Part shown: one piece after another, positions 1 through 64,000 of the stretch | How the letters are laid out: each line of letters begins with the position of its first letter | How positions within the stretch are numbered: the first letter of the stretch is position 1 | NCBI GenBank assembly: GCA_018296565.1 | Contig: GCA_018296565.1_3935.1 | Length of the DNA stretch: 64,000 bases | From: a phage | Reading direction: 5' to 3' (one strand) | Program-made: the position numbers and the translations under genes | Notes under the pieces: generated by a model | The model's input: the letters and a program-made list of their open reading frames with translations, nothing else | Database searches by the model: none | Told to the model about the DNA's origin: nothing

Positions 1-444
1 TTTGTATCTCACCTTGATGTTGAAATTGATGAAGAAGGCTACATCATTGGTTGGAAGAAAGTCTCTACTCGTGAAGGCAAGCTGGTTGACTCTCACACCT
101 ACAAAGTGCCTAATGATTTGGGTAACATTGTAGAAATGCCACGTTGGATGGTTGATAATAACCGTAACGTAACTTGCTCTCAAGGTCTTCATGTTGGTGC
201 TTGGGATTATGTTCGTTGCTTCTCAGGTGATACAATCCTGAAGGTTCGCGTACATCCACGAGATGTTGTATCTGTTCCAACTGATTACAACGATATGAAG
301 ATGCGTTCCTCTCGTTATGAAGTTGCAGCAATCGTTGATAATCAGCGTAAAGTGCTGAAAGCGTGGGATGGTAAGACTGAAGCTTTGCATGTCATCGTTG
401 GCACTGCTGGTGAACTCATCTCTCAACGTAAACGTGAAATCTAA
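1..444 (+). CDS. hypothetical protein, 5-prime truncated at window edge
   Basis: Frame 1 is open from nt 1 to stop at 444; followed by hairpin plus T-run. Confidence 0.6.
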   Translation, partial: FVSHLDVEIDEEGYIIGWKKVSTREGKLVDSHTYKVPNDLGNIVEMPRWMVDNNRNVTCSQGLHVGAWDYVRCFSGDTILKVRVHPRDVVSVPTDYNDMKMRSSRYEVAAIVDNQRKVLKAWDGKTEALHVIVGTAGELISQRKREI

Positions 445-457
445 TAAGTAATTCCTT

Positions 458-486
458 AAAAGGCTGCTCCGGCGGCCTTTTTTATT
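458..486 (+). terminator. rho-independent terminator-like hairpin plus T-run
   Basis: GC hairpin aggctgctccggcggcct followed by TTTTTT. Confidence 0.5.
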
Positions 487-513
487 TGTATTTTGTGCAG
501 AGTGCTGTATAAT
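485..513 (+). promoter_or_regulatory. sigma70-like promoter candidate
   Basis: TTTGTA, 17 nt spacer, TATAAT, about 30 nt upstream of the 545 start. Confidence 0.4.
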
Positions 514-544
514 TGTTGTCACGATAAACTAAACAGGAGAACCA

Positions 545-1093
545 ATGAAGAAATTGATTCTAGGTTTGTGCTTAATGTTTACAGCACAATTATCTTATGC
601 AGTTGACTGCCCAGAGCTATCAATTAGCCAAAAAGTAAACATGTTAAAAGCTTACCAGTATGGTGAGAACAACATGGGTAAAGGTTGGGGTATTACTCTA
701 GCTGCTATAGCCTTACAAGAGTCAGAGTTAGGTCTAAAGGTAGAGAATAAAAAGACCCATGACTATGGTATTTTCCAGAATCACTTGAAGACTGTTGTAA
801 AGCGTAACAAAATCAGTCCTAATGTGGCTAAAAAGAAGCTCTTAAAAGATTTTGATTATGCCGCTAAAGAAACACATAAAGAGCTTGAGTTTTGGACAAA
901 GGTGCATGGTCAGCCAAAGTCAAAGAAGACTTTACAAAAAGTTTTAGCATCATATAATGCTGGGTATTCGTACAAAATCCCTAAAGCTAAGAAATATTCT
1001 CAAGATGTCTATAACAACATGAAAGTTATTGCTCAATGTGAATTTGCAACAAACATTTCTAAGGTAAACCATGAAAAAATTAAGAAAGTCTGA
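545..1093 (+). CDS. lytic transglycosylase (SLT-domain) with N-terminal signal peptide
   Basis: N-terminus MKKLILGLCLMFTAQLSYA is signal-like; ALQESELG catalytic-Glu context, YGIFQ and ASYNAGYSY motifs typical of family 1 lytic transglycosylases. Confidence 0.6.
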   Translation: MKKLILGLCLMFTAQLSYAVDCPELSISQKVNMLKAYQYGENNMGKGWGITLAAIALQESELGLKVENKKTHDYGIFQNHLKTVVKRNKISPNVAKKKLLKDFDYAAKETHKELEFWTKVHGQPKSKKTLQKVLASYNAGYSYKIPKAKKYSQDVYNNMKVIAQCEFATNISKVNHEKIKKV

Positions 1094-1766
1094 TGAAGTA
1101 CTGTGCCATGCTTACGACTTGCACCCTCATGAGTTAGGTCTTGATTCCTGTGTATGGACTCCAGAACAGTGCAGGGATTTTGAAGATACTGCAAGAGAAG
1201 TTGTATGTTCACTTGAAGAGTTCCACACATCAGAACCAATTGTGAGCGTTGTGGACAAAGAGACTGGACAAACTGTAGGTGTAAGGCGTGACAGCTTAGT
1301 CATAGTCAATAAAGACCTTGTAGAAAAAGGTAACCTTATCTTAGCAGACATTGATGGTGTTCTTACAAATTTTAATCACGAAGATTACTCAACGGAATTG
1401 ATTGATGGGTCATTTTCACAGTACACTAATTTGCTTGACTCTGTAAGAGCAAAACCAACGTATGTTTTTAGTATTATTGATGCAATTGCTAATCATGCTG
1501 CCATTGGACTCTTGACAGCGAGAGGTGAATCTCAGAGAATACCTACTGAGATGTTTTTAAGGCATAACATAGAGCATGACTACATGCTTTTTATGCGTGG
1601 TTTTGGAACTAACTCTATAAGTGCAGAAAGTTTGAAAGTGAGGATGATTCAGTCTTGCATCCTGCCTTACTTTAATATAGTATGTTTTATAGAAGACACA
1701 GAGAAGAATGTGCAGAAGGTGAACAGAATCCTTCCACACATTAAAACCATGTTAGTTAAACATTGA
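1071..1766 (+). CDS. hypothetical protein, possible HAD-superfamily phosphatase
   Basis: LILADIDGVLT resembles HAD motif I (DxDG[TV]L); LLTARGE and FIEDTEKN resemble motifs II and IV; start overlaps upstream stop. Confidence 0.4.
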   Translation: MKKLRKSDEVLCHAYDLHPHELGLDSCVWTPEQCRDFEDTAREVVCSLEEFHTSEPIVSVVDKETGQTVGVRRDSLVIVNKDLVEKGNLILADIDGVLTNFNHEDYSTELIDGSFSQYTNLLDSVRAKPTYVFSIIDAIANHAAIGLLTARGESQRIPTEMFLRHNIEHDYMLFMRGFGTNSISAESLKVRMIQSCILPYFNIVCFIEDTEKNVQKVNRILPHIKTMLVKH

Positions 1767-1776
1767 GAGAAAACTT

Positions 1777-2241
1777 ATGAACAATATCATTACGGTAGCA
1801 CTGGACGATACGGTAAACAAATCTGCAATAGTTCGTAAAATTATTCAAGGTAACTTTGAAGGTAAAATTTTTCGTGCTGTTAATGTAAAAGCTGATGGCA
1901 GCATTCGTGAATATCGTGCATTATTGAATGTTAAAAAACACGTAAAAGGTGCTGGTTCAACTACTGCACACAAAGAAAACCTGATGACTATCTATGATAT
2001 GGGCAAGGCTTCAGAGTTAGGTGCTGAAGGTATCGTTAAAGAAGGTGCTCCGTATCGCTCTTTCAATCTGGAAACTACTCTTATGCTTTCCTTTACAAGT
2101 GGTTCTAAAACAATCACTTATCTCTTTACTGATGCTGCAACGGTATCTGCTATTAAGGATAGCACTGTCAAAGCTGGCGTAGTTGCTGCTGCAAAAGCTT
2201 CTTCGATGGCTGCGAATATCCTTGCTAAAGTCCTCGGTTAA
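1777..2241 (+). CDS. hypothetical protein
   Basis: ATG-initiated ORF followed by terminator. Confidence 0.55.
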   Translation: MNNIITVALDDTVNKSAIVRKIIQGNFEGKIFRAVNVKADGSIREYRALLNVKKHVKGAGSTTAHKENLMTIYDMGKASELGAEGIVKEGAPYRSFNLETTLMLSFTSGSKTITYLFTDAATVSAIKDSTVKAGVVAAAKASSMAANILAKVLG

Positions 2242-2252
2242 GGTTAAGATAC

Positions 2253-2276
2253 AGGCTCCTTCGGGAGCCTTTTTCA
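2253..2276 (+). terminator. rho-independent terminator
   Basis: aggctccttcgggagcct hairpin followed by TTTTT. Confidence 0.65.
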
Positions 2277-2293
2277 TTTCAGGAGATTGTTAA

Positions 2294-2641
2294 ATGACAT
2301 TTAAAGAGTTCTGTCAAGCTACTTTCATAATTGTTTTCTTAGTTGGGGCAGGTGTCTGGGGAGGATACTCTTACAGAGACTATCAAGTTGCTGAAACTGA
2401 GCTAAACAATCAAAAGCTCATAAGTGTTGCTAAAGATGCTTATCAGGAAGGATTAGTTACACTGAGCACCAATTACAAAAATGATTTGAAAGATGTGCTT
2501 GCTAAGAATAAGCACACAAAAGAGGTACTAACATATGAAAAAACTAAGCCAGAGTTTTATAATGTTTGTGTTACTGATAATTATGTCAGGGTGTTCAACG
2601 AACAAAGTGAACAGTACATTCAAAAACTCCCAAGTAAGTGA
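2294..2641 (+). CDS. membrane-anchored coiled-coil protein (i-spanin-like candidate)
   Basis: N-terminal hydrophobic segment FIIVFLVGAGVWGGY followed by charged helical region; the downstream lipoprotein gene starts inside this ORF in another frame. Confidence 0.45.
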   Translation: MTFKEFCQATFIIVFLVGAGVWGGYSYRDYQVAETELNNQKLISVAKDAYQEGLVTLSTNYKNDLKDVLAKNKHTKEVLTYEKTKPEFYNVCVTDNYVRVFNEQSEQYIQKLPSK

Positions 2642-2804
2642 GAGTGATAAGTACACTCAAGAAGAATCACGGTATATCATCAAAGGCAACACAGGCAGTG
2701 ATGTAGCAGCAGCACTTGAGTTCTATCGTGATGGCTTTTACCAGTGTACAATTAAAGCTAATAACCTTATTGACATGATTTTATTAGGGAATAAGCAGCA
2801 ATGA
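2535..2804 (+). CDS. small lipoprotein (o-spanin-like candidate)
   Basis: AAGAGG RBS 10 nt upstream; signal plus lipobox-like LIIMSGC; overlaps 3-prime end of the 2294 ORF. Confidence 0.45.
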   Translation: MKKLSQSFIMFVLLIIMSGCSTNKVNSTFKNSQVSESDKYTQEESRYIIKGNTGSDVAAALEFYRDGFYQCTIKANNLIDMILLGNKQQ

Positions 2805-3070
2805 CAGAGAATCAAGACACTTTCTATGTAGAAGGTTACTTACTGTTGCCACGACCAAAAGAAACTTATATGCGAATCGATTTCTTACCAACCATTATGG
2901 ATAATGTGATGTGTCATATCTTTATGCAAGGTGTCACAGCACAGCTTAAGCATGTTGGTAAAGATTGCAAAATAAAGGTTGACACTCATCCAGAAATCAA
3001 AGAGAATCACTACACATGGTTCTTACCAGATTCTAAAGAAATCTTAGCAGTTCTTAAAACGAGGAAGTAA
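2801..3070 (+). CDS. hypothetical protein
   Basis: ORF with ATG overlapping upstream stop. Confidence 0.5.
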   Translation: MTENQDTFYVEGYLLLPRPKETYMRIDFLPTIMDNVMCHIFMQGVTAQLKHVGKDCKIKVDTHPEIKENHYTWFLPDSKEILAVLKTRK

Positions 3071-3072
3071 CT

Positions 3073-3399
3073 ATGCAGATTAATGGAAGAGATTTTGTAG
3101 CCGTTTATTACGAGAAAGATAAAGAAGTTGGCGTAGCACAAGTATCTTATGGCAATGGTAAGTGGTTGTATGGGACAATCGCAGTAGTCGGAACAAGAAG
3201 TGATACAAAAACTTTTAAAGACTGTGTTGACCTTCTTGAAGAATCCATCCACAATCATTGGTGTCTGATATGGATGACTGATAACGAAGTGATGGAGCGT
3301 TTCAAAAAGATTGATATCAATATTGACAGTATTGAGCATGTTGATTTATATGAGCTAACTGAGAAGGTAAACTATGAAAGTAATACTAGCCAGAGATAA
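3073..3399 (+). CDS. hypothetical protein
   Basis: ORF, tightly packed operon. Confidence 0.5.
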   Translation: MQINGRDFVAVYYEKDKEVGVAQVSYGNGKWLYGTIAVVGTRSDTKTFKDCVDLLEESIHNHWCLIWMTDNEVMERFKKIDINIDSIEHVDLYELTEKVNYESNTSQR

Positions 3400-3601
3400 A
3401 AAGACACGGAAACTTATCAGGTCAGCAGTGTTCATTGGACGGAATGAGGTCATCCCATTTACAGCAAATGATGTGATAGCTTACAGGAAGAACTTAGTAT
3501 TTAGTGATTGCTTGCGTGGCTTCATCTCCCAACCATTGGAAGACTTTAAAAGCCGTTGTGGTAAAGGTATCATCATTCAAGAGGTAATTATCAATGGCTG
3601 A
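3374..3601 (+). CDS. hypothetical protein
   Basis: ORF with RBS gagaagg. Confidence 0.45.
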   Translation: MKVILARDKKTRKLIRSAVFIGRNEVIPFTANDVIAYRKNLVFSDCLRGFISQPLEDFKSRCGKGIIIQEVIING

Positions 3602-3794
3602 CTTCTGCAAAGACTGTTCTATAGAAATGTTTGGACGTGATACAGGTGACTTAAAAGGTCTTATCACTGAAGATGACTTTAAAGCTGGTTATGCAATGCC
3701 AGTAATCTGTGAAGGTTGTGGATGTATCTGGGTAGACCATGAGGGGCAACGTGTAAAACCTTCAGAAGATAAAGAATCTTGGGAGAGATGTTAA
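3594..3794 (+). CDS. hypothetical Cys-rich small protein (possible zinc-binding)
   Basis: CKDC ... CEGCGC cysteine pairs. Confidence 0.45.
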   Translation: MADFCKDCSIEMFGRDTGDLKGLITEDDFKAGYAMPVICEGCGCIWVDHEGQRVKPSEDKESWERC

Positions 3795-4580
3795 ATGGGT
3801 ATTGTAAAAATAATCAATGGTGATATCTTTGCCGCATTTGATAAAGGTAAGTTTGACATCATCGGTCACGGTTGCAACTGTATGAATTTAATGGGTGCAG
3901 GTATCGCTGACAAGATTTCTAAACTTTACCCAAAAGCATATGAGACCGATACAGAAGTTTATCTATATGCAGGTGGTATAGGACACAAACCCTGTGAAAA
4001 TTTACTGGGTAATTTCTCTGTAGCACGTTTAAAACAAGGTCGTATAGCTAACCTTTACACTCAGCTTAAGACTGGTAAAGATGCCCGATACAGTGCTTTA
4101 GAGTCATCTTTGAAACAGCTTAACAGATACTGTGAAGTCAATCAGTTGAAGAAAGTCGGGTTACCTATGATTGGTGCAGGTATCGGTGGGCTAGACCCTC
4201 AAGCCGTCACAGTTATCATTAATCAGGTGATGAAGAGTGTAGATGTTTATCTATATGTCTATGAAGGAGAGATGTACCACAAGTTACGCTCAGGTTGGAA
4301 GAACTACTGTGAACCAGAATACTTTGCAGGTGTAGTTGTGTTCACGGATAATGCAGTTACCCTCTTCAGACGAAGAAAAGGTAAGATACATCAAAGTAAC
4401 CCTCCGGTTGAAAAGATGTCTCTAAGTAACGCTCTAGTTACCCACCTGTCAAAGAGCAATCACAGAATTGCTGTAACATTTGGTAGTGATGCAGAAGCTT
4501 ATATCTATGCAAGAACTGATGAGGATATCGAGGCAATCTTCTCTTCACCAGAAGTTACCTTCTTAGACGCAAAGAACTAA
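3795..4580 (+). CDS. macrodomain protein (ADP-ribose processing, TARG1/DarG-like) with C-terminal extension
   Basis: INGDIF...DIIGHGCNCMNLMGAGIADKI and ...GLPMIGAGIGGLDPQ match macrodomain glycine-rich loops as in TARG1-type enzymes. Confidence 0.55.
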   Translation: MGIVKIINGDIFAAFDKGKFDIIGHGCNCMNLMGAGIADKISKLYPKAYETDTEVYLYAGGIGHKPCENLLGNFSVARLKQGRIANLYTQLKTGKDARYSALESSLKQLNRYCEVNQLKKVGLPMIGAGIGGLDPQAVTVIINQVMKSVDVYLYVYEGEMYHKLRSGWKNYCEPEYFAGVVVFTDNAVTLFRRRKGKIHQSNPPVEKMSLSNALVTHLSKSNHRIAVTFGSDAEAYIYARTDEDIEAIFSSPEVTFLDAKN

Positions 4581-4649
4581 GAAACTCTGTAGGATATTCA
4601 CAATAGCCTAAGCCTTTCTTATCTGGTAAATTTTTCAGGTAAGGAGGGC

Positions 4650-4832
4650 TTTTTCATTTCAGAATTGTGCAGGTAGAGTTCTGTAGAGAAATCTGTAGAG
4701 AGAATTTTGAACTCCAAAGAGAAAATTCATTTTCAAACTGTGCAGGTAATCTCCAAAGAGCTTTTTCATTTTCAAAACGTGCAGACTCCGCTCAGGTCGG
4801 GCAAGAAAAATCATTTTAGAATTGTGCAGGTA
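4650..4832 (+). repeat. four spaced copies of motif tttcatttYcaNaaYtgtgcaggta
   Basis: Copies at about 4650, 4726, 4761, 4808; a fifth partial copy follows the terminator at 2271. Confidence 0.6.
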
Positions 4833-5008
4833 GGTTTTTATAGACAGCCAGCCCAACACCTCTCCCCCTCTTACTCCCCCTCTCCCCAAAAGTCAATAGA
4901 AAAATTTGTAGCGGATTGAAAAATAATTCTTGATTTGCGTTCTGTTTTGTGGTAGTCGTGCGCACCCGTTTCATTACAGTTTTGCCAAAAATATTTTTAA
5001 AATTTTTA

Positions 5009-5037
5009 TTGACTCTTTGAACGTGGTTATCTAATAT
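5009..5037 (+). promoter_or_regulatory. sigma70-like promoter
   Basis: TTGACT, 17 nt, TAATAT, just upstream of first leader of the small-gene array. Confidence 0.55.
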
Positions 5038-5100
5038 TTACATCAACGGGGAGGGAATGACCTTCCCCACTAAATAAAATCCTAAACTGGAGATTCAAAA

Positions 5101-5289
5101 ATGGCATCAAGAAAAATTAAAGTTGGCGATGAGGTTAACATTAAGCACGAATACTCTTACAAAATGCTAACTATACGCTCTTATAAGGTTTATCAGGTGG
5201 AAGCTATCCACAAAGATAATACTTTTTCCTTAAAAGGGTATAGCGAACGTTTCCCTGCTGAACTCTTTGAGAAATGGAGCGCGAAATAA
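5101..5289 (+). CDS. hypothetical small protein (cassette gene, type B leader)
   Basis: Conserved leader catcaacggggagggaatgaccttcccc...ctggagattcaaaa then ATG. Confidence 0.65.
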   Translation: MASRKIKVGDEVNIKHEYSYKMLTIRSYKVYQVEAIHKDNTFSLKGYSERFPAELFEKWSAK

Positions 5290-5495
5290 TGCTTTACAGT
5301 CGTGAATTGATGGTTACAACTAACGTTAACACAAAGGTAAAACGTTTTTACATGCAAATTTGTGGCGTATGGTCCAGAATATCAGAAGCCGACTATTGCA
5401 ACTATGTAGAAACGGCTATTAATTCTAATTGCTACCTTACAAGAAACACTAAGAAATTTACAAGGCAGACAGCGATTTACTACTACGACAAATAA
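5289..5495 (+). CDS. hypothetical small protein
   Basis: ATG overlaps upstream stop (TAATG), GGAG 10 nt upstream; ORF track start 5274 is an alternative. Confidence 0.5.
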   Translation: MLYSRELMVTTNVNTKVKRFYMQICGVWSRISEADYCNYVETAINSNCYLTRNTKKFTRQTAIYYYDK

Positions 5496-5583
5496 AGTAC
5501 TTTACAGGGGGCTTAAAAGCTGATATCTTAAGCCCCAGATAAAGAGCTTTACTAAATTAACCCTTAAACTAGGAGATTCAAAA

Positions 5584-5964
5584 ATGGCTTATCGTGCACC
5601 GAAATTCATCAACAAAGACAACTTTCGCAACGCACTGGAGAAGTCACTTGATGAAAATTTTAAAGGTAACATTATCATTGTTCACGCATTCAATTTTAAG
5701 TATGATATTAACGGGAATAAAATCAACCATTACACGGCAACCATGATAGATGGTACTCTATCAAGTGAAAAAGCCATTTTACATGCACTTGCAGGACGTG
5801 GTAAAAACCTGATAAGATGCGATAAGAGACGTTATCAGGGTGGCGCATATGGTTATGATGATGCTGTTTATCATCTTGAAAATATGGGCTATTCAGTGGA
5901 AAAAGCTGGAGTGTCTCAAATAATCGGCAGTGACGGCTATGTGACAATTTTCAAAATTAACTGA
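5584..5964 (+). CDS. hypothetical small protein (cassette gene, type A leader)
   Basis: Preceded by ggggcttaaaag...taagcccc hairpin and ctaggagattcaaaa RBS block. Confidence 0.65.
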   Translation: MAYRAPKFINKDNFRNALEKSLDENFKGNIIIVHAFNFKYDINGNKINHYTATMIDGTLSSEKAILHALAGRGKNLIRCDKRRYQGGAYGYDDAVYHLENMGYSVEKAGVSQIIGSDGYVTIFKIN

Positions 5965-6053
5965 TAAAGTACTTTACAAGGGGCTTATAGTTCGATAAAG
6001 TAAGCCCCAGATAAAGAGCTTTACCACTAAATCCTAAATTGGAGAACTTAAAA

Positions 6054-6347
6054 ATGGCTATTATCAAAAACGTTGTAATTACTGCAAAGACTCGTGATGA
6101 CGCTCGCGTTATGGCTAAAAAGTTATGCGGGAAAGTGGTTGACAATGGAAAACAATCTGCTGTAAGGTGGGGCGTGAAGGTTGATAAACAGTTGAAGTTA
6201 AAAAATTCACCGATAAACCTTTTTACATGTGTAAACACTATCGGGAAGACAAATGTATACACAAAAAAGGCATACATTAGACGCGTAGCATTAACATCCC
6301 CCATTCGTACAATGAGAAGTTACGCAAAGCTGAAAATTAACAAATAA
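6054..6347 (+). CDS. hypothetical small protein (cassette gene, type A leader)
   Basis: ATG at 6054 directly after conserved leader; ORF-track start 6039 is TTG inside the leader. Confidence 0.6.
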   Translation: MAIIKNVVITAKTRDDARVMAKKLCGKVVDNGKQSAVRWGVKVDKQLKLKNSPINLFTCVNTIGKTNVYTKKAYIRRVALTSPIRTMRSYAKLKINK

Positions 6348-6432
6348 AGTACTTTACAAGGGGCTTAAAAGTTGATATCTTAAGCCCCAGATAAAGAGCT
6401 TTACCACTAAATCCTAAACTGGAGATTCAAAA

Positions 6433-6945
6433 ATGAAAACTGTAGACGCTACCTTTGAAGTTGTAAAAGAAAAATTCACAATTATCTATGAAGCGGTAAA
6501 TTGCTACGAGTCAAGCCATAATCTTGACAATTGGGAGTTTACAGACGCCCATCAGGGCGGCGTGACTATTAAAAACCCCAACTGTCAGCGTAACGATTTT
6601 AAATATGCAATCCCTTTAAATTATAGCCTTAAACAGCTTTCTAGTGACTATGCAAAACAAGGCCGGGAAAACCCATCAAAAGGGGCTTACACCAGCTTAC
6701 AGAAAGAACTAGAAAGAGATTTAGAGGCTTCAGAATACAACCTTGCCGCGAAAGTTGTGGATGCAAACGGTAACACGGTTTTAGAAAGTTTTTATCTTGG
6801 CTATGCTTTCGATTGGTGCTATCGTGACGGCGATGATTTAGAGGATAGACTAAAAGAAGAGGTGAATAATTCAGACGCAGAATCTGAAGTATTAGAACGT
6901 TTGGAATCGTTGAAAGACTCAGTGATGAATATCTTTAAGAACTAA
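6433..6945 (+). CDS. hypothetical acidic protein (cassette gene, type A leader)
   Basis: Conserved leader plus RBS; 170 aa. Confidence 0.65.
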   Translation: MKTVDATFEVVKEKFTIIYEAVNCYESSHNLDNWEFTDAHQGGVTIKNPNCQRNDFKYAIPLNYSLKQLSSDYAKQGRENPSKGAYTSLQKELERDLEASEYNLAAKVVDANGNTVLESFYLGYAFDWCYRDGDDLEDRLKEEVNNSDAESEVLERLESLKDSVMNIFKN

Positions 6946-7036
6946 ATAGATTTCTTTACACGGGGTTATCAAACTGGTATGATAGCCCCAGATAAAGAGA
7001 TTTATCAAATTAACCCTTAAACTAGGAGATTCAAAA

Positions 7037-7333
7037 ATGAAATTATCAAATAAAGTTAGGGAAAATCTAAGCAAGTTACTCAACAAAATTGATTTTATCG
7101 AGACCTCAAGAAATACTCATGAGGTTATGGAATGGTTACACGGCAAAATAAAAGGCCGTCGTGTAGTGATTTGCTTATGGAATAGTTGCAGGGAGTATAA
7201 AAAGTCTGTATTGCAAATTAATGTTTATGATGATACTTGTAAAAGTCCTGTTAAGTCTGAAAGTGATTTACTAGATTCTTATGAGATAACTGTAAATGGC
7301 AAAGTGTCACGTAAAGAGGAAGCACTATGTTAA
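7037..7333 (+). CDS. hypothetical small protein (cassette gene, variant type A leader)
   Basis: Leader hairpin ggggttatc...gatagcccc with compensatory changes. Confidence 0.6.
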   Translation: MKLSNKVRENLSKLLNKIDFIETSRNTHEVMEWLHGKIKGRRVVICLWNSCREYKKSVLQINVYDDTCKSPVKSESDLLDSYEITVNGKVSRKEEALC

Positions 7334-7659
7334 TGATGGGTATCACTGCAATCATTGCTATTATGGCGCTATATAAGGCGTACAGCGCCTACAATCTGGC
7401 AAGTAAGGCAATCACGCAACAGGTCAATAATAGCCTTGTAATGAGTTTTCTGGAGCGTTTAAGTGATGAACAAATAAAACGGTTAGAAATGAGCTTCAGA
7501 TTTCAATCAAAAACTTATCAAATCAGCGACATTTTCAAAGATAATTTTCAGCTTGTCGATGATTATAACTCTCTGATAAATGCTTTAAATATCAGTGACT
7601 TAAAAGACTATTACACTGTAATTGTCCAAGAACTGAACAAACGAAAAAATTTCTCTTGA
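7327..7659 (+). CDS. hypothetical protein with N-terminal hydrophobic segment
   Basis: MLMMGITAIIAIMALY hydrophobic N-terminus; overlaps upstream stop. Confidence 0.5.
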   Translation: MLMMGITAIIAIMALYKAYSAYNLASKAITQQVNNSLVMSFLERLSDEQIKRLEMSFRFQSKTYQISDIFKDNFQLVDDYNSLINALNISDLKDYYTVIVQELNKRKNFS

Positions 7660-7749
7660 TTTTAGTTTTAAAAACAAGTAAATTACTAATCAACGGGGAG
7701 GGAATGACCTTCCCCACTAAGTAAAGTCCTTAAACTAGGAGATTCAAAA

Positions 7750-8022
7750 ATGTACACTACTAACAACGGTCGCACCTTAAACGTAACCCTACGCCACTAT
7801 GTGAACGGTGTAATGCACTTCGAGGATTTACAAGCTGAACAGCACATTTTGGATTGGCAACTTGCAGGATTCCAAAAAACTGCTACCGGATACGGGAAAA
7901 AGATTCCAACTAGCTGGAAAGTATACTACGAAGGCCGTTTGCGTAGAATTTATCAAGATGTATGCGGCAATAGCGCATCAAGTTACGTCATAGTAAAAGG
8001 CAAAAAGCTGCATTTAGCATAA
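7750..8022 (+). CDS. hypothetical small protein (cassette gene, type B leader)
   Basis: Conserved leader plus RBS. Confidence 0.65.
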   Translation: MYTTNNGRTLNVTLRHYVNGVMHFEDLQAEQHILDWQLAGFQKTATGYGKKIPTSWKVYYEGRLRRIYQDVCGNSASSYVIVKGKKLHLA

Positions 8023-8107
8023 AGTACTTTACAAGGGGCTTATAGTTCGATAAAGTAAGCCCCAGATAAAGAGCTTTACCACTAAATCCTAAACTGGAGA
8101 TTCAAAA

Positions 8108-8512
8108 ATGGCTATTAATAATCGTGAGTTATCTATCTTAAAAGCACGTTTGACCGTCAACCGGATTAATGTTATCACATCATCAGCACCAGATGAAACA
8201 CTGCAAAACATTATCGGAAAGATTCAAAGCGTTATTTTAGACGTTGAAAACGTAAAAAATTCATTGGCTGACGTTGCAGCAGGTATCACACTAGACGGTG
8301 CGCAATATGAAATGTCCGACATGTTAGGCAAATCTAAGGTAATGAATAAAGAGTTAGATTTGAAAATGTTCCGATTTGCTGTTAAAGTGTGGCTATCTGT
8401 CGAGTATGATGCTAACTTTGCAATCGCTGACTTTTTCGCCACTTGGTTGCAGCGTAATTTGACTAATCATGACTTCCGCGATATCTGTGATGCAATTTAT
8501 GCAGAACTCTAA
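8108..8512 (+). CDS. hypothetical small protein (cassette gene, type A leader)
   Basis: Conserved leader plus RBS. Confidence 0.65.
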   Translation: MAINNRELSILKARLTVNRINVITSSAPDETLQNIIGKIQSVILDVENVKNSLADVAAGITLDGAQYEMSDMLGKSKVMNKELDLKMFRFAVKVWLSVEYDANFAIADFFATWLQRNLTNHDFRDICDAIYAEL

Positions 8513-8521
8513 AAAATTTTG

Positions 8522-8550
8522 TTGACACTGGTTTTTAGATAGATTAAATT
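8522..8550 (+). promoter_or_regulatory. sigma70-like promoter candidate
   Basis: TTGACA, 17 nt, TAAATT upstream of type B leader. Confidence 0.45.
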
Positions 8551-8613
8551 ACACATCAACGGGGAGGGAATGACCTTCCCCACTAAATAAAGTCCTAAAC
8601 TGGAGATTCTAAA

Positions 8614-8811
8614 ATGGCTATTATTAACGGCTTAACCATTGAAACTACACACATCAAAGATATCAAAGTTGGCGATATAGTCCTTTCCCACGGCGTAGAA
8701 AAAACTGTCACTGCAAAGGATATCAAAGAGGATTCTTTCATGGGTAGGACTCTCTTCGGTGATTCTTATTGCTTAGGTTATCTTGCAGTTTTAAAAGTTG
8801 TCAAAAATTAA
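8614..8811 (+). CDS. hypothetical small protein (cassette gene, type B leader)
   Basis: Conserved leader plus RBS. Confidence 0.6.
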   Translation: MAIINGLTIETTHIKDIKVGDIVLSHGVEKTVTAKDIKEDSFMGRTLFGDSYCLGYLAVLKVVKN

Positions 8812-8902
8812 CAAATAAAGTACTTTACAAGGGGCTTAAAAGTTGATATCTTAAGCCCCAGATAAAGAGCTTTACACAGTCCTTAAACTAGGAGATTAAA
8901 AA

Positions 8903-9151
8903 ATGATGAACTATTTCAATATCCCTGATACCTGCCGACTATTGACACAAGAAGAAAACTTGGGTAAACCTTTTCTTTACCACATGCCAGACAACACACC
9001 AAAAACTTATAGTTACAATGTCAACCGTTTTACCGCATACGCTGCAAAGAACGGTTATAAGTTGGTCACTCAAAAAGTAATGCTGGTTACAACCGCTGAC
9101 GAGATTCCTACAGTTGCAGTTAAACTAATTTTCTCAAAAAAAGTTAAATAA
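8903..9151 (+). CDS. hypothetical small protein (cassette gene, type A leader)
   Basis: Conserved leader plus RBS. Confidence 0.6.
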   Translation: MMNYFNIPDTCRLLTQEENLGKPFLYHMPDNTPKTYSYNVNRFTAYAAKNGYKLVTQKVMLVTTADEIPTVAVKLIFSKKVK

Positions 9152-9236
9152 AGTACTTTACAAGGGGTTTATAGTTCGATAAAGTAAGCCCCAGATAAAG
9201 AGCTTTACCACTAAATCCTAAACTGGAGATTCAAAA

Positions 9237-9800
9237 ATGAAATGCTATCACGGCACTACTCTGAAAAACTTTGTAAACTTACTGAATGGTGGCGACAAGC
9301 CGGAAGGAATCTGGAACTGCTCCTACATGGATGATTGTTTCTACGTTTACCCAATGAACAAGGTTATCAAAACGGAATGTCTGGAAGATGAGGAAGATTC
9401 TTATATCCGTGAACGCTGCATTCAAAGCGCCTTAGAGTCTGGGCTTATTACGGCAGCTTTCCAAATGGAAACGCAGGAAGTGATTGTTATCGAAATGGAT
9501 ATCCCAGAGGAAGAACTTGAGGACGATTATTCTTGTGACAACATGAGCGAAATTGCCAGCTTTACCGGATACTTTGATAAGAATTGGATTATCGGCATAC
9601 ACTCGACGAAATTTAGTGCGATGTATGCACCTTTCTTTGTACCAGATGCAACTAACCGCAATTTAGGCTATGTTGACGATGATTTGTTAAGTATGGCGAA
9701 AATTGTACAGAATAGCGGTGACAGTTCCGTGTTTTGTGACTTGCTGGATAAAATCACGGCAAACATCACAGAGCGCAATTTAAAAGACTTTTTAGGTTAA
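9237..9800 (+). CDS. hypothetical acidic protein (cassette gene, type A leader)
   Basis: Conserved leader plus RBS; 187 aa. Confidence 0.65.
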   Translation: MKCYHGTTLKNFVNLLNGGDKPEGIWNCSYMDDCFYVYPMNKVIKTECLEDEEDSYIRERCIQSALESGLITAAFQMETQEVIVIEMDIPEEELEDDYSCDNMSEIASFTGYFDKNWIIGIHSTKFSAMYAPFFVPDATNRNLGYVDDDLLSMAKIVQNSGDSSVFCDLLDKITANITERNLKDFLG

Positions 9801-9863
9801 TCAGTACAAAGACACCAACTTCCAACTTAAGGCCCATACAGGGCCATTTAAAGGGCTTAAATC

Positions 9864-10097
9864 ATGCTTACAACCGTTTATCTTATCCTTTCTATTTGTA
9901 ATGGTCATTCATGTGATTTTAAAGGGCTTGAGGAGTTTACAGGGAGTAAAGAAAATGCTATTCAAGTTTGCCAGATAGCAAGACAAGACTATCCCGCCAG
10001 TGATGATATTCAATGCTACTTTAAGACAGAAGATGAAGACGGCGTCTATTTTGACAGTGTCGATGGTCAATATGAAATTATCATTGAAAAAGACTAG
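9864..10097 (+). CDS. hypothetical small protein
   Basis: ORF preceded by a different hairpin ggcccatacagggcc; no conserved leader. Confidence 0.5.
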   Translation: MLTTVYLILSICNGHSCDFKGLEEFTGSKENAIQVCQIARQDYPASDDIQCYFKTEDEDGVYFDSVDGQYEIIIEKD

Positions 10098-10187
10098 ACA
10101 AGCCTGATAAAAATCTGTAAATTGTCAATCAACGGGGAGGGAATGACCTTCCCCACTAAATAAAGTCCTAAACTGGAGATTCTAAAA

Positions 10188-10529
10188 ATGGCTTATGTAA
10201 CCGTAATTACCGATAAAGCTGGCGCATCTTGGTCAACTCAGGTCAGTGATAAGATGTCACCTATGCAGTGCCTAAAATACTTTGAACAGTGGAATAAAGG
10301 CGAGGACACAAGCCCCTTTCAAGTGATGCAGATTATCCATGTAGACAACGAAGGGAATAAAACGACGCTGAATAGTGAGTACTATGCAAGCCGTTTTGAA
10401 ACGAGAAGTAAAACAATGAAACTTTTACGTGAATCCGGTTATACCCATATCGCCGCGTTAATCTGGGATGACCTGCTAAAAAGTCAGCGTATCAGCTATG
10501 TAAAACCTGAAAAAATATTCATCAGTTAA
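10188..10529 (+). CDS. hypothetical small protein (cassette gene, type B leader)
   Basis: Conserved leader plus RBS. Confidence 0.65.
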   Translation: MAYVTVITDKAGASWSTQVSDKMSPMQCLKYFEQWNKGEDTSPFQVMQIIHVDNEGNKTTLNSEYYASRFETRSKTMKLLRESGYTHIAALIWDDLLKSQRISYVKPEKIFIS

Positions 10530-10561
10530 TCAATAACTTACAAAAAACTTTTAAAAAGATG

Positions 10562-10590
10562 TTGACAACCCCTCTTGACATTGGTAACTT
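10562..10590 (+). promoter_or_regulatory. sigma70-like promoter candidate (tandem TTGACA boxes)
   Basis: Two TTGACA hexamers; TAACTT 17 nt after the first. Confidence 0.35.
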
Positions 10591-10751
10591 TGTTCGAGGG
10601 GGTTTATCTAAAAGGGATTAACTTAAAAGATTCTTTATAGATAGATTTAAAAAATTGCTTGCAATCAGATATCAAAACAAGTAAATTACTCATCAACGGG
10701 GAGGCAATAACCTCCCTACTAAGTAAAGTCCTTAAACTAGGAGATTCTAAA

Positions 10752-11282
10752 ATGAACAAGTTCAAAGCTATCAACTATATTCGTTCAAATAATGTAATGG
10801 CTAAGCCTGTTAAAGATACCTATGAATTTCGTTGTAATGGGGTACACTTTGCAACCATTACCAAATCAGAAAACGGGGCTTATTACGTTCATCGTCGTAA
10901 TGTTGCAACCGTTGTAGTCTCTCACTTTATGCAAGCTGTCGCGGAACTTCTCCCGATGTTTTTAGGTCTTTATTTAGATGAGTGTAAAAACGTTCACAGC
11001 CACGTTAAAAACCTTTTAAATAGCTATAAAATGGCTTATGAACGTTCTATCAAGTCCTTAAACAAGTTTTACAACGCACCTAAAAATACTGTATCAATAG
11101 CCTATGCTGCAAATGGTGAGATGGTAAACTTATCCAATGTGGAAGAAATCAAGCTGCATGATTTACGCCCTAGCGGTTACTCTAAGACTCTCGGTGAAGG
11201 TTTAACGTTCAATATCAAGAACTTAGAGAAAACTTTAAAAGATATTGAAAAAGATATTGACGAGACAACCAAAAGTCTGTAA
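10752..11282 (+). CDS. hypothetical protein (cassette gene, variant type B leader)
   Basis: ATG at 10752 directly after leader; ORF-track start 10659 lies inside the leader. Confidence 0.6.
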   Translation: MNKFKAINYIRSNNVMAKPVKDTYEFRCNGVHFATITKSENGAYYVHRRNVATVVVSHFMQAVAELLPMFLGLYLDECKNVHSHVKNLLNSYKMAYERSIKSLNKFYNAPKNTVSIAYAANGEMVNLSNVEEIKLHDLRPSGYSKTLGEGLTFNIKNLEKTLKDIEKDIDETTKSL

Positions 11283-11347
11283 ATTGTCAATCAACGGGGA
11301 GGGAATGACCTTCCCCACTAAATAAAATCCTAAACTGGAGATTCAAA

Positions 11348-11611
11348 ATGGAACACGTCGAACTGACCACACTTTTACAAATTGCAACCGACAAAGAGGA
11401 TGTAGCATTATTCCATCGTATCGAGAGTGATTTGTTCAATGGTGAAATCATTAAAGAGTCTTACGAAGTTGTCGGATTCAAAGACGGTAAAGCGTTCGGA
11501 TTCTTTGACCTCGACAAAGGCAAAGCGGTTACAAAATATGATGTTTTATCTTGTGAGATTCTGACAAAATACAACGAAAAAAGACTTGCAACATACGCCA
11601 ATATGCAGTAA
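11348..11611 (+). CDS. hypothetical small protein (cassette gene, type B leader)
   Basis: Conserved leader plus RBS. Confidence 0.65.
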   Translation: MEHVELTTLLQIATDKEDVALFHRIESDLFNGEIIKESYEVVGFKDGKAFGFFDLDKGKAVTKYDVLSCEILTKYNEKRLATYANMQ

Positions 11612-11688
11612 ATTACTAATCAACGGGAGGGACAACCTCCCTACTAAGTAAAGTCCTTAAACTACTTCCTAAACTGGAGATTCTAAAA

Positions 11689-11937
11689 ATGGCAACTATC
11701 CGCGCAACTGTCAATGCTTATGGCTGTTATACTCTGGACGTTAAATTTGATATTAGTGGAACTGATGAGTGTTTTTCATTAGTGAAGACAGTTATCAAGC
11801 AAGTTATCCCAGATTATAACCCTACTGATGACTTCTGGAAAGATGCTGTAAAAGAGGCATTAAACGACGAGCATCACTATCATTACTGGGGTGACTTGAT
11901 TGTCTCACTGTACTACAATAAACAAGGTTACAACTAA
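11689..11937 (+). CDS. hypothetical small protein (cassette gene, variant type B leader)
   Basis: Conserved leader plus RBS. Confidence 0.6.
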   Translation: MATIRATVNAYGCYTLDVKFDISGTDECFSLVKTVIKQVIPDYNPTDDFWKDAVKEALNDEHHYHYWGDLIVSLYYNKQGYN

Positions 11938-11947
11938 TCGACGCAAC

Positions 11948-12000
11948 GGGGCTAAATAGCCCCAGATACCTGAAAAGCTCCTTCTCATAGGGGCTTTTTT
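11948..12000 (+). terminator. terminator-like hairpins with T-run ending the plus-strand small-gene array
   Basis: ggggctaaatagcccc hairpin, then ...ggggc followed by TTTTTT. Confidence 0.5.
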
Positions 12001-12027
12001 ACGTCTATGTAATAGCCTCTATACAAT

Positions 12028-12050
12028 CCCTTTCCTTTCCTTTCCTTTCC
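12028..12050. repeat. microsatellite (CTTTC)x4
   Basis: ccctttcctttcctttcctttcc. Confidence 0.8.
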
Positions 12051-12419
12051 AGAATCTATCCCACTAATTCGATAGAATCTATCTCATACCTTAAAAGCAA
12101 TAACTCTATAGTCTACTCTATAACCTCTTATCAAATCAACTTAAATAAAAGCCCATAACCCGAAAGGGAAGGGCAACCGTTTAAACGCTCTATAAAGCTC
12201 TATAACAGCCTTATCAACCTAACTTAAGGGATTGCATTAACTCACCCTAAAAAGCTCTTTATAAAGCTTCCTAGAGCCTTAAAAGAATCTTATAAGGGTG
12301 TAAGCTTTATCATCTCGTTAGCTATCTTGTGAATATCTAAAAAGGGCTTGTTATTGTCTTAAAAGTATGTTATATGGGCTTTAAAGTTACTTTGAAGTAG
12401 CTTAAAAGTTACGTAAATG

Positions 12420-13510
12420 CTAGCCCCCTTAACATTTTCTTAACAATTTCTTAACAAACCCTACATAGTTATGCTTTTAAGGCACTTGTTAGCAACTTGT
12501 TAGTCCCTTGTTAAATCTCTGTTAAGACCACGTAAAAGCCTTGTAAGAGTCTTTGACATAGCCTTTAAAGCCCCTGTAAAGCCCTATAAAGAGGTATCTG
12601 TACAGTTGGGGGGTAGATACTAGGAAGAGACTTAAAAGAGCTTACAAGGAGCTATAGAGAGCTTTTAAGAGGTATGTTTAAAGAATCACTAAGAAAGGAA
12701 AGGGAACGATAAGAAAAGAGATAGTGACCATGTTAATAGCTTGTTAAAAAGATTAAACACTTGTTAGAGACTTGTTAATTATCTTAACAAAATAACTCTT
12801 AAAAATTAACTTGTTAGCTCTTGTTAGCCATCTGTTAAGACTCTGTAAAGCCTATGTATCAACTGTTAAGAAACTGTTACGCTCTTGTTAGTTCTGTTGA
12901 GAATCTGTTAAGACCTTTGAAGAGATGTTAAGGAGATGTGAGAACTGTTAAGAGATTGTTAAGGATATTTTAAAATTTTGCAAAGTACTTGTAAGGGAGC
13001 TGTTAAGGGCTACCAAGCAGATATACATCTTCTACAGATATTTTTCAGTTCCTTCAAAGACCCTAAAAAATGACTTGATAGTCCTATTTTATAAAAATTT
13101 TAAAAATCTGAATAATTACCTATACAGTCTTTCTAAAATACAGGTAATAACAGGCTTATAAGATACCTTGTTAGTACCGTGTTAGACCTTGTGAGATAAG
13201 GTCTGTAAAGATATTCCTGTTAAGTTTGTTAAAACAGTCTATATAGAGGCTTAGTAATACCTAGTGAACACCTATAGAGAGTGTCATAGCTAACCTAGAG
13301 ATTAAGAGGTGTATAGGAGCTTCTAAGAGGGTATAGAAAGATGGTTAAGGTGATTGTATAGGTTGTTAAGAAGGCTTGTTAGAGGGCTTGTTAGAAGGGT
13401 TATACAGAGGGCTATTAAGACCACTAGATAGATACTAAGAGACTATATAGTACTATATAACTATATATAGAGAGTAAGCTTAAGAAGGTTGTTAAGAAGG
13501 GTAGATATTT
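12420..13510. repeat. dense array of short iterated motifs (YTGTTAR and reverse complement CTTAACA), non-coding
   Basis: Dozens of cttgttag / ctgttaag / gttgttaag copies, often 10-12 nt apart; no ORF of 60 aa or more in the block. Confidence 0.7.
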
Positions 13511-13604
13511 TGTTCACATATGATGGTGACCCAGAGGTTGGGACAACCGATAAAAATTTTATAAAAATTAAAAAGCCCCCAATTAAGGAGGCTCTTAAGA
13601 TATT

Positions 13605-14228
13605 TTAAATCAGTGTTTCCAGAACTGTTTTTAATGATGACTTGGTTGTCTGATAAAAATGAGTAAAGCCATTGTTGTTATCAAATACCTGCATCATGAT
13701 ATCATCTCCCTTGATTGGGTACACTCGGATATCATAGTGAAAACCATTAAAGACACAAGAGCCATTACAGAATGCACTAAAGTCATCAACTGAGATATAC
13801 TCTTCATGTCCTGTGATTTTTATACAAACACCTTTACTCGGTCTCTTAGGGTTGATATCTTCCATCACAGACATACTCTGTCCACCAAGAGATACCATAG
13901 TGACCACTTTACGGTTCTTCTGTCTAAAGTACATTTTAACTTTCTGCAAAGTGTCTTCATAGAACGGATAAGACCTTTCTACAAAGATTCCTTCAAGTGG
14001 CTCTTTACCATTTTCAACTTCTCTGTTATGCCGTACTGCAAAGATAATTTGTTCGAACCAGTCAAGATTTTCTTCGGAGAGTGCTTCCCGAACATCCTTC
14101 CAGTCAAGTACTAAGTAGTTACCTTCAACTTCTTTTAAGTTATCTTTTTCCATATCTATCACACCATTATCGTAAAACTTGATATTCTGGTACTGCGAAT
14201 TTATTACTATTGTTCTTGATGAGGTCAT
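13605..14228 (-). CDS. hypothetical protein
   Basis: ORF; first Met overlaps upstream gene by about 60 nt, so true start may be the internal Met near 14153. Confidence 0.5.
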   Translation of the reverse strand: MTSSRTIVINSQYQNIKFYDNGVIDMEKDNLKEVEGNYLVLDWKDVREALSEENLDWFEQIIFAVRHNREVENGKEPLEGIFVERSYPFYEDTLQKVKMYFRQKNRKVVTMVSLGGQSMSVMEDINPKRPSKGVCIKITGHEEYISVDDFSAFCNGSCVFNGFHYDIRVYPIKGDDIMMQVFDNNNGFTHFYQTTKSSLKTVLETLI

Positions 14229-14631
14229 CCTCTGAAACTAAAAATGTAATACCACATAAGTGTCTGTAACGACTATCATACTCGAATATCTTAAACAGAT
14301 ATTTACCATCATGATAAACCTGTTGCACTTCACCTTCTGCAACAATCTCACCTGTAATAAAATTTTTTAGTTTATACACATTACCAACTTTAGGTACTGT
14401 TTTCATCTCAGGCTCTTTTAGTGCTACACCTATTTTTGCATCACCGAGTAAATGAGAACTCTCAAAAGCTACGTGTTTCATATAGGCTTCTGAGCATTCC
14501 CAAATAAAACAATGTACAAGAACCTTAGCAGCATGTCTTGAGCAGTTCAACTTATCACAAATTTCTGTGTACATCTCATCTTTAGTAGAATTGTCAAGCA
14601 TTGCTCTTTGCACTACTTCTTTAATTTTCAT
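14167..14631 (-). CDS. hypothetical protein
   Basis: ORF in minus-strand operon. Confidence 0.5.
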   Translation of the reverse strand: MKIKEVVQRAMLDNSTKDEMYTEICDKLNCSRHAAKVLVHCFIWECSEAYMKHVAFESSHLLGDAKIGVALKEPEMKTVPKVGNVYKLKNFITGEIVAEGEVQQVYHDGKYLFKIFEYDSRYRHLCGITFLVSEDDLIKNNSNKFAVPEYQVLR

Positions 14632-15043
14632 AAGCTCTCCGAATAACCCTATTAAGCATCTCTAAAGTCAGCTTTCCAGATTCTAAATGCGGCATAACAA
14701 GCTTTAAAGCTTTTTCAACATCATGCACAATATCAATTATACCTTCTTCATAGGCTTCTACGAGGATATCTTTTACACAGATATAGCCTTCATTGATAAG
14801 GATTTGCATATCAAAATCTTTTGATTGCTTGTTTAACTTACCTCTCCAATACCCATCAGCATTAAAAGATATCACTTCACACTCTTTAAAATCCATATCA
14901 TCTGCATTGAATGGAGTAATTATTGTGCATTGGATTGGGTACTCTACACCAGTGGTGTCAACATCAAAAACCTTCACAGAAGTGAGTGGTTTCTTTGTTT
15001 TAGAGCAGTAAACTGTCAATCTTTTACCAATAAGCTCTTTCAT
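14621..15043 (-). CDS. hypothetical protein
   Basis: ORF in minus-strand operon. Confidence 0.5.
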   Translation of the reverse strand: MKELIGKRLTVYCSKTKKPLTSVKVFDVDTTGVEYPIQCTIITPFNADDMDFKECEVISFNADGYWRGKLNKQSKDFDMQILINEGYICVKDILVEAYEEGIIDIVHDVEKALKLVMPHLESGKLTLEMLNRVIRRAYEN

Positions 15044-15095
15044 TTCGCTACCTTCTAAGTTTCTACAAAGGGGCTATCAAGTAACCCCTAAGTTA

Positions 15096-15320
15096 TTACT
15101 CAGACTTTTCAGTCTTCTTATCGGATTTCTTACTAGTCTTCTTCTCAGCTTTCTGTTCAGGTTCCTTCTCAGAAGTTGCCTTGATAACCATATCAAGAAG
15201 CTCTGATAAGTCACTCTTCAGCAAAGTAACAGGCTGCTCATTGTAGAAGTTTTTGTCAAGATAAACTTTAAACTCTTCTATAGAAGGAAATCCAAAAATT
15301 GGTACAGGTGTCTTAATCAT
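15096..15320 (-). CDS. hypothetical small protein with Lys/Glu-rich C-terminus
   Basis: ORF, 74 aa. Confidence 0.4.
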   Translation of the reverse strand: MIKTPVPIFGFPSIEEFKVYLDKNFYNEQPVTLLKSDLSELLDMVIKATSEKEPEQKAEKKTSKKSDKKTEKSE

Positions 15321-15396
15321 TACTTAGTCTCTCCATAGGCATCTTTTAAGATTGCCTTGTTAATCATTTCAGCGATTGCAAAACGAACACATACAG

Positions 15397-15930
15397 CTAT
15401 AATTGTAGGTTGCATTCTTTACTTACCTCTTCAAGTTTAACCTCAGAATCCTTAAGTCGTTTCTTATGAACTCTGAACCTCATTAGTGAGATGATGATAC
15501 CAGCTAAAGGAACAACATACAAGTACCAGACATCATGCAACTTTGCAGTAATCTGTGTAATGGTCAAGTCTTGAGCTATGTAGCTGATTGCTGATACAGC
15601 TAGTAATGTTGCTAAGAAGAAAACCAGTATCATAACAATATTCAGACAACCTCTGGCATGGTATTCATGCTTAATGCACTTATTCTTCTCTTCAACAACC
15701 CTGTTGTAGTCATTTGTAAAGTCTCTGTAGAAAGCTTTTAAGTATTCTTGAGTGTAGCCTTCAAAGCAACCTGTACCGTACCAATAATCACCACCAAAAT
15801 GTGCTATGATACCAGTATCCCCATTTGGTTTGGTTACTCTTAGTGAAGTATGATGACCAGTCTTCTGATAATCTATCTTGTATCTTTCTTCGTAAATCAT
15901 TTCCCAACCCCTCTCAATCGTTTGTTCCAC
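15397..15930 (-). CDS. hypothetical membrane protein
   Basis: Two hydrophobic segments (IVMILVFFLATLLAVSAISYI and YLYVVPLAGIIISLM). Confidence 0.5.
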   Translation of the reverse strand: MEQTIERGWEMIYEERYKIDYQKTGHHTSLRVTKPNGDTGIIAHFGGDYWYGTGCFEGYTQEYLKAFYRDFTNDYNRVVEEKNKCIKHEYHARGCLNIVMILVFFLATLLAVSAISYIAQDLTITQITAKLHDVWYLYVVPLAGIIISLMRFRVHKKRLKDSEVKLEEVSKECNLQL

Positions 15931-16115
15931 TCAAGGTCAACAAGTCTTTGCAGGACTTTCCCTCTAGGTGTTACACCTTTTAAATCTGCATCGTAGCAAC
16001 GGTAAAAGTCACCTTCAGCGTGTTTACCGTAGCATTTTCTGATATTCTGGCTCCTACGATACTGCTCTAACAGGGACAGTTTGTAGTAGTCTTCAACTGT
16101 AGTTAGTTTTTTCAT
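15897..16115 (-). CDS. hypothetical small protein
   Basis: ORF, 72 aa. Confidence 0.4.
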   Translation of the reverse strand: MKKLTTVEDYYKLSLLEQYRRSQNIRKCYGKHAEGDFYRCYDADLKGVTPRGKVLQRLVDLEWNKRLRGVGK

Positions 16116-16657
16116 TCTTTCACCATAGCGTTTCTGAACTGGCGTTGTGTTTCTCTTGTAATTTCGTTTGGAGTAAACCCTGCTTTTAGCATATCTCTGA
16201 AAAGAACTTCTAAATGGTTCCTCTCAATGATGTAAATAGCATTCTGAATAGCTGTTTTGCGCTCCTTCAGGTCACTACTAATCTCTTCGCACTTACTGGT
16301 AAGTTCTGTATCAACTTTCTTATAGACTGGCATAACATGTGCGTAGCAACCTTTATTAGTCTCCATGAAAAATTTAAAAGATTCTTCAGAGTCCTTTAGA
16401 GCAATCCCTATAAAGTTTTTGTAAGCACCTGTGAAAGATAAGGAATCAATCTCAGCAGTTGAGTATACAGTCCCTGCACACAGTCTTGCAGAAGTACTGA
16501 ATGTGTGATTTGGTGTTGTGTCAAAGTCTAAATTCTTCAGTGGTCGGAAATAAACTGTACCATTGTGTGAGATGTGTGTTACAACAGCCTCAACACTCTT
16601 TGAAGGGTTCTGTTTAACATACAAAATAATTTTATCGTGCTCTTTCACTTTAGCCAT
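16112..16657 (-). CDS. hypothetical protein
   Basis: ORF, 181 aa. Confidence 0.5.
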   Translation of the reverse strand: MAKVKEHDKIILYVKQNPSKSVEAVVTHISHNGTVYFRPLKNLDFDTTPNHTFSTSARLCAGTVYSTAEIDSLSFTGAYKNFIGIALKDSEESFKFFMETNKGCYAHVMPVYKKVDTELTSKCEEISSDLKERKTAIQNAIYIIERNHLEVLFRDMLKAGFTPNEITRETQRQFRNAMVKE

Positions 16658-16729
16658 AACTATTCTCCAGAAACTAAAAAGGGAACTACCTCTCGATAGC
16701 TCCCATCATAGTCAATATTGTATACTCGG

Positions 16730-17311
16730 TCAAGAGTATTTTTTAGGCAGTAATGCACTGCGCTTGTTACTCTCTTCACTCAATAGTGCAATGAAATCAT
16801 CACTTTTACCTTTCCACGGGCTGAATGAAGGGATATGCTCACGAATGGCTTCAATCACCGTTTTCAGTGCTGTATTTTTCATCCACCAATCAGAATCTGC
16901 TGATGCTACCACGTAGTATCCACCGTCATCAGTTAAAATTGGCTCTGAAATACATGGTGAAATCAAAGTGGTGATGATTGAACCGTTGTTCATGTAGTAT
17001 GTGCGCTTCATAACCTTTTCAAGAAGCTTGTGAAGGTCACCAAACAGTGTTACAAGCTCTTTGTGGTCAATGTCTTTTTCGAGATTTGCACGATACTTCA
17101 ACAAAGCTGCATCAACTTCTCTATCATTGAACTTGAAGTATTGAACTTCTTCAACAAGGCAAACACTAATGTTGTTAACATTCATAGTCAACTTACAAAC
17201 TTTTACAGGAGAGTTGATGTTTGGTTGAAAAAGTGCAATACACCCTTCAATATTTCCAAAATGTTGTACCAATGTTACTTGTGGAGTGATATTCTGTTGC
17301 TCTTCGGACAT
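16730..17311 (-). CDS. hypothetical protein
   Basis: ORF, 193 aa. Confidence 0.5.
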   Translation of the reverse strand: MSEEQQNITPQVTLVQHFGNIEGCIALFQPNINSPVKVCKLTMNVNNISVCLVEEVQYFKFNDREVDAALLKYRANLEKDIDHKELVTLFGDLHKLLEKVMKRTYYMNNGSIITTLISPCISEPILTDDGGYYVVASADSDWWMKNTALKTVIEAIREHIPSFSPWKGKSDDFIALLSEESNKRSALLPKKYS

Positions 17312-17655
17312 TACAGTTTCCTCATTAAATACTTTTTAAGTTGTGTGTTAGGTTTCTCAAAAACTTCTATAGAAGATATCTTGACAGATTCACCACGCAT
17401 ACCAGTATGTTTGAATATATAGTACTCTAACATCCCTATGTACTTTGCTGGCAAGTCATACTTGACATACACCGTTACAGAATCTTCAAATTCAACAACC
17501 TTCGTACCATCTTTGTAGTTAAACTCTTTAGGATGGTTGTAGTTGTCTATGTCATACATTAAAAAGAGTCTTTTACGTTGTAAATCAAGCTTATTTGTTA
17601 AAGACTCTTTGATATCTGAGAAGTTTTTGTACACTGTGACATGGAGCTTACTCAT
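17311..17655 (-). CDS. hypothetical protein
   Basis: ORF, start codon overlaps downstream stop. Confidence 0.5.
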   Translation of the reverse strand: MSKLHVTVYKNFSDIKESLTNKLDLQRKRLFLMYDIDNYNHPKEFNYKDGTKVVEFEDSVTVYVKYDLPAKYIGMLEYYIFKHTGMRGESVKISSIEVFEKPNTQLKKYLMRKL

Positions 17656-17941
17656 CGTTAAACTCTCTGACGAAGAAATAGTTGACTTTGTTATTACCTA
17701 CCATAAGGTCAAAGCAGGTATTTTCAAAAGGTTTGTTGCAGGCATCATATGAAGTGTATGTATCAGCTACTTGCTTAGTAGTGAGCTTTTTACTTGATGG
17801 ATTTAAGAGGCCACCATACAGTTTCTTGATAGCCTCTTCTACAACAGACCAGATGATTTCGTCAGTAATCTCTTCGTACAGGTCAAGTTCACGCTCTAGT
17901 GAGAAGTCACAAATAGGGAAAATAACCTGCACTTTACTCAT
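17648..17941 (-). CDS. hypothetical protein
   Basis: ORF, 97 aa. Confidence 0.45.
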   Translation of the reverse strand: MSKVQVIFPICDFSLERELDLYEEITDEIIWSVVEEAIKKLYGGLLNPSSKKLTTKQVADTYTSYDACNKPFENTCFDLMVGNNKVNYFFVREFNDE

Positions 17942-18336
17942 TAACGAATCACCTGTGAGACTTGAATTGCTTCAGTTACTGACAAGTCACCTACTTTCTC
18001 TTCTTTGATAAAAGTGAAGGTGAGTTCAACAGGTTCTTCTTCTTGCTCAACTGGAACACCATTAAGCTCATCAAAGATTGATTGGGTTGTCCAGTCTTCA
18101 CCACCATCTGGGTAGTGGATTGCGTAAAGAGGGAACTCTATATCAAACCAACCAAATACAGGACAACCATCTTCATCATCTCGTACTCGATGAAGTGTGC
18201 TTCCAGACCCTGTAAACTGAAGGAATAAATCTCCGTTGCACTTGTATATTACTGCATCGGCAAAACCTATATCTTCTCGACCATCATGACCAAACGTGTC
18301 AACTTTTACTTGGATATCTCTAACATCTTTATTCAT
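17941..18336 (-). CDS. hypothetical protein
   Basis: ORF, 131 aa. Confidence 0.5.
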   Translation of the reverse strand: MNKDVRDIQVKVDTFGHDGREDIGFADAVIYKCNGDLFLQFTGSGSTLHRVRDDEDGCPVFGWFDIEFPLYAIHYPDGGEDWTTQSIFDELNGVPVEQEEEPVELTFTFIKEEKVGDLSVTEAIQVSQVIR

Positions 18337-18727
18337 AAAAACCTCTCTCTGCTTGTTCGATTTTTGCTCTTAAAGTTTCGCAATGATGTAGGTGGTAGTT
18401 AGCTTCTTGTTCATGTGTTGCTAACTGCCTTTCCAGAACAGTTTTATAGTAACCTGCAAGTTGCTCTTTTGTCAATGGGTGCTCTGAAATAATATCAAGT
18501 CCACTTTCGCCAAGAGGGTTGAATTGTCCATACTCATTGACATTGTAAGTCTCAAACTTGAATAGACCATTGTTCACAGACTCAATAGGTGACAGTTCAA
18601 CAAGCTCTACAGTAAACCGTGTATACACCTTGTCACCTCTTGAAACTACATTGTTTCCAACAATGCGTACAAGCGAGCCATTACGAGTGTACTTAAAAGT
18701 CCCAAAGTCACTAGCCCAAAGTTTCAT
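18329..18727 (-). CDS. hypothetical protein
   Basis: ORF, 132 aa. Confidence 0.5.
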   Translation of the reverse strand: MKLWASDFGTFKYTRNGSLVRIVGNNVVSRGDKVYTRFTVELVELSPIESVNNGLFKFETYNVNEYGQFNPLGESGLDIISEHPLTKEQLAGYYKTVLERQLATHEQEANYHLHHCETLRAKIEQAERGFYE

Positions 18728-25924: not shown

Positions 25925-26329
25925 ATGAAACTTTGTAGAAAATGTTCTCAAGAAAAACCTTTAAGTTGCTTTCATAAAAGAGGGAATGGCTATCAGTCTG
26001 CTTGCAAAGATTGTAAAGCTAAGTACTCGGCAAAGAGATACAAAGAAGACCCTACTTATAAAGCAAAAAGAAAAGTTAGAGCAAAATATGACAAAAAGAG
26101 GAACAGAGAGTTCCTTAGTAGATATAAAAAGTTTTGCAAATGCAGATTATGTGGCGAATCTGAGCCAGTAGCTTTGGATTTTCATCACTTAGACCCTAAA
26201 GAGAAAGATTTTGCTCCAAGCAATCTTAAAACTTACTCTAGAGGAACTATTAAGCGTGAAGTCCGTAAGTGTGTTGTGCTTTGTTCAAACTGTCATAGAA
26301 AAGTTCATGCAGGGCTGTTAAGTATTTAA
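25925..26329 (+). CDS. HNH homing endonuclease
   Basis: Cys-rich N-terminus and LDFHHLDP ... CSNCHRKVH HNH motif; embedded in tRNA array. Confidence 0.7.
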   Translation: MKLCRKCSQEKPLSCFHKRGNGYQSACKDCKAKYSAKRYKEDPTYKAKRKVRAKYDKKRNREFLSRYKKFCKCRLCGESEPVALDFHHLDPKEKDFAPSNLKTYSRGTIKREVRKCVVLCSNCHRKVHAGLLSI

Positions 26330-26342
26330 CAGTCTTATTAGG

Positions 26343-26430
26343 GGTAGGTAGCGGCTAATGGTAGCCAAACTGTCTTGAAAACAGTTGCCACTGTAGAGAT
26401 ACGGTGAGGGTTCGACTCCTTTACTTACCG
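26343..26430 (+). tRNA. tRNA-Ser (anticodon TGA), long variable arm, CCA not encoded
   Basis: Anticodon stem actgt/acagt, loop cttgaaa, long variable arm, T-arm gagggttcgactccttt, discriminator G. Confidence 0.7.
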
Positions 26431-26582
26431 CCTAATAAGATTTAAAGCCAAGCTTCATTCGGATGTTGCTTTGGTATCCCTCGTGTATTGTCGTACACAC
26501 TGATAAAGCACCTAGTAGGTGTCACGGAGAAGAGATAATATCAAGCTCTCCAAAGGTTCTAGTCACCGGATTAAACAAGACT

Positions 26583-26606
26583 ATGCAAAGACCAAATTAG
26601 GTCTTT
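26583..26606 (+). terminator. terminator-like hairpin with T-run
   Basis: aagaccaaattaggtctt followed by TTTT. Confidence 0.4.
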
Positions 26607-26687
26607 TTAGAGGGCTTCTAAGGTTATTACAGCTTGTTGTGGAACATTGTTGCTTAGGTTCTTAGAAGTTCTCTAAAAAGATTTAAT

Positions 26688-26765
26688 GGGAGATTGACGG
26701 TAATTGGTAAACCTACCATCCTTAGAAGTTGGTGTTTGAGGGTTCGAATCCCTTGTCTCCTACCA
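26688..26765 (+). tRNA. tRNA with anticodon TAG (Leu by anticodon) but short variable arm
   Basis: Acceptor gggagat/gtctcct with G-U pairs, anticodon loop cttagaa, T-arm gagggttcgaatccctt, A73, CCA; variable arm only 5 nt. Confidence 0.55.
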
Positions 26766-26772
26766 AATTAAT

Positions 26773-26848
26773 GCAGGTGTAGCAAAATGGTTATGCGGCT
26801 GACTCTTAATCAGTAAGACGATGGGTTCAATTCCCTCCACCTGTACCA
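26773..26848 (+). tRNA. tRNA-Lys (anticodon CTT)
   Basis: Close paralog of the 25134 tRNA; anticodon loop ctcttaa. Confidence 0.7.
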
Positions 26849-26854
26849 GACATT

Positions 26855-26930
26855 GGGGATGTAGTTTACATGGTTAAAACATAAGTTTTGCAAACTTAAG
26901 TACAGGGTTCAATTCCCTGCTTCTCCACCA
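26855..26930 (+). tRNA. tRNA-Ala (anticodon TGC)
   Basis: G3-U70 wobble pair in acceptor stem, anticodon stem taagt/actta, loop tttgcaa, CCA. Confidence 0.75.
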
Positions 26931-26936
26931 ATTAGT

Positions 26937-27011
26937 GCATCCATAGTTTAAACGGGAAAATTACAGTCTTCCAAACTGAGGTTGAGGGTTCGATTCCCTC
27001 TGGATGCTCCA
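26937..27011 (+). tRNA. tRNA-Gly (anticodon TCC)
   Basis: Acceptor gcatcca/tggatgc, anticodon loop cttccaa, T-arm gagggttcgattccctc, CCA. Confidence 0.7.
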
Positions 27012-27017
27012 AACAAT

Positions 27018-27094
27018 GCTGCTTTCGTATAATTGGCTATTACACATCCCTTGTAAGGATGGAAATGCAGGTTCGAGTCCTGTGAGCAGCACCA
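27018..27094 (+). tRNA. tRNA-Thr (anticodon TGT)
   Basis: Anticodon stem catcc/ggatg, loop cttgtaa, T-arm gcaggttcgagtcctgt, CCA. Confidence 0.75.
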
Positions 27095-27190
27095 ATTCAG
27101 AGGTCAAGTGAAAGACCGCTTTGAGTCAACTGAAGACCGTAACAAATTCCACGGAGTTGAGTTAGCGGCACAACTCCAGACCTCTTTCAT

Positions 27191-27265
27191 ACTCGCTTAG
27201 TTTATATGGTAAAACATCACCCTTACAAGATGAAGAAAAAGGTTCAAGTCCTTTAGTGAGTACCA
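27191..27265 (+). tRNA. tRNA-Val (anticodon TAC)
   Basis: D-stem gttt/aaac, anticodon loop cttacaa, T-arm aaaggttcaagtccttt, CCA. Confidence 0.7.
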
Positions 27266-27266
27266 T

Positions 27267-27344
27267 GTTCCAGTATCCCAATTGGCAGAGGATGCAAGCT
27301 CAAACCTTGTACTAGTGACGGTTCGAATCCGTCTTGGAACACCA
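27267..27344 (+). tRNA. tRNA with anticodon CAA (Leu by anticodon) but short variable arm
   Basis: Acceptor gttccag/ttggaac, anticodon stem gcaag/cttgt, loop ctcaaac, T-arm gacggttcgaatccgtc, A73, CCA. Confidence 0.55.
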
Positions 27345-27349
27345 ATTTT

Positions 27350-27425
27350 GCAGGATTAGTTCAAATGGATAGAGCAACAGTCTACGAAGCTGTTAATAGG
27401 GGTTCGAATCCCTTATCCTGCGCCA
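27350..27425 (+). tRNA. tRNA-Arg (anticodon ACG)
   Basis: Perfect acceptor gcaggat/atcctgc, anticodon loop ctacgaa, T-arm aggggttcgaatccctt, CCA. Confidence 0.75.
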
Positions 27426-27443
27426 GATAAGCAAGAGGAATTT

Positions 27444-27686
27444 ATGCAAACATTAATCGTCGTTGAACATGAAAATCCCAATAGTATTGAGTTTGTAAGG
27501 GTTCCCACTATAGATACTCACATTTTCTTGAAAGTCGGATGGGAATGCGACCCGATAAAAGTAGGAAAATTTCTTGGTCATTACTTTGGTGGAAGACAAT
27601 TTAAAAGTATCAATTTTGAGACAGTATTACCAGAAAACTCAGAAACAGACAATAATACTTACCTCCTTACGAGGATTAGACAATGA
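27444..27686 (+). CDS. hypothetical small protein (inside tRNA array)
   Basis: AAGAGGA RBS, ATG start, 80 aa. Confidence 0.5.
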   Translation: MQTLIVVEHENPNSIEFVRVPTIDTHIFLKVGWECDPIKVGKFLGHYFGGRQFKSINFETVLPENSETDNNTYLLTRIRQ

Positions 27687-28240
27687 GATACTTAAAATAT
27701 GTTTCATGGATTTTCTTAGCTTTGTTAGAACCATTTGCAGCAACACTAGCAGTCATCTTAGCACCTTTCGTAGTTCCATTCTACAGTGAGAAGAAAGGGC
27801 ATCTACCTTTTGGATTCAGATGGATGGAGACCTATGACAACCCTATTGATGGTGACAAAGGCCACGTTGAGAGATGGGCTAAGATTAGAAAGATTGGTAA
27901 GCTTGGTGTCTACATGCAGAGAGTTGGATGGCTCTGGAGAAACAAAGCTTATAACTTCTCTTACCATGTATTAGGAAGAGATGTAAAAGACGTTACTAAG
28001 TGGAAAGGTAATATCAACGTAAGTTCTAACCCTGAAGATAATCAAACAGGTTATCTCCTAATGTGGAACAGTAATGCTTGGGGATTATTCGCTTTTATTC
28101 CATCAATTAAAATCTTTGGTAAACAGTTTTACTGGAGAATTTATATTGGATGGAAACTTAAAAGTGTTGTCCCAGAAGAAAGAGCATTCTCAAGGGAAAG
28201 AGTTATGTTGGCATTCTTTATTCATCCACTGAGAAAGTAA
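27683..28240 (+). CDS. hypothetical membrane-anchored protein (inside tRNA array)
   Basis: N-terminal hydrophobic segment WIFLALLEPFAATLAVILAPFVVPF; 185 aa. Confidence 0.5.
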   Translation: MRYLKYVSWIFLALLEPFAATLAVILAPFVVPFYSEKKGHLPFGFRWMETYDNPIDGDKGHVERWAKIRKIGKLGVYMQRVGWLWRNKAYNFSYHVLGRDVKDVTKWKGNINVSSNPEDNQTGYLLMWNSNAWGLFAFIPSIKIFGKQFYWRIYIGWKLKSVVPEERAFSRERVMLAFFIHPLRK

Positions 28241-28248
28241 AGATTTAA

Positions 28249-28324
28249 AGGGGATTAGTTTACAAGGTTAAAACCTCGGTCTTTGAAATCGAAGAAGTTG
28301 GTTCAATTCCAACATCCCCCGCCA
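28249..28324 (+). tRNA. tRNA-Gln (anticodon TTG)
   Basis: Anticodon loop ctttgaa, unpaired position 1-72 (A-C), T-arm gttggttcaattccaac, CCA. Confidence 0.7.
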
Positions 28325-28326
28325 AT

Positions 28327-28405
28327 GCTCCATTACTCCAATTGGCAGAGAGGCCAGACTTAAAATCTGTGTTATGTATCGGTTCGAATCCGATATGGAG
28401 TACCA
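28327..28405 (+). tRNA. tRNA with anticodon TAA (Leu by anticodon), variable arm about 7 nt
   Basis: Acceptor gctccat/atggagt, anticodon loop cttaaaa, T-arm atcggttcgaatccgat, A73, CCA. Confidence 0.55.
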
Positions 28406-28410
28406 AATTT

Positions 28411-28486
28411 AGCGGTATAGCATAACTGGCAATGCAACAGTCTCTGAAGCTGTCCTATTAAGGTTCAAATCCTTATGCCGCTGCCA
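28411..28486 (+). tRNA. tRNA-Gln (anticodon CTG)
   Basis: D-stem gcat/atgc, anticodon stem acagt/gctgt, loop ctctgaa, T-arm taaggttcaaatcctta, CCA. Confidence 0.7.
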
Positions 28487-28517
28487 CTTCTAAGGATTCT
28501 TACGAGAGTCCTTAAAT

Positions 28518-28593
28518 GTGGCCTTATCATAAAAGGTAATGACCCATGCTGTGAACATGGTCTATACGGGTTCAAATCCCGTAGGTCACCCCA
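28518..28593 (+). tRNA. tRNA-His (anticodon GTG)
   Basis: D-stem tcat/atga, anticodon stem ccatg/catgg, loop ctgtgaa, T-arm acgggttcaaatcccgt, CCA. Confidence 0.7.
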
Positions 28594-28598
28594 ATTTA

Positions 28599-28675
28599 TA
28601 GTCCAAGTAGCTTATATGGTTAAAGCGCGTGTCTGAAAAACATGAGAAGAGGGTTCAAATCCCACTGGACTACCA
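28599..28675 (+). tRNA. tRNA-Phe (anticodon GAA), ends approximate
   Basis: D-stem gctt/aagc, anticodon stem cgtgt/acatg, loop ctgaaaa, T-loop ttcaaat; acceptor register ambiguous. Confidence 0.55.
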
Positions 28676-28691
28676 ATTTCAAAGGTGCTTA

Positions 28692-29426
28692 ATGAAAGAG
28701 ATGACAGAACAAGGTAAGGAGATTTTTAATCTCTTAAAAACCGGTAAAGGGTTCTCTAACCCACTTATTACTGGTGCAGCAGTTCTCGGTGGAACCGTAG
28801 CTGCTTCTACATCACTTGTAAGCTCTATTAGTTCTGTAACAGACCCTACAATGAAGGAGAAACTTGTTGCTGCTGGACTTACAACAGTCCTTCTAAACAG
28901 CTTTACAACAAGCCTTACAAGCACTACAGCAACTACTAAGACCCTAACAGACTACGGTCAAAAGTCTATTGATGAGTTTTCATCACGTATGCAGGTAGCA
29001 AAGGGGTACTCCAATGTTATGGGTGCAGCAGGAGAACAAGTTGGTTGTACACCATTCAGTGGTATTATGGGTGTTGCTACAGAGTATGGTCAAAAAGCTA
29101 TTGACATGATGAACAGTACACTAGATAGTGTTAATGGTGTGTTAAGTGACTTACAAGATGCTATTGATAAGGGTCTTGATACTGTTTCTGATTTAGCTAA
29201 TCAGGCTGTTAGTAAGATTAATGAAGGTATTTCAAAGATTACAGCTTATGCAGATGAAGTTGTGCAGATGATTGAAGAAGAAGCTGCCCTTATTGCAGAG
29301 TACCTTAAAACGAATATCAATGGGTTCTTAGCAGGTGTCTTACCAGACTGGTTTGATGATGCCTGTAAAACTGGTGTGATTGACACTATTGCAACACCAG
29401 AAATGAAGAGCGCATTACAGAAATAA
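28692..29426 (+). CDS. hypothetical protein (Ser/Thr/Ala-rich)
   Basis: ORF-track start 28629 overlaps tRNA-Phe, so internal ATG at 28692 is preferred. Confidence 0.5.
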   Translation: MKEMTEQGKEIFNLLKTGKGFSNPLITGAAVLGGTVAASTSLVSSISSVTDPTMKEKLVAAGLTTVLLNSFTTSLTSTTATTKTLTDYGQKSIDEFSSRMQVAKGYSNVMGAAGEQVGCTPFSGIMGVATEYGQKAIDMMNSTLDSVNGVLSDLQDAIDKGLDTVSDLANQAVSKINEGISKITAYADEVVQMIEEEAALIAEYLKTNINGFLAGVLPDWFDDACKTGVIDTIATPEMKSALQK

Positions 29427-29428
29427 AT

Positions 29429-29521
29429 GGAAGATTAACCCTAAAAGGTAAGGGAGCAGTTTGCTAAACTGCCAGTAGCTGAGAAATCGGTGTACCAGTT
29501 CAAGTCTGGTATCTTCCTCCA
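29429..29521 (+). tRNA. tRNA-Ser (anticodon GCT), long variable arm
   Basis: Perfect acceptor ggaagat/atcttcc, anticodon stem gcagt/actgc, loop ttgctaa, long variable arm, T-arm accagttcaagtctggt, CCA. Confidence 0.75.
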
Positions 29522-29525
29522 ATTT

Positions 29526-29601
29526 GAATCCGTGACAGAAATGGCCATGTGCCTGTCTGCAAAACAGGTTTATAAGGGTTCGAGTCCCTTCGGATTCTCC
29601 A
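29526..29601 (+). tRNA. tRNA-Cys (anticodon GCA)
   Basis: Acceptor gaatccg/cggattc, anticodon stem cctgt/acagg, loop ctgcaaa, T-arm aagggttcgagtccctt, CCA. Confidence 0.75.
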
Positions 29602-29638
29602 AGTTATTTTACTCTCTCTCAATTAAAATAATAATAAT

Positions 29639-29698
29639 GCCCTGCTATAAGTATTCTTCCTTTCGCTACCGAAGAGTATTTTTAGACAGGGCTTTTTT
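29639..29698 (+). terminator. terminator (extended hairpin plus T-run) after tRNA array
   Basis: gccctg ... cagggc followed by TTTTTT. Confidence 0.55.
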
Positions 29699-29763
29699 AC
29701 AGAGTTATACTTTATAAGAAGGCTTATACAGTATGTCTCTGACGTACATTGTGGTTTCTCCTT

Positions 29764-29787
29764 GACGGTCTCTGTACCGTCTTTTTT
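29764..29787 (+). terminator. rho-independent terminator
   Basis: gacggtctctgtaccgtc followed by TTTTTT. Confidence 0.6.
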
Positions 29788-29823
29788 AAGGAGAAACATG
29801 GTTAATTATTTGGAGAAAACATA

Positions 29824-30024
29824 ATGAGTGAGACCGTTTATAAAGAACTTTATGAAGCTAACAAAAAGCTGGAATTTATGCAGAACACTATCATGGCAAT
29901 TGCAGACAGATTATCTGTAGCAACAGGTATTGATATTAAAGAGGCATCTATGGATGCACTTCTTGATGCTGTTGATGCTAAATTCGAAGTTAAGAAAGAA
30001 GAGACTGCTACAGACTCTGAATAA
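29824..30024 (+). CDS. hypothetical small protein immediately upstream of terminase large subunit (position of a small terminase subunit)
   Basis: 66 aa ORF; call by position only. Confidence 0.35.
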   Translation: MSETVYKELYEANKKLEFMQNTIMAIADRLSVATGIDIKEASMDALLDAVDAKFEVKKEETATDSE

Positions 30025-30045
30025 TTCTATTTGCGGAGGTGCTTA

Positions 30046-31647
30046 ATGGATTTAAATGCTGTTAAGCAGAAGCGAGTGGAAGATGTTAGGAAAGTCCTAG
30101 CTGGAGAGTTGGGGCTTTCTGATGAAGTAAAAGAAATTATCAAATCATTCGGTAAAGACCCCTCTAAATTCCTTCCAACTCAAATTCTGACTTTATTAAG
30201 ATACACACCAGACCAAGTTAGACTTATCTTCAAATTGATGACTGATAAGAACTATGTAGCCCCTCAGCCGGGTTCTCAAGAGGTCTTTTTAAATACTAAT
30301 GCTGACTTGGTTCTTTATGGTGGTGCTGCTGGTGCTGGTAAAACTGCTGCATTGTTAATGGACTCTTTAAGATTTATTGAAGACCCTAACTATAATGCTG
30401 TATATTTCCGTCGAAATACAACACAGTTACAAGGTGGTTTATGGCCTGCTGCAAAGAAACTATTTGGTAAGTTTGGTGGGATTCCTCATGAGCAGAAAAT
30501 GACTATCACATTCCCTTCTGGGGCAACTATCAAGTTTACCTATCTAGAACTTGAAAAGCACGCTGAAGGTCATCAGGGTATTGAATACTCAGCTATTTAC
30601 TTTGACGAAGGTACACACTTCTCTGCTTCACAGATTTCATACCTACAAACCCGTCTACGTTCTGGTGCTGAAGGTGATTCATACATGAAGATTTCCATGA
30701 ACCCAGACAGAGACCACTTTATTTACGATTGGGTAGAACCATTCTTAGATGAAGAAGGTTATCCAGACCCTGAAAAGTGTGGTCGTATTCGTTGGTATGT
30801 AATGAATGATGGTGTGATGGTTTCTGATTGGGAGAGAGACAAGATTCTTGAAATGTTCCCTCTTGAGATTCCTCAAACATACACCTTCATCTCTGGTACG
30901 ATTGACGATAACCCAATTCTTGACTTCTTAGAACCAAAGTATCGCGGTAAGCTTGAAAACAACACTCCTGTAAACGTTGCAAGACTTCGTTTCGGTAACT
31001 GGAAGGCTCGTGCAGAAGGTTCAAACTACTGGCAAAGACAATGGTGTGAGATTGTTGATTCACTCCCAGAAGATGTGTTTGATGTTAGAGCATGGGACTT
31101 AGCAGCAACTTTACCATCTGAGATTAACCCTAATCCAGACTGGACAGCAGGTGTTAAGATGGGTAAATCTAAAAAAGACGGTTGCTATTATATCATTGAT
31201 GTAGTAAGATTTAGAGATAGACCCTCTGGAGTCGAAACACAAATTAATTTGACTGCTGAAAGTGACGGTAAGCGAACTGGTATTTTTATCCCTCAAGACC
31301 CAGGCGCTGCTGGTAAATCCTACGCAACATCCCTCATCAGGAAACTTGCCGAGAAAGGCTATCGTGCAAGAGCTAAACCAACAAATAAAGATAAAGTTAC
31401 CCGATTTGCGGGGTTTTCTGCTGCTTCTGAAGCTGGACTTGTAAAAGTCTTGAGAGGTAGTTGGAATGAAGCTTACTTTCAAGAGCTTGAAGGCTTTTGT
31501 GGTGATGGCAAAACTAAAGATGACCAAGTGGATGCTACCAGTGATGCTTTCAACAGTCTTAACGAAGTTAAATTATTCAAGCCACCATCAATGGGTGCTC
31601 ACACAGACTTAGTGAGAGGAAACCCATATGAGGGGCTTAGACGTTGA
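30046..31647 (+). CDS. terL: terminase large subunit
   Basis: Walker A-like VLYGGAAGAGKTAAL in N-terminal ATPase region, acidic nuclease-like C-terminal region; GGAGG RBS before ATG 30046. Confidence 0.75.
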   Translation: MDLNAVKQKRVEDVRKVLAGELGLSDEVKEIIKSFGKDPSKFLPTQILTLLRYTPDQVRLIFKLMTDKNYVAPQPGSQEVFLNTNADLVLYGGAAGAGKTAALLMDSLRFIEDPNYNAVYFRRNTTQLQGGLWPAAKKLFGKFGGIPHEQKMTITFPSGATIKFTYLELEKHAEGHQGIEYSAIYFDEGTHFSASQISYLQTRLRSGAEGDSYMKISMNPDRDHFIYDWVEPFLDEEGYPDPEKCGRIRWYVMNDGVMVSDWERDKILEMFPLEIPQTYTFISGTIDDNPILDFLEPKYRGKLENNTPVNVARLRFGNWKARAEGSNYWQRQWCEIVDSLPEDVFDVRAWDLAATLPSEINPNPDWTAGVKMGKSKKDGCYYIIDVVRFRDRPSGVETQINLTAESDGKRTGIFIPQDPGAAGKSYATSLIRKLAEKGYRARAKPTNKDKVTRFAGFSAASEAGLVKVLRGSWNEAYFQELEGFCGDGKTKDDQVDATSDAFNSLNEVKLFKPPSMGAHTDLVRGNPYEGLRR

Positions 31648-31664
31648 TAGCTAGGTGAAGAAGA

Positions 31665-33131
31665 ATGGCAGATATTACAGAAACACAAGAAAGCTTACCA
31701 CCATTTAGAATGGGTGAAGTAGGTTCTTTGGGTCTGAAGGTTAAGAATGGAAGAATCTATGAAGAACCTCGTCAGGCACTAAGGTTCCCTGAAAGTATTA
31801 AAACTTTCCAATTAATGATGCGTGACCCTGCTGTAGCAGCATCTGTAAATATTATTAAGATGTTTGTCAGAAAAGTCAACTGGAGATTCGTACCTCCAAA
31901 GGGAAAAGAGCAAGACCCTAAAATGCTTGAAAGAGCAGACTTCTTTAATTCTTTAATGGATGACATGGAGCATGATTGGGCAGATTTTATTAATTCTGTA
32001 ATGTCATTCTGCACTTATGGGTTCTGTGTTAACGAGAAAGTTTATAAGAAGCGACAGGGTAAAAAAGGAAAGTACCAGTCAAAATTTGATGATGGTCTAA
32101 TCGGATGGGCTAAATTACCAATCAGAAACCAATCAACACTTGATAAGTGGTATTTTGACGAAGACTTTAGAAAAGTTACTGGTGTTAGGCAGAATCTGAG
32201 AAATGTTTCACATATTGCTGGAGCAATTAATCTTGGAGAGAGACCATTAACAAGAAAACTTCCACGAGCTAAATTCATGCTGTTTAAGTATGATGATGAA
32301 TATGGAAACCCAGAAGGTCGTTCACCATTACTTAATGCCTATGTACCGTGGAAGTATAAAGTCCAGATTGAAGAGTATGAAGCTGTTGGTGTTTCAAGAG
32401 ACTTGGTAGGTATGCCAAAAATTGGTTTACCACCAGATTATCTGGATGAAAATGCAGAACCTGAAAAGAAAGCTTTCGTACAATACTGCAAAACTGTTGT
32501 TAACGATATGATTGCTAATGATAGAGCAGGTTTAATCTGGCCTAGATATATCGACCCAGATACTAAAGAGGATATTTTTGAGTTCTCATTAGTTTCTAGA
32601 CAGGGTGCTAAAGCATACGATACAGGTTCTATTATTGACAGATATTCCAAGCAGATTATGATGGCATTTATGTCAGATGTTCTTGCTATGGGTCAGTCAA
32701 AATATGGTTCATTCTCTCTTGCAGATTCTAAGACGAGTTTACTAGCAATGTCAGTAGATATTCTGCTGAAGCAAATTAAGAACGTAATTAACCGTGATTT
32801 AGTTGCACAGACTTATGCTCTTAATATGTGGGACGATGAAGAACATGTACAAATCACTTACGATGATATCGAAACTCCAGACCTTGAAGCAATTGGTTCT
32901 TATATTCAGAAGACTGTTGCAGTAGGTGCTTTGGAAGTTGACAAAGAGCTATCTAACAAGCTTAGAGAGCATATTGGTCTTCCTCCTGCTGATGAGTCTC
33001 AGCCAGTATCTGAAAAGCTTTCTCCAAATAGTCAAAGCCGTTCAGGAGATGGTTATAAGACCGCTGGAGAAGGTACTGCAAAGACACCTTCAGCGAAAGA
33101 CCCAAGCACAGCAAATAAGGCAAATAAATAA
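31665..33131 (+). CDS. portal protein
   Basis: 488 aa ORF directly after terminase; size and position. Confidence 0.6.
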   Translation: MADITETQESLPPFRMGEVGSLGLKVKNGRIYEEPRQALRFPESIKTFQLMMRDPAVAASVNIIKMFVRKVNWRFVPPKGKEQDPKMLERADFFNSLMDDMEHDWADFINSVMSFCTYGFCVNEKVYKKRQGKKGKYQSKFDDGLIGWAKLPIRNQSTLDKWYFDEDFRKVTGVRQNLRNVSHIAGAINLGERPLTRKLPRAKFMLFKYDDEYGNPEGRSPLLNAYVPWKYKVQIEEYEAVGVSRDLVGMPKIGLPPDYLDENAEPEKKAFVQYCKTVVNDMIANDRAGLIWPRYIDPDTKEDIFEFSLVSRQGAKAYDTGSIIDRYSKQIMMAFMSDVLAMGQSKYGSFSLADSKTSLLAMSVDILLKQIKNVINRDLVAQTYALNMWDDEEHVQITYDDIETPDLEAIGSYIQKTVAVGALEVDKELSNKLREHIGLPPADESQPVSEKLSPNSQSRSGDGYKTAGEGTAKTPSAKDPSTANKANK

Positions 33132-33631
33132 TGGCTGAAGTTATCTCTATTTCAAATGCTACACGAGTGCATTCGTATAGAGGTGTTCTTATCATCACTG
33201 ACAAATTATCTGTAGAGGCTGGCTCAAGGGTCAGCCTTTCAGGTTATGCAAGTGATGGTGGAACCTCTGACGTTTTCACTATTTGTAGGTTACTTGATGC
33301 ACCAATGAGTGGAAAACCGTTTATTTCAGGAAATTGTAGTGAAATTGTTAAAATTCCATTTGACAGTTCATGCCTTTTGGGTGTAAAGTTATATAACTGC
33401 GAGAATAAACGTATCAATGTTAATAGCATTGAAGCCGCTTTCATTACCCTCGACACTGCATTTCAATCTCCAATGACAGTTAATAAAGAAACAAACAGAC
33501 TTGAGTACATTTTTTCACAAAATGATTACAAAGTACTTGTCAAAGGTAAAGTATATGATATGATTGTAAATGTGGTAGATGAATCTGGTAACCATTCAAC
33601 AGTCCTTAAACAAAAAGTAAGGTTTAATTAA
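33131..33631 (+). CDS. hypothetical protein (head module)
   Basis: ORF, start overlaps portal stop. Confidence 0.5.
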   Translation: MAEVISISNATRVHSYRGVLIITDKLSVEAGSRVSLSGYASDGGTSDVFTICRLLDAPMSGKPFISGNCSEIVKIPFDSSCLLGVKLYNCENKRINVNSIEAAFITLDTAFQSPMTVNKETNRLEYIFSQNDYKVLVKGKVYDMIVNVVDESGNHSTVLKQKVRFN

Positions 33632-33963
33632 TGGGAACATTAACTATTGATGGTAAGAATAAAATCCTCGCCACGCTAACCCCAACGACTATTATTTTAC
33701 ACAATGTAGACCCAACGGCAGACCCTACAGCAAATAAGGTTACTCAGCCAGTGGCTATTTATTTTTCTGAACCGGATAATGGCTTAATTGCCTCAGAAGA
33801 TACAGTTAATATTACTGTTCCAGCTTCTGCAACGGTCTCACACTATAGCTTGTGGGATGCTAACGATAAATGCGTGGCAACTGGTGCTCTTAGCAAACCT
33901 CAATTCTTTACTGAAGAAGGTATCTATGTTATCTCTTCAGTCTCTGTAGATTTAAACAAATAG
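33631..33963 (+). CDS. hypothetical protein (head module)
   Basis: ORF, start overlaps upstream stop. Confidence 0.5.
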   Translation: MGTLTIDGKNKILATLTPTTIILHNVDPTADPTANKVTQPVAIYFSEPDNGLIASEDTVNITVPASATVSHYSLWDANDKCVATGALSKPQFFTEEGIYVISSVSVDLNK

Positions 33964-33974
33964 GGTGAGTAAAA

Positions 33975-35321
33975 ATGAGTTCGAATATCTTCAGACTTGC
34001 TGATAGATTATTCAACCAACCTTTACTAGCCACTGAATCATTAGCTCACTCAGCAGCAACTTATGTGAATAACAGATTGCTGGGTGATGTCCAAGCAGCA
34101 GTAAACTTTGATAAACCCAAAGGTGAAGCAAGAAGTCTTTTAAAAGTAAAAGATGACATTGCTATTATCCCTATTATGGGTGGTTTAACCCATCGTATGA
34201 CATTCATTGATGCAATGTGTACAGGTGGATTAAGCTCTTATGAAGGTTTGCGTAGAGGCTTTGACGAAGCTTTAGCAGATGAGTCAATCAAGACTATTGT
34301 TCTGCATATTGATTCCGGTGGTGGTGAAGCTTCAGGTTGCTTTGAATTAGCACGTCACATTATGGCTTCAAGAGGCCAAAAGAAAATTATTGCTTATGTA
34401 GATGAGTTCGCTTGTTCCGCTGCATACGCTCTTGCATCTTCTGCTGAAGAAATTATTGCATCACCAGATGCAGATGTTGGTTCTATTGGTGTAATTATGG
34501 TTCATCAGGAATTAACTAAGGCATTTGAAAAGAATGGCGTAACAATTAACGTCATCAAAGCTGGTGAGTTTAAAGGTATGGGTTCACCATTCCAAGCACT
34601 CTCAGAAGAAAGCAAAGAAAGACTTCAAAAGAGAATTAATGATACATACGCAACCTTTACAGGTTTTGTAGCCGAATCTCGTAATCTCTCTGAAGAAGCT
34701 GTAAAGAATACTGAGGCGAATGTTTATTCTGCTCAGGAAGCTCTTGAACTTGGTTTAATTAACTCAATCATGTCTCAAGATGATTTCTTAAATTACTTAC
34801 AAGGTTCTGAAGAGGCTCCTGTAAGTTTAAACGTTAACAATTCAGGTGAAGAAATGACTGAACAAGAAAAGCAAGAACTAGAAGCTTTGCGTCTTCAGGT
34901 TGCTCAAATGAAAGCTAAAGAACAGGAAGCTGCTTTGTCAGATTTGACTAATAAGATTTCTGCTTCTGCTGAAGCTTTTGGATTTGATGCAAAAGAAGCT
35001 GCAACGACTATTTTAGGTGCTGGTCTTGATAACCCTCTGAGTGTTCTGTTTATGAATGCTATGGAAGGTGCTAACCAGAAACTTAATGAAACTATCGCGT
35101 CCCATGCTTCTGCAATGGAAGAAAAAGAATCAGAAATTACCAAGCTGAAAGAAACTGCTGGTGCTGTTCTTGAACATTCCAACGCTATGGAAGAAATGGG
35201 TAATGACGGCGAAGCTGATTTGGTTGAAGAAGAAAAAGAACCAGCTAAGAATGCTTCCGAAGACACCGCTGAACAACGCAAACTGGCTCTCCAGAATGCT
35301 CTAAAATCTCTTATCAAATAA
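33975..35321 (+). CDS. prohead protease (S49/ClpP-like) fused to scaffold-like C-terminal region
   Basis: IVLHIDSGGGEASGCFELARHI resembles S49 peptidase core; C-terminal Ala/Glu-rich coiled-coil-like region. Confidence 0.6.
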   Translation: MSSNIFRLADRLFNQPLLATESLAHSAATYVNNRLLGDVQAAVNFDKPKGEARSLLKVKDDIAIIPIMGGLTHRMTFIDAMCTGGLSSYEGLRRGFDEALADESIKTIVLHIDSGGGEASGCFELARHIMASRGQKKIIAYVDEFACSAAYALASSAEEIIASPDADVGSIGVIMVHQELTKAFEKNGVTINVIKAGEFKGMGSPFQALSEESKERLQKRINDTYATFTGFVAESRNLSEEAVKNTEANVYSAQEALELGLINSIMSQDDFLNYLQGSEEAPVSLNVNNSGEEMTEQEKQELEALRLQVAQMKAKEQEAALSDLTNKISASAEAFGFDAKEAATTILGAGLDNPLSVLFMNAMEGANQKLNETIASHASAMEEKESEITKLKETAGAVLEHSNAMEEMGNDGEADLVEEEKEPAKNASEDTAEQRKLALQNALKSLIK

Positions 35322-35332
35322 GGAACACAATA

Positions 35333-35710
35333 ATGGCATATCAAGGTTTTACTAAGTTAGGTAAAAGAGAACCTCTGAATGATATCATTCTTTGGGAACA
35401 GGTTACCCCAACAGGCCACTCTCGTAAAGAGTACACTCCACAGGCATCTACAGAATACCGTGTAGGTGAGGTTCTGAAGGCAGACGGTACTAAAGTTACA
35501 GCAGGACAAGAAGCTCAGGCTGATTCGGTATGTATCGTTAACTTTTATGCAGACCTGCAACTGTCTTACCACGGTCAGTTGAAAGTTGTTGGTATTTACC
35601 GCGACGCAGAACTAAAAGACCTGCTTACTCTTGAGTCAGGTGTTGATGCTGCCGCAGTCAAGACAGCTCTGGCTGCTAAAGGTATTGATTTCGTACCAAC
35701 TGGTCTGTAA
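35333..35710 (+). CDS. head decoration-like protein (by size and position)
   Basis: 125 aa ORF between protease/scaffold and capsid genes. Confidence 0.4.
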   Translation: MAYQGFTKLGKREPLNDIILWEQVTPTGHSRKEYTPQASTEYRVGEVLKADGTKVTAGQEAQADSVCIVNFYADLQLSYHGQLKVVGIYRDAELKDLLTLESGVDAAAVKTALAAKGIDFVPTGL

Positions 35711-35743
35711 TAACAATAATAAGACATTCTGGAGAATTTTACA

Positions 35744-36850
35744 ATGTTGACTAATTCTGAAAAAAGCAGATTTTTCCTTGCTGACCTGACTGGTGAAGTC
35801 CAGTCTATCCCAAATACTTATGGGTATATTTCCAACTTAGGTCTATTCCGTTCAGCACCAATCACCCAAACTACTTTCCTGATGGACTTGACTGATTGGG
35901 ATGTTAGCTTGCTTGATGCGGTAGACCGTGATAGCCGTAAAGCAGAGACTAGCGCACCTGAGCGTGTTCGTCAAATCAGCTTCCCAATGATGTACTTCAA
36001 AGAAGTTGAAAGCATTACTCCTGATGAGATTCAGGGTGTACGTCAGCCAGGCACTGCAAACGAACTGACTACTGAAGCTGTAGTACGTGCCAAGAAGCTG
36101 ATGAAGATTCGTACCAAGTTCGATATTACTCGTGAGTTCCTGTTTATGCAAGCTCTGAAGGGTAAAGTTGTTGATGCTCGTGGTACTCTGTACGCTGACC
36201 TGTACAAGCAGTTCGACGTTGAGAAGAAGACTATTTACTTCGACCTTGACAACCCTAATGCTGACATCGACGCTTCTATTGAAGAACTGCGTATGCACAT
36301 GGAAGATGAAGCTAAGACTGGCACTGTAATCAACGGTGAAGAAATTCACGTAGTTGTTGACCGTGTGTTCTTCAGCAAGCTTACTAAACATCCTAAGATT
36401 CGTGACGCTTATCTTGCACAGCAGACTCCGCTGGCTTGGCAACAGATTACTGGTTCTCTGAGAACTGGTGGTACTGACGGCGTTCAGGCTCACATGAACA
36501 CTTTCTACTACGGTGGTGTTAAGTTTGTCCAGTACAACGGTAAGTTCAAAGATAAGCGTGGTAAGGTTCACACTCTGGTGAGTATTGATAGTGTAGCAGC
36601 AACTGTTGGTGTAGGTCATGCTTTCCCTAACGTTTCTATGCTGGGTGAAGCAAACAACATCTTCGAAGTGGCATATGGTCCATGTCCTAAGATGGGTTAT
36701 GCAAATACACTTGGTCAGGAACTGTACGTATTCGAATACGAAAAAGACCGTGACGAAGGTATTGACTTTGAAGCTCACTCTTACATGCTGCCATACTGCA
36801 CACGTCCTCAGTTGCTGGTAGACGTTCGTTCTGACGCTAAACCAGACTAA
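35744..36850 (+). CDS. major capsid protein
   Basis: 368 aa ORF in capsid position of a lambda-like head gene order. Confidence 0.6.
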   Translation: MLTNSEKSRFFLADLTGEVQSIPNTYGYISNLGLFRSAPITQTTFLMDLTDWDVSLLDAVDRDSRKAETSAPERVRQISFPMMYFKEVESITPDEIQGVRQPGTANELTTEAVVRAKKLMKIRTKFDITREFLFMQALKGKVVDARGTLYADLYKQFDVEKKTIYFDLDNPNADIDASIEELRMHMEDEAKTGTVINGEEIHVVVDRVFFSKLTKHPKIRDAYLAQQTPLAWQQITGSLRTGGTDGVQAHMNTFYYGGVKFVQYNGKFKDKRGKVHTLVSIDSVAATVGVGHAFPNVSMLGEANNIFEVAYGPCPKMGYANTLGQELYVFEYEKDRDEGIDFEAHSYMLPYCTRPQLLVDVRSDAKPD

Positions 36851-36871
36851 TATTCTTAAGGAGGGTTATGA

Positions 36872-37321
36872 ATGTGTTATACAGGCGACCCAGCCAATAA
36901 CCCTCTTGATAGAGTAAGAATCCTCTGCACAGACACCAATAATGATGAAATTCTTATTGAGCAGTCTGTGCTAGAGTGGTTCTATCTAGAATCTGGAAAG
37001 GATGAAAAGAAAGCAGCCATCAAAGCTCTTAAATATTTACTCTTTCAAGTAGCCAAGATGGGAGATGAGAAAGTTGGTGGTGTTTATTTACGTAACTCTT
37101 CCAGATTCAAATCTCTGAAAGCTGTTTATGACGACCTTGTTAAAAGCTCTGTTTCAGGACTACCCTATGCAGGTGGTATTAATCAGTGTGATATTGACAT
37201 GCGTCGTCAGAATCCTTGCTCTGTCAAGAAATACACAGAATATGGTGATGCTGCCAGATACGAAGGCAGAGATTACTGCAACCGTGTTAATGGCGTATTT
37301 ATTATCGAGCGAGATGAATAA
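36872..37321 (+). CDS. head-tail connector/neck protein candidate
   Basis: Position after capsid gene. Confidence 0.4.
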   Translation: MCYTGDPANNPLDRVRILCTDTNNDEILIEQSVLEWFYLESGKDEKKAAIKALKYLLFQVAKMGDEKVGGVYLRNSSRFKSLKAVYDDLVKSSVSGLPYAGGINQCDIDMRRQNPCSVKKYTEYGDAARYEGRDYCNRVNGVFIIERDE

Positions 37322-37803
37322 TGGTTAAAAGGGTTATTCACCCCGCGAGAGCAAAATTAGTCGGGGCTATGAAGAACTTGCAAACGGCTAATGCTCAAGT
37401 TGGGTATTTTCAAGAACAAGGTCAACATAGCTCTGGTTTTTCTTATCCTGCTTTAATGTATTTACAAGAAGTTATTGGTGTTCCTTCAGCTTCTGGTAAA
37501 GTATATCGTAGGTTGTTTGAAATCACTATGATGCTAAACAAACAGACCTTGTTAGAGCAGACTAAGAAGAATCTATATAAGCAACTTAGCAGTCTCAATA
37601 CAGACCCTTCAAATACCTTAGAAGCATTTGCAAAGAATGCTCAGAAGGCAATTAAAAGAGGTTTTGGTAATTCTGCTATCCTCCCTCCTAACGCACCTTC
37701 CACAGTCAAGAAAAAAGGCTTTAATGCACCTCTTGTTGAGACAGGTGACTTAAGGGATAACCTTGCTTATAAAATTTCTACTAAGAAGGGTATTAAGAAA
37801 TGA
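37321..37803 (+). CDS. head completion/neck protein candidate
   Basis: Position; overlapping start/stop. Confidence 0.4.
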   Translation: MVKRVIHPARAKLVGAMKNLQTANAQVGYFQEQGQHSSGFSYPALMYLQEVIGVPSASGKVYRRLFEITMMLNKQTLLEQTKKNLYKQLSSLNTDPSNTLEAFAKNAQKAIKRGFGNSAILPPNAPSTVKKKGFNAPLVETGDLRDNLAYKISTKKGIKK

Positions 37804-38201
37804 GACTCTTAAACAGACACAGCTTTGTAGTAAAGCGTAAAGTCTCTGAAGACGGTTATTATAATGATGATGGTGATTGGGTAGCTTCACAAGATATTGT
37901 TGAGGTTAACTGTAAAGGTAATATCCAGCCATATATCAAAGGTTCTGTAAAGAATGGTACACAGATTGCTTTACCGGAGGGTATTAGACTTACCGATACA
38001 AGAATCCTGTATACCACATATAAACTTAGTACTTCAGACGATGTAGAGTGGAATGAGTCTGACATTGTTATGATTGATGGTCATGAGTATGAAGTATTTA
38101 TGACTATGGATTGGTCACAGCAATTAGCCCATACATCCCATTATGAATATATCATTATTAGAAGGGATAAAATGAATGCAGTTAGAAACAGCAGAACTTG
38201 A
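37800..38201 (+). CDS. neck/tail completion protein candidate
   Basis: Position. Confidence 0.4.
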   Translation: MRLLNRHSFVVKRKVSEDGYYNDDGDWVASQDIVEVNCKGNIQPYIKGSVKNGTQIALPEGIRLTDTRILYTTYKLSTSDDVEWNESDIVMIDGHEYEVFMTMDWSQQLAHTSHYEYIIIRRDKMNAVRNSRT

Positions 38202-38775
38202 AAAAGGTCTAGTTAGAACCTTAGTGGATGTTATTGGTCACAGATTAGCTCGTGATAAAAATAATAGGCCAAACGTAATTAGAGCTTACCCTTCTGATAA
38301 CTCAAATGACAAAGGTTTAAAACCTGACCAGCCATTTATTACCGTATATTGTCAAGATGCTGCAACACCTTATGGTTGGGTTCTTGATAAATTTGTTGAA
38401 GATGATGTAGTTTGCTACAGAATTGCTTTTCAGATTCCTGTATTGATTACGGTAAATGGTAAGGGTGCTCACAGTATCATGCTTGAGCTTAAACAACGAT
38501 TAGAGATGAGTTCAGTCAGAGATTTAATCCTTGAAGAAACGGGGGCCACAGTACTAGATACTGGAGCAATCCCGAATGACTATACTTATCTCAATACAGA
38601 TTTCGAAAATTCTGCACCTCTTGTTGTAACTCTTGTAAAAAATTCAGTCCTGAAAGATGAACGTGGAAGTATTATTGAGCGTGTCATTGCTGATGGTGAG
38701 TTAGTTTACGAAGAAGGACAAGAGCCACCAGAATATACTATCCATCTAGATGTAGACTCCAAAGGGGTAAAATAA
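38176..38775 (+). CDS. tail completion/sheath terminator candidate
   Basis: Position immediately upstream of sheath gene. Confidence 0.35.
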   Translation: MQLETAELEKGLVRTLVDVIGHRLARDKNNRPNVIRAYPSDNSNDKGLKPDQPFITVYCQDAATPYGWVLDKFVEDDVVCYRIAFQIPVLITVNGKGAHSIMLELKQRLEMSSVRDLILEETGATVLDTGAIPNDYTYLNTDFENSAPLVVTLVKNSVLKDERGSIIERVIADGELVYEEGQEPPEYTIHLDVDSKGVK

Positions 38776-40128
38776 ATGTGGAATCCAATTGTTAATGTAG
38801 ATATTACATTGAACACCGCAGGAACTACAAGAGAAGGTTTTGGCTTGCCACTATTCTTAGCTTCAACAGACAACTTTGAAGAAAGAGTGCGTGGCTACAC
38901 TTCCTTAACTGAAGTTGCTGAAGATTTCGATGAAAACTCTGCTGCATATAAAGCTGCTAAACAACTTTGGAGTCAGACTCCTAAAGTAACTCAGCTTTAT
39001 ATTGGTAGACGTGCTATGCAGTACACTGTATCAATTCCTGATGCCGTTGCCGAAAGTACAGACTACTCAATTACTGTAGCTGCTGGCGGTGGAATTTCTC
39101 AACCATATCAGTATACAGCAGTGGAATCAGATACTGCTGAGAAAGTTTTGCAACAGTTTAAAACACAGATTGAAGCTGACCCAACAATCAAAGACAAGGT
39201 TTCTGTGAACGTAACTGGTAGTGGTGGTTCTGCCACAATGGTTATCACCAAAGCTGGTGACAATGACTTTGTAAAAGTAACAACCACAGCACAGACTGTA
39301 TATATTGCAAGTACAACTGCCGATACAGCATCAACCGCTCTAGCAGCTATTGAAGCTTATTCAACTGACTGGTATTTCATTGCAGCAGAAGATAGAACTC
39401 AACAGTTTGTCTTAGCAATGGCTTCTGAGATTCAAGCTCGTAAGAAAATCTTCTTTACAGCTAACTCAGATGTAACAGCACTACAGGGCACAGAATTGGC
39501 TAGTGCAAATGATGTTCCAGCACAGCTTGCTAAGAGCATGTACACTCGTACAGTTTGTTTGTGGCATCACACAGCAGCAGAAGACTATCCAGAAATGGCA
39601 TACATTGCTTATGGTGCTCCATATGATGCAGGGTCAATTGCTTGGGGTAATGCACAGCTCACTGGTGTAGCTGCTTCTCTACAACCAACTAATAAGAGAC
39701 CACTAACAAGTATTCAGAAATCTGCTTTAGATGCACGTCACTGTAACTTTATTGACCTTGATGGTGGTGTTCCAGTGGTTCGTAGAGGGATTACTTCTGG
39801 TGGGGAATGGATTGATATCATCCGTGGTGTTGACTGGTTAGAATCAGACCTGAAAACTGCTCTGAGAGACTTGCTAATTAACCAGAAGGGTGGTAAGATT
39901 ACTTATGATGATACTGGTATTACTCGTATTCGTCAAGTCATTGAAACCTCTCTGCAAAGAGCAGTCAACAGAAACTTCCTGTCATCTTACACAGTTAATG
40001 TTCCTAAAGCCTCTCAAGTTGCTTTGGCAGACAAGAAAGCTCGTATCCTGAAAGATATTACCTTCGCAGGTATCTTAGCAGGGGCTATCTTGGATGTTGA
40101 CTTGAAAGGTACAGTGGCTTACGAATAA
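38776..40128 (+). CDS. tail sheath protein
   Basis: 450 aa ORF followed by a 148 aa tube-sized ORF, the chaperone pair and tape measure. Confidence 0.5.
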   Translation: MWNPIVNVDITLNTAGTTREGFGLPLFLASTDNFEERVRGYTSLTEVAEDFDENSAAYKAAKQLWSQTPKVTQLYIGRRAMQYTVSIPDAVAESTDYSITVAAGGGISQPYQYTAVESDTAEKVLQQFKTQIEADPTIKDKVSVNVTGSGGSATMVITKAGDNDFVKVTTTAQTVYIASTTADTASTALAAIEAYSTDWYFIAAEDRTQQFVLAMASEIQARKKIFFTANSDVTALQGTELASANDVPAQLAKSMYTRTVCLWHHTAAEDYPEMAYIAYGAPYDAGSIAWGNAQLTGVAASLQPTNKRPLTSIQKSALDARHCNFIDLDGGVPVVRRGITSGGEWIDIIRGVDWLESDLKTALRDLLINQKGGKITYDDTGITRIRQVIETSLQRAVNRNFLSSYTVNVPKASQVALADKKARILKDITFAGILAGAILDVDLKGTVAYE

Positions 40129-40143
40129 TAGAGGTAAATTGGA

Positions 40144-40590
40144 ATGGCTATGTATCAGCAATATTCCCCTAAAGACGTTGTATGTAGCTGGAATGGTATT
40201 GCCATTGAAGGCTTTGCCCCAGACTCTTTCTTACGTCTACAGAGAACATCACCACTCGTGACACCAGTCGTTGGTGCAGGTGGTCAAGTTGCTCTGACAA
40301 GAAATGCAGACAAGACAGGTACTATTGAGATTGAGCTAATGCAGACTTCTCTCTCTAACCAGATGCTTTCTGCAATTCAAGCTAAACAAGACAATATGGA
40401 ACTTGAAGAAGATATCTCTTCTAACTTCGTAATCTACGACCCATCAGGCTCTGTTCTGGCAACTGGTATTAATGCTTGGTTGCAGGAATTACCACAGATT
40501 GAACTTGGTCGTGACCAGAACTCTAAAACTTGGATTTTTGGTTGTGAGAAGTTAGACTACACTTCTACAATTCCAGCGTCAAGTGTTTAA
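40144..40590 (+). CDS. tail tube protein
   Basis: Size and position; followed by strong terminator. Confidence 0.5.
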   Translation: MAMYQQYSPKDVVCSWNGIAIEGFAPDSFLRLQRTSPLVTPVVGAGGQVALTRNADKTGTIEIELMQTSLSNQMLSAIQAKQDNMELEEDISSNFVIYDPSGSVLATGINAWLQELPQIELGRDQNSKTWIFGCEKLDYTSTIPASSV

Positions 40591-40602
40591 TAAATCCTAT
40601 AA

Positions 40603-40634
40603 GGGGGAGACTTTAAAAGGTCTTCCCCTTTTTT
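40603..40634 (+). terminator. rho-independent terminator after tail tube gene
   Basis: gggggagac...gtcttcccc hairpin followed by TTTTTT. Confidence 0.65.
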
Positions 40635-40663
40635 GTTTCTTTTAAAAGTATTAAGGAATCACA

Positions 40664-41062
40664 ATGAAAACAGAATCTAGAGTAATTAATGGTAAGAAAG
40701 TAAATATCATTCTGCTTGGGGCAAGAGATGGTATTAAGATGTCTATGAAGTTGGGTAAGATTGTTGTCCCAACATTTGCACAGATGCTGTCAAGTCTGAC
40801 TGATAAAGATAAGAAAGAAGCTCCAATGGTTCCATTTAAAGAACTTGTTGAAGCTTGTTTTGACAGAATTGAAGAAATTAACCTAGAAGAAATGGCTACA
40901 TTACTATTTCAAGGGGCAACTGTTGATGACTTCCCACTTAATATTGATACGTACTTCCAAGCAAACTATGGTGAATTTATTGATTACTTAGCATTTGCTC
41001 TGGAGGCAAACTTCGGAAGTTTTTTCGAAGCAAGCATTTTCAAAAGCCTAACTTCTCAGTAA
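40664..41062 (+). CDS. tail assembly chaperone (G-like)
   Basis: Position between tube and tape measure; slippery heptamer near 3-prime end. Confidence 0.55.
   Translation: MKTESRVINGKKVNIILLGARDGIKMSMKLGKIVVPTFAQMLSSLTDKDKKEAPMVPFKELVEACFDRIEEINLEEMATLLFQGATVDDFPLNIDTYFQANYGEFIDYLAFALEANFGSFFEASIFKSLTSQ
41020..41026 (+). other. candidate -1 programmed ribosomal frameshift site (T_TTT_TTC)
   Basis: XXXYYYZ heptamer in frame of the 40664 ORF; -1 frame is open from here into the 41065 ORF. Confidence 0.5.
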
Positions 41063-41064
41063 AC

Positions 41065-41303
41065 ATGGGTAACACTCTACAGACACCACTAACTGATGCT
41101 GCTGTAGAGGCAACCTATGAAGAAGCAGACGAGATGAAATTTGTGCTTGCTATTTATGGTATGGAAGGGTGTAAAGAAACACTTGACCAACTCTTTGCTA
41201 TGACATTCTCTGATTTATTATCATTGAGACAATTTCTTGAAATTCAGAGGTCGTATAAAGAGGAAATTGCTTACAACGAACTTAGAAGAGCAGGAAAAAT
41301 GTA

Positions 41304-41304
<1 letters not shown>
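41065..41304 (+). CDS. tail assembly chaperone extension (T part of G-T fusion)
   Basis: ORF in -1 frame relative to the 40664 ORF with no stops between the slippery site and this ORF. Confidence 0.5.
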
Positions 41305-49314
<8,010 letters not shown>

Positions 49315-49316
49315 TA

Positions 49317-50489
49317 ATGGCAGTAGGTGAAATTCAAATTAGTGCCTTGCCTCAAGCAGCCTTGCCAATTGACCTTAGTGATATCTTCCATCTTAAGCAG
49401 GGTATTGAGGATAAAAGGTGTACTCTTGAGCAATTACTTGCTCCACACTCAAGCCTAAGAAATAACCCTCATGGTGTTACTAAAACACAAATTGGTTTAG
49501 ATAATGTTATTAATGCTCTTCAGTTAGTCGCTGCAAATAACTTATCAGATATTGTTAATGTAGCTGAGGCAAGAGCAAATCTACAGATTATGTCTTCAGA
49601 AGAGGTTAATAACCTTGTCCAACAACACATCAAGGACAAGAGTAACCCACACAATACAACTAAGGCACAGGTTGGCTTAAGTAATGTTCAGAACTGGACA
49701 ACATCTGACCTTTATAATGAAGATGCAAATAAGTATGCTACAGCAAGAGCAGTAAATAACTTGTACAAGGCTGTTCAGGCTTCTTATCCAGTAGGTACTA
49801 TTCATCTTTCTATGAACTCTGCAAACCCTTCTACATACTTAATTTGTGGGGGTACTTGGGAGCTAGTTTCAAAGGGTAGAGCATTGGTTGGCTATGACTC
49901 TGACACAAGACCAGCAGGTTCTGTATTTGGTGCTTCAACTGTTACTTTGTCAGTTAATAATATGCCTCAGCACTCCCACTCTGTGTCTCTTAGTGGTGGT
50001 GGTCACACTCATAGTGCCACTGTGTCAATTTCAGCTTTTGACTATGGAACTAAGACTACCAATTCTTTTGACTATGGAACAAAGACTACTAATACAACTG
50101 GTAATCATACACACAGTGTGTCAGGTAACACAAGTACAAACGGTACTCATGACCATGATGTGTACCCTAGAGAAAATGATGGTACTGGTAATGCTGTAGC
50201 TGACTCTGATGGTGGTGGTGCAAGAAGGACGTCAAGGACATCTAGTGACGGTGCACACTCACACAGTTTTAGCGTTACATCTGGTGCATCTGGTAACCAC
50301 AGCCACACAGTCGGTATTGGTGCTCACAGCCACACAGTCGGCATCGGCTCACATACACACAGTGGTTCTGTAACAGTTTCTTCTTCTGAGCATACACACA
50401 GTGGGAACACAAATAGTGTTGGTAGTGGACAAGCTTTCAATATTGAACAGCCATCCTTCGTACTATATGTATGGCAGAGAACAGCTTAA
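49317..50489 (+). CDS. tail fibre protein with C-terminal His-x-His repeat (tail-collar-like) domain
   Basis: GGHTHSATVS, GNHTHSVSG, GAHSHSFSV, GNHSHTVGIGAHSHTVGIGSHTHSG repeats and conserved C-terminal ...WQRTA tail. Confidence 0.6.
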   Translation: MAVGEIQISALPQAALPIDLSDIFHLKQGIEDKRCTLEQLLAPHSSLRNNPHGVTKTQIGLDNVINALQLVAANNLSDIVNVAEARANLQIMSSEEVNNLVQQHIKDKSNPHNTTKAQVGLSNVQNWTTSDLYNEDANKYATARAVNNLYKAVQASYPVGTIHLSMNSANPSTYLICGGTWELVSKGRALVGYDSDTRPAGSVFGASTVTLSVNNMPQHSHSVSLSGGGHTHSATVSISAFDYGTKTTNSFDYGTKTTNTTGNHTHSVSGNTSTNGTHDHDVYPRENDGTGNAVADSDGGGARRTSRTSSDGAHSHSFSVTSGASGNHSHTVGIGAHSHTVGIGSHTHSGSVTVSSSEHTHSGNTNSVGSGQAFNIEQPSFVLYVWQRTA

Positions 50490-50499
50490 TTTCTTTACA

Positions 50500-50521
50500 G
50501 GGACTTTGTAGTCCCTTTTTA
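50500..50521 (+). terminator. rho-independent terminator
   Basis: gggactttgtagtccc followed by TTTTT. Confidence 0.6.
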
Positions 50522-50535
50522 GAGGAAAATTTATA

Positions 50536-53067
50536 ATGGCAGATTACAAGTTGAGTGAATTAAACTCAATCGATACAATCCGTTCAGATGACCTTCTCCA
50601 TGTCAGGGTTAAAAAGAGACCTGAAATGCTTGGTGATGAAGACCGTCGAATGACCTATCAAGACTTCTTAGCATCTTTTAAACTTGAAAGATTTGTTCAG
50701 ATTGCTGGTAGCACTATGACGGGTGACTTAGGGATTGTTAAGTTACTTTATGGTGGTAAGGTAGTATTTAACCCAACAGGCTCTTCTGAGATTAATATTG
50801 GGGATGTTTTAAAGACTTTTAAAATCAATGCAAATGGCCTTAAACTAACTATTGCAGATGCTTCAAGGTCGGCAACCGTTTATCATACTCTGAATAAGCC
50901 AAGTCCTAATGAGCTTGGTATGAGAACTAATGAAGAGAATGATGCAAGATATGCAAGACTTGCTGTAAATAACACCTTTAGAGGCACTCAAGCTATCCTC
51001 TCTGACAATGAAGCACTCATTATCAAAAATATCACTCAAGGTGCTCCACTCTATCTTCGTGGTCAAGATGCAGATGGTACTAACAGATGGTATCTAGGTA
51101 ATGATAATAGGGGTACACATAATCTTGTATTAAAGAATGTAAAGTCCGACGTTTCAATTGCTATTTTAGAGAATTTGGTGACAGTCAACAGGACTCTTCA
51201 AATTGCTGGTCAAGTTCAACCTTCAAGTTTTGCTAACTTAGATGCTAGATATTTTACCCAGACAGTAGCTAATCAGAGGTTTGCACAGTTAGCTGGTAAT
51301 AACACATTTAGTGGCTCTAATATTTTCACTAATTTTGTTGTTAAGAAGAACGCTAATGCTATTACTCTGCAAAATGTAGATACAACTGCTGCTTTGTATA
51401 TCCAAGCAAGAAAATCAGATGGAGCTAATAAGTGGTACATTGGTAATGACGGTGATGAGAACATTGTAAACATCTATAACTATTTAGCAAAAACACAAAT
51501 CTCATTAGGCAACACCATTACCATGAGCAGAACAGTCCAAATTGGTGGTCAAGTTCAACCTTCTGATTGGGCTAACATTGACTCTAGATACATTCCAGCA
51601 GCTACTTTGAGTAATCTTGCTAAAATTAATGTGGCAAACACTTTTACAAATGTGCAGACTATTGTATCTAACAATGAAGGTCTAGTATTAAGGAACTTAA
51701 CACAGGGACAGCCACAATATATCCGTGGTGTTGATACTGAGAATGTTTCTAGGTGGTGGTTAGGTATCGGTGGTCCAAACTCTAATGTGGTAACACTGAA
51801 CAACAACTATTCTGACACTAAAATCTCACTTGGTGGCTCATCAGTAATGACTAATAAGAGTTTAGCTATTACTGGTCAAGTTCAGCCTTCAGATTGGTCT
51901 AACTTGGATGCTAGATACTTCACTCAAAGTGCTAGTGACGAGAGATATTTAAGAATCAGAAGCACAGGATTTAATTTAGGAAACGGTGAAAAGTGGGTTA
52001 AAATTGCTACTGTTGTGATGCCGCAATCAGCATCAACGGCAGTTATTGAGGTTTTTGGTGGCGCAGGGTTTAATATCAATACGCCAAACCAAGCAGGGAA
52101 GTGTGAGATTGTTTTACGAACATCAAATGGCAACCCAAAAGGTTTAAATGCCGTAGCTTGGAAAATCGCTGAGAATAACATCGTCAATGATATTGGTTAT
52201 GTGAATACGTCTGGTGACACTTATGATATTTACTGTCGAGTTGGTTCGTACCAAAACGGTACAACATCAAGAGTTCAATCTTCTAGCAATGCAAGTGTGC
52301 AGTTGTTTGAAGTCCCACAAACATCTGATGATGCTCCACAAGGTATTGTAAAGGGTACAATCGCAAAATACTACACTAGTTTGCAAAAACCAACCCCTTC
52401 AGATATTGGTGCATACACTAAAGCAGAGACTGACCAGAAAATTGCAGAAGCAATTAGTGACTCTACAGACCTTAATAAAATCTATCCAGTAGGTATTGTA
52501 ACGTGGTTTAACAGCAATGTTGACCCTAATACAGCACTTCCTGGGTTAACTTGGACGTACCTTAACAACGGTGTTGGTAGAACTATCAGAATCGCAGCAG
52601 CAAACGGTTCAGATGTTGCTACAACAGGCGGCTCAGATTCTGTGACGTTAGCTGTTGGTAACTTACCATCACATACCCATAGTTTCTCTGCTACCACTTC
52701 ATCTTTTGATTATGGTACGAAGAACACTAATGGTACTGGTGCACACACTCACTCAGTTAGTGGTACTGCTGCAACTTCTGGGCAACACGCACACAGAATT
52801 TCACAGGGTGACAACGCTAACGTTTCATCAGGTAGAGTCGCGTCTTCAAACTCTAGACAGACCCATGTTGGTTGGACTGAAAATGATGGTGCGCACACTC
52901 ACTCAGTCAGTGGTACTGCTGCATCTGCTGGCGACCATGCTCACTCTGTAGGTATTGGTGCTCACAGTCACACAGTTAGTGGTAACACTGGTGGCACAGG
53001 TTCTGGTTCAGCATTTAGTGTCACTAACCAGTTCTACAAGTTGATGGCTTGGGTGAGAACTGCTTAA
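50536..53067 (+). CDS. large tail fibre protein with internal repeats and C-terminal His-x-His domain
   Basis: Three internal repeats around I[AT]GQVQPS[SD][FW][AS]N[LI]D[AS]RY; C-terminus PSHTHSFSA...GAHTHSVSG...GDHAHSVGIGAHSHTVSG...WVRTA paralogous to the 49317 product. Confidence 0.6.
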   Translation: MADYKLSELNSIDTIRSDDLLHVRVKKRPEMLGDEDRRMTYQDFLASFKLERFVQIAGSTMTGDLGIVKLLYGGKVVFNPTGSSEINIGDVLKTFKINANGLKLTIADASRSATVYHTLNKPSPNELGMRTNEENDARYARLAVNNTFRGTQAILSDNEALIIKNITQGAPLYLRGQDADGTNRWYLGNDNRGTHNLVLKNVKSDVSIAILENLVTVNRTLQIAGQVQPSSFANLDARYFTQTVANQRFAQLAGNNTFSGSNIFTNFVVKKNANAITLQNVDTTAALYIQARKSDGANKWYIGNDGDENIVNIYNYLAKTQISLGNTITMSRTVQIGGQVQPSDWANIDSRYIPAATLSNLAKINVANTFTNVQTIVSNNEGLVLRNLTQGQPQYIRGVDTENVSRWWLGIGGPNSNVVTLNNNYSDTKISLGGSSVMTNKSLAITGQVQPSDWSNLDARYFTQSASDERYLRIRSTGFNLGNGEKWVKIATVVMPQSASTAVIEVFGGAGFNINTPNQAGKCEIVLRTSNGNPKGLNAVAWKIAENNIVNDIGYVNTSGDTYDIYCRVGSYQNGTTSRVQSSSNASVQLFEVPQTSDDAPQGIVKGTIAKYYTSLQKPTPSDIGAYTKAETDQKIAEAISDSTDLNKIYPVGIVTWFNSNVDPNTALPGLTWTYLNNGVGRTIRIAAANGSDVATTGGSDSVTLAVGNLPSHTHSFSATTSSFDYGTKNTNGTGAHTHSVSGTAATSGQHAHRISQGDNANVSSGRVASSNSRQTHVGWTENDGAHTHSVSGTAASAGDHAHSVGIGAHSHTVSGNTGGTGSGSAFSVTNQFYKLMAWVRTA

Positions 53068-53075
53068 TCCCTTGT

Positions 53076-53103
53076 TGACTGATTGTTAAGATGGTGTTAA
53101 TAT
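53076..53103 (+). promoter_or_regulatory. sigma70-like promoter
   Basis: TTGACT, 16 nt, TAATAT upstream of the 53147 ORF. Confidence 0.5.
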
Positions 53104-53146
53104 TCTTTATGGGTATTCTCACCATCTTGGCTGATGAGGTGATTAA

Positions 53147-53341
53147 ATGCCTACAATCCTAGCAATTCTTCTAAAAAATCTAGGTAGCTTCTTCTGGAAA
53201 CTCATTTTATCCCTTCTAAGTGAATACATGATTGAGAAAGTGTTCTTTAGGCTTGCAAGATACCTTGCGAGTAAAACAGACACACCTATTGATGATGAGT
53301 TCGTAGATAACTTAGAAAAAGCTTTTAAGGGGGAGAAATAA
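53147..53341 (+). CDS. small membrane protein (holin-like candidate)
   Basis: 64 aa with hydrophobic N-terminal helix ILAILLKNLGSFFWKLILSLL and charged C-terminus. Confidence 0.35.
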   Translation: MPTILAILLKNLGSFFWKLILSLLSEYMIEKVFFRLARYLASKTDTPIDDEFVDNLEKAFKGEK

Positions 53342-53713
53342 ATGAGGTGGCTAGAGGAAGCTTTTAAAAATAATATTGGTGCAATTGTAGTTGGTATTTT
53401 TAGTGTTATTGGAATGTATACCACCATGCAAGTTTCGGATGGTAAGCAAGAGGTGTCTATCACAACAAAATTACAGCAGCTAGATAATTACAGTAAATCT
53501 AATTACTCAGCTATTCGTGATTTACAGTCTGACATGAGATTGCTTCAGTTAGGGATGGAGAACCAGAAAGTTCAGTTAGAGAATGTTAAGGGTGAGAACG
53601 CAAAACTTACTAAAACTCTTGATAAATTCTCTGACAGTGTGAACAATCTGGCTCAATCGGTATCAGCCTTGCAAGCTATTACTGAAAAGAACACAAAGAA
53701 TACTGGAAAATAA
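53342..53713 (+). CDS. membrane-anchored coiled-coil protein
   Basis: N-terminal hydrophobic segment IGAIVVGIFSVIGMY then Gln/Leu-rich helical region. Confidence 0.4.
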   Translation: MRWLEEAFKNNIGAIVVGIFSVIGMYTTMQVSDGKQEVSITTKLQQLDNYSKSNYSAIRDLQSDMRLLQLGMENQKVQLENVKGENAKLTKTLDKFSDSVNNLAQSVSALQAITEKNTKNTGK

Positions 53714-53720
53714 AATTTAA

Positions 53721-53747
53721 GGCTCCCGTAAAAAGGAGCCTTTTTTG
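53721..53747 (+). terminator. rho-independent terminator at convergence point
   Basis: ggctcccgtaaaaaggagcc followed by TTTTTT. Confidence 0.65.
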
Positions 53748-53749
53748 TT

Positions 53750-54649
53750 TTACTTACCTACTGATAAAGGTGCTTCAATCTTTCCTGCATGTTGGTAGTT
53801 GTTAATTCCACCGATAAAATCACTTGCAGTGAGATGTTTTAAGTCGCTTAAAGTATTAAGTGGTAAACCAATCTCAAAAGTTGGTGCATGGAACTCTTCA
53901 TTGTTCATCAGTTCATAAACCTGCTTCATATGATTCTGATAAATCTGAGTATCTCCAAAGACACCTATCAAGTACCGTGGAGTATATCCAGTCATCTTAC
54001 AAAGAACTTCCAGAATAAAACCATAAGACGCAATGTTAAATGGAAGTCCTAAAAAGGTGTCTACAGAACGCTGATACCATTGCAAATCTACTTCACCTTC
54101 GTTGGTGATATAAATCTGAAACAGAACATGACAAGGTGCTAAAGCCATCGAGTTTGCTGCAATATCTGCTGCATTCCAAGCATTAACAAGCATGTAACGG
54201 TCTGTAATATCACCCTTCATCTTCGTTACTAAGGTTTCTAACTGGTCTACAACACAACCATTATGGCCTTCAAAGTTTCTCCACTGAACCCCATAGATTC
54301 TCCCACCTGCATCTTCTAACCAATCTTGTTCAGAAGAATAATTAGAGCTTAACCAGCGTTTAAAATCATCTGACCAGATTGTCCAACGCTCTCCATCATT
54401 TTCACCCCAAGTGCGGTAACGAAGTTCGCCAAGTTTATTCTCACCATTCAGGAACCATAAAGCTTCCCCAATAACTTGCCGTGTAAACACCTGTTTAGAT
54501 GTTAAAAGCGGGAAACCAGTTCGCATATCAAAGTGAAACTTAGGTGGAGCGAATGCAGAGATAACATCTCCAGTTCGTGTAGTACGCAGTTCACCAACGG
54601 ATAAAACATGGTTCAGGATATTTTTGTAACTTGTATCTGCTTGCGACAT
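53750..54649 (-). CDS. thyA: thymidylate synthase
   Basis: MALAPCHVLFQ catalytic Cys motif and YQRSVDTFLGLPFNIASY closely resemble ThyA. Confidence 0.8.
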   Translation of the reverse strand: MSQADTSYKNILNHVLSVGELRTTRTGDVISAFAPPKFHFDMRTGFPLLTSKQVFTRQVIGEALWFLNGENKLGELRYRTWGENDGERWTIWSDDFKRWLSSNYSSEQDWLEDAGGRIYGVQWRNFEGHNGCVVDQLETLVTKMKGDITDRYMLVNAWNAADIAANSMALAPCHVLFQIYITNEGEVDLQWYQRSVDTFLGLPFNIASYGFILEVLCKMTGYTPRYLIGVFGDTQIYQNHMKQVYELMNNEEFHAPTFEIGLPLNTLSDLKHLTASDFIGGINNYQHAGKIEAPLSVGK

Positions 54650-54650
54650 A

Positions 54651-55196
54651 TCAAAAGTGTCCTTTTACTTGTGGAACATAAATTTCAAAGGTTGCTTTAC
54701 CATCCTCTGATGGTTTCGACTGTACCTTTGTAAATACACGGCTATCATACAGTTTATCGAAGAAGTTTTCAAAAGGTAAATGCACAGTGGCCTCTTCAGT
54801 AACTCTATGGAAAACTGTATGGAAAACTACACCAGCATATGGTAAAGCATTGACAAGGACACCTGCACCACCAATTACAAAGACATCTTCATCAATAGAG
54901 CTATCAAGATAGTTCAAAAATGCTCCAAAGGATTCTTTACTGGCCTTAGCATACATTACATCATCTTTGCCAAAATCTATGCCTAAATATGGTACAGAAT
55001 TTGTTAAGATTAGGTTTGCACGTTCTGGTAAAGGCTTACTCCCCAGAGTCTTGAAAGTCTCGTTACCCATCACTACTAAGTTGTTTTTAGTAAGTCTCTT
55101 AAACTCTTGCATATCCTGTTTATGTCGAGGCCACGGCATACCAGTTGGAGTACCAAATTCACCGTTTTCACCACTTGCGAATATTAGCTTAATCAT
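54651..55196 (-). CDS. folA: dihydrofolate reductase
   Basis: GMPWPRHKQDMQEFKRLT...VVMGNETFKTLGSKPLPERANLILT matches DHFR N-terminal signature; adjacent to thymidylate synthase. Confidence 0.7.
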   Translation of the reverse strand: MIKLIFASGENGEFGTPTGMPWPRHKQDMQEFKRLTKNNLVVMGNETFKTLGSKPLPERANLILTNSVPYLGIDFGKDDVMYAKASKESFGAFLNYLDSSIDEDVFVIGGAGVLVNALPYAGVVFHTVFHRVTEEATVHLPFENFFDKLYDSRVFTKVQSKPSEDGKATFEIYVPQVKGHF

Positions 55197-55453
55197 TTTG
55201 TAAACCCTTTCTTAATGAACCAGTTGATGACACTCTTCACAACTTTACTACGATGGTAGATAAAATGTGGAGAGGGTTGGTATGAACCATAAGCCCAGAA
55301 AGCGATAATTTCATTACACCCTGTGCATCGGGTACTTTCTTCAGCAATATGACCGTTGACTATTTCACTCACCTCACCTTGTAAGTCTGTACATCCACAA
55401 TGTGGACAACGGATAGGTGTTCCATCAGACTCATAGCAGTGTTCAATTTTCAT
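55193..55453 (-). CDS. hypothetical zinc-ribbon protein
   Basis: CPHCGC ... CTGC cysteine pairs. Confidence 0.45.
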   Translation of the reverse strand: MKIEHCYESDGTPIRCPHCGCTDLQGEVSEIVNGHIAEESTRCTGCNEIIAFWAYGSYQPSPHFIYHRSKVVKSVINWFIKKGFTK

Positions 55454-55969
55454 CTATTTAACCTCAAAAACTGGCTCAAGAACCAATATAAAGTCTACAC
55501 AGTCATCTTCTTCATCCAGAATACCATCAAAGTTCTTAGGAACGAAGTCGAAGAGGCTCATAACAAAACAGTCAGAAGTAACCCTTATAGTGCCTCCCAT
55601 ATTCTCTACAGTCAACACTGTACGGCTTTCTTTTACCTCTCTCAGAAGATTACTCACAAAGTCATCTAAGAAGTACTTCATCAGTGACTTAAAACCTTTA
55701 GGGTAATCTGTACCGGAGTATGTTTCAATCTGAGGAACAAGCTTAACATTTATACTAGTCTTTGTTAAGAACGTATTAGAGAACATACTATCAGGTAACT
55801 TGCAAACAGTCTTTCCAGTACCTTCATGTTCAATCTCAACAAAACCAGCTTCATCGCCACACGTAACTATTTTAAAAGATGCTTCATTCTCATACTGTGA
55901 AGCCATAAACTTTTTAAGCATTTCTTTAAGGAAATCTGCATGAGCATCTTGTAAGTAGATATCAATCAT
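55454..55969 (-). CDS. hypothetical protein
   Basis: ORF, 171 aa. Confidence 0.5.
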   Translation of the reverse strand: MIDIYLQDAHADFLKEMLKKFMASQYENEASFKIVTCGDEAGFVEIEHEGTGKTVCKLPDSMFSNTFLTKTSINVKLVPQIETYSGTDYPKGFKSLMKYFLDDFVSNLLREVKESRTVLTVENMGGTIRVTSDCFVMSLFDFVPKNFDGILDEEDDCVDFILVLEPVFEVK

Positions 55970-55982
55970 AGTTAATCACCTA

Positions 55983-56342
55983 TTATGGGAACAAGCACTT
56001 AATGTCATCATTTTTGAAAACAAAACTTGTGTAGTTATGACCATCAACATCCAGCCAAACAGCCTGAACATCTACACCATCAAGGTTGTGGTAAAGCTCT
56101 TTGATGAAGTGGTCTTTTACAATCTGGCTGCTAGTTGTTTCCAGCTTAATGTTTGAGATTGCTGAACCTACAGCCATATAGCCCATGACACGTTTCTTCT
56201 CAGTATGCTTAATCTTACCATCTTTGTAAGCCATAATGAGATTGGAGAGAATCTTCACACCATAATACTTTTCAAGGTGAGTAGGTACACCATAAAAGCC
56301 TAATGCAAAGTTTTCAGAGTGGATAATGTTTTCACGTTTCAT
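55983..56342 (-). CDS. hypothetical protein
   Basis: ORF, 119 aa. Confidence 0.5.
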   Translation of the reverse strand: MKRENIIHSENFALGFYGVPTHLEKYYGVKILSNLIMAYKDGKIKHTEKKRVMGYMAVGSAISNIKLETTSSQIVKDHFIKELYHNLDGVDVQAVWLDVDGHNYTSFVFKNDDIKCLFP

Positions 56343-56343
56343 A

Positions 56344-56673
56344 TTAATCTGCCAACCTTAAATTAAAATTAACACCAAATTTTTCACAGACACCCAACAT
56401 ATACTCAAGAGAGACATTCCCAGTGAGGTGGATTATGTTGGATACACGAGCTTGAGAGATACCACAAATTTTAGCAACTTGCTCTTGAGAAAGACCTCTG
56501 GATTTAATCTCTCTCTTAAAACGATGTGCAACGAAATCCCTCATCTCGTCTACATCCATTGGACAAATATAACTCTCCATTTCAGCCTCTCTATCAGCCT
56601 CCCAATCATCTTGTGGAGCATAAGGGTCAAAAACCTCATTCATCTTTCTTCTTCCGTTTACGTGAAGTATCAA
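56344..56673 (-). CDS. helix-turn-helix DNA-binding protein (XRE-like)
   Basis: LSQEQVAKICGISQARVSNI resembles an XRE-type HTH. Confidence 0.5.
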   Translation of the reverse strand: MILHVNGRRKMNEVFDPYAPQDDWEADREAEMESYICPMDVDEMRDFVAHRFKREIKSRGLSQEQVAKICGISQARVSNIIHLTGNVSLEYMLGVCEKFGVNFNLRLAD

Positions 56674-56848
56674 TTAATGAGTCTATGTTTGTAGCTCTGA
56701 CCTTTTCACGTTCATCATTAAGATAATCGTCAAGAGCCTTTTCAATCTGTGAATCATCCTGACAGATGACTGTAAAGACTGTAAAGCCGTCTGTATCGTC
56801 AATTATCTTACCATAACCGCTTCTGGGATGTAACTTTTTAAGAGCCAT
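56636..56848 (-). CDS. hypothetical small protein
   Basis: ORF, 70 aa. Confidence 0.4.
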   Translation of the reverse strand: MALKKLHPRSGYGKIIDDTDGFTVFTVICQDDSQIEKALDDYLNDEREKVRATNIDSLIDTSRKRKKKDE

Positions 56849-56849
56849 A

Positions 56850-57233
56850 TCAAATACCTGTGCAGCTTCTGTTTTCTAAGAAATACTCAACACCATACAT
56901 AGCTTTTTGCATCAAATCTTCTTTAAACTGGATACGATGATTGAGCATAGCCTGTACATCAATATCATCAGGGTGCTTCTCTTTAATATTTGCAGATTGC
57001 AGGAAATACTCTGCAAGAACACGATACTGATAGTCAGTTACCTTATCAGTCATCTCTGTTAAAGACTCTTCAGAGATTGGTTTAAGCAACTCACCTTTAG
57101 ATAGAGCAACACCTTTAACAATCTGGCAAGTGTCTTCTGGAACACCTGATAAGTCCACATTTGGAAGTTCTGTTGCATTGACTGGTAAATTCATTGCCAT
57201 AACCGTTGCAGCAGCTAATAAAATCTTTTTCAT
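56850..57233 (-). CDS. hypothetical secreted protein
   Basis: N-terminal signal-like MKKILLAAATVMAMNLPVNA. Confidence 0.5.
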   Translation of the reverse strand: MKKILLAAATVMAMNLPVNATELPNVDLSGVPEDTCQIVKGVALSKGELLKPISEESLTEMTDKVTDYQYRVLAEYFLQSANIKEKHPDDIDVQAMLNHRIQFKEDLMQKAMYGVEYFLENRSCTGI

Positions 57234-57339
57234 AATGACCTCAAAGTTATATTAAATTTTGTATTACGTTGAGTATAAAAATAAGCTATAACACCTGACT
57301 TGTCAACAGATTTTATAGCTTATTTGGCAGATTTTTTAT

Positions 57340-57600
57340 AAGGCTACTGCCATCCTTCCATACCAAACCGTTCCCAACCCAACCCTACAGCACCGAGCCA
57401 AACCCTACCGAACCGTGCCTAACCTGACCTAACCGTACCTTACCAAACATCGCTTAAAAACCCTCTTAGAAGACGCTTAAGTGATGTAATCGAATTTTAA
57501 TGTAGCTCCGATTAACTACCCATACCTGACCTAACCTGACCTAACCGAACCGAACCAAACCCTACCCCGCCTCACTGTACCTCATTAAAAGACCCTGTTT
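57340..57600. repeat. strand-biased ACC-rich short-repeat block R1 with conserved hairpin motif
   Basis: Plus strand nearly devoid of G over more than 100 nt (ccaaacc, ctaacc, tgacc units); shares three sequence modules with R2. Confidence 0.65.
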
Positions 57601-57610
57601 AAAGACCTTT

Positions 57611-57634
57611 TAAAAAGGAGCCTCCGAAGAGGCT
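57611..57634 (-). terminator. terminator-like hairpin (minus strand) downstream of the 57646-58086 gene
   Basis: agcctccgaagaggct hairpin followed by T-run on minus strand. Confidence 0.45.
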
Positions 57635-57645
57635 ACCTAGTCAAC

Positions 57646-58086
57646 TTAGAAAGGTTTTCTACGTTGCTTGTTAATGTTAGCTTTCATAGCAGCTAAATGG
57701 TTTTGCTGTTCAATCAGTCGTGAGCGTTCTTGATGGCTAAGTGCCATAGTGTTCACATTCTCAATCGCTTGAGTGGCTTGCTTTAAAGCTCGACCAATCT
57801 TACCAGACATTTTACGTTTTGCAATAGTTGCTTGATGCTTAGGTTCAACCACACGATAACCAACACCCATTGAAGCAACCAGATAAATCTTCTCTTCTTT
57901 AAGAAGCTTCTCAATAAACTTCTCAAGTCGGTTTAGACGTGTAAGCGCATAAGCCTTCATTTCATCTTCGTACTTAACAATGTCACCTTGATAAGTTGGC
58001 TTCACAATACCTAAGAAGGTATCCATCTCAGAGTGTGATACAGTGTCACCGTAACTAAACTTTGCTGCTAATGCTTTTGTATTCAT
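57646..58086 (-). CDS. hypothetical protein
   Basis: ORF, 146 aa. Confidence 0.5.
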   Translation of the reverse strand: MNTKALAAKFSYGDTVSHSEMDTFLGIVKPTYQGDIVKYEDEMKAYALTRLNRLEKFIEKLLKEEKIYLVASMGVGYRVVEPKHQATIAKRKMSGKIGRALKQATQAIENVNTMALSHQERSRLIEQQNHLAAMKANINKQRRKPF

Positions 58087-58088
58087 AA

Positions 58089-58694
<606 letters not shown>

Positions 58695-58739
58695 TTAGTT
58701 GATTGTTAAGTTGTTTGTAAAGAACCCTCAACAGAAGAC

Positions 58740-59100
58740 TCTTTAGAAACTTGGTAGATTTTTAATGTGGCTACTACCATCCACCCATACCAGACCTAAC
58801 TACACCTCACCCCACCTGACCCATACCTCGCATTACCATACCAAACCAGACCCTACCTCATTAAAAAACCCTCTTAAAGACCTTTTAAAAAGGTAAGTCT
58901 CATTTTAATGTAGCTGAGACTAACTACCCGCACTTTACCGCACCGGACCTTACCGGACCGCACATCACCGCACTAAACCAGACATCACATTACCTGACCA
59001 CACCAAACCAAACATCACATTACTTAAAAACCCTCTTAGAAGACTCTTAAGTGATGCTGGTGAGTACCCGTTGGTTTATGCTGCTCAGTATACTCACCAA
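58740..59100. repeat. strand-biased ACC-rich short-repeat block R2, paralogous to R1
   Basis: Shares ttttaatgtagct hairpin loop, cattaaaa.accct.ttaaagaccttttaaaaagg and aaaaccctcttagaagac.cttaagtgatg modules with R1. Confidence 0.65.
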
Positions 59101-59121
59101 ATTTTCTATGTCAACAACTTT

Positions 59122-60255
59122 TTATTCGTAATCTCGAATAACTAACCCAACAGGGAACTGTAAAGAACCCTTACGAGTCATCTTCTGGAACTGAACAGTT
59201 AAAGGTTTCCCGATAAACTCTTCAGGATGTTCAGCAAGATACTGTTTCTTCTCATGAGTAGTCTTCCATGAGACATCTACAAAGACGTTAGGAAGAGTCT
59301 CTACGACGAACTTACCATGACCACGTTTATCAGTCTTTACACCAGTTACTTTAAACTCTTCAGTGTGCATCTTCTTGTGCTTAATCAAGAAGTATGAACG
59401 GTGACAACACTCATAGAAGGAGTCTTCAGAGATTGAACGGTACATTGCACCTTCAAACTTAGCTTCAACCCACTTATCATGAGCTTCATCAAACTCTTCC
59501 CAAGAGTTAACACGACGAGACTTAACAGGGACAACTTTACAGCCGTCTCTGAAGTCATTCAATGGTGAAGTCTCAATAATATCTCTACGCTCAGGCCACG
59601 TCTTAGCACTGTCACAGATATCATACCAGTAGAACTGGAGTAGATGTCGGTCTGGATTGTCAGCATTCTTAATCATAGACACAATATCTTCTAAGTCCCA
59701 ACCATGAGCATAAATCTCACCATCAAAGTCTTCGACTTGTGGATGTAATTTAAGCAACAAAAGCAAATCTGGGATTAGTTCTACTGGGACGTTGTAAACA
59801 GTATTCTCACGAGAATAAGCCGTGAAGCTAACTGAATCAGCATCTCTTGAAATTCTACAACGAACACCATCAAGTTTTGGTTGAGCATCAGCAGGGAACT
59901 TCAGATACTTTGCATGACTAACCTTTGCAGCATCATGAGCAAGCTGTACACCTACCTTCTCAGTATTCTGTGCAGACTCTTTTGTGTAAGCATAACCTTT
60001 ACGGTCAACTTGCTTTTTATACTTAGCAGCAACTTCAAAGAGAGCTTGCTGTTCAGCGTTACGCTCATTCTTTTTACCGATGTTTTTAGGTTCTGCTGTA
60101 TACTCTTCAAACATCATCTTGCCATTTTCTTTACCATAGGTTGTAATAACTTTGTCACCTACAGCGACACATGACCAGACGTTAAAAGAGCCATCTTTAT
60201 TTTGTTTGTATAGAATTGTCATTTTTATTCCTCTGAGTGATACCAAGTATTGCAA
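59122..60255 (-). CDS. ATP-dependent DNA ligase
   Basis: PKLDGVRCR matches ligase motif I (KxDGxR); size typical of phage ligases. Confidence 0.7.
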   Translation of the reverse strand: MQYLVSLRGIKMTILYKQNKDGSFNVWSCVAVGDKVITTYGKENGKMMFEEYTAEPKNIGKKNERNAEQQALFEVAAKYKKQVDRKGYAYTKESAQNTEKVGVQLAHDAAKVSHAKYLKFPADAQPKLDGVRCRISRDADSVSFTAYSRENTVYNVPVELIPDLLLLLKLHPQVEDFDGEIYAHGWDLEDIVSMIKNADNPDRHLLQFYWYDICDSAKTWPERRDIIETSPLNDFRDGCKVVPVKSRRVNSWEEFDEAHDKWVEAKFEGAMYRSISEDSFYECCHRSYFLIKHKKMHTEEFKVTGVKTDKRGHGKFVVETLPNVFVDVSWKTTHEKKQYLAEHPEEFIGKPLTVQFQKMTRKGSLQFPVGLVIRDYE

Positions 60256-60416
60256 GCATTACATGCGTAAAGCTCTAAGTCATTTTTATCCGGTTTATGA
60301 AAGCAGTTTGCTCCGCAGTGGCAACGGAATGGCTTTCCATCAACTGTCAGGGTGAATGATTGAATCTTCCCATCAGGAGTTCGTACAGCATTTTTATGCT
60401 TGTCTTCTTTGTTCAT
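60225..60416 (-). CDS. hypothetical Cys-rich small protein
   Basis: CHCGANC ... CNACN cysteine pattern. Confidence 0.4.
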   Translation of the reverse strand: MNKEDKHKNAVRTPDGKIQSFTLTVDGKPFRCHCGANCFHKPDKNDLELYACNACNTWYHSEE

Positions 60417-60718
60417 TTTCTCTTACCACCAATCTCTACGTCAATAACTTGAACATCACCAGCAACATCAAACTTATGAATGATGTTTTCCACAGTGTAA
60501 GTCCAACCCTCAATGCGAACCAATTCACCTTCTCGCGGTACGATTGGGTTACGTTGGGCCACGGTTGCAGTGGAATAAACAACATCGTAGCAGTAGATAT
60601 AGTGTACTAAAACTTGCATATTAGTCTCATCCATCAATAACAGTAGTGTGTGATTGACCATTTTTGCCATATCTATAAGATGTTGTTGTTTGAGAGTTTG
60701 GGCATCTGACAACAACAA
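60413..60718 (-). CDS. hypothetical protein
   Basis: ORF overlaps the lipoprotein gene by about 90 nt at its first Met, so true start is probably an internal Met. Confidence 0.4.
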   Translation of the reverse strand: MLLSDAQTLKQQHLIDMAKMVNHTLLLLMDETNMQVLVHYIYCYDVVYSTATVAQRNPIVPREGELVRIEGWTYTVENIIHKFDVAGDVQVIDVEIGGKRK

Positions 60719-60887
60719 TATCCCTGCTTATAGCATCCCCATTGAGTTTGTAGATTTTGCAGTCTTGCATCTCTGGAGGGAGGCTGTAAGAGGCATCTTT
60801 GTTTTCATAAGATGGGTTACAGCCAGCCAGAAAAATTACTCCAAGTGCAACCATTGCTTTCACACAACTCTTAACCTTATTGTTCAC
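60627..60887 (-). CDS. small lipoprotein
   Basis: Signal plus lipobox VIFLAGC. Confidence 0.5.
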   Translation of the reverse strand: MNNKVKSCVKAMVALGVIFLAGCNPSYENKDASYSLPPEMQDCKIYKLNGDAISRDIVVVRCPNSQTTTSYRYGKNGQSHTTVIDG

Positions 60888-61023
60888 GATAATCTACCTC
60901 TCTGTATGTTTTTAAATAGTGAGTGATGAGTTCTGGTAATTCACTACGTTTAACGTTTGAACGAAGAAGTGTCCAGTCAAAACCTTTACCAACCCTCCCC
61001 CAGAGACTGTACATTTTCTTCAT
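60880..61023 (-). CDS. hypothetical small protein (47 aa, below ORF-track cutoff)
   Basis: ATG overlaps stop of upstream gene (ATGA) and its stop overlaps the lipoprotein start; translated by hand. Confidence 0.3.
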
Positions 61024-61253
61024 AGCAACTCCAGAATATCAATACGTTCACCTTTGAGTACTCCAGTACGGTCTTTTGCAATCTTACCTTCAACAATAAG
61101 AATGTGTGCAGACCTTAAAGTGTCGCTGTTAAAGGTTTTTACGAACCTACTAGGCATGACTACAATGCACATCTCCTGAATCAGCTCTGGAGTATAGCAG
61201 TTATCATGAAGTTGCTGAATAACGTCTGCAAGTGTCATTTTTGATATCTCCAA
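61020..61253 (-). CDS. hypothetical protein
   Basis: ORF, 77 aa. Confidence 0.45.
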   Translation of the reverse strand: MEISKMTLADVIQQLHDNCYTPELIQEMCIVVMPSRFVKTFNSDTLRSAHILIVEGKIAKDRTGVLKGERIDILELL

Positions 61254-61444
61254 TATTCAATGTCTATAAGTTCTTGTGCAATGCTTTTAAGGTTACTTTT
61301 AAGGAAAACTTTCTCACCACCAGACAGGGAAGTGTTATCAATGAGTCTATTCATTCTCTCAAACAACTTTTGCTTACGATTCTTGATAGTCTCCTTTGAA
61401 GCACCTTTCATCATTGCTGCATGAGTTCTTCCACGGTGGCTCAT
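61235..61444 (-). CDS. hypothetical small basic protein
   Basis: ORF, 69 aa. Confidence 0.4.
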   Translation of the reverse strand: MSHRGRTHAAMMKGASKETIKNRKQKLFERMNRLIDNTSLSGGEKVFLKSNLKSIAQELIDIEYWRYQK

Positions 61445-61505
61445 AAGCCCTCCTATATAAGATACAGTATAAGGTACTCTTCCATGAGAACCTTGTCAAT
61501 ACTAA

Positions 61506-64000
61506 TCAGTGAACCTCAAGCCAACTCTTTCCAACCTTACCTGTACCAGTTACAAGTGTTTCTTTCTTAAGACCTAAGTTCTTAGAAGCTTGCCCGTAAT
61601 ACCAATCAGTAACTGCTTTTACTTCTGCCGTCATACTCTCTGGACATTCCCAGCTAGTCTCATCGTGATATGCGCACAATAAGCGAGCACCTATAGCTGG
61701 TTTACGCCCATTTAGCTTCATCAACCCTTCGTCAATCATGCGACGACAAGCAAGGTTAATTGCCTCATTTTGAATCTGGGCCTCTGAACCCATCAAAAGG
61801 TAGTTCAACAGTTTGTGTGGAGATTTACACCACAACCAAGCTCCAGCAACCTTTACAAAACCCCCTTTAGAGATTGCAGCAGTCTTACCAAACACCTCTT
61901 CAAGTGCCTTTTTAGTTGCTTTGTAGTCAGCTTCCAAGTCATCTAACAGCTTCTTAATTTTAGGCAAACGTATAAAGTAAGTCTGTTTAGTCAGCGCACC
62001 TTCCTGAGTAGTCGCAGCTTTAATCGTCTTAGCAAACTTCTCATCACCTGCACCGAACAGCAGTGCATAGATACCATTCTTAGCTTTCTTACGACCTTTG
62101 CTAATCTCATGAAGAAGATTCTCATCCTGAGTAGCTCGACAAGTCAAGATGTCCTGCTCATCATTCAAGCTAAAGTAAATACTGTTCAGTGTATGTGCAT
62201 CAGTCCCTGAATAGACAACGTACAGGTCATTCTCAGAGTCATAGCGAAGGTACTTATCAATCTCTGGGTTGAGGTACTCATCAAAGTGTTTGCAGTAATA
62301 GCGTCCATCTTCTTGACGAATGAACTCAATTTCTTCTTTACCTTGCGTTACCGCTTTGGTGAAGTCTTTATCACCCATAAAGTTACAAAGTAGAACTAGC
62401 TGGGCTGAGTTCATATCTACAGAGACAACGTTAGTACCTTCCTCACAAATCCACACTGCCCTCATTGGTTCCCCATAGACAGCAGCACCAGACGGTACGT
62501 TTACAATACCATATTGTGTCATACGTCCAGTTGAAGTACCAAACACCATTGCACCAGCACTAAGGCGACCATCAGGACGAATCTGGTTCAACCAACCTTT
62601 TTCATCATCCTTTGAGTTCTCAATAGTTCTGCGTCGGTGCATCAAAGTATAGTACTTAGCAATCTTCTGTCCAAGCTCACCTTCAATCGTATCATAAGAT
62701 GATTCAGTAAGTTTTGGTGAAGTACGGATTAAGCAAGGCTCAAGCAAATCTGTGTACTTCTTCACAGACCAGTTATGCTCAATGTACTGTACACCTTCAT
62801 GTTCAACATAGCTCAAACCACACCGCTCAACCATTTCCTGCCACTTAGGATGTTTTGTAATCATCTTTTTATTGTCTTTGAAACGACAAACTTTGACAGG
62901 GCGACCGTCTGAGTCTTTCTTGTAGTTCCAGTCATCTGGAATCCAACCAACTGATTTCAAGTAGTCTTTTACCACTGCTACCTGAGTCATACGAGAAACT
63001 TCAAACTCAATTGGTGTATATGGTGCATCAATCAATCCTGTGTAGCGACTTGACTCAAGTTCAAAGTGGTTAACAACGTGGCTGTTATAGTACTTCACAG
63101 TTTTGACTGTTTTTACTGGCTTCCAGTCTTTGCATTTCTTACCAATCTTTGCATTCAACTCATTGCAAATTGCACGAGCATCCTTCATTGCTACAAAGCC
63201 TTCCTTGTACTCTTCACCAGTTACAGAGTTGGTTGGTGTATAGCAATTTCTCTTTTCAATGTTAAAAATCTTTGTAGTTGGCTTACCAAATGGTTTGATT
63301 TCATAAGTCTGCATCTCACCATTACGCACCTGCTGACGATACTTCGTCTTAGGGTACTTGGTAATTCTTTTCAGTCCATCTGCATGACCAAATGCTTCAA
63401 CATACTCATTCCAAGCTTTTGCAAACTCTTCTCCAGTGACTTTACCTTTGGTCTTAATAGTTGGAGGTAGATGTGGTTCAACCTCTGAAGCAAGCTCATT
63501 AGTCAACTTGTCAAGTTCCTTTACATGGAACTCCATAAGCTCTTTATCAGCTTTCCAACCATTGATAGCCTGTTGACTCATCCAGAAAGATGTCTCTTTA
63601 GCTCTCATGTAAGTTTCATAAGTGTCTATGCCACACTTCTTAAGCTTGAGATACTCGTTATCAAGTGCCCGTTTAGTTTTGGCGTTAATACGGATATCTT
63701 CTACAACACGAGTGAAGATTTCTGCATTCCACACACCCCAGTGTTCAATCTCTGGTTTACGAACACCAACACGAGCACCCCATGCAGCCAAACCATGAGC
63801 ACCTTTATAACCCTTTGGAGTTGGTCTATCCATCCACTGAACACGAGACTGGATAAGAGAATCCTGAAAGAAATTACTCCACGGTTTACACTTTGGATTA
63901 TCAAAGTTCCATAAATCAGGTGCAATGTGATTGAAAACCCACCAGTCATAACCGAGACCGTTATGGATGCAAAGACGTTTTGCCTTTAACGCAAACTCAA
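61506..64000 (-). CDS. family A DNA polymerase, N-terminus beyond window end
   Basis: Motif B-like RKKAKNGIYALLFGAG and motif C-like LLCAYHDE; frame remains open upstream of the annotated Met to nt 64000. Confidence 0.7.
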   Translation of the reverse strand, partial: EFALKAKRLCIHNGLGYDWWVFNHIAPDLWNFDNPKCKPWSNFFQDSLIQSRVQWMDRPTPKGYKGAHGLAAWGARVGVRKPEIEHWGVWNAEIFTRVVEDIRINAKTKRALDNEYLKLKKCGIDTYETYMRAKETSFWMSQQAINGWKADKELMEFHVKELDKLTNELASEVEPHLPPTIKTKGKVTGEEFAKAWNEYVEAFGHADGLKRITKYPKTKYRQQVRNGEMQTYEIKPFGKPTTKIFNIEKRNCYTPTNSVTGEEYKEGFVAMKDARAICNELNAKIGKKCKDWKPVKTVKTVKYYNSHVVNHFELESSRYTGLIDAPYTPIEFEVSRMTQVAVVKDYLKSVGWIPDDWNYKKDSDGRPVKVCRFKDNKKMITKHPKWQEMVERCGLSYVEHEGVQYIEHNWSVKKYTDLLEPCLIRTSPKLTESSYDTIEGELGQKIAKYYTLMHRRRTIENSKDDEKGWLNQIRPDGRLSAGAMVFGTSTGRMTQYGIVNVPSGAAVYGEPMRAVWICEEGTNVVSVDMNSAQLVLLCNFMGDKDFTKAVTQGKEEIEFIRQEDGRYYCKHFDEYLNPEIDKYLRYDSENDLYVVYSGTDAHTLNSIYFSLNDEQDILTCRATQDENLLHEISKGRKKAKNGIYALLFGAGDEKFAKTIKAATTQEGALTKQTYFIRLPKIKKLLDDLEADYKATKKALEEVFGKTAAISKGGFVKVAGAWLWCKSPHKLLNYLLMGSEAQIQNEAINLACRRMIDEGLMKLNGRKPAIGARLLCAYHDETSWECPESMTAEVKAVTDWYYGQASKNLGLKKETLVTGTGKVGKSWLEVH

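What the first reader, a model, noticed from the sequence alone, without database searches (positions are those of the whole stretch)
545..2804. Secreted lytic transglycosylase plus spanin-like overlapping gene pair, far from the GH24 lysozyme
A signal-peptide SLT-domain enzyme (545-1093) is followed 1.2 kb downstream by a membrane-anchored coiled-coil ORF (2294-2641) with a lipoprotein ORF (2535-2804) starting inside it in another frame, the overlapped architecture typical of i-spanin/o-spanin pairs. A separate T4-type lysozyme is encoded 16 kb away on the other strand, so the phage may carry two muralytic activities and a split lysis system. The spanin call rests on architecture only.
Basis: inference. 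Interest (0 to 1): 0.4.

Follow-up and report, generated by a model that had tools for sequence, protein, structure and literature searches.

The report
Known Felix O1 spanins plus Vs.1-like transglycosylase
The flagged genes are real but ordinary: a Felix O1-type phage carries its already-catalogued overlapping spanin pair and a secreted cell-wall-cutting enzyme that matches phage T4's little-studied Vs.1 protein, all scattered around the genome as in T4.

Summary
The window is a Felixounavirus (about 97% identical to KhF3 and LMP33), and all three ORFs exist as described.

**Spanin pair (2294-2641 and 2535-2804).** This is a genuine overlapped two-component spanin.
- The inner-membrane partner (i-spanin) has an N-terminal transmembrane segment and hits PHROG "Rz-like spanin" at 1e-41.
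- The +1-frame ORF encodes a lipobox (lipoprotein signal) lipoprotein, Cys20, with Ser at +2.
- The same frame, lipobox and one periplasmic Cys per protein persist in genera where the i-spanin is only 26-35% identical.
- Nucleotide divergence in the 107-nt dual-coded stretch is about half that of the flanks.
- Kongari et al. 2018 already list Felix O1 among overlapped spanins, and relatives are annotated this way.

**ORF 545-1093.** This is a Sec-exported enzyme with the SLT/goose-lysozyme fold (CAZy family GH23).
- The residues matching the three SLT motifs are invariant, including the catalytic Glu59.
- It is the counterpart of T4 Vs.1, found in more than 2,000 phage records.
- Its SLT similarity was noted in 2006, but I found no report of a function.
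- Some relatives mislabel it "RegB endoribonuclease".

**Wider lysis system.** The GH24 endolysin (18779-19243, minus strand) is confirmed. Scattered, T4-like lysis genes are a published trait of Felix O1-like phages. Nothing here is new, so interest is low.

The parts
458..487 (+). Intrinsic terminator ending the rIIB transcription unit, immediately upstream of the SLT-like gene
   Evidence: Hairpin AAAAGGCTGCTCCGGCGGCCTTTT followed by a T-run. ASO1A annotates a terminator at the homologous site.
510..515 (+). Perfect TATAAT -10 hexamer 29 nt before the ATG. It is a candidate host-sigma70 (early) promoter, but the -35 is weak.
   Evidence: Read from the sequence. ASO1A annotates a promoter here with 3 mismatches. 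The consensus scan did not list it because the -35 has fewer than 4/6 matches. Weak evidence.
545..1093 (+). T4 Vs.1 ortholog: a Sec-exported enzyme with the GH23 (SLT/goose-lysozyme) fold. Signal peptide is residues 1-19 (nt 545-601), catalytic Glu59 is at nt 719-721. Cys22 and Cys165 are a probable disulfide.
1071..1766 (+). Protein annotated as 'polynucleotide kinase'. Only the HAD phosphatase-type part is recognisable (DIDGV motif); no P-loop is seen.
   Evidence: phrog_3970 hits at 6e-134, and weaker hits align only to the phosphatase part of PNK families. The equivalent gene in a relative has a faint HAD_PNKP hit. BLASTP to T4 PseT is weak, but D-x-D-G aligns.
1777..2241 (+). Conserved hypothetical protein lying between the phosphatase gene and the spanins
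   Evidence: phrog_2267, unknown function. There is a sub-threshold WYL_2/SH3-like hit here and in a relative.
2253..2278 (+). Intrinsic terminator just upstream of the spanin genes
   Evidence: AGGCTCCTTCGGGAGCCT followed by TTTTTC. It is annotated in ASO1A.
2294..2641 (+). i-spanin: an inner-membrane protein with an N-terminal transmembrane segment (about residues 7-25), a helical periplasmic domain and the conserved C-terminal block EKTKPxFYNVCxTDxYVxxFNE (Cys92)
   Evidence: phrog_1152 'Rz-like spanin' at 1.1e-41. It is 100% identical to the Felix O1 protein.
2535..2804 (+). o-spanin: an outer-membrane lipoprotein precursor. Signal peptide is residues 1-19, the lipidated Cys20 is at nt 2592-2594, and Ser is at +2. 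It has a conserved EFYRDxFYQC..NGLID block (Cys71). It is +1 frame relative to the i-spanin with a 107-nt overlap, and its stop overlaps the next ATG (ATGA).
   Evidence: It hits phrog_4180 and phrog_456 'Rz-like spanin' at 2.4e-4. CPT annotation of Mushroom and Maleficent uses the same 270-nt ORF.
18779..19243 (-). Soluble GH24 (T4-lysozyme-type) endolysin with no N-terminal hydrophobic segment
   Evidence: PF00959 at 9.2e-41 and phrog_7 endolysin at 1.3e-57. Its Mushroom homolog is annotated as the endolysin.
27683..28240 (+). Candidate holin according to CPT annotation of relatives: a 185-aa DUF7338 protein with one N-terminal hydrophobic segment, lying inside the tRNA cluster. The assignment is unverified.
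   Evidence: Mushroom annotates 'holin' at the homologous position. Pfam DUF7338 hits at 1.4e-61 and phrog_2143 is of unknown function. Bardina 2016 states that the holin of Felix O1/UAB_Phi87 is unidentified.

Best explanation
The region holds two separate envelope-directed functions of a Felix O1-like phage, arranged as in T4 rather than in a lambda-style lysis cassette.

**(1) Genes 2294-2641 and 2535-2804: an overlapped two-component spanin.**
- The i-spanin is anchored in the inner membrane by its N-terminal transmembrane segment.
- The o-spanin is made from the +1 frame and processed at its lipobox.
- It is then lipidated on Cys20 and, with Ser at +2, sorted to the outer membrane.
- The two periplasmic domains bind to span the periplasm through the cell-wall mesh.
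- A holin lets the soluble GH24 endolysin (18779-19243, minus strand) destroy the peptidoglycan.
- The freed complexes then fuse inner and outer membranes, completing lysis.
- One conserved periplasmic Cys in each subunit probably forms the homodimer disulfides that spanins need.

**(2) Gene 545-1093: the counterpart of T4 Vs.1.**
- It is a small GH23-fold enzyme exported by the Sec pathway and cleaved after Ala19.
- It acts on peptidoglycan in the periplasm through Glu59, most likely as a lytic transglycosylase.
- It is exported without a holin and sits in the rII-proximal region, which corresponds to T4's early genes.
- It is therefore most likely an accessory wall-remodelling enzyme made before lysis, not the lysis endolysin.

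**Shown:** the ORFs, export signals, motifs, fold, homologies and dual coding.
**Inferred:** localisation, enzymatic activity, timing and physiological role.
For: **Identity of the genome.** It is about 97% identical to Felixounaviruses.

**Spanins.**
- phrog_1152 Rz-like spanin hits at 1e-41, and phrog_456 at 2e-4.
- The transmembrane segment and a PS51257-type lipobox are present.
- Lipobox N-termini are rare in this window: 3 ORFs among 773 candidate starts.
- The +1-frame lipobox ORF overlaps the i-spanin 3' end by 107-137 nt in Hafnia, Kuravirus and Erwinia phages.
- Cys20-S-T and Cys71 are invariant in the o-spanin, and Cys92 in the i-spanin.
- Overlap divergence is 0.019-0.112 per site against 0.046-0.276 in the flanks. 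There are no indels over 511 nt in five comparisons.
- Felix01/FO1a/UAB_phi87 are listed as overlapped spanins in PMC6139136.
- ekra, Mushroom and Maleficent annotate the pair as spanins.

**Enzyme.**
- E59, S60, Q78, Y137, N138 and G140 are invariant or nearly so.
- 13/13 homologs match PF01464, best 8e-12.
- The family profile best matches PDB entry EtgA, then goose-type lysozymes.
- The AF2 model has pLDDT 84.6. Foldseek returns goose-type lysozymes, Cj0843 Slt, MltF, MltD and MltE, and phage SLT-domain proteins at TM about 0.7.
- BLASTP to the SP18 Vs.1 protein gives 2e-16.
- T4 Vs.1 passes the SLT cutoff.
- Signal peptides are present in seven lineages.

**Timing analogy.** T4 vs.1 and pseT.3 are early RNA/middle protein, and pseT.2 is early/early (PMC9697503 supplement).

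**Scattered T4-like lysis genes in Felix O1-likes.** PMC4319497 and PMC4392139.
Against: - No experiment exists for any of these Felix O1 proteins.
- The window protein alone is below Pfam's SLT gathering score (19.2 vs 21.3 bits). Foldseek PDB E-values are modest (best 4e-3).
- GH23 contains both hydrolytic lysozymes and lytic transglycosylases, so the chemistry is not settled.
- Early expression rests on a weak promoter match and on analogy with T4.
- The coiled-coil character of the i-spanin was not confirmed.
- The spanins show no sequence similarity to T4's or, by my tests, to lambda's. Function is therefore inferred from architecture and family annotation.
- The spanin genes lie behind a terminator with no recognisable promoter of their own.
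Confidence: 0.78

Rival explanations
1. The SLT-like protein is a second, holin-independent endolysin. On this view it is a secreted endolysin that accumulates in the periplasm and is unleashed at lysis time, so the phage truly has a dual or split endolysin system.
For: - It has an export signal and an intact catalytic motif set.
- Nolan et al. 2006 suggested 'some role in cell lysis' for vs.1.
- ekra and others label it 'putative lysin'.
- In Ounavirinae it lies in the same gene block as the spanins.
Against: - From established T4 genetics (my own knowledge, not a tool result): T4 e mutants do not lyse although vs.1 is intact. Vs.1 therefore cannot substitute for the endolysin.
- In T4 the transcript is early.
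- It sits after rIIB rather than with late genes.
- A soluble GH24 endolysin is present.
- E. coli tolerates several periplasmic lytic transglycosylases (my own knowledge).
Confidence: 0.1
2. The 545-1093 product is a T4 RegB-like endoribonuclease, as annotated in Mushroom, mistaenkt, Maynard and several T4-like records.
For: Only the deposited annotations support it.
Against: - True T4 RegB matches Pfam REGB_T4 at 231 bits. T4 Vs.1, Maynard_110 and the window protein match only SLT.
- In SP18 and T4, regB is the separate gene immediately upstream of vs.1, and the similarity lies in vs.1.
- No RegB structure appears in the sequence or fold searches.
- A signal peptide is incompatible with a cytoplasmic RNase.
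Confidence: 0.01
3. The 2294-2641/2535-2804 pair is not a spanin. It would instead be a membrane protein plus a lipoprotein with another envelope role, for example superinfection exclusion or receptor masking like T5 Llp or Cor.
For: - There is no experimental test.
- There is no detectable similarity to T4 PseT.3/PseT.2.
- The genes lie far from the endolysin, in a region corresponding to T4's early genes.
- The o-spanin's own PHROG is labelled 'unknown function'.
- The o-spanin is not proline-rich like lambda Rz1.
Against: - The i-spanin family is annotated Rz-like at 1e-41.
- The obligate pairing and overlap of a type-II membrane protein with a lipoprotein is conserved across four genera, including a podovirus genus.
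- One conserved periplasmic Cys per subunit fits the spanin disulfide rule described in PMC6139136.
- T4's proven spanins are likewise early-expressed, next to pseT and far from e and t.
- No other spanin candidate was seen. The only other lipoprotein ORF (60887, minus strand) was not checked for a membrane-protein partner.
Confidence: 0.06
4. The Vs.1-like enzyme is a specialised 'space-making' transglycosylase, like EtgA, VirB1 or P19. It would locally open the sacculus early in infection so that phage envelope-spanning assemblies, such as spanin complexes, can form. Alternatively it would alter the wall against superinfecting phages.
For: - The closest solved-structure sequence match is EtgA.
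- It has the same size class and Sec signal as those enzymes (plus my own knowledge).
- It is linked with the spanin genes throughout Ounavirinae.
- It is expressed early in T4.
Against: - In T4 and Ackermannviridae the gene is not near the spanins.
- There is no evidence of any partner.
- I recall T4 vs.1 being dispensable in the laboratory, but I did not check this.
- The idea is purely inferential.
Confidence: 0.15

Closest known systems
Felix O1 / FO1a / UAB_Phi87 overlapped two-component spanins (Kongari et al. 2018 census, PMC6139136)
   Same: It is the same family. The i-spanin is 100% identical to that of Felix O1. The overlapped architecture and ORF lengths match the CPT annotations (348 and 270 nt).
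   Different: Nothing substantive differs. This is another isolate of the same genus.
Phage T4 PseT.3 / PseT.2 spanins
   Same: - The subunits are similar in size: 117/83-99 aa against 115/89 aa here.
- The o-spanin is not proline-rich and has a structured C-terminal part.
- The genes lie beside the polynucleotide kinase/phosphatase gene, far from the endolysin and holin.
- Expression is early or middle.
   Different: - There is no detectable sequence similarity.
- T4's genes count as 'separated' (4-nt overlap), whereas here they overlap by 107 nt.
- In T4 both periplasmic Cys are in the o-spanin and none in the i-spanin. Here there is one in each.
- Gene order relative to the kinase gene is reversed.
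Lambda Rz/Rz1 and P2 LysB/LysC
   Same: The logic is the same: a type-II inner-membrane protein plus an outer-membrane lipoprotein encoded in the +1 frame. P2 LysB/LysC is the classical overlapped case (my own knowledge; the classes are defined).
   Different: - Lambda Rz1 is fully embedded, short and proline-rich.
- Lambda and P2 keep these genes in a lysis cassette with the holin and endolysin.
- I did not test sequence relationship directly, beyond the PHROG family label 'Rz-like spanin'.
Phage T4 Vs.1 (20.7 kDa protein between regB and vs)
   Same: - The two are homologous: 2e-16 to the SP18 Vs.1 protein, about 31% identity.
- Length matches (181 vs 182 aa).
- Both have a Sec signal peptide and the E-S / GxFQ / YNxG motifs.
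- Both hit Pfam SLT.
- A macro-domain (Tk.4-like) gene lies nearby in both lineages.
   Different: - The Ounavirinae clade has a co-occurring Cys pair (Cys22/Cys165) that T4 lacks.
- The neighbours differ: rIIB and the phosphatase gene here, regB and vs in T4.
Specialised secretion-system lytic transglycosylases (EtgA, IpgF, IagB, VirB1, P19)
   Same: They are small (about 150-190 aa), Sec-exported, single-domain family-1 SLT enzymes. EtgA is the best PDB sequence match (2.2e-4).
   Different: - Similarity is distant.
- There is no secretion-system context, and all homolog contexts found are phage genomes.
- The Asp that aligns with an Asp of EtgA (D73) is not conserved in the family.

Membership tests
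Two-component spanin (i-spanin/o-spanin) | The i-spanin has a single N-terminal transmembrane segment followed by a periplasmic domain | tested here: met
   The hydrophobic segment CQATFIIVFLVGAGVWG covers residues 7-23, and nothing else in the protein is hydrophobic. It is conserved in four genera. The N-in/C-out topology is inferred.
Two-component spanin (i-spanin/o-spanin) | The i-spanin periplasmic domain is predicted to be helical or coiled-coil | tested here: inconclusive
   The single-sequence AF2 model is all-helix but has pLDDT 47. A crude heptad statistic was not above shuffles, and the lambda Rz control was only marginal.
Two-component spanin (i-spanin/o-spanin) | The o-spanin has a signal peptidase II signal with a lipobox Cys and no inner-membrane retention residue (Asp) at +2 | tested here: met
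   MKKLSQSFIMFVLLIIMSGC20-S-T matches the PS51257-type pattern. C-S-T is invariant in four genera.
Two-component spanin (i-spanin/o-spanin) | The o-spanin gene is embedded in, overlapping, or directly following the i-spanin gene | tested here: met
   The overlap is 107 nt in the +1 frame. It is conserved, with depressed divergence in the overlap.
Two-component spanin (i-spanin/o-spanin) | At least one periplasmic Cys is available for intermolecular disulfide bonds | tested here: met
   Cys92 (i-spanin) and Cys71 (o-spanin) are invariant. The rule is described in PMC6139136. The bond itself was not tested.
Two-component spanin (i-spanin/o-spanin) | Sequence membership in a recognised spanin family | tested here: met
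   phrog_1152 hits at 1.1e-41 and phrog_456 at 2.4e-4. Felix O1 is listed by Kongari 2018.
Two-component spanin (i-spanin/o-spanin) | The pair is required for outer-membrane disruption and complements lambda Rz/Rz1 | not testable with these tools
   This needs a genetic experiment.
Family-1 lytic transglycosylase / GH23 (Pfam SLT PF01464) | Motif I, E-S, with the catalytic Glu | tested here: met
   In Q-E59-S60, Glu59 is invariant and Ser60 nearly so across 13 homologs. The motif is present in seven lineages.
Family-1 lytic transglycosylase / GH23 (Pfam SLT PF01464) | Motifs II (G-L-M-Q) and III (A-Y-N-x-G) | tested here: met
   G75-I-F-Q78 and S136-Y-N-A-G140 are present. Q78, Y137, N138 and G140 are invariant.
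Family-1 lytic transglycosylase / GH23 (Pfam SLT PF01464) | The protein scores above Pfam's gathering threshold | tested here: inconclusive
   The window protein scores 19.2 bits against a 21.3 cutoff. All 13 homologs match at E<=0.01, best 8.2e-12. T4 Vs.1 scores 25.1 bits.
Family-1 lytic transglycosylase / GH23 (Pfam SLT PF01464) | Goose-lysozyme/SLT alpha-helical fold | tested here: met
   The AF2 model has pLDDT 84.6. Of the 50 PDB matches listed, nearly all are lysozyme-type enzymes: goose-type lysozymes, a chitinase with the same fold, Slt, MltF, MltD and MltE. The few exceptions rank low (two mannanases, one cytoglobin). TM is about 0.5 and probability up to 1.0. Phage SLT proteins match at TM about 0.7.
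Family-1 lytic transglycosylase / GH23 (Pfam SLT PF01464) | Non-hydrolytic cleavage giving 1,6-anhydro-MurNAc, as opposed to lysozyme hydrolysis | not testable with these tools
   This needs muropeptide analysis. The Asp aligned with an Asp of EtgA (D73) is not conserved in the family, which leans towards the single-Glu transglycosylase mechanism.
T4 Vs.1 family | Significant full-length sequence similarity to Vs.1 of T4-like phages, with the same length and signal peptide | tested here: met
   tblastn covers about 85% of the protein in T4-like records, under features named vs.1. BLASTP gives 2e-16. T4 and SP18 Vs.1 have signal peptides.
T4 RegB endoribonuclease | Match to Pfam REGB_T4 or similarity to T4 RegB | tested here: not met
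   No REGB_T4 hit was found for the window protein, T4 Vs.1 or Maynard_110, whereas true RegB scores 231 bits. regB is a distinct neighbouring gene.
SAR (signal-anchor-release) endolysin | A long, weakly hydrophobic, Gly/Ala-rich N-terminal transmembrane segment with no signal peptidase site | tested here: not met
   The hydrophobic core is only 11-17 aa and is followed by a small-x-small site (SYA|V, AHS|S, VKA|V, and similar) in all lineages. The judgement was made by rule, not with SignalP.

The most novel reading that the evidence does not exclude
The Vs.1 family would be an unrecognised, early-acting step of infection rather than a redundant lysin. The family is a Sec-exported GH23 enzyme conserved in more than 2,000 records of T4-like, Felix O1-like, Ackermannviridae, Vibrio, Aeromonas, Acinetobacter and jumbo phages. 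I found no report of a function for it in the searchable literature.

One possibility is local opening or remodelling of the sacculus. That could let phage envelope-spanning complexes such as spanins assemble. It could also change susceptibility to superinfection or 'lysis from without'.
Probability: 0.15. Interest if true: 0.5.

Novelty: already known. Interest (0 to 1): 0.14.

Why it matters
It matters little as a discovery. The spanin pair, the GH24 endolysin and the scattered T4-like layout are published for Felix O1-like phages, and the SLT similarity of Vs.1 was noted two decades ago.

The practical value is curation.
- The "RegB endoribonuclease" label on this family is wrong and has spread across several phage families.
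- Many Felixounavirus records omit the o-spanin or truncate its signal peptide.
- The holin of this genus is still unproven.

The one open biological question is what a widely conserved, early-made periplasmic muramidase does for large virulent phages.

Tried and rejected
- **RegB identity of 545-1093: rejected**.
- **Single-sequence PDB search:** nothing found. Only the family profile reached EtgA and goose-type lysozymes.
- **NCBIfam:** only noise.
- **PADLOC:** no hits for any gene in the block.
- **Rfam on 1-6000:** one sub-threshold chance hit.
- **BLASTP of the spanins to T4 PseT.3/PseT.2:** no similarity beyond the lipoprotein signal.
- **AF2 of the i-spanin without an alignment:** low confidence and not usable.
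- **Heptad-periodicity test for a coiled coil:** not above shuffles.
- **TTGTGCAG as a shared promoter-associated motif upstream of the SLT gene:** not significantly enriched, 7 against 3.1 +/- 1.7; dropped.
- **Consensus promoter scan:** it did not pick up the candidate promoter before 545, so 'early' timing rests mainly on position and the T4 analogy.
- **Literature on Vs.1 function:** three searches found only Nolan 2006. The Miller 2003 T4 review is not held.
- **Cellular homologs of the enzyme:** the one labelled 'Campylobacter coli' sits on a contig that also encodes chimallin, so it is probably jumbo-phage DNA.


Full report
**What the window is.** The first 5 kb match about 230 Felixounavirus genomes over at least 80% of their length, with the best matches 96-97% identical (KhF3, LMP33, ekra). 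The window starts inside rIIB. The flagged block follows a fixed gene order:
- rIIB, a terminator, then 545-1093
- 1071-1766, labelled 'polynucleotide kinase'
- 1777-2241, a hypothetical protein, then a terminator
- 2294-2641 and 2535-2804
- several small ORFs
- 3795-4580, a macro-domain protein

This order is seen.

**Checking the observation.** All ORFs exist as stated.
- The 182-aa product of 545-1093 begins MKKLILGLCLMFTAQLSYA|VD, a classical Sec signal by the -3/-1 rule.
- The 115-aa product of 2294-2641 has a single hydrophobic segment at residues 7-23.
- The 89-aa ORF at 2535-2804 starts 107 nt before the end of the previous gene, in the +1 frame, behind an AAGAGG ribosome-binding site.
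- That ORF begins MKKLSQSFIMFVLLIIMSGC20ST, which fits the PROSITE-type lipobox pattern.
- Such N-termini are rare here: 3 distinct ORFs among 773 candidate starts in all six frames.
- The T4-type lysozyme is at 18779-19243 on the minus strand (PF00959 9e-41).

**The spanin pair is real and already catalogued.**
- The i-spanin hits PHROG 1152 'Rz-like spanin' at 1.1e-41. The lipoprotein hits its own PHROG and, weakly, another 'Rz-like spanin' family.
- The i-spanin is 100% identical to that of Felix O1 itself. tblastn finds it in 402 phage records, many annotated i-spanin/o-spanin.
- I tested the pairing independently. In a Hafnia ounavirus, an E. coli Kuravirus (a podovirus) and an Erwinia phage, the i-spanin is only 26-35% identical in the alignment (27-38% by tblastn). 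Even so, a lipobox ORF begins in the same +1 frame 116-137 nt before the i-spanin stop.
- Alignments show C20-S-T and Cys71 invariant in the o-spanin, within a conserved EFYRDxFYQC..NGLID block. Cys92 is invariant in the i-spanin, within EKTKPxFYNVCxTDxYVxxFNE.
- Across Felixounavirus, Suspvirus and Mooglevirus the 511-nt unit has no indels. Nucleotide divergence in the dual-coded 107 nt is roughly half that of either single-coded flank. For Maleficent it is 0.112 against 0.224 and 0.239; for ekra, 0.019 against 0.046 and 0.049. This is the expected signature when both frames are translated.
- Kongari et al. 2018 list '(Felix01, FO1a, UAB_phi87)' among overlapped two-component spanins (PMC6139136).
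- The Center for Phage Technology annotations of Mushroom and Maleficent use exactly these ORFs.
A single-sequence AF2 model is helical but unreliable, and a crude heptad statistic was uninformative.

**The 'SLT' ORF is the counterpart of T4 Vs.1.**
- Alone it scores just under Pfam's SLT threshold (19.2 vs 21.3 bits), and its PHROG is 'unknown function'.
- A search of the large protein collection gave 21 homologs. In their alignment E59, Q78, Y137, N138 and G140 are invariant and S60 nearly so. These are the E-S, G-x-F-Q and S-Y-N-x-G motifs.
- All 13 aligned members match PF01464, best 8e-12.
- The family profile's best solved-structure match is the type III secretion transglycosylase EtgA (2.2e-4), followed by goose-type lysozymes.
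- An AF2 model (pLDDT 84.6) retrieves goose-type lysozymes, Campylobacter Slt, MltF, MltD and MltE from the PDB. It retrieves phage 'SLT domain' proteins from BFVD at TM about 0.7.
- tblastn finds the protein in 2,143 phage records. In T4-like genomes the match falls under the gene named vs.1, the '20.7 kDa protein'. BLASTP to the SP18 Vs.1 protein gives 2e-16.
- T4 Vs.1 (MRKALLAGLLAISMMAHS|SE...), SP18 Vs.1 (with its start moved upstream), and the Hafnia, Erwinia, Ackermannviridae and Vibrio homologs all carry Sec-type signal peptides and the same motif spacing.
- The Ounavirinae clade adds two cysteines (Cys22, Cys165) that appear together or not at all. This fits a periplasmic disulfide.
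- Nolan et al. 2006 already reported the marginal SLT similarity of vs.1 and suggested 'some role in cell lysis'. I found no experimental study.

**An annotation error.**
- Mushroom, mistaenkt, Maynard and several T4-like records call this protein 'RegB endoribonuclease'.
- In T4 and SP18, regB is the separate gene immediately upstream of vs.1.
- True RegB matches Pfam REGB_T4 at 231 bits, whereas Vs.1, Maynard_110 and the window protein match only SLT.
- The label is therefore wrong.

**How the system most likely works.**
- The endolysin is a soluble GH24 enzyme with no export signal, so it needs a holin.
- The holin is not established. CPT assigns it to a DUF7338 protein inside the tRNA cluster (window 27683-28240), while Bardina et al. 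2016 regard it as unidentified.
- The spanins would sit in the envelope, threaded through the wall, and fuse the two membranes once the wall is removed. This is the Young-laboratory model summarised in PMC6139136.
- The layout parallels T4. There pseT.3 and pseT.2 lie next to the polynucleotide kinase gene and far from e and t, and they are early or middle products.
- Genome announcements already state that Felix O1-like lysis genes are 'scattered around the genome' and 'T4-like'.
- The Vs.1-like enzyme is exported without a holin. It follows the rIIB terminator and a TATAAT box, and its T4 counterpart is an early transcript.
- From classical T4 genetics (my own knowledge), T4 e mutants fail to lyse. 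Vs.1 therefore cannot act as the endolysin.
- I conclude it is most likely an accessory periplasmic wall-remodelling enzyme. Its chemistry (transglycosylase or lysozyme) and purpose remain open.

**Context of distant homologs.**
- The only 'bacterial' homolog, labelled Campylobacter coli, lies on a 215-kb contig that also encodes chimallin, so it is probably jumbo-phage DNA.
- Another homolog lies in an Ounavirinae-like contig with the same rIIA-rIIB-SLT-PNKP...Macro order.
- The family therefore looks phage-specific.

**Verdict.** However, the spanins, the second muralytic domain and the dispersed lysis genes are all documented, so novelty is 'already known' and interest is low. The residual open question is the physiological role of the widespread Vs.1 family.

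Noticed in passing
window 545-1093; L004 27873-28421 (Mushroom); L015 3902-4519 (Maynard); many T4-like records: The Vs.1/SLT family is repeatedly mislabelled 'RegB endoribonuclease' in GenBank records of three phage families. The likely cause is that regB is the adjacent gene in T4. Pfam shows no RegB similarity.
   Followed up: yes
L001 4080-4301 (ekra); L018 905-1111 (mistaenkt); L019 1022-1111 (ESh21); L002 (ASO1A, no CDS): The o-spanin is often mis-annotated in Felixounavirus and related records. Starts are placed at internal Met codons, which removes the signal peptide and lipobox, or the gene is missing altogether. The full 270-nt ORF is the conserved one.
   Followed up: yes
window 27683-28240 (+): The protein that CPT calls 'holin' in relatives is a 185-aa DUF7338 / phrog_2143 protein of unknown function. 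It sits in the middle of the tRNA cluster. The holin of this genus appears unproven.
   Followed up: partly
window about 60627-60887 (-): A second clean lipoprotein-type ORF of 86 aa (MNNKVKSCVKAMVALGVIFLAGC...). It could be a superinfection-exclusion or receptor-masking lipoprotein.
   Followed up: no
window 3795-4580 (+): A macro-domain protein (Pfam Macro 1e-7; phrog_335 'phosphatase') resembling T4 Tk.4. In T4 the order is regB-vs.1-vs-tk.4, so Vs.1-like and Tk.4-like genes are neighbours in both lineages.
   Followed up: partly
window 1071-1766 (+): The gene annotated 'polynucleotide kinase' aligns only to the HAD phosphatase part of PNK families (DIDGV motif). It shows no P-loop in its N-terminal 85 aa, so the kinase label may be an over-annotation. 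Its start overlaps the SLT gene by 23 nt.
   Followed up: partly
window 5023-11693 (+): At least ten small genes are each preceded by a near-identical cassette. Each cassette is a GC-rich hairpin (two types, for example CAACGGGGAGGGAATGACCTTCCCCAC or AAGGGGCTTA...TAAGCCCC), followed by the conserved leader CCTAAACTGGAGATTCAAAAATG. These are repeated terminator and 5'-UTR modules.
   Followed up: no
window 4654-4844 (+): Short tandem-like repeats (three copies of about 34 nt, plus a 34-nt pair 157 nt apart) lie in the gene-free stretch after the macro-domain gene and its terminator. Their function is unknown. The shared TTGTGCAG word is not enriched window-wide.
   Followed up: partly
window 24036-29601 (+): A cluster of 27 tRNA genes, interspersed with an HNH-like ORF (25925-26329) and the DUF7338 gene.
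   Followed up: no
L012 (GCA_053226485.1 contig ACBEZJ010000004.1, labelled Campylobacter coli): A 215-kb contig in a bacterial assembly encodes a chimallin (phage-nucleus shell) homolog next to a Vs.1-like SLT protein. It is probably a jumbo-phage genome inside a 'bacterial' assembly.
   Followed up: no
window 15397-15930 (-): A 177-aa protein (phrog_4343, unknown function) with two C-terminal hydrophobic segments. It is another membrane protein that could be considered when looking for the missing holin or antiholin.
   Followed up: no
window 2535-2600: The most conserved block of the i-spanin (E82-E103) is encoded by the same nucleotides as the o-spanin signal peptide and lipobox. Part of its conservation may therefore reflect the dual-coding constraint rather than i-spanin function alone.
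   Followed up: partly

What the first reader, a model, noticed from the sequence alone, without database searches (positions are those of the whole stretch)
3795..4580. Phage-encoded macrodomain protein, a candidate counter-defence enzyme
The N-terminal 170 aa carry the two glycine-rich loops of macrodomains (GHGCNCMNLMGAGIADKI and GLPMIGAGIGGLDP) in the arrangement I recall for TARG1/DarG-type ADP-ribose hydrolases; a C-terminal extension of about 90 aa has unknown function. Bacterial defences that ADP-ribosylate DNA or proteins (DarT toxins are the established example) are reversed by macrodomains, so a phage macrodomain in an early region is a plausible anti-defence factor. The similarity is judged from memory of motif patterns, not from a search.
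Basis: partly seen in the sequence, partly recalled or inferred. Interest (0 to 1): 0.7.

Follow-up and report, generated by a model that had tools for sequence, protein, structure and literature searches.

The report
Phage macrodomain, likely anti-DarT2 enzyme
This Felix-O1-type phage gene encodes a genuine macrodomain (ADP-ribose-removing) enzyme of the family that phage T4 needs to escape the bacterial DarTG2 DNA-ADP-ribosylating defence; it carries an extra, fast-evolving tail domain of unknown role, so it is a believable but not new kind of counter-defence gene.

Summary
The ORF (3795..4580, +, 261 aa) and both glycine-rich loops are exactly as described. Pfam Macro scores above its gathering cutoff. 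The AlphaFold model (pLDDT 90.6) superposes on TARG1 and DarG macrodomains (TM 0.8). The window is a Felixounavirus, and the protein is 100% identical to one in phage XTG1.

The protein shares PHROG 335 with T4 Tk.4 (35% identity, E 3e-24) and with PhiKZ gp104. Knocking out tk.4 sensitises T4 to DarTG2 (2025 preprint, named AdfM). PhiKZ gp104 (also named AdfM, 2026) removes DarT2 ADP-ribose from DNA.

One correction: the catalytic lysine of TARG1, DarG and PhiKZ AdfM is an invariant glutamine (Q90) here and in T4 Tk.4. Streptomyces SCO6735 has the same arrangement, needs that Gln, and cleaves thymidine-linked ADP-ribose. The protein is not a DarG: it has no DarT partner or DarT-binding domain, and scores 47.8 against a 250-bit cutoff.

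The C-terminal ~100 aa form a separate β-rich domain found only in Ounavirinae-like phages. It has no detectable fold or sequence relatives and evolves about ten times faster than the macrodomain (dN/dS 0.15–0.56 vs 0.01–0.04). Its function is unknown. No experiment exists for any Felixounavirus.

Verdict: real, sensibly interpreted, and a new member of a recently established kind.

The parts
3795..4580 (+). Complete gene for the 261-aa two-domain macrodomain protein (stop codon included)
   Evidence: ORF list and DNA read. 100% aa identity to a phage XTG1 protein; 258 phage records cover at least 80% of it. PHROG 335 at E 3e-113.
3795..4265 (+). Macrodomain, aa 1-157 (class of TARG1/DarG/SCO6735/Poa1p)
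   Evidence: Pfam Macro 32.4 bits against a cutoff of 22. Profile against PDB. Foldseek TM 0.81-0.84 to TARG1 and Taq DarG. dN/dS 0.01-0.04.
3864..3917 (+). Loop 1, GHGCNCMNLMGAGIADKI (aa 24-41). H25, G26, N28, C29, M33, G36 and A38 are invariant. N28 aligns with PhiKZ AdfM N23, which its paper equates with Taq DarG N22.
   Evidence: Family alignment. BLASTP to PhiKZ gp104. Best PDB match for this loop is Poa1p HSCNC...GGGIA.
4050..4064 (+). Invariant NLYTQ motif (aa 86-90). The Gln90 codon CAG is at 4062-4064 and occupies the position of the catalytic Lys of TARG1 (K84) and PhiKZ AdfM (K78).
   Evidence: phmmer and profile alignments to TARG1. BLASTP and hhalign to PhiKZ gp104. The same NLYTQ is present in T4 Tk.4. 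SCO6735 Q85 is stated to be equivalent to TARG1 K84 and DarG K80, and is essential (PMC9411070).
4158..4199 (+). Loop 2, GLPMIGAGIGGLDP (aa 122-135; the diphosphate-binding loop by homology). P124, G127 and G129 are invariant. G131 aligns with TARG1 D125.
4266..4577 (+). Linker helix plus C-terminal β-rich domain (aa 158-261) of unknown function, restricted to Ounavirinae-like phages
4610..4651 (+). Terminator-like hairpin followed by a T-run, ending the transcription unit
   Evidence: Consensus scan. A pattern match only; the number of such sites is not enriched over shuffles.

Best explanation
The gene encodes an orphan, antitoxin-like ADP-ribosyl-glycohydrolase of the AdfM type (anti-DarT factor, macrodomain). 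During infection of a host carrying a DarTG2 toxin-antitoxin system, DarT2 is released and ADP-ribosylates thymidines in single-stranded phage DNA, which blocks replication. The phage macrodomain binds the ADP-ribose through its two glycine-rich loops and hydrolyses the thymidine-ribose bond, restoring usable DNA. The active site is Gln-type: the H25/N28/Q90 positions match those probed by mutagenesis in SCO6735 (H24, N27, Q85). Q90 most likely positions the distal ribose, as proposed for SCO6735 Q85, rather than acting like the catalytic lysine of TARG1. The C-terminal domain is a lineage-specific accessory module. Its most likely roles are targeting or protein-protein contact, and binding DarT2 in the manner of DarG's second domain is one possibility. 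SHOWN here: macrodomain identity and fold; invariance of the loops and of H25/N28/Q90; membership of the same PHROG as T4 Tk.4 and PhiKZ gp104; purifying selection on both domains. TAKEN FROM PAPERS: the T4 tk.4 knockout is DarTG2-sensitive; PhiKZ AdfM and SCO6735 remove thymidine-linked ADP-ribose from DNA. INFERRED: that this protein has the same substrate and phenotype, and any role for the C-terminal domain.
For: Macrodomain identity rests on Pfam above cutoff, the fold match and PDB profile hits to TARG1, DarG, SCO6735 and Poa1p. DarG is the only hit in the NCBIfam and PADLOC libraries. The protein shares a PHROG with T4 Tk.4 (E 1e-65) and PhiKZ gp104 (E 8e-43). It is 35% identical to T4 Tk.4 (E 3e-24) with shared HGCNC and NLYTQ motifs. 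T4 tk.4 is the only transposon-screen hit on DarTG2, and its clean knockout is DarTG2-sensitive. PhiKZ AdfM removes DarT2 ADP-ribose from DNA. SCO6735 has Gln at the same position, Q85A is inactive, the enzyme cleaves dT-ADPr and it protects against DarT. The macrodomain's very low dN/dS of 0.01-0.04 indicates a maintained enzymatic function. The gene keeps a syntenic position in relatives at 35% identity.
Against: No experiment exists on any Felixounavirus protein, and no paper links DarTG2 to this genus. Hydrolysis by T4 Tk.4 was inferred, not shown. Identity to the biochemically characterised PhiKZ AdfM is only 23%, and its catalytic Lys is not conserved here. SCO6735 also acts on protein substrates, so specificity for DNA cannot be read from sequence. 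The extra C-terminal domain is absent from every characterised homologue and could redirect the enzyme elsewhere.
Confidence: 0.65

Rival explanations
1. A broad or different-substrate ADP-ribosylhydrolase. It would reverse ADP-ribosylation of proteins or RNA installed by other host ADP-ribosyltransferase defences or toxins (for example the mRNA-modifying CmdTAC), with the C-terminal domain supplying that targeting. DarT2 reversal would be absent or secondary.
For: SCO6735, which has the closest active-site type, also de-ADP-ribosylates a protein substrate. ADP-ribosyltransferase defences other than DarT exist, such as CmdTAC (PMC11618068). The lineage-specific, fast-evolving C-terminal domain is absent from the T4 and PhiKZ AdfM proteins and could change specificity.
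Against: The only phenotype known for a close family member (T4 Tk.4) is against DarTG2. The only defence-library hit is DarG. The part of the CmdTAC paper searched mentions macrodomains only in its reference list, with no phage macrodomain counter-defence in the text examined.
Confidence: 0.15
2. A metabolite-processing enzyme, as the database label 'phosphatase' or 'O-acetyl-ADP-ribose deacetylase' implies. It would hydrolyse ADP-ribose-1''-phosphate or O-acetyl-ADP-ribose as part of phage NAD/ADP-ribose metabolism, not of counter-defence.
For: Loop 1 is most similar to the yeast ADP-ribose-1''-phosphatase Poa1p. GenBank records label orthologues phosphatase or OAADPr deacetylase. A related genome carries a ribose-phosphate diphosphokinase plus nicotinamide phosphoribosyltransferase pair about 7.5 kb upstream on the same strand.
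Against: These labels are inherited from the A1pp/Poa1p naming, not from tests. The T4 family member has a defence-specific phenotype. No known phage pathway produces ADP-ribose-1''-phosphate (own knowledge). Such a role gives no reason for a fast-evolving accessory domain.
Confidence: 0.1
3. A non-catalytic ADP-ribose binder. It would act as a sponge or reader for ADP-ribose-derived immune signals (such as Thoeris gcADPR or His-ADPR) or as a stoichiometric DarT blocker, since the canonical catalytic Lys is missing.
For: Q90 replaces the catalytic Lys and G131 replaces TARG1 D125. A macrodomain binds His-ADPR in type II Thoeris ThsA. Catalytically dead SCO6735 Q85A still inhibits DarT.
Against: Gln at this position is compatible with high turnover in SCO6735 and is required for it. 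The Gln is invariant across the family, including functional T4 Tk.4. Near-absolute conservation of H25/N28/Q90 and dN/dS of 0.01-0.04 fit an enzyme better than a sponge.
Confidence: 0.05

Closest known systems
T4 Tk.4 / AdfM (anti-DarT factor Macrodomain; HIDEN-SEQ preprint, bioRxiv 10.1101/2025.11.20.689424)
   Same: Same PHROG 335. 35% identity over the whole macrodomain, E 3e-24. Shares HGCNC, NLYTQ (Gln-type) and IGAGIG motifs. Both are orphan phage genes with no DarT partner.
   Different: T4 Tk.4 is a single domain of 155 aa, whereas the window protein has an extra domain of about 100 aa. The anti-DarTG2 phenotype is shown for T4 only.
PhiKZ gp104 / AdfM (chimallivirus DarG2-like antitoxin; PMC13309987)
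   Same: Same PHROG 335. The macrodomains are homologous (hhalign probability 96%). N28 aligns with its active-site N23.
   Different: Only 23% identity. Its putative catalytic K78 is Q90 here. It is a single domain that is imported into the phage nucleus, a structure described for chimalliviruses; this Felix-O1-type phage is not one.
Streptomyces coelicolor SCO6735 (PDB 5e3b; PMC9411070)
   Same: Macrodomain of the same class with Gln at the catalytic-Lys position and no TARG1-type Asp. Profile E 2.5e-15. Proven dT-ADPr DNA hydrolase that protects against DarT.
   Different: A chromosomal bacterial protein. A residue-by-residue alignment could not be printed here, so the equivalence of Q90 and Q85 is by transitivity through TARG1 K84. 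By position offset, SCO6735 K34 appears to correspond to Ala35 here (inference). It has no C-terminal β domain.
DarG2 antitoxin of DarTG2 (Taq 5m31/5m3e, Mtb 5m3i; NCBIfam NF048014)
   Same: Macrodomain fold (TM 0.82 to 5m3e). Only family hit in NCBIfam and PADLOC.
   Different: Scores 47.8 bits against a 250-bit cutoff, and only profile positions 4-153 of 338 match. K80 is replaced by Gln. There is no DarT-binding C-terminal domain and no adjacent darT gene.
Human TARG1/OARD1 (PDB 4j5q/r/s)
   Same: Best sequence and structure match in the PDB.
   Different: The catalytic dyad K84/D125 corresponds to Q90/G131 here.
Yeast Poa1p ADP-ribose-1''-phosphatase (PDB 6lfq-6lfu)
   Same: Closest match for loop 1 (H-x-C-N-C...G-x-G-I-A...YPKA). 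TM 0.75. It is the source of the 'phosphatase' label.
   Different: A metabolite phosphatase of tRNA-splicing by-product metabolism (own knowledge). No such pathway is known for this phage.

Membership tests
Macro domain (Pfam PF01661) | Profile score at or above the curated gathering threshold | tested here: met
   32.4 bits against a cutoff of 22; aa 25-141 match profile positions 2-117 of 118.
Macro domain (Pfam PF01661) | Macrodomain fold | tested here: met
   AlphaFold2 pLDDT 90.6. Foldseek returns 240 PDB hits at E of 1e-3 or better, and nearly all of the 50 listed are macrodomains; target TM up to 0.84.
Macro domain (Pfam PF01661) | Two glycine-rich ADP-ribose-binding loops retained on alignment | tested here: met
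   G26, G36, G127 and G129 are invariant, and G34 and G132 nearly so, in 31 sequences. The loops align to the TARG1 loops.
ALC1-like macrodomain class (TARG1, DarG, SCO6735; class name as used in PMC9411070) | Closest sequence and structure neighbours belong to this class | tested here: met
   Profile E-values: TARG1 4e-17, Mtb DarG 5e-16, SCO6735 2.5e-15, Taq DarG 1.5e-13. The top Foldseek hits are TARG1 and DarG. Poa1p is also close (4e-15), but its class assignment rests on my own knowledge.
TARG1-type hydrolase | Catalytic Lys84/Asp125 dyad | tested here: not met
   K84 aligns with Q90 and D125 with G131. Q90 is invariant in the family.
DarG antitoxin (NCBIfam NF048014 equivalog; PADLOC DarG) | Full-length profile score above the curated cutoff | tested here: not met
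   47.8 bits against a cutoff of 250; only profile positions 4-153 of 338 match. PADLOC matches profile positions 18-146 of 329 only.
DarG antitoxin (NCBIfam NF048014 equivalog; PADLOC DarG) | C-terminal DarT-binding domain | tested here: not met
DarG antitoxin (NCBIfam NF048014 equivalog; PADLOC DarG) | Adjacent darT toxin gene | tested here: not met
   The neighbours are small phage ORFs, spanins and a PNKP-like gene. No DarT is annotated in the window's relatives.
DarG antitoxin (NCBIfam NF048014 equivalog; PADLOC DarG) | Catalytic Lys (Taq K80) | tested here: not met
   Q90 aligns with PhiKZ AdfM K78, which its paper equates with Taq DarG K80.
Gln-type dT-ADPr hydrolase (SCO6735-like) | Gln at the catalytic-Lys position, plus His and Asn in loop 1 (SCO6735 H24, N27, Q85) | tested here: met
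   H25, N28 and Q90 are invariant. Q90 is equivalent to TARG1 K84, which the paper equates with SCO6735 Q85. The His and Asn equivalence rests on the profile-to-chain offset and is an inference.
Gln-type dT-ADPr hydrolase (SCO6735-like) | Hydrolysis of thymidine-linked ADP-ribose on ssDNA | not testable with these tools
   Requires an enzyme assay.
AdfM (phage anti-DarT factor, macrodomain) | Phage-encoded orphan macrodomain homologous to T4 Tk.4 and PhiKZ gp104 | tested here: met
   All three fall in PHROG 335. BLASTP to T4 Tk.4 gives E 3e-24. hhalign to PhiKZ gp104 gives probability 96%.
AdfM (phage anti-DarT factor, macrodomain) | Needed for phage growth on DarTG2-carrying hosts | not testable with these tools
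   Shown for T4 and PhiKZ only. No Felixounavirus data exist.

The most novel reading that the evidence does not exclude
The Ounavirinae-specific C-terminal domain is a new toxin-engaging module. It would bind DarT2 or another host ADP-ribosyltransferase directly, making this protein a convergently evolved 'mini-DarG' that both erases the DNA mark and blocks the enzyme. Its fast evolution would reflect an arms race with variable host toxins.
Probability: 0.15. Interest if true: 0.6.

Novelty: new member of a known kind. Interest (0 to 1): 0.35.

Why it matters
If the function holds, Felix-O1-type phages carry a built-in answer to DarTG2. These phages are widely used for Salmonella and E. coli typing, biocontrol and therapy, so this bears on predicting their host range on DarTG2-positive clinical strains.

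The result also suggests that AdfM-type macrodomains are common in phages, not confined to T-even phages and jumbo phages. Macrodomain homologues occur in about 2,800 phage records. A glutamine occupies the catalytic-lysine position in all 31 family members examined and in the experimentally validated T4 member.

The unexplained, conserved yet rapidly evolving C-terminal domain is the only open question. It is a tractable one: a truncation construct could be compared with the full-length protein.

Tried and rejected
- **C-terminal-only homology search:** a word-index search with the C-terminal 102 aa alone returned nothing, so that search was wasted. The later exhaustive profile search showed the domain is confined to the family.
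- **Repeat-protein hits:** the large repeat proteins hit by the C-terminal profile (P0033, P0035-P0038) looked at first like a repeat-family lead. Their Pfam content is heterogeneous and unrelated, so I rejected them as spurious.
- **P0032 (114 aa):** it looked like a stand-alone C-terminal domain. It begins with the last macrodomain strand ('VDVYLYVY') and is a truncated fragment of a P0009-like protein.
- **AFDB50 fold search:** not possible, because the library was unavailable.
- **Direct alignment to SCO6735 (5e3b):** it could not be printed, because TARG1 entries fill the top five and the N-terminal query returned only Poa1p. The equivalence is therefore by transitivity.
- **Fetching an annotated DarG from plasmids:** this returned only orphan macrodomain proteins, so DarG's C-terminal domain was not compared directly.
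- **C-terminal charge:** a consistently acidic (ssDNA-mimic) or basic (DNA-binding) character was tested and not found.
- **Rfam:** no match at 3000-6000.
- **Phage-encoded ADP-ribosyltransferase partner:** none is annotated in a related genome.

Full report
**Observation**

The window carries an ORF at 3795..4580 on the + strand encoding 261 aa. Its ATG directly follows the TAA stop of a 66-aa upstream ORF, and a GGAG sequence lies 9 nt upstream.

**Origin of the window**

Megablast of 3000-6000 finds 250 phage records, mostly E. coli, Salmonella and Shigella phages, including records named Felixounavirus. The best is 97.9% identical (KhF3). The annotated relatives fetched are classified Ounavirinae; Felixounavirus. 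The protein is 100% identical to a 'hypothetical protein' of phage XTG1. GenBank labels its orthologues 'phosphatase', 'O-acetyl-ADP-ribose deacetylase' or 'macro domain protein'. Homologues of the macrodomain part occur in 2,794 phage records, but only 258 cover at least 80% of the protein.

**Is it a macrodomain?**

Yes.
- Pfam Macro scores 32.4 bits against a gathering cutoff of 22.
- A profile built from 31 homologues hits PDB sequences of TARG1 (4e-17), M. tuberculosis DarG (5e-16), SCO6735 (2.5e-15), yeast Poa1p (4e-15) and T. aquaticus DarG (1.5e-13).
- AlphaFold2 with that alignment gives pLDDT 90.6 and pTM 0.89.
- Foldseek's best PDB matches are TARG1 and Taq DarG macrodomains, with target TM 0.81-0.84.
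- DarG is the only family hit in NCBIfam and in PADLOC.

**Active site**

The family alignment shows H25, G26, N28, C29, M33, G36, A38, N86, L87, T89, Q90, P124, G127 and G129 invariant in all 31 sequences. In both the single-sequence and the profile alignment to TARG1, its catalytic K84 aligns with Q90 and its D125 aligns with G131. In BLASTP and hhalign comparisons with PhiKZ gp104, N28 aligns with N23 and Q90 aligns with K78. The PhiKZ paper equates these residues with Taq DarG N22 and K80.

The protein therefore lacks the TARG1/DarG catalytic lysine. This does not make it a dead enzyme. The SCO6735 paper reports that SCO6735 has Gln85 at exactly this position. It also reports that Q85A and Q85E abolish activity, that the enzyme removes thymidine-linked ADP-ribose from DNA with high turnover, and that it protects against DarT (PMC9411070). 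Loop 1 (H-x-C-N-C...G-x-G-I-A...YPKA) is most similar to Poa1p.

**What homologues are known to do**

Three recent papers matter.
- The HIDEN-SEQ preprint reports that T4 tk.4 is the single transposon-screen hit that becomes essential on DarTG2-expressing E. coli. A clean knockout is DarTG2-sensitive. The authors name the gene adfM and infer, but do not show, removal of ADP-ribose from DNA.
- A Cell Reports 2026 paper names PhiKZ gp104 AdfM. It shows removal of DarT2-installed ADP-ribose from DNA, and shows that mutants lose 3 to 6 logs of titre on DarTG2 hosts.
- A Nature Communications 2025 paper describes the NADAR enzyme AdfN, which plays the analogous role against DarTG1.

I located T4 tk.4 and PhiKZ gp104 and compared them directly. 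T4 Tk.4 is 35% identical over the whole macrodomain (E 3e-24) and shares HGCNC and NLYTQ, so it is also Gln-type. PhiKZ gp104 is 23% identical. All three fall in PHROG 335, with E-values of 3e-113, 1e-65 and 8e-43.

No Felixounavirus was screened, and no paper links the genus with DarTG2.

**Not a DarG**

The NCBIfam DarG equivalog scores 47.8 bits against a 250-bit cutoff, and only profile positions 4-153 of 338 match. PADLOC's DarG model also matches only its macrodomain part. No darT gene is adjacent. The protein is an orphan antitoxin-like enzyme, as the AdfN and AdfM papers describe for their proteins.

**The C-terminal domain**

Residues 158-261 form a linker helix, six β-strands and a short helix.
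- It has no Pfam family; the only match is a sub-threshold PH-domain hit at E 0.078.
- A profile of the domain scanned against 1.84 billion representative proteins finds only members of this family. The few large repeat proteins it also hit are heterogeneous and spurious, and P0032 is a truncated fragment.

The two-domain architecture persists in relatives down to 33% identity. Those relatives lie in syntenic rIIB / Dam methyltransferase / PNKP-like / small-ORF / macro contexts.

The domain diverges two to three times faster than the macrodomain. Identity is 46-55% against 76-82% in closer relatives, and 16-26% against 41-53% in distant ones. Within the genus, dN/dS is 0.15-0.56 for this domain against 0.01-0.04 for the macrodomain. 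It is maintained, but much freer to change. Its charge is not conserved, with pI ranging 4.6-9.5, which argues against both a DarG-like acidic ssDNA mimic and a simple basic DNA binder. In the full-length model the domain reaches pLDDT 85-94 with overall pTM 0.89, which suggests it packs against the macrodomain rather than hanging loosely. Its function remains unknown. A targeting or protein-contact role is my inference.

**Context**

The gene is the last of a run of tightly packed same-strand ORFs. Terminator-like hairpins lie at 2253-2270 and 4610-4651. Upstream are rIIB, a transglycosylase-like lysin, a PNKP-like HAD protein and a spanin pair. A related genome has no annotated ADP-ribosyltransferase. 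It does carry a ribose-phosphate diphosphokinase plus nicotinamide phosphoribosyltransferase pair about 7.5 kb upstream, outside this window. 'Early region' is plausible by analogy but was not tested.

**Verdict**

I put about 0.65 on the protein being a DarT2-reversing ADP-ribosyl-DNA hydrolase.

The rivals are a broader or different ADP-ribosylated substrate (0.15), metabolite processing (0.10), and non-catalytic binding (0.05).

The protein is a new member of the recently established AdfM kind and is already annotated as a macrodomain in public records. The only unexplained element is the lineage-specific C-terminal domain. Interest is modest.

Noticed in passing
window 4655-4829 (+), intergenic region 4581-5100: There are four direct copies of an 18-nt motif, CATTTYARAAYYGTGCAG, at 4655, 4728, 4767 and 4812, just after the terminator-like hairpin. 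The motif occurs nowhere else in the 64-kb window (chance expectation 0.13). One exact copy also lies downstream of the macro gene in EC6, SLAM_phiST56, C600M2 and the distant relative L008. This looks like a conserved regulatory or promoter array, but its function is unknown. No Rfam family matches.
   Followed up: partly
window 3594-3794 (+): This 66-aa ORF has two CxxC pairs and looks like a zinc ribbon. It belongs to PHROG 2210 (unknown function). Its stop codon abuts the macro gene's ATG. It is 74% conserved in Mooglevirus Michonne. A 63-aa four-Cys ORF also abuts the macro gene in distant relative L003 (23% identity), but not in L008. It may be a translationally coupled partner.
   Followed up: partly
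window 1071-1766, 2294-2641 and 2535-2804 (+): A PNKP-like HAD protein is followed by an overlapping i-spanin/o-spanin pair; the second ORF has a lipobox-like LIIMSGC. From my own knowledge this resembles the T4 pseT / pseT.2 / pseT.3 arrangement, which suggests a conserved gene block shared with T-even phages.
   Followed up: no
related genome PP948675.1 68863-71572 (outside this window): Adjacent genes annotated 'ribose-phosphate diphosphokinase' and 'nicotinamide phosphoribosyltransferase' lie about 7.5 kb upstream of the macro gene on the same strand. From my own knowledge this pair resembles a phage NAD+-reconstitution pathway. If so, the phage would carry two ADP-ribose/NAD-centred counter-defence functions.
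   Followed up: no
plasmid collection, e.g. NZ_CP081467.1 101656-102105 and CP057073.1 19859-20305: Orphan single-domain macrodomain proteins 28-36% identical to this one occur on 65 plasmid records, mostly large non-mobilizable Bacillus plasmids and one E. coli record. They may act as orphan antitoxins or anti-addiction factors on plasmids.
   Followed up: no
literature: Two independent groups gave the name AdfM to different macrodomain proteins: T4 Tk.4, which is Gln-type, and PhiKZ gp104, which is Lys-type. The two are only distantly related within PHROG 335, which may cause confusion in the nomenclature.
   Followed up: yes

Follow-up and report, generated by a model that had tools for sequence, protein, structure and literature searches.

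Four conserved direct repeats form a putative protein-binding platform in an early intergenic region of Felix O1-type phages

Genomic context of the array

The DNA analysed here is a 64,000-nt stretch of phage sequence, hereafter the window, whose 5' end falls within rIIB. Over the 2 kb around the repeat array described below it is 98.6% identical to Enterobacteria phage KhF3, a Felixounavirus (Ounavirinae, Felix O1 group), and shares 90-98% identity with more than 150 Felixounavirus genomes. Classical typing phages, Felix O1 and its relatives are also widely applied in biocontrol and therapy. The 2010 Felix O1 genome paper described the temporal control of transcription as unknown (PMC3185647), and our literature search found neither a paper describing the array nor transcript or binding data for any Ounavirinae phage.

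The array lies within a 520-nt non-coding gap, conserved throughout the subfamily, which separates a macro-domain 'phosphatase' gene (3795-4580; 261 aa, Pfam Macro) from a series of small early genes, the first of which spans 5101-5289. Upstream of the array, a terminator scan identified the intrinsic terminator hairpin of the rII-PNK-'phosphatase' transcription unit (4610-4651, + strand), which is annotated as a rho-independent terminator in KhF3, wV8 and ASO1B and whose T-tail leads straight into the first repeat unit. Downstream, an AT-rich upstream tract and a sigma-70-type promoter for the small-gene array, TTGACT-17-TAATAT, were found by promoter scan at 4986-5037 (+ strand). A promoter is annotated at this place in ASO1B, and a like arrangement is present in Erwinia phage M7 and in locus L064, which lies on a distant contig of ~88 kb. 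The order of the elements was constant in all lineages, namely intrinsic terminator, array, 100-250 bp, AT-rich tract, TTGAC(T)-type promoter and first small gene. In public records the array is either unannotated or covered by small ORFs in which we found no coding signal, and some records mark only the terminator and the promoter.

Directly 3' of the fourth unit lies a variable module (4833-4888, + strand), which in the window consists of the C-rich tract CCTCTCCCCCTCTTACTCCCCCTCTCCCC and has a mean column entropy of 0.95 bit. Our alignment shows this tract to be shared with Mooglevirus and the Erwinia phages; in about half of the sampled Felixounaviruses it is replaced after unit 4 by an unrelated sequence, GTGGGGATGTCGCCATTTCTCACAAGGCTACC, with a sharp junction, which we compared in loci L014, L017 and L019-L026. 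The module is probably not part of the core element. The C-rich tract is anti-Shine-Dalgarno-like. The EC106 and Andreotti records, together with several IMG/VR contigs, end ~290-415 nt past the phosphatase gene, at or shortly beyond the module junction; assemblies tend to end after unit 4 because two alternative modules swap there.

The module is followed by a second conserved non-coding block of 72 nt (4889-4960, without assigned strand), in which 47 of the 72 columns are invariant and which carries inverted repeat I4. It contains AAAAGTCAA (TTGACTTTT on the minus strand), a mirror image of the -35 element of the rightward promoter (5003-5017). Judging from its sequence, this block is possibly a leftward, divergent promoter or another protein-binding site. 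In Erwinia phage M7 a leftward promoter, TTGACG-18-TATACT, is predicted in the interval that separates the array from the rightward promoter, at a site that may correspond to this block; promoter scans of the window and of phage Bas63 flagged no leftward promoter.

Architecture of the repeat units

Four units were identified on the + strand by a repeat finder and by reading of the sequence. Their TCATTT elements start at 4654, 4727, 4766 and 4811 and are thus 73, 39 and 45 nt apart, and each unit has a fixed length of ~32 nt with the architecture (A/G)AG(A/G)G-W5-TCATTT-N7-GTGCA-G, the final G being replaced by T in the Erwinia phages. A weight matrix was built on 44 distinct instances of the unit from relatives and used to score the units, all of which are on the + strand. 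Unit 1 (4644-4675; GAGGGCTTTTTCATTTCAGAATTGTGCAGGTA), with TCATTT at 4654-4659 and GTGCA at 4667-4671, scored 47.4 bits; unit 2 (4717-4748; AAGAGAAAATTCATTTTCAAACTGTGCAGGTA; core 4727-4732 and 4740-4744) scored 43.7 bits; unit 3 (4756-4787; AAGAGCTTTTTCATTTTCAAAACGTGCAGACT; core 4766-4771 and 4779-4783) scored 36.7 bits; and unit 4 (4801-4832; GCAAGAAAAATCATTTTAGAATTGTGCAGGTA; core 4811-4816 and 4824-4828) scored 40.0 bits. The highest score in 20 shuffled windows was 8.1 bits. The four spaced copies that the initial annotation had reported are borne out by these spacings and by scores far above those of the shuffles.

The same annotation had described all four motifs as containing tgtgcagg, and in this respect it needs amendment. 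The string TGTGCAGGTA is present in three units and is replaced in the third by CGTGCAGACT; since the third copy (4766-4787) reads TCATTTTCAAAACGTGCAGACT, only three of the four units literally contain tgtgcagg, and unit 3 is a variant without it. For the 22-mer TCATTTYNRAAYTGTGCAGGTA we observed three matches at zero mismatches, vs 0.01 expected from shuffles. A partial copy had also been claimed to follow the terminator at 2271. What is found there is merely a shared terminator tail, TTTTTCATTTCAG, which is common to the terminators of this phage, has no GTGCA and scores below the 8-bit listing threshold, and the claim falls.

No inverted repeat was found inside the units when dyad symmetry was tested, and the weight matrix is asymmetric. 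The predicted intrinsic curvature of the array was unremarkable, between the 13th and 75th percentiles. The longer spacer, between units 1 and 2, contains a short direct repeat, two copies of TCTGTAGAGA at 4680-4698; at the same place the lineage of L047 and L081 has an inverted repeat, ATCTGTA...TACAGAT.

Distribution of the motif within the genome

The genome was reconstructed as the window plus the remaining 24 kb from KhF3, the 98.6% identical phage, and scanned with the weight matrix. Four strong sites and one weak site were recovered, all on the + strand, with nothing further above 12 bits in the window and the 24 kb of KhF3. A relaxed pattern, allowing up to 2 mismatches, gave 32 matches in the window vs 29.7 expected, which is the level of chance. 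Two 9-mers reading GTGCAGGTA, at 3895-3903 and 4174-4182 inside the macro-domain gene, were considered and rejected as sites because both encode Gly-Ala-Gly-Ile macro-domain loops.

The weak site is solitary (472-503, + strand; GCGGCCTTTTTTATTTGTATTTTGTGCAGAGT), has one mismatch to TCATTT-N7-GTGCA, and scored 12.2 bits vs a shuffle maximum of 8.1. It is located directly 3' of the rIIB terminator, and its GTGCAG sits in the spacer of a promoter-like site, TTGTAT-17-TATAAT, for the gene at 545-1093. In Mooglevirus-type relatives its TGTGCAG is kept while the flanks vary. The initial annotation had missed this site, the only additional copy, and a weak one, that the genome-wide motif search brought to light. 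The product of gene 545-1093 has a signal-peptide-like N-terminus.

Conservation of the array across relatives

We fetched ~30 Felixounavirus and Mooglevirus loci, and every one of them has four units in the same order, with spacings of 73-77, 39-41 and 43-45 nt. Mooglevirus keeps the array though its flanking protein is only ~65% identical. Four units reading TTTTTCATTTTCAATTTGTGCATAG, at spacings of 37, 37 and 39 nt, are present in Erwinia phage M7 (Kolesnikvirus), and in the Erwinia phages the array is the only stretch of the gap that Blast picks up. The number of units is not the same everywhere: some lineages (L047, L081, L128) have three, and at least five are found in L064, again downstream of a macro-domain gene.

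Among 22 aligned relatives, 40 of the 44 columns of the TCATTT and GTGCA blocks are invariant, with a mean entropy of 0.028 bit, and a C/T change in the TCATTT of unit 1 is among the few variable core columns. In the same alignment the entropy is 0.46 bit for N7, 0.46 bit for the inter-unit spacers and 0.57 bit for the sigma-70 promoter. Conservation of the array exceeds that of the flanking non-coding segments with which it was compared, the early promoter included, and the array is under strong purifying selection at the level of DNA sequence. The W5 tract switches between AAAAT and TTTTT among instances, which fits a constraint on DNA shape and not one on codons. The 5' block reads, according to lineage, CCAAAGAG or GGGCAAG, CTGGCAAG, or AACGAT, and such lineage specificity is the pattern expected from co-evolution with a phage protein.

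In scans of viral and metagenome collections, true arrays were confined to Ounavirinae-like contigs, and the remaining matches that we read were tail-fibre coding repeats or unrelated tandem repeats. No array was found in these scans beside a recognisable Rep or regulator gene.

Coding potential of the array

Several records annotate ORFs over the array, namely wV8 gp13 on the + strand and Bas63 g96 and g97 and Mijalis gp118 on the minus strand, and a small gene for a repeat-containing protein would accord with several frames that are open across the array and with units 2-4, which are in frame because they lie 39 and 45 nt apart. A minus-strand ORF also gave a weak PHROG match (E=0.008), the sole PHROG match obtained. 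However, variation was equal among codon phases (entropies 7.8/8.7/7.6), and the frame is broken by the spacing in Mooglevirus (41 nt) and Kolesnikvirus (37 nt) and by a 2-nt deletion in wV8. Neither a start codon nor a ribosome-binding site is conserved, no Pfam match was obtained, and the records disagree on strand and frame. The chance that these annotations describe a real gene is negligible in our estimate. The earlier description of the region as holding only weak overlapping ORFs holds good, as none of them is kept across genera and variation is without codon periodicity. Our finding corrects dubious gene calls in many records.

Possible action at the RNA level

The repeats might instead act in a read-through transcript, or in an antisense transcript from a leftward promoter near 4890, as sites for an RNA-binding protein or nuclease or as a sponge. 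The location between a terminator and promoters makes low-level transcription likely, a leftward promoter is predicted in M7, and the mirrored TTGACT is conserved in the window; in addition, the units are U-rich with CA steps, and an anti-Shine-Dalgarno-like C-rich tract follows the array in many genomes. On the other hand, an Rfam search returned no relevant match at E<=10, and RNAalifold gave a weak consensus fold, at -16.4 kcal/mol over 217 columns, with an unfavourable covariation term of +0.34 and one compensatory pair among 33. The A-run/T-run switch in W5 makes no difference to DNA shape but does to RNA sequence, the leftward promoter was not predicted in the window or in Bas63, and the C-rich tract is swapped for unrelated sequence in about half of the genomes. 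We looked for tRNA-like elements at the array and found none. On balance, a function at the RNA level appears improbable. The repeats are real and restricted to this locus, and they are neither coding nor a structured RNA.

Tandem promoters

The initial annotation had offered two readings, an operator array or a promoter class recognised by a phage-encoded factor, and these fared differently. Under the second, the units would be tandem phage-specific promoters at which host RNA polymerase and a phage factor drive rightward transcription, with TCATTT as the factor box near -30. The unit, at 32-38 bp, is promoter-sized, and every unit is directed toward the downstream genes. One reading of unit 1 is TTTTCA-17-TAGAGT, and a -10-like hexamer persists at this place in relatives (TATATT, TATTAT, TATAGT); in this register TCATTT lies at about -32 to -27, which is the position of the MotA box in T4. 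However, a promoter class should recur through the genome and this motif does not, the -10 is not kept in units 2-4, the distance to 'TA' is shifted by 2 nt in the Erwinia phages, and the most conserved bases lie away from the -10 and -35 positions. A sigma-70 scan flagged nothing within 4650-4832 on either strand, and the proteins scanned included none resembling MotA, AsiA or a sigma factor. With neither recurrence nor a -10 at fixed distance, we consider a promoter class very unlikely, whereas an operator array fits all of the results. A minus-strand promoter candidate inside the Erwinia array, TTGCCA-17-GAAAAT, was rejected as it is absent from other lineages.

Host and phage candidates for the binding protein

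The array is most likely a docking platform for one putative DNA-binding protein, as judged from the organisation of its sequence. A single-locus cluster, an invariant bipartite core, free spacers and conservation across genera all speak for binding sites. The points against this reading are that no binder was found among 26 neighbours by Pfam search, that the units have no dyad symmetry, unlike most HTH operators, that their spacing (37-45 and 73-77 bp) departs from strict multiples of the helical repeat, and that the predicted curvature is unremarkable.

Such a protein could be a host factor recruited by the phage, for example DnaA, IHF, Fis or a response regulator. The core is identical in phages of Escherichia, Salmonella, Citrobacter and Erwinia, as expected of a factor present throughout the Enterobacterales, and the Erwinia form CTATGCACA, on the other strand, matches the DnaA box TTATNCACA at 8 of 9 positions. 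Against this, a scan of 185,579 species' genomes gave 40 matches, none of them titled as an enterobacterial genome, the assignment being judged from titles. Felixounavirus units match the DnaA box at only 6 of 9 positions, unit 3 changes a critical base, and the 5' block is lineage-specific. Recruitment of a host factor is in our opinion a rather slim prospect. Comparison by eye with consensus sequences gave no convincing match for IHF, Fis, CRP, NtrC, MarA, sigma-54 or sigma-E.

Among phage proteins, the product of 56344-56673 (minus strand) had been named in the initial annotation as a candidate, and it is indeed a Cro/C1-type HTH protein (HTH_3, E=2.6e-9) and the sole HTH regulator found among the window ORFs screened. 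Felixounavirus, Mooglevirus and Suspvirus encode this protein. A search of the array-carrying Erwinia phages did not detect it, although the 99-aa query may miss distant homologues. Because it is undetected there and the motif has no dyad, we regard this protein as a possible but not a favoured binder. A Pfam search of 26 neighbouring small proteins revealed no DNA-binding, Rep-like or initiator-like domain.

A regulatory complex at the boundary of two early transcription units

We infer that a protein binds the units and that transcriptional control is the outcome. The four units would be sites for a single sequence-specific DNA-binding protein, most likely phage-encoded, and would act on DNA where the rII-PNK-phosphatase unit adjoins the strongly promoted small early genes. 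The ~32-bp site would comprise three recognition patches about one helical turn apart (the 5' block, TCATTT and GTGCA), with AT-rich sequence between them; since the patches are one turn apart, one protein or oligomer could contact one face of the helix. A complex of multiple copies could assemble over ~190 bp. It could either prevent upstream transcription from reading through, or set the timing of the adjacent early promoter(s) or silence them. The site at 472-503, overlapping a promoter, may be a second operator of the same regulator. That the array and this second operator serve a regulatory nucleoprotein complex at the boundary of the two early units is a proposal we make tentatively, at somewhat below even chances.

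The position of the array agrees with such a role, as in all lineages the repeated sites lie in a promoter-control region bounded by the terminator and the early promoter. Overlap with the promoter would be expected of a classical operator. The array ends ~100 bp upstream of a weak promoter-like TTGATT site near 4931, which was read by eye and flagged by none of the scans, and ~180 bp upstream of the strong promoter at 5009, and both distances count against an operator.

Possible function as a replication origin

The units could alternatively be iterons for a phage initiator, with the AT-rich region at ~4960-5010 unwinding, aided by transcription from the strong promoter(s) nearby. At a single locus there are four direct repeats in one orientation (+ strand), more than the minimum of three looked for in iterons, and across lineages three to five non-palindromic repeats of the same orientation form one cluster per genome. 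The recognition blocks are one helical turn apart, as in the Rep-iteron complexes of plasmid RepE and pi. The least stable 40-bp stretch of the gap, at 4969, falls in the 99.7th percentile of the window, although lower stability is found at more than 12 sites of the window. In L064, ~200 bp of AT-rich TTAACA repeats come after the array. The region has strong promoters on its flanks, and the 520-nt non-coding gap is itself conserved subfamily-wide.

Several observations stand against this. No initiator-like gene was found among the 26 neighbours by Pfam, and the units, 37-77 bp apart, are spaced more widely and less evenly than classical iterons at ~22 bp. Likeness to the DnaA box reaches 8 of 9 positions only in the Erwinia and L064 lineages and is 6 of 9 in the window, and GC skew merely tracks the direction of transcription. 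The phage has a T7-like replisome, with a fused primase-helicase and a separate DNA polymerase, and in T7 such a replisome works without iterons. The array of Bas63 lies at 64.1-64.4 kb, and a knockout-mapping report describes ~46-66 kb of the Bas63 genome, at the level of the region, as uniformly non-essential (bioRxiv 10.1101/2024.10.10.617714). On that indirect evidence, the segment is more in keeping with an accessory regulatory site than with a sole origin.

The absence of an initiator among the neighbours, the irregular spacing, the moderate duplex instability and the non-essentiality indicated by the Bas63 regional map together weaken the origin reading, and iterons of a phage initiator seem unlikely to us. 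We are similarly doubtful of the broader possibility that the array serves Felix O1-type phages as their origin of replication or as some other control hub that is essential in nature. On this broader reading a phage protein without recognisable DNA-binding domain would read a tripartite, asymmetric site of ~32 bp, and, if true, this would constitute a new site/protein pair in a classical phage group. The 32-bp unit offers a precise bait for its putative binding protein. As the segment appears, from the regional description of Bas63, to tolerate insertions, the array is also a defined target for engineering.

Comparison with known systems

The array resembles iteron origins, such as phage lambda ori, those of plasmid RepE/pi and T4 oriE, in being a single cluster of 3-5 non-palindromic repeats in the same orientation, with blocks about one helical turn apart and with an AT-rich stretch and promoters adjoining. 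It differs from them in its longer unit (~32 bp), its wider and irregular spacing (37-77 bp) and its want of a recognised initiator gene (among 26 neighbours) or convincing DnaA boxes; the segment is also, according to the Bas63 regional map, dispensable.

With regard to transcriptional systems, p4 of phi29 is a small phage regulator that binds between the early A2c/A2b and the late A3 promoters and forms a multi-protein complex which switches transcription. As in our array, four sites extend over ~200 bp of an intergenic control region in a lytic phage. The p4 sites are inverted repeats, CTTTTT-N15-AAAATG, which overlap promoters, whereas the array has asymmetric sites located 100-360 bp upstream of the rightward promoter, and no p4-like protein was identified for them. 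The operators of P1 C1, which are 17 bp long, bound by a phage regulator and scattered over many promoters, are asymmetric like our units, and absence of symmetry thus does not exclude an operator. Unlike the P1 operators, the sites described here are clustered at one locus and belong to a strictly lytic phage. In T4, dozens of dispersed middle promoters carry a MotA box near -30 and a conserved TAnnnT -10. TCATTT of unit 1 would occupy the MotA-box position if that unit were read as a promoter, but the array motif is not dispersed and its -10 is not conserved.

Genome ends and other features of the window

A genome terminus or packaging site at the array was considered and rejected. The physical ends of phage UAB_Phi87 have been determined experimentally (PMC4837284), and its record has a 542-nt exact direct repeat at both ends, which maps to 27908-28449 of the window at 95-98% identity. 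From this match, the ends of the present phage are probably inside the tRNA cluster. Upstream of this cluster and of the putative terminal repeat is a gene (22002-22373) for a 123-aa DUF5681 protein (E=2e-14) with a basic, glycine-rich N-terminus.

The end of the Andreotti record (L002 3267-3289; positions 1-23) is the reverse complement of sequence ~60 nt inward (tgcagaccacactcaggtc) and is annotated as 'repeat_region'; this inverted duplication is most likely an assembly artefact. The record of Staphylococcus phage SA1 (GU169904.1, 147 kb) contains the Felixounavirus region considered here at 128106-130092 with 91-95% identity, and one or two 'Campylobacter phage' records match it too. The SA1 and 'Campylobacter phage' records are probably chimeric or contaminated.

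Downstream of the gap, between 5400 and 10900, a promoter of the form TTTACA-17-TAAAGT/TATCTT recurs before the small genes, at 5493-5551, 5973-6001, 6353-6381, 8028-8056, 8824-8852 and 9157-9185, among others. A hairpin, GGGGCTTAA...TTAAGCCCC (repeat I1), is embedded in the promoter near 5493-5551, and such repeats are annotated in wV8 as DR_1 to DR_9. These small-gene promoter repeats are similar to the promoter-early stem-loop cassettes of T4-type phages, which shuffle small genes.

Follow-up and report, generated by a model that had tools for sequence, protein, structure and literature searches.

Probable PeSL-type expression cassettes in the small-gene array of a Felix O1-like phage

Why should a run of small genes with nothing in common in their coding sequences be preceded, one after another, by nearly the same stretch of DNA? 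The question is raised by 17 consecutive plus-strand ORFs of 62–187 aa (5101–11937) in a felixounavirus (Felix O1-like, Ounavirinae), found in a window of 64,000 nt, which is the whole stretch of DNA analysed. An earlier, sequence-only reading of this DNA had proposed that unrelated small genes are swapped here behind a shared signal, as in the accessory islands of virulent phages. We consider it probable that the array is a hyperplastic region of early accessory genes in this Felix O1-like phage, made up of regulatory cassettes of the PeSL (promoter-early stem-loop) type.

The array and its two leader families

The 17 genes fall into 17 different PHROGs, all of unknown function, and blastp and blastn comparisons among the 17 coding regions revealed similarity between no pair. 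The sole functional hint comes from gp12, for which an ADP-ribosyltransferase-like fold is predicted, with residues H5, Y36 and E86 invariant or nearly so. The sequence-only reading had counted about 17 genes, 14 of them behind conserved leaders of two families, and this was borne out, with seven leaders each of type A and type B (Table 1). The other three genes are, as it had suggested, either coupled to the gene upstream or placed behind a different hairpin: genes 2 and 7 overlap their upstream neighbors, gene 2 being translationally coupled through an overlap with the gene 1 stop codon (TAATG), and gene 13 follows GGCCC-ATACA-GGGCC.

The leaders are restricted to the array. In the 64 kb window, the 21-mer TAAACTGGAGATTCAAAAATG has eight matches at ≤3 mismatches against 0.01 expected, the type A core six against 0.05 and the type B core five against 0, and none of the three has a match outside the array. 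Alignment of the leaders gave a mean pairwise identity of 84% over 88 nt within type A and 81% over 65 nt within type B, versus no detectable similarity among the coding regions, in agreement with the earlier impression that the leaders are far more alike than the genes.

The unit is slightly longer than the 5036–11937 first assigned to it, as it begins with the first promoter at 5009, which has an AT-rich tract upstream, and closes with a terminator at 11972–12000. On its left, the terminator that closes the preceding unit is the equivalent of Felix O1 t13, with identical sequence (Whichard 2010, Table 2). On its right, gene 17 is followed by an orphan half-leader, CAAC-GGGGCTAAATAGCCCC-AGATA, which has neither promoter nor Shine–Dalgarno (SD) sequence, and then by a canonical intrinsic terminator (AAAAGCTCC...GGGGCTTTTTT, ~11972–12000) in the position of Felix O1 t23. 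Flanked in this way by one strong promoter and a canonical terminator, the array could also be transcribed as one long early RNA.

Table 1. Features of the array region, all on the plus strand; z, folding z-score.
Feature	Coordinates	-35	-10	Hairpin	SD	Remarks
Type A leaders	5' of ATGs 5584, 6054, 6433, 7037, 8108, 8903, 9237					
Type B leaders	5' of ATGs 5101, 7750, 8614, 10188, 10752, 11348, 11689					
Intrinsic terminator	4610..4651					Terminator scan; closes upstream unit, left boundary of array region
Gene 1 leader, B	5009..5100	TTGACT 5009-5014	TAATAT 5032-5037	5048-5068	5089-5092	
Genes 1, 2	5101..5495					62 and 68 aa; gene 2 starts at 5289; phrog_15633, phrog_5293
Gene 3 leader, A	5492..5583	TTTACA 5501-5506	TATCTT 5524-5529	upper 5508-5536; lower-stem arms 5493-5504, 5540-5551	5572-5575	
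Gene 3	5584..5964					126 aa; phrog_4495
Gene 4 leader, A	5964..6053	5973-5978	TAAAGT 5996-6001	5980-6008	6041-6044	
Gene 4	6054..6347					97 aa; phrog_5089
Gene 5 leader, A	6344..6432	6353-6358	TATCTT 6376-6381, with TG	6360-6388	6421-6424	
Gene 5	6433..6945					170 aa, acidic; phrog_4190
Gene 6 leader, A	6946..7036	6955-6960	TATGAT 6978-6983, with TG	6962-6989		Variant stem GGGGTTATCA/TGATAGCCCC; z -5.8; lower stem paired at 13/13 positions, one compensatory G-C to U-A
Genes 6, 7	7037..7659					98 and 110 aa; coupled, gene 7 start 7327 overlaps gene 6 end
Gene 8 leader, B	7656..7749	TTGATT 7656-7661	TAAATT 7679-7684	7695-7715	7738-7741	
Gene 8	7750..8022					90 aa; phrog_3436
Gene 9 leader, A	8019..8107	8028-8033	TAAAGT 8051-8056	8035-8063; lower-stem arms 8020-8031, 8067-8078	8096-8099	z -4.5
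Gene 9	8108..8512					134 aa; phrog_4327
Gene 10 leader, B	8522..8613	TTGACA 8522-8527	TAAATT 8545-8550	8561-8581	8602-8605	Contains 39-bp repeat listed for Felix O1
Gene 10	8614..8811					65 aa; phrog_3623
Gene 11 leader, A	8815..8902	8824-8829	TATCTT 8847-8852	8831-8859	8891-8894	
Gene 11	8903..9151					82 aa; phrog_9030
Gene 12 leader, A	9148..9236	9157-9162	TAAAGT 9180-9185	9164-9192, with U.G pair	9225-9228	
Gene 12	9237..9800					187 aa; predicted ADP-ribosyltransferase-like fold
Spacer and gene 13	9801..10097			9831-9845		Gene 13, 77 aa, 9864-10097
Gene 14 leader, B	10095..10187	TAGACA 10095-10100	TAAATT 10118-10123	10134-10154	10175-10178	
Gene 14	10188..10529					113 aa; phrog_4318
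Extra non-coding stretch	10530..10658			CCCCTC...GAGGGG and a long AT-rich one		z -3.7
Gene 15 leader, B	10659..10751	TTGCAA 10659-10664	TAAATT 10682-10687	10698-10716	10740-10743	Variant stem GGGAGG/CCTCCC
Gene 15	10752..11282					176 aa; phrog_4725
Gene 16 leader, B	11257..11347	TTGACG 11257-11262	TAAATT 11280-11285	11296-11316	11337-11340	-35 within 3' end of gene 15
Gene 16	11348..11611					87 aa; phrog_7022
Gene 17 leader, B	11586..11688	TTGCAA 11586-11591	TAAATT 11609-11614	11625-11641	11676-11679	-35 within 3' end of gene 16; 3' module partly duplicated, CCTTAAACTA then CCTAAACTGGAG
Gene 17	11689..11937					82 aa, last array gene; phrog_4559
Orphan half-leader and terminator	11946..12000					z -4.9

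Predicted promoter and hairpin in the leaders

The leaders had been taken for a hairpin plus a ribosome-binding site. Both are present, but the promoter of sigma-70 type (17-nt spacer) predicted in each leader from pattern and conservation had been overlooked. In type A, it has the form TTTACA-N17-TAnnnT (7/7 leaders), and a GGGG...CCCC hairpin covers the spacer and the -10 element. In type B, it is TTGACA-like-N17-TAAATT, and the hairpin lies 10 nt past the -10, about 3 nt past the predicted transcription start. Four of the seven type B leaders passed a consensus scan (9 of 12 positions). The type B -35 sits in non-homologous upstream coding sequence, and a hexamer with at least 4/6 matches is found at exactly 17 nt in all seven (P ~1.5e-9). 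The 13 genomes compared contain 60 distinct type A leaders, in which the hexamer located 17 nt past TTTACA has T1 in 52, A2 in 53 and T6 in 55, its middle positions vary freely, and it is preceded by TGn in 27. Two loop bases, T24 and A25, do not vary among 37 distinct sequences. The TTTA of the type A -35 doubles as lower stem, and its conservation could therefore be partly structural. Together, pattern and conservation point to promoters for the host sigma-70 RNA polymerase. At its 3' end, every leader carries a shared ...CCTAAACTGGAGATTCAAAAATG module; the single conserved ending described before comes in three variants, CTGGAG (n = 8), CTAGGAG (n = 5) and TTGGAG (n = 1).

With its flanking TAAAGnnCTTTA arms, the type A hairpin makes up a bipartite hairpin of ~60 nt. 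Folding z-scores range from -3.4 to -5.8 for type A and from -1.9 to -3.0 for type B. Of 36 distinct type A hairpins, all but two retain a run of seven or more contiguous pairs; the pair types vary at depths 3, 5, 7, 8 and 9, and a U.G pair that is legal on the plus strand only is present in 20. Paired cells amount to 96.9% versus at most 61% with the register slid, and the lower stem shows covariation from G-C to U-A. Since the predicted transcript begins just 3' of the type A hairpin, at AGAUAAAG, this hairpin would exist only in read-through RNA. In SUSP2, leaders at 11028 and 11571 have a promoter and SD and no hairpin, which is therefore dispensable for expression. A terminator role is unsupported by canonical criteria, because a U tract is absent after all 14 leader hairpins in the array, and the terminator scan picks up none of them. 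The hairpins may be attenuators, RNA stabilizers or RNase III-type sites.

PeSL cassettes were described in T4-like phages, where the T4/PST promoter consensus is TTTACW-N17-TAYWAT and the GGGG...CCCC stems include G-T pairs (PMC2839356). The Felix O1-like leaders match them feature by feature. The array feature is real, and its cassettes are of a kind already known from T4-like phages, with a new member in a Felix O1-like phage. In the literature, no paper was found on PeSL-type cassettes in Felix O1-like phages, and the Felix O1 genome paper merely lists the repeats. By RT-PCR, Felix O1 ORFs 16 and 20–22 had their maximum at 5 min (PMC3185647), and ORFs 14, 17, 19 and 23 were placed at 25 min, the timing being coarse.

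Cassette turnover among relatives

Across 12 relatives from four genera, the gene order of the array is syntenic, and individual cassettes come and go. Leaders account for 20.7% of the array but hold 22 of 32 alignment break ends (P ~7e-9), and in 13 of 16 events the overlapping homology is the leader. The junctions differ in position, some involving the SD module, some the hairpin and some the whole leader, and the overlaps measure 29–126 bp. Gene 11 is lacking, through an A/A leader junction, in SUT_S920, Seyj1-1 and SeKF_63, and gene 16, through B/B junctions, in Felix O1, Seyj1-1 and P54. Gene 10 is missing from Felix O1, Sf13, SUSP2 and Michonne, and Michonne has one cassette in tandem duplicate. 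Orthologous genes may differ in leader type (A or B) from one genus to the next: the leader of gene 11 is type B in Sf13, SUSP2 and Michonne, and that of gene 14 is type A in Sf13 and Michonne. The 3' module is genus-specific and common to A and B leaders within one genome, which indicates concerted evolution. Cassettes are thus gained, lost and replaced, and leaders are swapped, by recombination within the repeated leaders, as the idea of genes exchanged behind a shared signal had implied.

Gene 5 is found in 12/12 relatives, and genes 12 and 13 co-occur in all that have either. Genes 6 and 7 stay paired in the 11 enterobacterial relatives; in Erwinia MM7, gene 6 is present and gene 7 was undetected. 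Gene 15 has matches almost solely in Ounavirinae-type records, and the genus includes alleles of it with just 44% identity. Of the 256 phage records with a match, a single one covers at least 80% of the array in one place. Promoter hexamers and stems are both conserved in the 12 relatives, where the stems show compensatory changes and G.U pairs possible on the plus strand only; the leaders are not the unconserved terminator remnants that the sequence-only reading had named as evidence against itself.

Other readings and the proposed cassette

The leaders might be RNA processing and translation signals, rather than promoters, on one polycistronic early transcript that runs from the 5009 promoter to the terminator at ~12000, although we regard this as unlikely. 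The upper stem, 3x3 internal loop and lower stem of type A (~20 bp) would be cut by host RNase III, which would yield a protective 3' hairpin on the upstream message and a downstream 5' end at ~AGAUAAAG. RNase III cleavage is known from the T7 early RNA sites R0.3 to R1.3. Type A does form a long interrupted duplex (z -3.4 to -5.8), the compensatory changes in both stems, with wobble pairs legal on one strand only, suggest a function at the RNA level, and the array begins with a strong promoter, preceded by an AT-rich tract, and ends with a canonical terminator. However, processing leaves unexplained the invariant loop T and A, the TAnnnT exactly 17 nt from TTTACA and the type B -35 hexamers kept independently inside unrelated coding sequence. 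The type B stems, with 6–8 pairs, are too short for RNase III, and SUSP2 has leaders that lack a hairpin. If the cut fell on the 3' side of the internal loop, the resulting 5' end would coincide with the predicted transcription start, and the promoter and processing models are therefore not mutually exclusive.

It is very unlikely that type A leaders are folded-DNA recombination sites similar to integron attC, at which a phage recombinase or a structure-specific nuclease dedicated to the task would excise and insert cassettes, with promoter and SD as secondary passengers. Such sites would fit an imperfect nested inverted repeat of ~60 nt between small orphan-gene cassettes, its attC-like strand asymmetry and the gain and loss of cassettes at the leaders, and the PeSL authors speculated that GGGG...CCCC is a protein target (PMC2839356). 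The scattered junctions, with their 29–126 bp overlaps, nevertheless indicate homologous recombination with no fixed crossover point, and type B leaders and A/B hybrids also recombine. The annotation of SeKF_63, a fully annotated relative, names no integrase or site-specific recombinase, only HNH endonucleases, one exonuclease and one ligase, and attC-type core sites were not seen on reading through the sequence. There is similarly little probability that two palindromic type A 12-mers, TAAAGTACTTTA overlapping the -35 and TAAAGAGCTTTA at ~+4 to +15, are operators through which a dimeric phage regulator shuts off the early promoters late. Each 12-mer is a palindrome in itself, the pair flanks the promoter core in 7/7 type A leaders, and one relative has a protein annotated as "transcriptional regulator", but type B leaders lack both 12-mers, and variant 12-mers (with T for G upstream and A for C downstream) lose their own symmetry and keep their mutual complementarity, which favors the hairpin. 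It is hardly credible that the hairpins represent ordinary rho-independent terminators, intact or as remnants, and that the leaders are alike only through shared ancestry. Records KT184313-KT184316 (KhF1-3) do annotate type B hairpins as terminators, but place them on the strand that does not encode the genes; all 14 hairpins lack a U tract and go undetected in the terminator scan, and the conservation includes promoter hexamers and SD and spans four genera. The terminator reading is contradicted by these features.

In the PeSL-type cassette that we propose, the stop codon of the upstream gene is followed by a predicted promoter, a stem-loop rich in GC (GGGG...CCCC), a 5' UTR that is A-rich and unstructured and has a GGAG SD 7–9 nt ahead of the ATG, and the small gene. 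Every small gene would be transcribed and translated early, at a high level and independently. The hairpins may attenuate read-through or protect mRNA ends, in which case type A would protect the 3' end of the upstream message and type B the 5' end of the message made from the cassette itself. The ~90-bp repeats would presumably serve as portable homology for the general recombination machinery of the phage, and shuffling at these repeats would leave the genes and their expression unbroken.

The array and its surroundings

A megablast search of 5036-11937 against the phage collection matched 256 records, nearly all of them Felix O1-like phages of Escherichia, Salmonella, Shigella and Citrobacter. 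The best matches covered 80-81% of the query at 93-95% identity, and a single record out of the 256 covered at least 80% of the array in one place. The identity of these matches and their partial coverage place the window in Felixounavirus, with a set of small genes that is almost unique among sequenced relatives.

The array consists of 17 consecutive open reading frames on the + strand, encoding proteins of 62-187 aa. Fourteen start behind a conserved leader, which is of type A in seven cases and of type B in the other seven. The start of gene 2 overlaps the stop codon of gene 1 (TAATG), that of gene 7 overlaps the end of gene 6, and gene 13 lies behind a different small hairpin. An array of about 17 small genes, 14 of them behind leaders of two families, had been proposed in the sequence-only reading and was recovered here. 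So was its proposal that the leaders are far more alike than the coding regions: leader-to-leader identity within the genome is 81-84% on average, and blastp and blastn comparisons among the 17 coding regions found no similarity between any pair. The leader motifs occur far above chance and are absent from the rest of the 64 kb window. When orthologous cassettes are compared across genera, leaders are not always more conserved than genes, partly because leader types have been swapped.

Coordinates of the array, its neighbours and the features compared between relatives (window positions unless another genome is named)
Feature	Position	Remark
Macro-domain gene	3795-4580	just upstream of the array
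Terminator hairpin	4610-4651	T-rich tail
Repeat region	4654-4890	four copies of a ~35-nt repeat, then a C-rich tract
First array promoter	5009
Array ORFs	5101-11937	17 genes
Type A leader ATGs	5584, 6054, 6433, 7037, 8108, 8903, 9237
Type B leader ATGs	5101, 7750, 8614, 10188, 10752, 11348, 11689
Gene 2 start	5289
Gene 7 start	7327
Gene 12	9237-9800	encodes gp12
Non-coding stretch before gene 15	10530-10658	two hairpins, z-score -3.7
Gene 15	10752-11282
Gene 17	11689-11937
Gap without ORF of at least 50 aa	11940-13600	~1.65 kb
Orphan half-leader	11946-11970	directly before a terminator
Terminator hairpin	~11972-12000	T-rich tail
YTGTTAR cluster	12440-13495	26 of the 100 matches in the window
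First minus-strand gene	13605-14228
Felix O1 junctions	5586|6346; 8619|10128; 11351|11608	A/A, 90 bp shared; B/B, 68 bp; B/B, 75 bp
KhF3 junction	10191|11244	B/B, 108 bp
SUSP2 leaders (L010, fetched sequence)	10990-11030, 11530-11570	hairpin lost or down to half a stem
Michonne tandem duplicate (L012, fetched sequence)	2282-3140	leaders identical at 2282/2712 and 2629/3059

The 17 proteins fall into 17 different PHROGs, all of unknown function. None of them has a Pfam match, and a PDB sequence search with gp3, gp5, gp9, gp12 and gp15 gave no match. An AlphaFold model of gp12 (187 aa), built from 17 sequences, reached a pLDDT of 75 and a pTM of 0.76, and structure comparison of this predicted model identified the fold of an ADP-ribosyltransferase (ART). 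The invariant or almost invariant residues H5, Y36 and E86, candidates for a catalytic triad of the H-Y-E kind (the alternative in this fold being R-S-E), map to predicted strands 1, 2 and 3, as placed by the model itself rather than by superposition on a known enzyme. With moderate confidence, gp12 is thus predicted to have an ADP-ribosyltransferase-like fold, an assignment of fold and not of activity. The gene just upstream of the array encodes a macro domain, and NAD salvage enzymes are encoded by relatives. The gp12 homologs that carry a source name come from Ounavirinae phages, except for one record labelled Escherichia coli, and the records matched by gp15 are nearly all of Ounavirinae type; this distribution gives no sign of exchange with other phage families.

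Several non-coding regions lie within or beside the array. The repeats upstream (...TCATTTYNRAAYTGTGCAGGTAG..., followed by the C-rich tract CACCTCTCCCCCTCTTACTCCCCCTCTCCCC) lie between a terminator and the first array promoter. The stretch before gene 15 contains CCCCTC(N20)GAGGGG, which overlaps a TTGACA, and a long AT-rich hairpin, and is conserved as a gap in relatives. Downstream of the array, the gap that extends to the first minus-strand gene is densely filled with copies of the 7-mer YTGTTAR; 23 of the 26 copies in the cluster are on the + strand, and many are spaced 10-11 nt apart. The gap is also gene-free in Sf13 and nearly so in Michonne (one annotated 66-aa ORF), and several relatives’ GenBank records start or end beside it. 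The gap may serve as an iteron, origin or packaging region. Two oddities in the records of relatives look like annotation errors: PV390658.1 (vB_EcoM_P54, 88 kb, Felix O1-like) is filed under Straboviridae/Tequatrovirus, and in KT184313-KT184316 (KhF1-3, XTG1) type B hairpins carry a rho-independent terminator annotation, placed on the strand that does not encode the genes.

Promoters and stem-loops in the leaders

Homologous arrays were fetched from 12 relatives in four genera: the Felixounavirus phages Felix O1, KhF3, EF202P1, SUT_S920, Seyj1-1, P54, ECML-1 and SeKF_63, Mooglevirus Sf13 and Michonne (a Citrobacter phage), Suspvirus SUSP2 and Kolesnikvirus Erwinia phage MM7. By blastn, the type A leader is found in 289 phage records at 1446 places, including 29 Erwinia phages, and the type B leader in 252 records at 1170 places. 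The genome of phiEa21-4 reportedly contains 24 copies of a precisely conserved terminator, possibly a different repeat. A permissive Rfam scan of 4000-14000 assigned no family to the leaders; its only match, Phe_leader at 13566-13626, is at chance level.

The leaders had been described as a hairpin plus a ribosome-binding site. Both elements are present, but that description missed a sigma-70-like promoter (-35, a spacer of about 17 nt, -10) that was found in all 14. In type A, the stop codon of the upstream gene sits within ATAAAGTAC and is followed by TAAAGTAC-TTTACA, 17 nt and then TATCTT, TAAAGT or TATGAT, and the hairpin GGGGCTTA...TAAGCCCC spans the spacer and the -10; a consensus promoter scan detects all seven. 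In type B, exactly 17 nt separate a TTGACA-like hexamer from TAAATT or TAATAT, and the hairpin GGGGAGGGAATGACCTTCCCC begins 10 nt after the -10. The type B -35 is not part of the repeated block but falls within the non-homologous 3' ends of the upstream genes, and at least four of the six TTGACA positions are found at exactly 17 nt in 7/7 leaders (background 5.5% per hexamer, ~1.5e-9). Both types have the common 3' end ...CCTAAACTGGAGATTCAAAAATG, with GGAG 7-9 nt before the ATG in 14/14.

Across 13 genomes, 60 + 60 distinct leaders retain TAnnnT and the TTTACA or TTGACA-like hexamers. In the hexamer 17 nt past TTTACA, the distinct type A leaders have T1 in 52/60, A2 in 53/60 and T6 in 55/60, the middle positions being free, and 27/60 have a TGn extended -10. 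An alignment of 37 distinct promoter-hairpin segments shows T24 and A25 of the loop to be invariant and their neighbours variable. The stems, of 7-12 pairs, show compensatory changes as well as wobble pairs that exist on the + strand only. At least seven contiguous pairs are kept in 34/36 distinct type A hairpins, while the type of pair varies at depths 3 (G-C to U-A in Erwinia), 5, 7, 8 and 9; a U.G pair, which is an A.C mismatch on the other strand, occurs in 20 of the 36. Paired cells make up 96.9% of the alignment, against at most 61% when the register is slid. Type B stems differ by genus (GGGGAGG/CCTTCCCC, GGGAGG/CCTCCC, GGGGC/GCCCC, GGGC/GCCC, GGGGAAG/CTTCCCC) at a constant distance from the -10. 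Judged from these patterns of sequence variation, promoter and stem are both under selection. Since the hairpins are strand-asymmetric, they more likely function as + strand RNA, or as single-stranded + strand DNA, than as a double-stranded cruciform.

When whole type A leaders are folded, two 12-mers, TAAAGTACTTTA, which overlaps the -35, and TAAAGAGCTTTA, which comes after the hairpin, pair with each other. The result is a bipartite fold in which 11-13 pairs form the lower stem and nine the upper, with a 3x3 internal loop between them (z-scores -3.4 to -5.8). Each 12-mer has a symmetry of its own, so that the two could also be read as palindromic operators. At position 6 of the lower stem, however, G-C is found in 19/28 and U-A in 5/28 distinct combinations, which represent few independent events, and these changes break the symmetry of each 12-mer while keeping the complementarity between both. 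This covariation favors the hairpin, within the limits of so few events, and the operator reading is down-weighted.

The hairpins were also considered as intrinsic (rho-independent) terminators. None of the 14 has a U tract, their tails being AGATAAAG or ACTAAATAAAG, and a terminator scan detects none, so they are not canonical terminators; the two hairpins that flank the array do carry a T-rich tail. Nor do the leaders look like unremarkable terminator remnants, since they are conserved across four genera. The equivalent stem-loop of RB49 caused strong attenuation in a reporter (PMC2839356).

If initiation occurs at the usual distance of 6-8 nt from the -10, the predicted 5' end of a type A transcript is at AGAUAAAG, immediately 3' of the hairpin, and a type B transcript would carry its hairpin about 3 nt from its own 5' end. 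A 5'-terminal stem-loop within a few nt of the 5' end is a known mRNA stabilizer in E. coli, and the type B hairpin would fit such a role. The bipartite hairpin of type A is reminiscent of the RNase III sites in the early region of T7. T7 has strong host-RNAP promoters at the start of that region only, followed by RNase III sites between the early genes. Both phages have a run of small, mostly dispensable early genes with conserved hairpins between them, and type A shares with the T7 sites an upper stem, an internal loop and a lower stem, about 20 bp in total. As a fold, type A also has the form of an RNase III site (about two helical turns with an internal loop, between cistrons) with its 9 + 11 pairs and 3x3 loop, whereas type B stems are too short. 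Unlike T7, a promoter-like site is present in every leader here, and the likeness of type A is one of fold only.

An RNase III-type cut at the type A internal loop would generate the same 5' end as the embedded promoter. The same ~60 nt might then serve as a host-polymerase promoter in DNA and as an RNase III-type or 3'-protection site in read-through RNA, each cassette giving an identical monocistronic mRNA from its own promoter or from upstream. Such dual coding, or else an exchange of cassettes driven by a protein, is considered unlikely. Two SUSP2 leaders have a good predicted promoter (TTGCAA-N17-TATAGT) and the shared SD module while their hairpin is lost or down to half a stem, so that the hairpin would not be needed for expression as such.

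Gain, loss and exchange of cassettes

Gene order is syntenic between relatives, and cassettes are gained or lost. Felix O1 is without window genes 1, 3, 4, 10-13 and 16, KhF3 without genes 14 and 15, and SUT_S920 without genes 1, 2, 11, 16 and 17, while P54 and Seyj1-1 have extra small cassettes. At the junctions, the leader is the sequence common to both flanking alignments; SUT_S920 and ECML-1 have a B/A hybrid formed via the shared SD module (29-37 bp). Of the 32 break ends, 22 are strictly within leaders, although leaders make up 20.7% of the array (binomial P ~7e-9), and the leader is the overlapping homology in 13/16 events. The idea that unrelated small genes are swapped behind a shared signal is supported by the comparison of related genomes proposed along with it: in the 12 genomes sampled, cassette gain and loss map to the leaders.

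The leaders themselves have also been exchanged. Gene 11 has a type A leader here and a type B leader in Sf13, SUSP2 and Michonne, and gene 14 is type B here and type A in Sf13 and Michonne. The 3' module (CACTAAATCCTAAACTGGAGATTC here, CAACAATCCTAAACTGGAGAATC in Mooglevirus, CAACCCTTATAAAGGAA in the Erwinia phage) is genus-specific and common to A and B leaders within a genome, which indicates concerted evolution by repeated exchange between leaders. Genes 15 and 17 have very divergent alleles within the genus: gp15 is 44% identical in SUT_S720 and gp17 is 65% identical in Felix O1. For the adjoining cassettes the figure is about 90%, a contrast that points to replacement of alleles and not to gradual drift. 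In Michonne, one cassette is present as a tandem duplicate with two 258-nt genes; its junction, ...CTAAAATG|CTTTACA..., fuses the last part of one leader to the first part of another.

How the exchange proceeds can be judged from the junctions, whose positions vary along the leaders. This fits homologous recombination and not a fixed site-specific crossover. The alternative is that a phage protein recognizes the folded element and promotes cassette exchange, which would amount to an integron-like system in a virulent phage. As in integrons, small and mostly unknown genes lie between imperfect inverted repeats that fold on one strand, and cassettes are gained or lost at the repeats; Arbiol et al. 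made the same comparison for PeSLs (promoter-early stem-loops), the regulatory cassettes of T4-like phages (PMC2839356). However, the complete annotation of one relative, SeKF_63, includes no recombinase, and specifically no IntI-type tyrosine recombinase or other integrase, anywhere in its genome, and no attC cores (RYYYAAC/GTTRRRY) were seen at the leader boundaries on reading the window sequence. Every cassette here also has its own promoter and SD, and the junctions are spread along the repeat, as in homologous recombination. A protein-catalyzed, integron-like exchange therefore has little support.

The lambdoid morons are likewise autonomous units, each with a promoter, a gene and a (possible) terminator, that were added to a phage genome. 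Morons, however, are not flanked by conserved repeats, and their entry is ascribed to illegitimate recombination, whereas here the conserved regulatory unit is itself the substrate for recombination.

Relation to the PeSLs of T4-like phages

PeSLs have been described in RB49/phi1, T4/PST and KVP40/nt-1 (PMC2839356, Arbiol et al. 2010; PMC4122927, Comeau et al. 2014), and in the literature so far only for T4-like phages. A PeSL runs from the upstream stop codon in AT-rich sequence through a sigma-70-like promoter and stem-loop to an SD and ATG; the stem-loops are often polyG...polyC with G-T pairs and lie between -35 and -10, over the -10 or after it (PMC2839356). PeSLs cluster upstream of orphan genes in hyperplastic regions, where they mediate indels between close relatives (PMC2839356). 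In RB49/phi1, experiments demonstrated promoter and attenuator activity and excised mini-circles, and it is in these phages only that promoter activity and stem-loop attenuation were measured with reporters (PMC2839356).

The leaders share the whole of this architecture, from an upstream stop codon in AT-rich sequence to the SD and ATG. Their promoters are of sigma-70 type with a 17-nt spacer, and type A is close to the T4/PST consensus TTTACW-N17-TAYWAT (PMC4122927). The stem-loops are GC-rich (GGGG...CCCC) and include G-T pairs; in type A they are placed as in PeSLs, between -35 and -10 or over the -10, and type B, whose hairpin lies about 3 nt past the predicted start, comes nearest to the published subclass located after the -10 and just before the start. 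The elements lie close together in a hyperplastic region, ahead of small orphan genes, and indels between close relatives map to them. Degraded elements, the “1/2 PeSLs” of T4-like phages, also have a counterpart in the orphan half-leader that follows the array, which resembles them (PMC4122927). It reads CAAC-GGGGCTAAATAGCCCC-AGATA, a type B 5' flank joined to a type A 3' flank, without promoter or SD.

The differences are that the host is a Felix O1-like myovirus (Ounavirinae) and not a T4-like phage, that there are just two sharply defined families with one genus-specific 3' module in common, that type A adds a covarying lower stem to make a ~60-nt bipartite hairpin, and that 14 elements stand in one array as opposed to about 50 dispersed copies. 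All features that define PeSLs at the level of sequence (promoter, stem-loop, intergenic unit, hyperplastic clustering and indel junctions) are found here, and the array is best classified as a system of PeSL-type cassettes, both regulatory and recombinational, in a new phage group. A literature search found no PeSL-type description in Felix O1-like phages and none linking the Felix O1 repeats to PeSLs.

The Felix O1 genome paper listed direct repeats of 57 bp (genes 15/16 and 19/20) and 39 bp (genes 18/19 and 20/21) without interpretation, proposed five promoters genome-wide, none of them in the array, and called the organization of transcription unknown; RT-PCR detected transcription of the array genes, which peaked at 5 min for ORFs 16 and 20-22 (PMC3185647). 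The leaders would account for these repeats, and the predicted promoters would answer part of the question of transcription organization.

If this assignment is true, the principle of PeSLs, repeated regulatory cassettes that both express and mobilize accessory genes, extends from T4-like phages to the unrelated virulent myoviruses of the Ounavirinae. The presence of the leaders in about 290 records of the phage collection points either to more than one origin of the arrangement or to wide sharing of it. As repeats of about 90 bp, the leaders are likely break points in assemblies. They would also offer predicted strong early expression units and safe insertion points for engineered Felix O1-like therapeutic or biocontrol phages, and they mark a flexible gene pool that is the likeliest place for host-takeover or anti-defense functions.

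Follow-up and report, generated by a model that had tools for sequence, protein, structure and literature searches.

Promoter-associated hairpin cassettes in the early region of a Felixounavirus genome and their likeness to promoter/stem-loop units

Which role can be assigned to the repeated hairpins preceding a series of small genes in the early region of this phage genome, and on which nucleic acid would they act? The window, i.e., the whole stretch of 64,000 nucleotides analyzed here, is a Felixounavirus genome (94.8% identity to Felixounavirus genomes). A preliminary description had regarded the hairpins as conserved RNA structures in gene leaders, placed directly upstream of the Shine-Dalgarno (SD) sequence and serving, for example, as nuclease processing site or as binding site for a translational regulator.

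Composition of the cassette block

Within 5023-11691, we located 14 intergenic cassettes of ~90 nt each, seven of type A and seven of type B, all on the plus strand and each followed downstream by one small early gene without assigned function. All ten cassette-driven ORFs tested belong to PHROG families of unknown function. From 5' to 3', a cassette consists of an A-rich stretch, a predicted strong promoter of the host sigma-70 type, a stem-loop formed by a G-run and a C-run, and a standard site for translation initiation, with the SD/start module TAAACT(A)GGAGATTCAAAAATG at the 3' end of the unit in 14/14 cases. A cassette stands ahead of almost every small early gene of the block, which spans ~7 kb of gene shuffling and contains ~15 promoters, with flanking terminators on both sides and no T-run terminator between them. 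Paralogous cassette copies are 92-100% identical, the genes flanking them being unrelated. The individual features are listed below.

4610..4661, plus strand: canonical terminator-like site just 5' of the cassette block
5009..5103, plus strand: type B cassette 1; promoter-like TTGACT-N17-TAATAT 5009-5037, hairpin 5048-5068, shared SD module, ATG 5101
5487..5586, plus strand: type A cassette 1; -35 TTTACA 5501-5506, -10 TATCTT ending 5529, upper stem 5508-5536, full three-tier hairpin 5493-5551 (-21.9 kcal/mol, z -4.4), ATG 5584
5959..6056, plus strand: type A cassette 2; -35 at 5973, -10 TAAAGT ending 6001, upper stem 5980-6008, full hairpin 5965-6023 (z -4.3), ATG 6054
6339..6435, plus strand: type A cassette 3; -35 at 6353, -10 TATCTT ending 6381, upper stem 6360-6388, full hairpin 6345-6403 (z -4.7), ATG 6433
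6941..7039, plus strand: type A cassette 4, the variant singled out in the preliminary description; -35 6955-6960, -10 TATGAT ending 6983, discriminator of 6 nt, upper stem GGGGTTATC/GATAGCCCC 6962-6989, uninterrupted lower helix of 13 bp, full hairpin 6946-7005 (-27.1 kcal/mol, z -7.0), ATG 7037
7656..7752, plus strand: type B cassette 2; TTGATT (7656-7661)-N17-TAAATT (7679-7684), hairpin 7695-7715, ATG 7750
8014..8110, plus strand: type A cassette 5; -35 at 8028, -10 TAAAGT ending 8056, upper stem 8035-8063, full hairpin 8020-8078, ATG 8108
8522..8616, plus strand: type B cassette 3; TTGACA-N17-TAAATT 8522-8550 (promoter annotated in AYO145A), hairpin 8561-8581, ATG 8614
8810..8905, plus strand: type A cassette 6; -35 at 8824, -10 TATCTT ending 8852, upper stem 8831-8859, full hairpin 8816-8874, ATG 8903
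9143..9239, plus strand: type A cassette 7; -35 at 9157, -10 TAAAGT ending 9185, upper stem GGGGTTTAT/GTAAGCCCC 9164-9192 with mid-stem U.G, full hairpin 9149-9207, ATG 9237
10095..10190, plus strand: type B cassette 4; TAGACA-N17-TAAATT 10095-10123, hairpin 10134-10154, ATG 10188
10562..10604, plus strand: third kind of promoter-straddling hairpin; TTGACA (10562)-N17-TAACTT (10585-10590), promoter annotated in AYO145A; arms CCCCTC 10569-10574 and GAGGGG 10596-10601, then GTTTATCT, read directly from the sequence
10659..10754, plus strand: type B cassette 5 (variant); TTGCAA (10659)-N17-TAAATT (10682-10687), hairpin GGGGAGG-CAATAA-CCTCCCT 10698-10717 (z -3.6), ATG 10752
11257..11350, plus strand: type B cassette 6; TTGACG-N17-TAAATT 11257-11285, hairpin 11296-11316, ATG 11348
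11586..11691, plus strand: type B cassette 7 (variant); TTGCAA (11586)-N17-TAAATT (11609-11614), hairpin GGGAGG-GACAA-CCTCCC 11625-11641 (z -3.4), duplicated SD module 11650-11680, ATG 11689
11948..11968, plus strand: stem related to the upper stem of type A but lacking a promoter, GGGGCT-AAAT-AGCCCC then AGATA, after the last gene of the cassette block; conserved in relatives
11973..12000, plus strand: canonical intrinsic terminator AAAAGCTCCT-TCTCAT-AGGGGCTTTTT closing the block; terminator annotated in AYO145A

Gene gain and loss between relatives was shown to occur at these cassettes. In comparison with relatives, 94 of 119 homology ends lie no more than 15 nt from a cassette. The same applies to 23 of the 33 breakpoint clusters (expected 22.6%; p = 1e-8), and empty-cassette footprints are present.

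Pairing of the hairpins and its variation

The stem words named in the preliminary description were recovered throughout, with ggggcttaa..ttaagcccc at 5508-5536, 6360-6388 and 8831-8859 and ggggttatc..gatagcccc at 6962-6989 for type A, and with ggggagggaatgaccttcccc at 5048, 7695, 8561, 10134 and 11296, ggggaggcaataacctccct at 10698-10717 and gggagggacaacctccc at 11625-11641 for type B. All 14 hairpins fold as predicted where that description had placed them. Compared with dinucleotide shuffles, z ranged from -3.8 to -7.0 for type A and from -3.0 to -3.65 for type B, only 0-2 out of 200 shuffles folding as well as the native cassettes. The type A helix comprises 20 bp in three tiers (9 + 5 + 6 bp) with 3x3 and 1x1 internal loops. 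This three-tier hairpin is predicted from single sequences as well as from an alignment of 101 distinct copies from four genera, for which RNAalifold independently gives the same structure except for the innermost three upper-stem pairs and one lower-helix pair, the region of disagreement being a MAFFT gap of the copies with a 6-nt discriminator.

As the minus strand of the common type A copy is of about equal stability when folded (-25.0 vs. -22.1 kcal/mol on the plus strand), the case for the plus strand rests on the substitution pattern and not on energies. Between the copies at 6962 and 6360, three consecutive stem pairs are changed on both sides (U-A to A-U, A-U to U-A, and A-U to C-G), in addition to one C-G to U.G; the altered 3' bases of the 6962 copy belong to another -10 hexamer, TATGAT in place of TATCTT. 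Across the 101 distinct copies, 96.7% of the cells are paired vs. 92.7% in shuffles (reached by 0/500) and the covariation score amounts to 0.130 vs. 0.064 (likewise 0/500), whereby cell counts are not independent events since the copies are recombining paralogues, and some linked changes of the two arms could be co-inherited rather than independently selected since copies are swapped by recombination. With the 3' partners slid, at most 56% were paired. Double changes occur at five type A pairs and in both helices (columns 24-48 GC/UA, 30-42 AU/UG/UA/GC, 11-61 GC/UA, 7-65 UA/AU, and 26-46 CG/UG/UA). The mid-stem pair at columns 26-46 is U.G in 43 of the 101 copies, and G.U cells in type A number 179 vs. 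5 for A.C.

The proposition that the stem is kept while both strands change thus holds for type A by clean double changes, whereas the type B variants of the window differ mainly by an indel and loop changes rather than by clean double substitutions. All 33 distinct type B cores form a hairpin of 4-8 bp at one fixed position. Its loop AAUGA is identical in most Felixounavirus copies, Mooglevirus has GAAA or GAGA, and in other lineages unrelated stems of 4-8 bp are found at the same position. Loops of 4 to 13 nt occur, and cassette families vary in their stem sequence. In Kolesnikvirus (Erwinia phages), the architecture is kept with different stems, one of which is a true terminator whose loop holds the -35 box. 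Selection on a secondary structure of the plus strand, as originally proposed, is supported by compensatory and wobble-only changes, the excess of G.U and the differing stems across genera.

The same pattern bears on whether the inverted repeats act on DNA, either as operator palindromes shutting off early promoters or as cruciforms or hairpins marking recombination sites. Arms that co-vary while the sequence itself is unconserved are not how operators evolve, and the plus-strand mismatches are nearly all G.T, mid-stem included, each of which reads as A.C on the opposite strand and would make a cruciform less stable; loop length and stem sequence differ between families as well. The repeat does overlap the promoter core, two occurrences of the palindrome TAAAG-NN-CTTTA lie in the flanks, folding of the minus strand is about equal in the common copy and recombination at cassettes does occur. 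On balance, we consider an action on DNA very unlikely. A hairpin devoid of function, carried along by a selfish or recombination-driven repeat, would agree with the near-identity of copies between unrelated genes and with homology breaking at the cassettes. It appears highly improbable in view of pairing kept through many sequence states, in four genera and by unrelated stems at the same position, and of the survival of a promoter-less stem copy at the end of the block.

Position relative to the promoters and possible mode of action

A sigma-70-type promoter is present in every cassette, with the pattern TTTACA-N17-TAnnnT for type A and TTGnnn-N17-TAAATT for type B. A promoter scan called 7/7 type A and 5/7 type B cassettes promoter-like with a spacer of 17 nt, and the remaining two type B promoters were read from the sequence by eye. 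The type A set was initially gathered using a promoter filter, which was relaxed in a later collection; among copies collected without it, the -35 is TTTACA in 67 distinct copies. Among the distinct true type A copies listed, the -35 box is invariant and a single copy departs from the -10 pattern TAnnnT; the spacer is 17, occasionally 18 nt.

Relative to +1, itself a rule-of-thumb prediction, the type A upper stem encloses the -10, its 5' arm lying in the promoter spacer and its 3' arm ending at about -1. This stem tops a ~60-nt three-tier hairpin, whose lower helix holds the -35 box and whose apical loop and 3' arm hold the -10; the hairpin extends over +4 to +15, with the predicted +1 on the 3' side of the internal loop, just past the upper stem. 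Since the -35 box is included, the whole hairpin should exist only in read-through RNA, and as 5' arm and lower helix precede the predicted +1, the primary transcript of the gene should be hairpin-free. The type B hairpin begins ~3 nt 3' of the predicted start. Between hairpin and SD lie ~20-35 nt (type B 20-25 nt), and in folds of the cassettes no hairpin pairing with the SD was seen. The hairpins are not simply leader elements, nor do they lie directly upstream of the SD.

These positions also weigh on the idea that a hairpin in the gene's own 5' leader is a translational-regulator binding site or a processing signal on that mRNA. Type B would be suited by its location past the predicted start and 20-25 nt ahead of the SD, and by the AAUGA loop common to most Felixounavirus copies, but in type A the own transcript, given the predicted +1, cannot form the hairpin. 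The loops of Mooglevirus and the unrelated stems elsewhere are more readily reconciled with a generic hairpin than with a site for a specific protein. The SD is paired with no hairpin and Rfam 15 covariance models gave no matches (E up to 1) on both strands of region 4500-12500. We therefore judge a role in the gene's own leader clearly unlikely, and nothing points toward a translational-regulator site. A mapped transcription start, RNA 3' end or cleavage site was not found in the literature for Felix O1-like phages.

Overall, the best explanation is probably that of composite regulatory cassettes of the PeSL (promoter-early stem-loop) type. With ~15 promoters and no T-run terminator inside the block, polymerases started upstream must traverse every downstream cassette. 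In the resulting read-through RNA, the hairpin would form in the gap separating a gene's stop codon from the ribosome site of the following gene, where it may dampen read-through by pausing or partial termination and/or, left as 3'-terminal hairpin on the upstream message, protect that message. Strong termination is not expected from sequence alone as the hairpins lack a U tract. Because type A straddles the promoter, the gene's own transcript would start structure-free, and the type B hairpin may additionally cap its gene's own mRNA at the 5' end, protecting it against 5'-end-dependent decay. In respect to its effect on RNA, the hairpin may thus serve in attenuation, 3'-end protection, processing or 5' protection. 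Being long, near-identical repeats, the cassettes could furthermore act as recombination sites at which single genes are inserted or deleted along with their own expression signals.

Comparison with known systems

Intrinsic terminators share the GC-rich stem after a gene, as exemplified by the one Kolesnikvirus cassette, but 0/14 hairpins of the window have a U tract after the stem. A scan for terminator-like sites called no cassette hairpin (tails: type A, AGAUAAAG; type B, ACUAAAUA). The KhF3 record annotates type B hairpins as opposite-strand terminators, where G.U becomes an A.C mismatch. A 5'-terminal stem-loop geometry protects against 5'-end-dependent RNase E/RppH decay; the likeness to such stabilizers of E. 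coli, e.g., the ompA 5' UTR, is confined to type B, located ~3 nt from the predicted 5' end.

In phage T7, RNase III processes the early mRNAs at irregular hairpins between genes, which are of similar size and remain as 3' hairpins after the cut. These RNase III hairpins resemble the cassettes in size, in being irregular, of about two helical turns, located between early genes and adjoining promoters, and the upstream message would in either case end in a 3' hairpin. RNase III sites call for ~20 bp of near-continuous helix; type A has 20 bp, interrupted by its internal loops. In its extended form, the type A hairpin could be a candidate RNase III-type processing site on read-through polycistronic RNA, a cut near the internal loop giving a protective 3' hairpin to the upstream mRNA and nearly the promoter-given 5' end to the downstream one. 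Besides this likeness, a conserved three-tier helix covarying in its upper and lower parts and the predicted +1 on the 3' side of the internal loop are consistent with this. Folding the T7 regions R1.1, R1 and R1.3 yielded no structural reference suitable for comparison, however. Many variants are too short, and type B (6-8 bp) and several Kolesnikvirus stems are far too short, so that RNase III processing cannot be the common function; we regard such a site as a tentative and rather unlikely alternative.

The PeSL-type reading leads to a group of units known from the T4-like phages RB49/phi1, T4/PST and KVP40/nt-1 (PMC2839356; Comeau et al. 2014, PMC4122927), defined together with experimental promoter and terminator activity by Arbiol et al. 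2010 (PMC2839356). Hallmarks of PeSLs are a stem-loop lowering downstream expression (terminator/attenuator) and detectable excised mini-circles. Shared with the present cassettes are repeated intergenic units in a region of gene shuffling rich in small genes without known function; a sigma-70-like promoter (spacer 16-18 nt in PeSLs, 17 nt here) preceded by an A/T-rich stretch; a stem-loop of a G-run and a C-run, including G-T pairs, which lies between -35 and -10, across the -10 or downstream of it; an SD with start codon closing the unit on its 3' side; and indels or replacements between close relatives that are bounded by units. In the RB49 copies examined, the stem lies around the -10 and ends just ahead of the start region, as it does here. 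As regards common descent, RB49 and Ounavirinae cassettes have 28 12-mers in common vs. 1.4 in shuffles, and also words of 17-19 nt, which may reflect convergence on strong signals. In blastn, the Felix cassette gave no match in T4-like phages, and RB49 PeSL against Kolesnikvirus reached an E of only ~0.9.

A wider reading would turn the cassettes into an exchangeable module common to many unrelated virulent enterobacterial phages, combined with a cut at the type A internal loop giving a uniform 5' end; we find this combination doubtful. It would extend to T4-like Krischvirus, all four Ounavirinae genera examined and possibly T1-like and other phages, and evidence of exchange would be the common start-region/ribosome-site words AAAAGTAGTTGACACTGAA, CCCCATCGAAACGAAACAA, and CTGGAGAATCAA. 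If true, read-through and promoter-initiated RNA would share their 5' end, thereby providing one uniform leader per gene whatever the origin of the transcript.

The cassettes differ from PeSLs in lineage (Ounavirinae vs. Straboviridae), in the longer three-tier hairpin of type A, which takes in the -35 box and +4 to +15 and is absent from the PeSL papers, and in the type B hairpin after the predicted start; moreover, promoters are predicted from sequence here, whereas promoter and terminator activity was shown experimentally for PeSLs. With these differences, the cassettes probably represent a new example of PeSL promoter/stem-loop units and not a new class of leader-RNA regulators.

Anatomy of the early-gene cassettes

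Each sequence quoted in the preliminary description was present at its position when the window sequence was read. A search for repeats, together with a scan using the shared ribosome-site module, yielded 14 cassettes (intergenic promoter/hairpin units of ~90 nt, each preceding a small early gene), all on the plus strand from 5023 to 11691. Seven are of type A, with a stem enclosing the -10 box, and seven of type B, with a hairpin ~3 nt past the predicted start, start positions being predicted by the usual 7-nt rule.

Cassette hairpins in the window (type A by hairpin start)
5048, plus strand, type B
near 5508, plus strand, type A
near 5980, plus strand, type A
near 6360, plus strand, type A
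near 6962, plus strand, type A
7695, plus strand, type B
near 8035, plus strand, type A
8561, plus strand, type B
near 8831, plus strand, type A
near 9164, plus strand, type A
10134, plus strand, type B
10698, plus strand, type B
11296, plus strand, type B
11625, plus strand, type B

All 14 hairpins fold as previously described and beat dinucleotide shuffles, with -19.2 to -27.1 kcal/mol for type A (z -3.8 to -7.0) and -12.5 to -15.2 kcal/mol for type B (z -3.0 to -3.65). The type A layout is TTTACA, 17 nt, TAnnnT, 6-7 nt, then AGATAAAG; the type B layout is TTGnnn, 17 nt, TAAATT (TAATAT at 5009), ~10 nt, then the hairpin. In a consensus promoter scan, every type A unit and five of the type B units were called, with spacers of 17 nt; the remaining two type B promoters, at 7656 and 10659/11586, were read by eye from the sequence. 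In a type A collection assembled without promoter filter, TTTACA occurs in 67 distinct copies, one listed true copy (TAAAGC) deviates from TAnnnT and a few spacers measure 18 nt.

The 5' arm of type A lies within the promoter spacer, the -10 hexamer occupies the apical loop and extends into the 3' arm, and this GC-rich arm ends immediately before the predicted start (A of AGATAAAG). The stem differences noted initially track the -10 hexamers TATCTT, TAAAGT and TATGAT, with the spacer changing to match. Folding of single copies (RNAfold) and of 101 copies (RNAalifold) revealed a three-tier hairpin of ~60 nt, in which a 5' TAAAGT.CTTTA, including the -35 box, pairs with TAAAG.GCTTTA at +4 to +15 as the lower tiers, separated from a 9-bp upper stem by a 3x3 internal loop (CAN/AGA). 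The predicted +1 falls on the 3' side of this loop; therefore, type A's own transcript would hold just the 3' half, and the complete hairpin would be possible only in read-through RNA started upstream. Hence, from the proposal of conserved RNA hairpins in the leaders, upstream of the Shine-Dalgarno sequence, the structure under selection was retained, while its location and the RNA forming it had to be revised.

The 89 distinct type B units hold 33 distinct hairpin cores, every one of which folds, with 4-8 bp, directly after ..ATCAAC. Erwinia phages retain the cassette architecture with different stems.

Examples of cassette stems
Type B: GGGGAGGG/CCTTCCCC
Type B: GGGAGG/CCTCCC
Type B: GGGGAGG-GAAA-CTTCCCC
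Type B: GGGGC/GCCCC
Type B: GGGGT/GCCCC (U.G)
Type B: GGGA/TCCC
Type B: GGGGAAG/CTTCCCC
Erwinia phage: GGTGTTTATA/TATAAGCACC
Erwinia phage: GGGGTTAT/ATAACCCC, around GATTAT -10
Erwinia phage: GAGGGG-TTAAAAT-CCCCTC, -10 in loop
Erwinia phage: GGGGCT-TTACA-GCCCC then TTTTTCGTTTT, a true terminator, -35 box in loop

Relative to the promoter the hairpin shifts, but its position between upstream stop codon and downstream ribosome site is constant, and chiefly for this reason we place its action on RNA crossing the cassette. There, it would attenuate read-through RNA or mark its end, and a type B hairpin would additionally shield its own mRNA at the 5' end. The type A hairpin might be an RNase III-type site; as its specific role among PeSL-type elements (promoter-early stem-loop cassettes, known from T4-like phages), we consider such processing unlikely. 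The T7 R1.1, R1 and R1.3 regions, folded as a size yardstick for RNase III, gave no clear canonical structure.

Further hairpins were observed nearby. At 10562-10604, a third kind of hairpin over a promoter (TTGACA-N17-TAACTT inside CCCCTC/GAGGGG, then GTTTATCT) was seen, with the type B cassette at 10659 following in tandem. A type A upper stem without promoter (GGGGCT-AAAT-AGCCCC, then AGATA) is located at 11948-11968, between the block's final gene and a canonical terminator that follows immediately; it is kept in Felixounavirus and SUSP2, varying in the loop alone. Lacking a cassette, the gene at 9864 has another kind of small hairpin in front of it (GGCCC-ATACA-GGGCC, 9836-9850); in the wV8 record, a terminator is annotated at the matching site ahead of this gene's counterpart.

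Pairing is conserved on the plus strand

Loci of relatives came from a viral-contig scan and from four genera of Ounavirinae with annotated genomes, namely Felixounavirus (AYO145A, KhF3, wV8), Mooglevirus (Michonne, Sf13), Suspvirus (SUSP2), and Kolesnikvirus (Ep030, M7, ST-3). The 14-mer scan of viral contigs returned chiefly chance matches, leaving only contigs with several matches usable. A first type A collection required promoter-like context and a second one dropped this filter; the alignment comprised 101 distinct copies.

Within these 101 copies, 96.7% of 2001 cells are paired compared with 92.7% in shuffles (0/500), and slid partners pair in 32-56%. The compensatory changes reported initially were borne out with the relatives' copies included, the covariation score being 0.130 versus 0.064 in shuffles (0/500), although cells are not independent events because the copies are paralogues that recombine. 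Double changes occur in five pairs. At 6962, three adjacent double changes and one C-G to U.G change set the variant GGGGTTATC/GATAGCCCC apart from GGGGCTTAA/TTAAGCCCC. In 19 copies with a 6-nt discriminator, MAFFT put a 1-nt gap beside the -10, inside the 3' arm, thereby mis-registering the three innermost stem pairs, so that the alignment-based count understates pairing; counted from anchored arms, the stems of these copies pair too.

Type A pairs with double changes (alignment columns, copies)
24-48: GC 91, UA 9
30-42: AU 30, UG 27, UA 17, GC 4
11-61: GC 79, UA 13
7-65: UA 82, AU 4
26-46: CG 56, UG 43, UA 1

Non-Watson-Crick helix cells in type A are G.U in 179 cases versus A.C or C.A in five, including those at the mid-stem pair of columns 26-46. 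A mid-stem G.U likewise occurs in the type B stem that dominates. Read on the opposite strand, such G.U cells become A.C mismatches, which favours folding of the plus strand, most simply as RNA, and argues against a cruciform or a protein-binding palindrome in place of a folded RNA. Folding energies of the common type A copy (plus strand -22.1, minus strand -25.0 kcal/mol) fail to discriminate, and the strand call was thus made from the substitutions. The public KhF3 record lists the type B hairpins as minus-strand Rho-independent terminators, probably a mis-annotation, as the conserved G.U turns into A.C on that strand.

Single early genes turn over at the cassettes

The region 6900-11700 shares 94.8% identity with Escherichia phages EF202P1 and VpaE1, and 253 Felix O1-like records were matched. 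The cassette block is a plus-strand run of small genes downstream of rIIB; 10 of the ORFs driven by cassettes were tested, and each was assigned to a PHROG family of unknown function. T-run terminators flank the block at 4610-4661 and 11973-12000 (the latter also annotated in AYO145A), and a terminator scan found none inside. As no such terminator was found at any cassette, their hairpins as intrinsic terminators were rejected. With ~15 promoters in series, read-through would accumulate on distal genes unless dampened.

When 4700-12000 was compared with 21 related loci, 119 internal homology ends were obtained, of which 94 fell no more than 15 nt from a cassette. The same applied to 23 of 33 distinct breakpoint clusters, with cassettes plus 15 nt covering 22.6% of the region (binomial p = 1.2e-8). 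Typical events are cassette-bounded differences of single genes (5105/5551, 6056/6333, 6438/6946, 8906/9131-9148, 10190/11244, and 10754/11608). A recombination footprint is seen at 11650-11680, where the ribosome-site module is doubled (CCTTAAACTA followed directly by CTTCCTAAACTGGAGA), and Michonne and one metagenomic contig contain "empty" cassettes, with the ATG abutting the -35 of the next cassette (L124 7418-7504; L072 near 1175). Via cassettes, early genes accordingly enter and leave Felix O1-like genomes one at a time, as modules ready for expression.

Elsewhere in the window, tRNA-like repeats cluster at about 24.1-29.6 kb and repeat-rich ORFs lie around 50-53 kb. About 1.6 kb without genes (11940-13600) is dense in CTTGTTA(A/G) / CTGTTAAG words, spaced by 11 nt in both orientations; Michonne, SUSP2, Sf13, and ST-3 have this gene-free gap too. 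The stretch looks iteron-like; it could serve as a replication origin or be situated close to an end of the genome. C-rich words recurring with a 5-nt period form two intergenic arrays (57363-57612 and 58759-59050; ACCxx on the plus strand, GGT-rich on the gene strand), each preceded by a shared ATTTTAATGTAGCT.. motif.

Prior annotation and comparison with PeSLs

The Felix O1 genome paper lists the cassette units as unexplained "direct repeats" (PMC3185647), the wV8 record annotates them as DR_1 to DR_9, and the AYO145A and KhF3 records contain pieces annotated as promoters or minus-strand terminators. Our literature search for these repeats as regulatory elements returned only the "direct repeats" (PMC3185647), the wV8 paper being silent; it revealed no transcription starts of Felix O1-like phages and, in the library searched, no paper treating the units as PeSL-like. 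An Rfam scan of 4500-12500 (E up to 1) gave no matches.

PeSLs were defined in T4-like phages (Arbiol et al. 2010, PMC2839356; Comeau et al. 2014, PMC4122927) as repeated motifs between genes of hyperplastic regions, comprising a sigma-70 promoter with an A/T-rich stretch, a stem-loop of a G-run and a C-run that includes G-T pairs (located in the spacer, overlapping the -35 or the -10, or following the -10), a 3' end carrying SD and ATG, and associated indels. For chosen PeSLs, promoter and terminator/attenuator activity was shown and mini-circles were detected (PMC2839356, PMC4122927).

Blastn gave no similarity between Felix cassettes and T4-like phages. Among PeSLs of phage RB49 read from the sequence, the one upstream of ORF227 has the type A layout: its promoter is TTGACA-N17-TAAGAT, and the stem GGGGGTA/TACTCCC surrounds the -10 and stops immediately ahead of ATCGAAAC. 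RB49 PeSLs (L131) have 28 12-mers in common with the window and three loci of relatives (L124, L128, L129), compared with 1.4 in shuffles (maximum 7), and common words with Ounavirinae cassettes reach 17-19 nt (AAAAGTAGTTGACACTGAA, CCCCATCGAAACGAAACAA, CTGGAGAATCAA). Such words may stem from exchange or from convergence on strong signals, between which we cannot tell. The RB49 PeSL also matches leaders of T1-like, Karamvirus, and Yersinia phages weakly.

The cassettes offer a natural system, clean and rich in sequence states, for studying effects of promoter-embedded hairpins on read-through transcription and mRNA stability. The annotation of ~290 genomes of Felix O1-like phages, including many candidates for phage therapy or biocontrol, gains a rule on where early promoters go and that the hairpins are not minus-strand terminators. 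All five sequence-level PeSL features are found in the Felix O1-like cassettes, known here from sequence alone, and overall we regard the cassettes as probable PeSL-type elements, a reading that would explain the "direct repeats" of Felix O1 and DR_1 to DR_9 of wV8 and extend the PeSL concept past T4-like phages.
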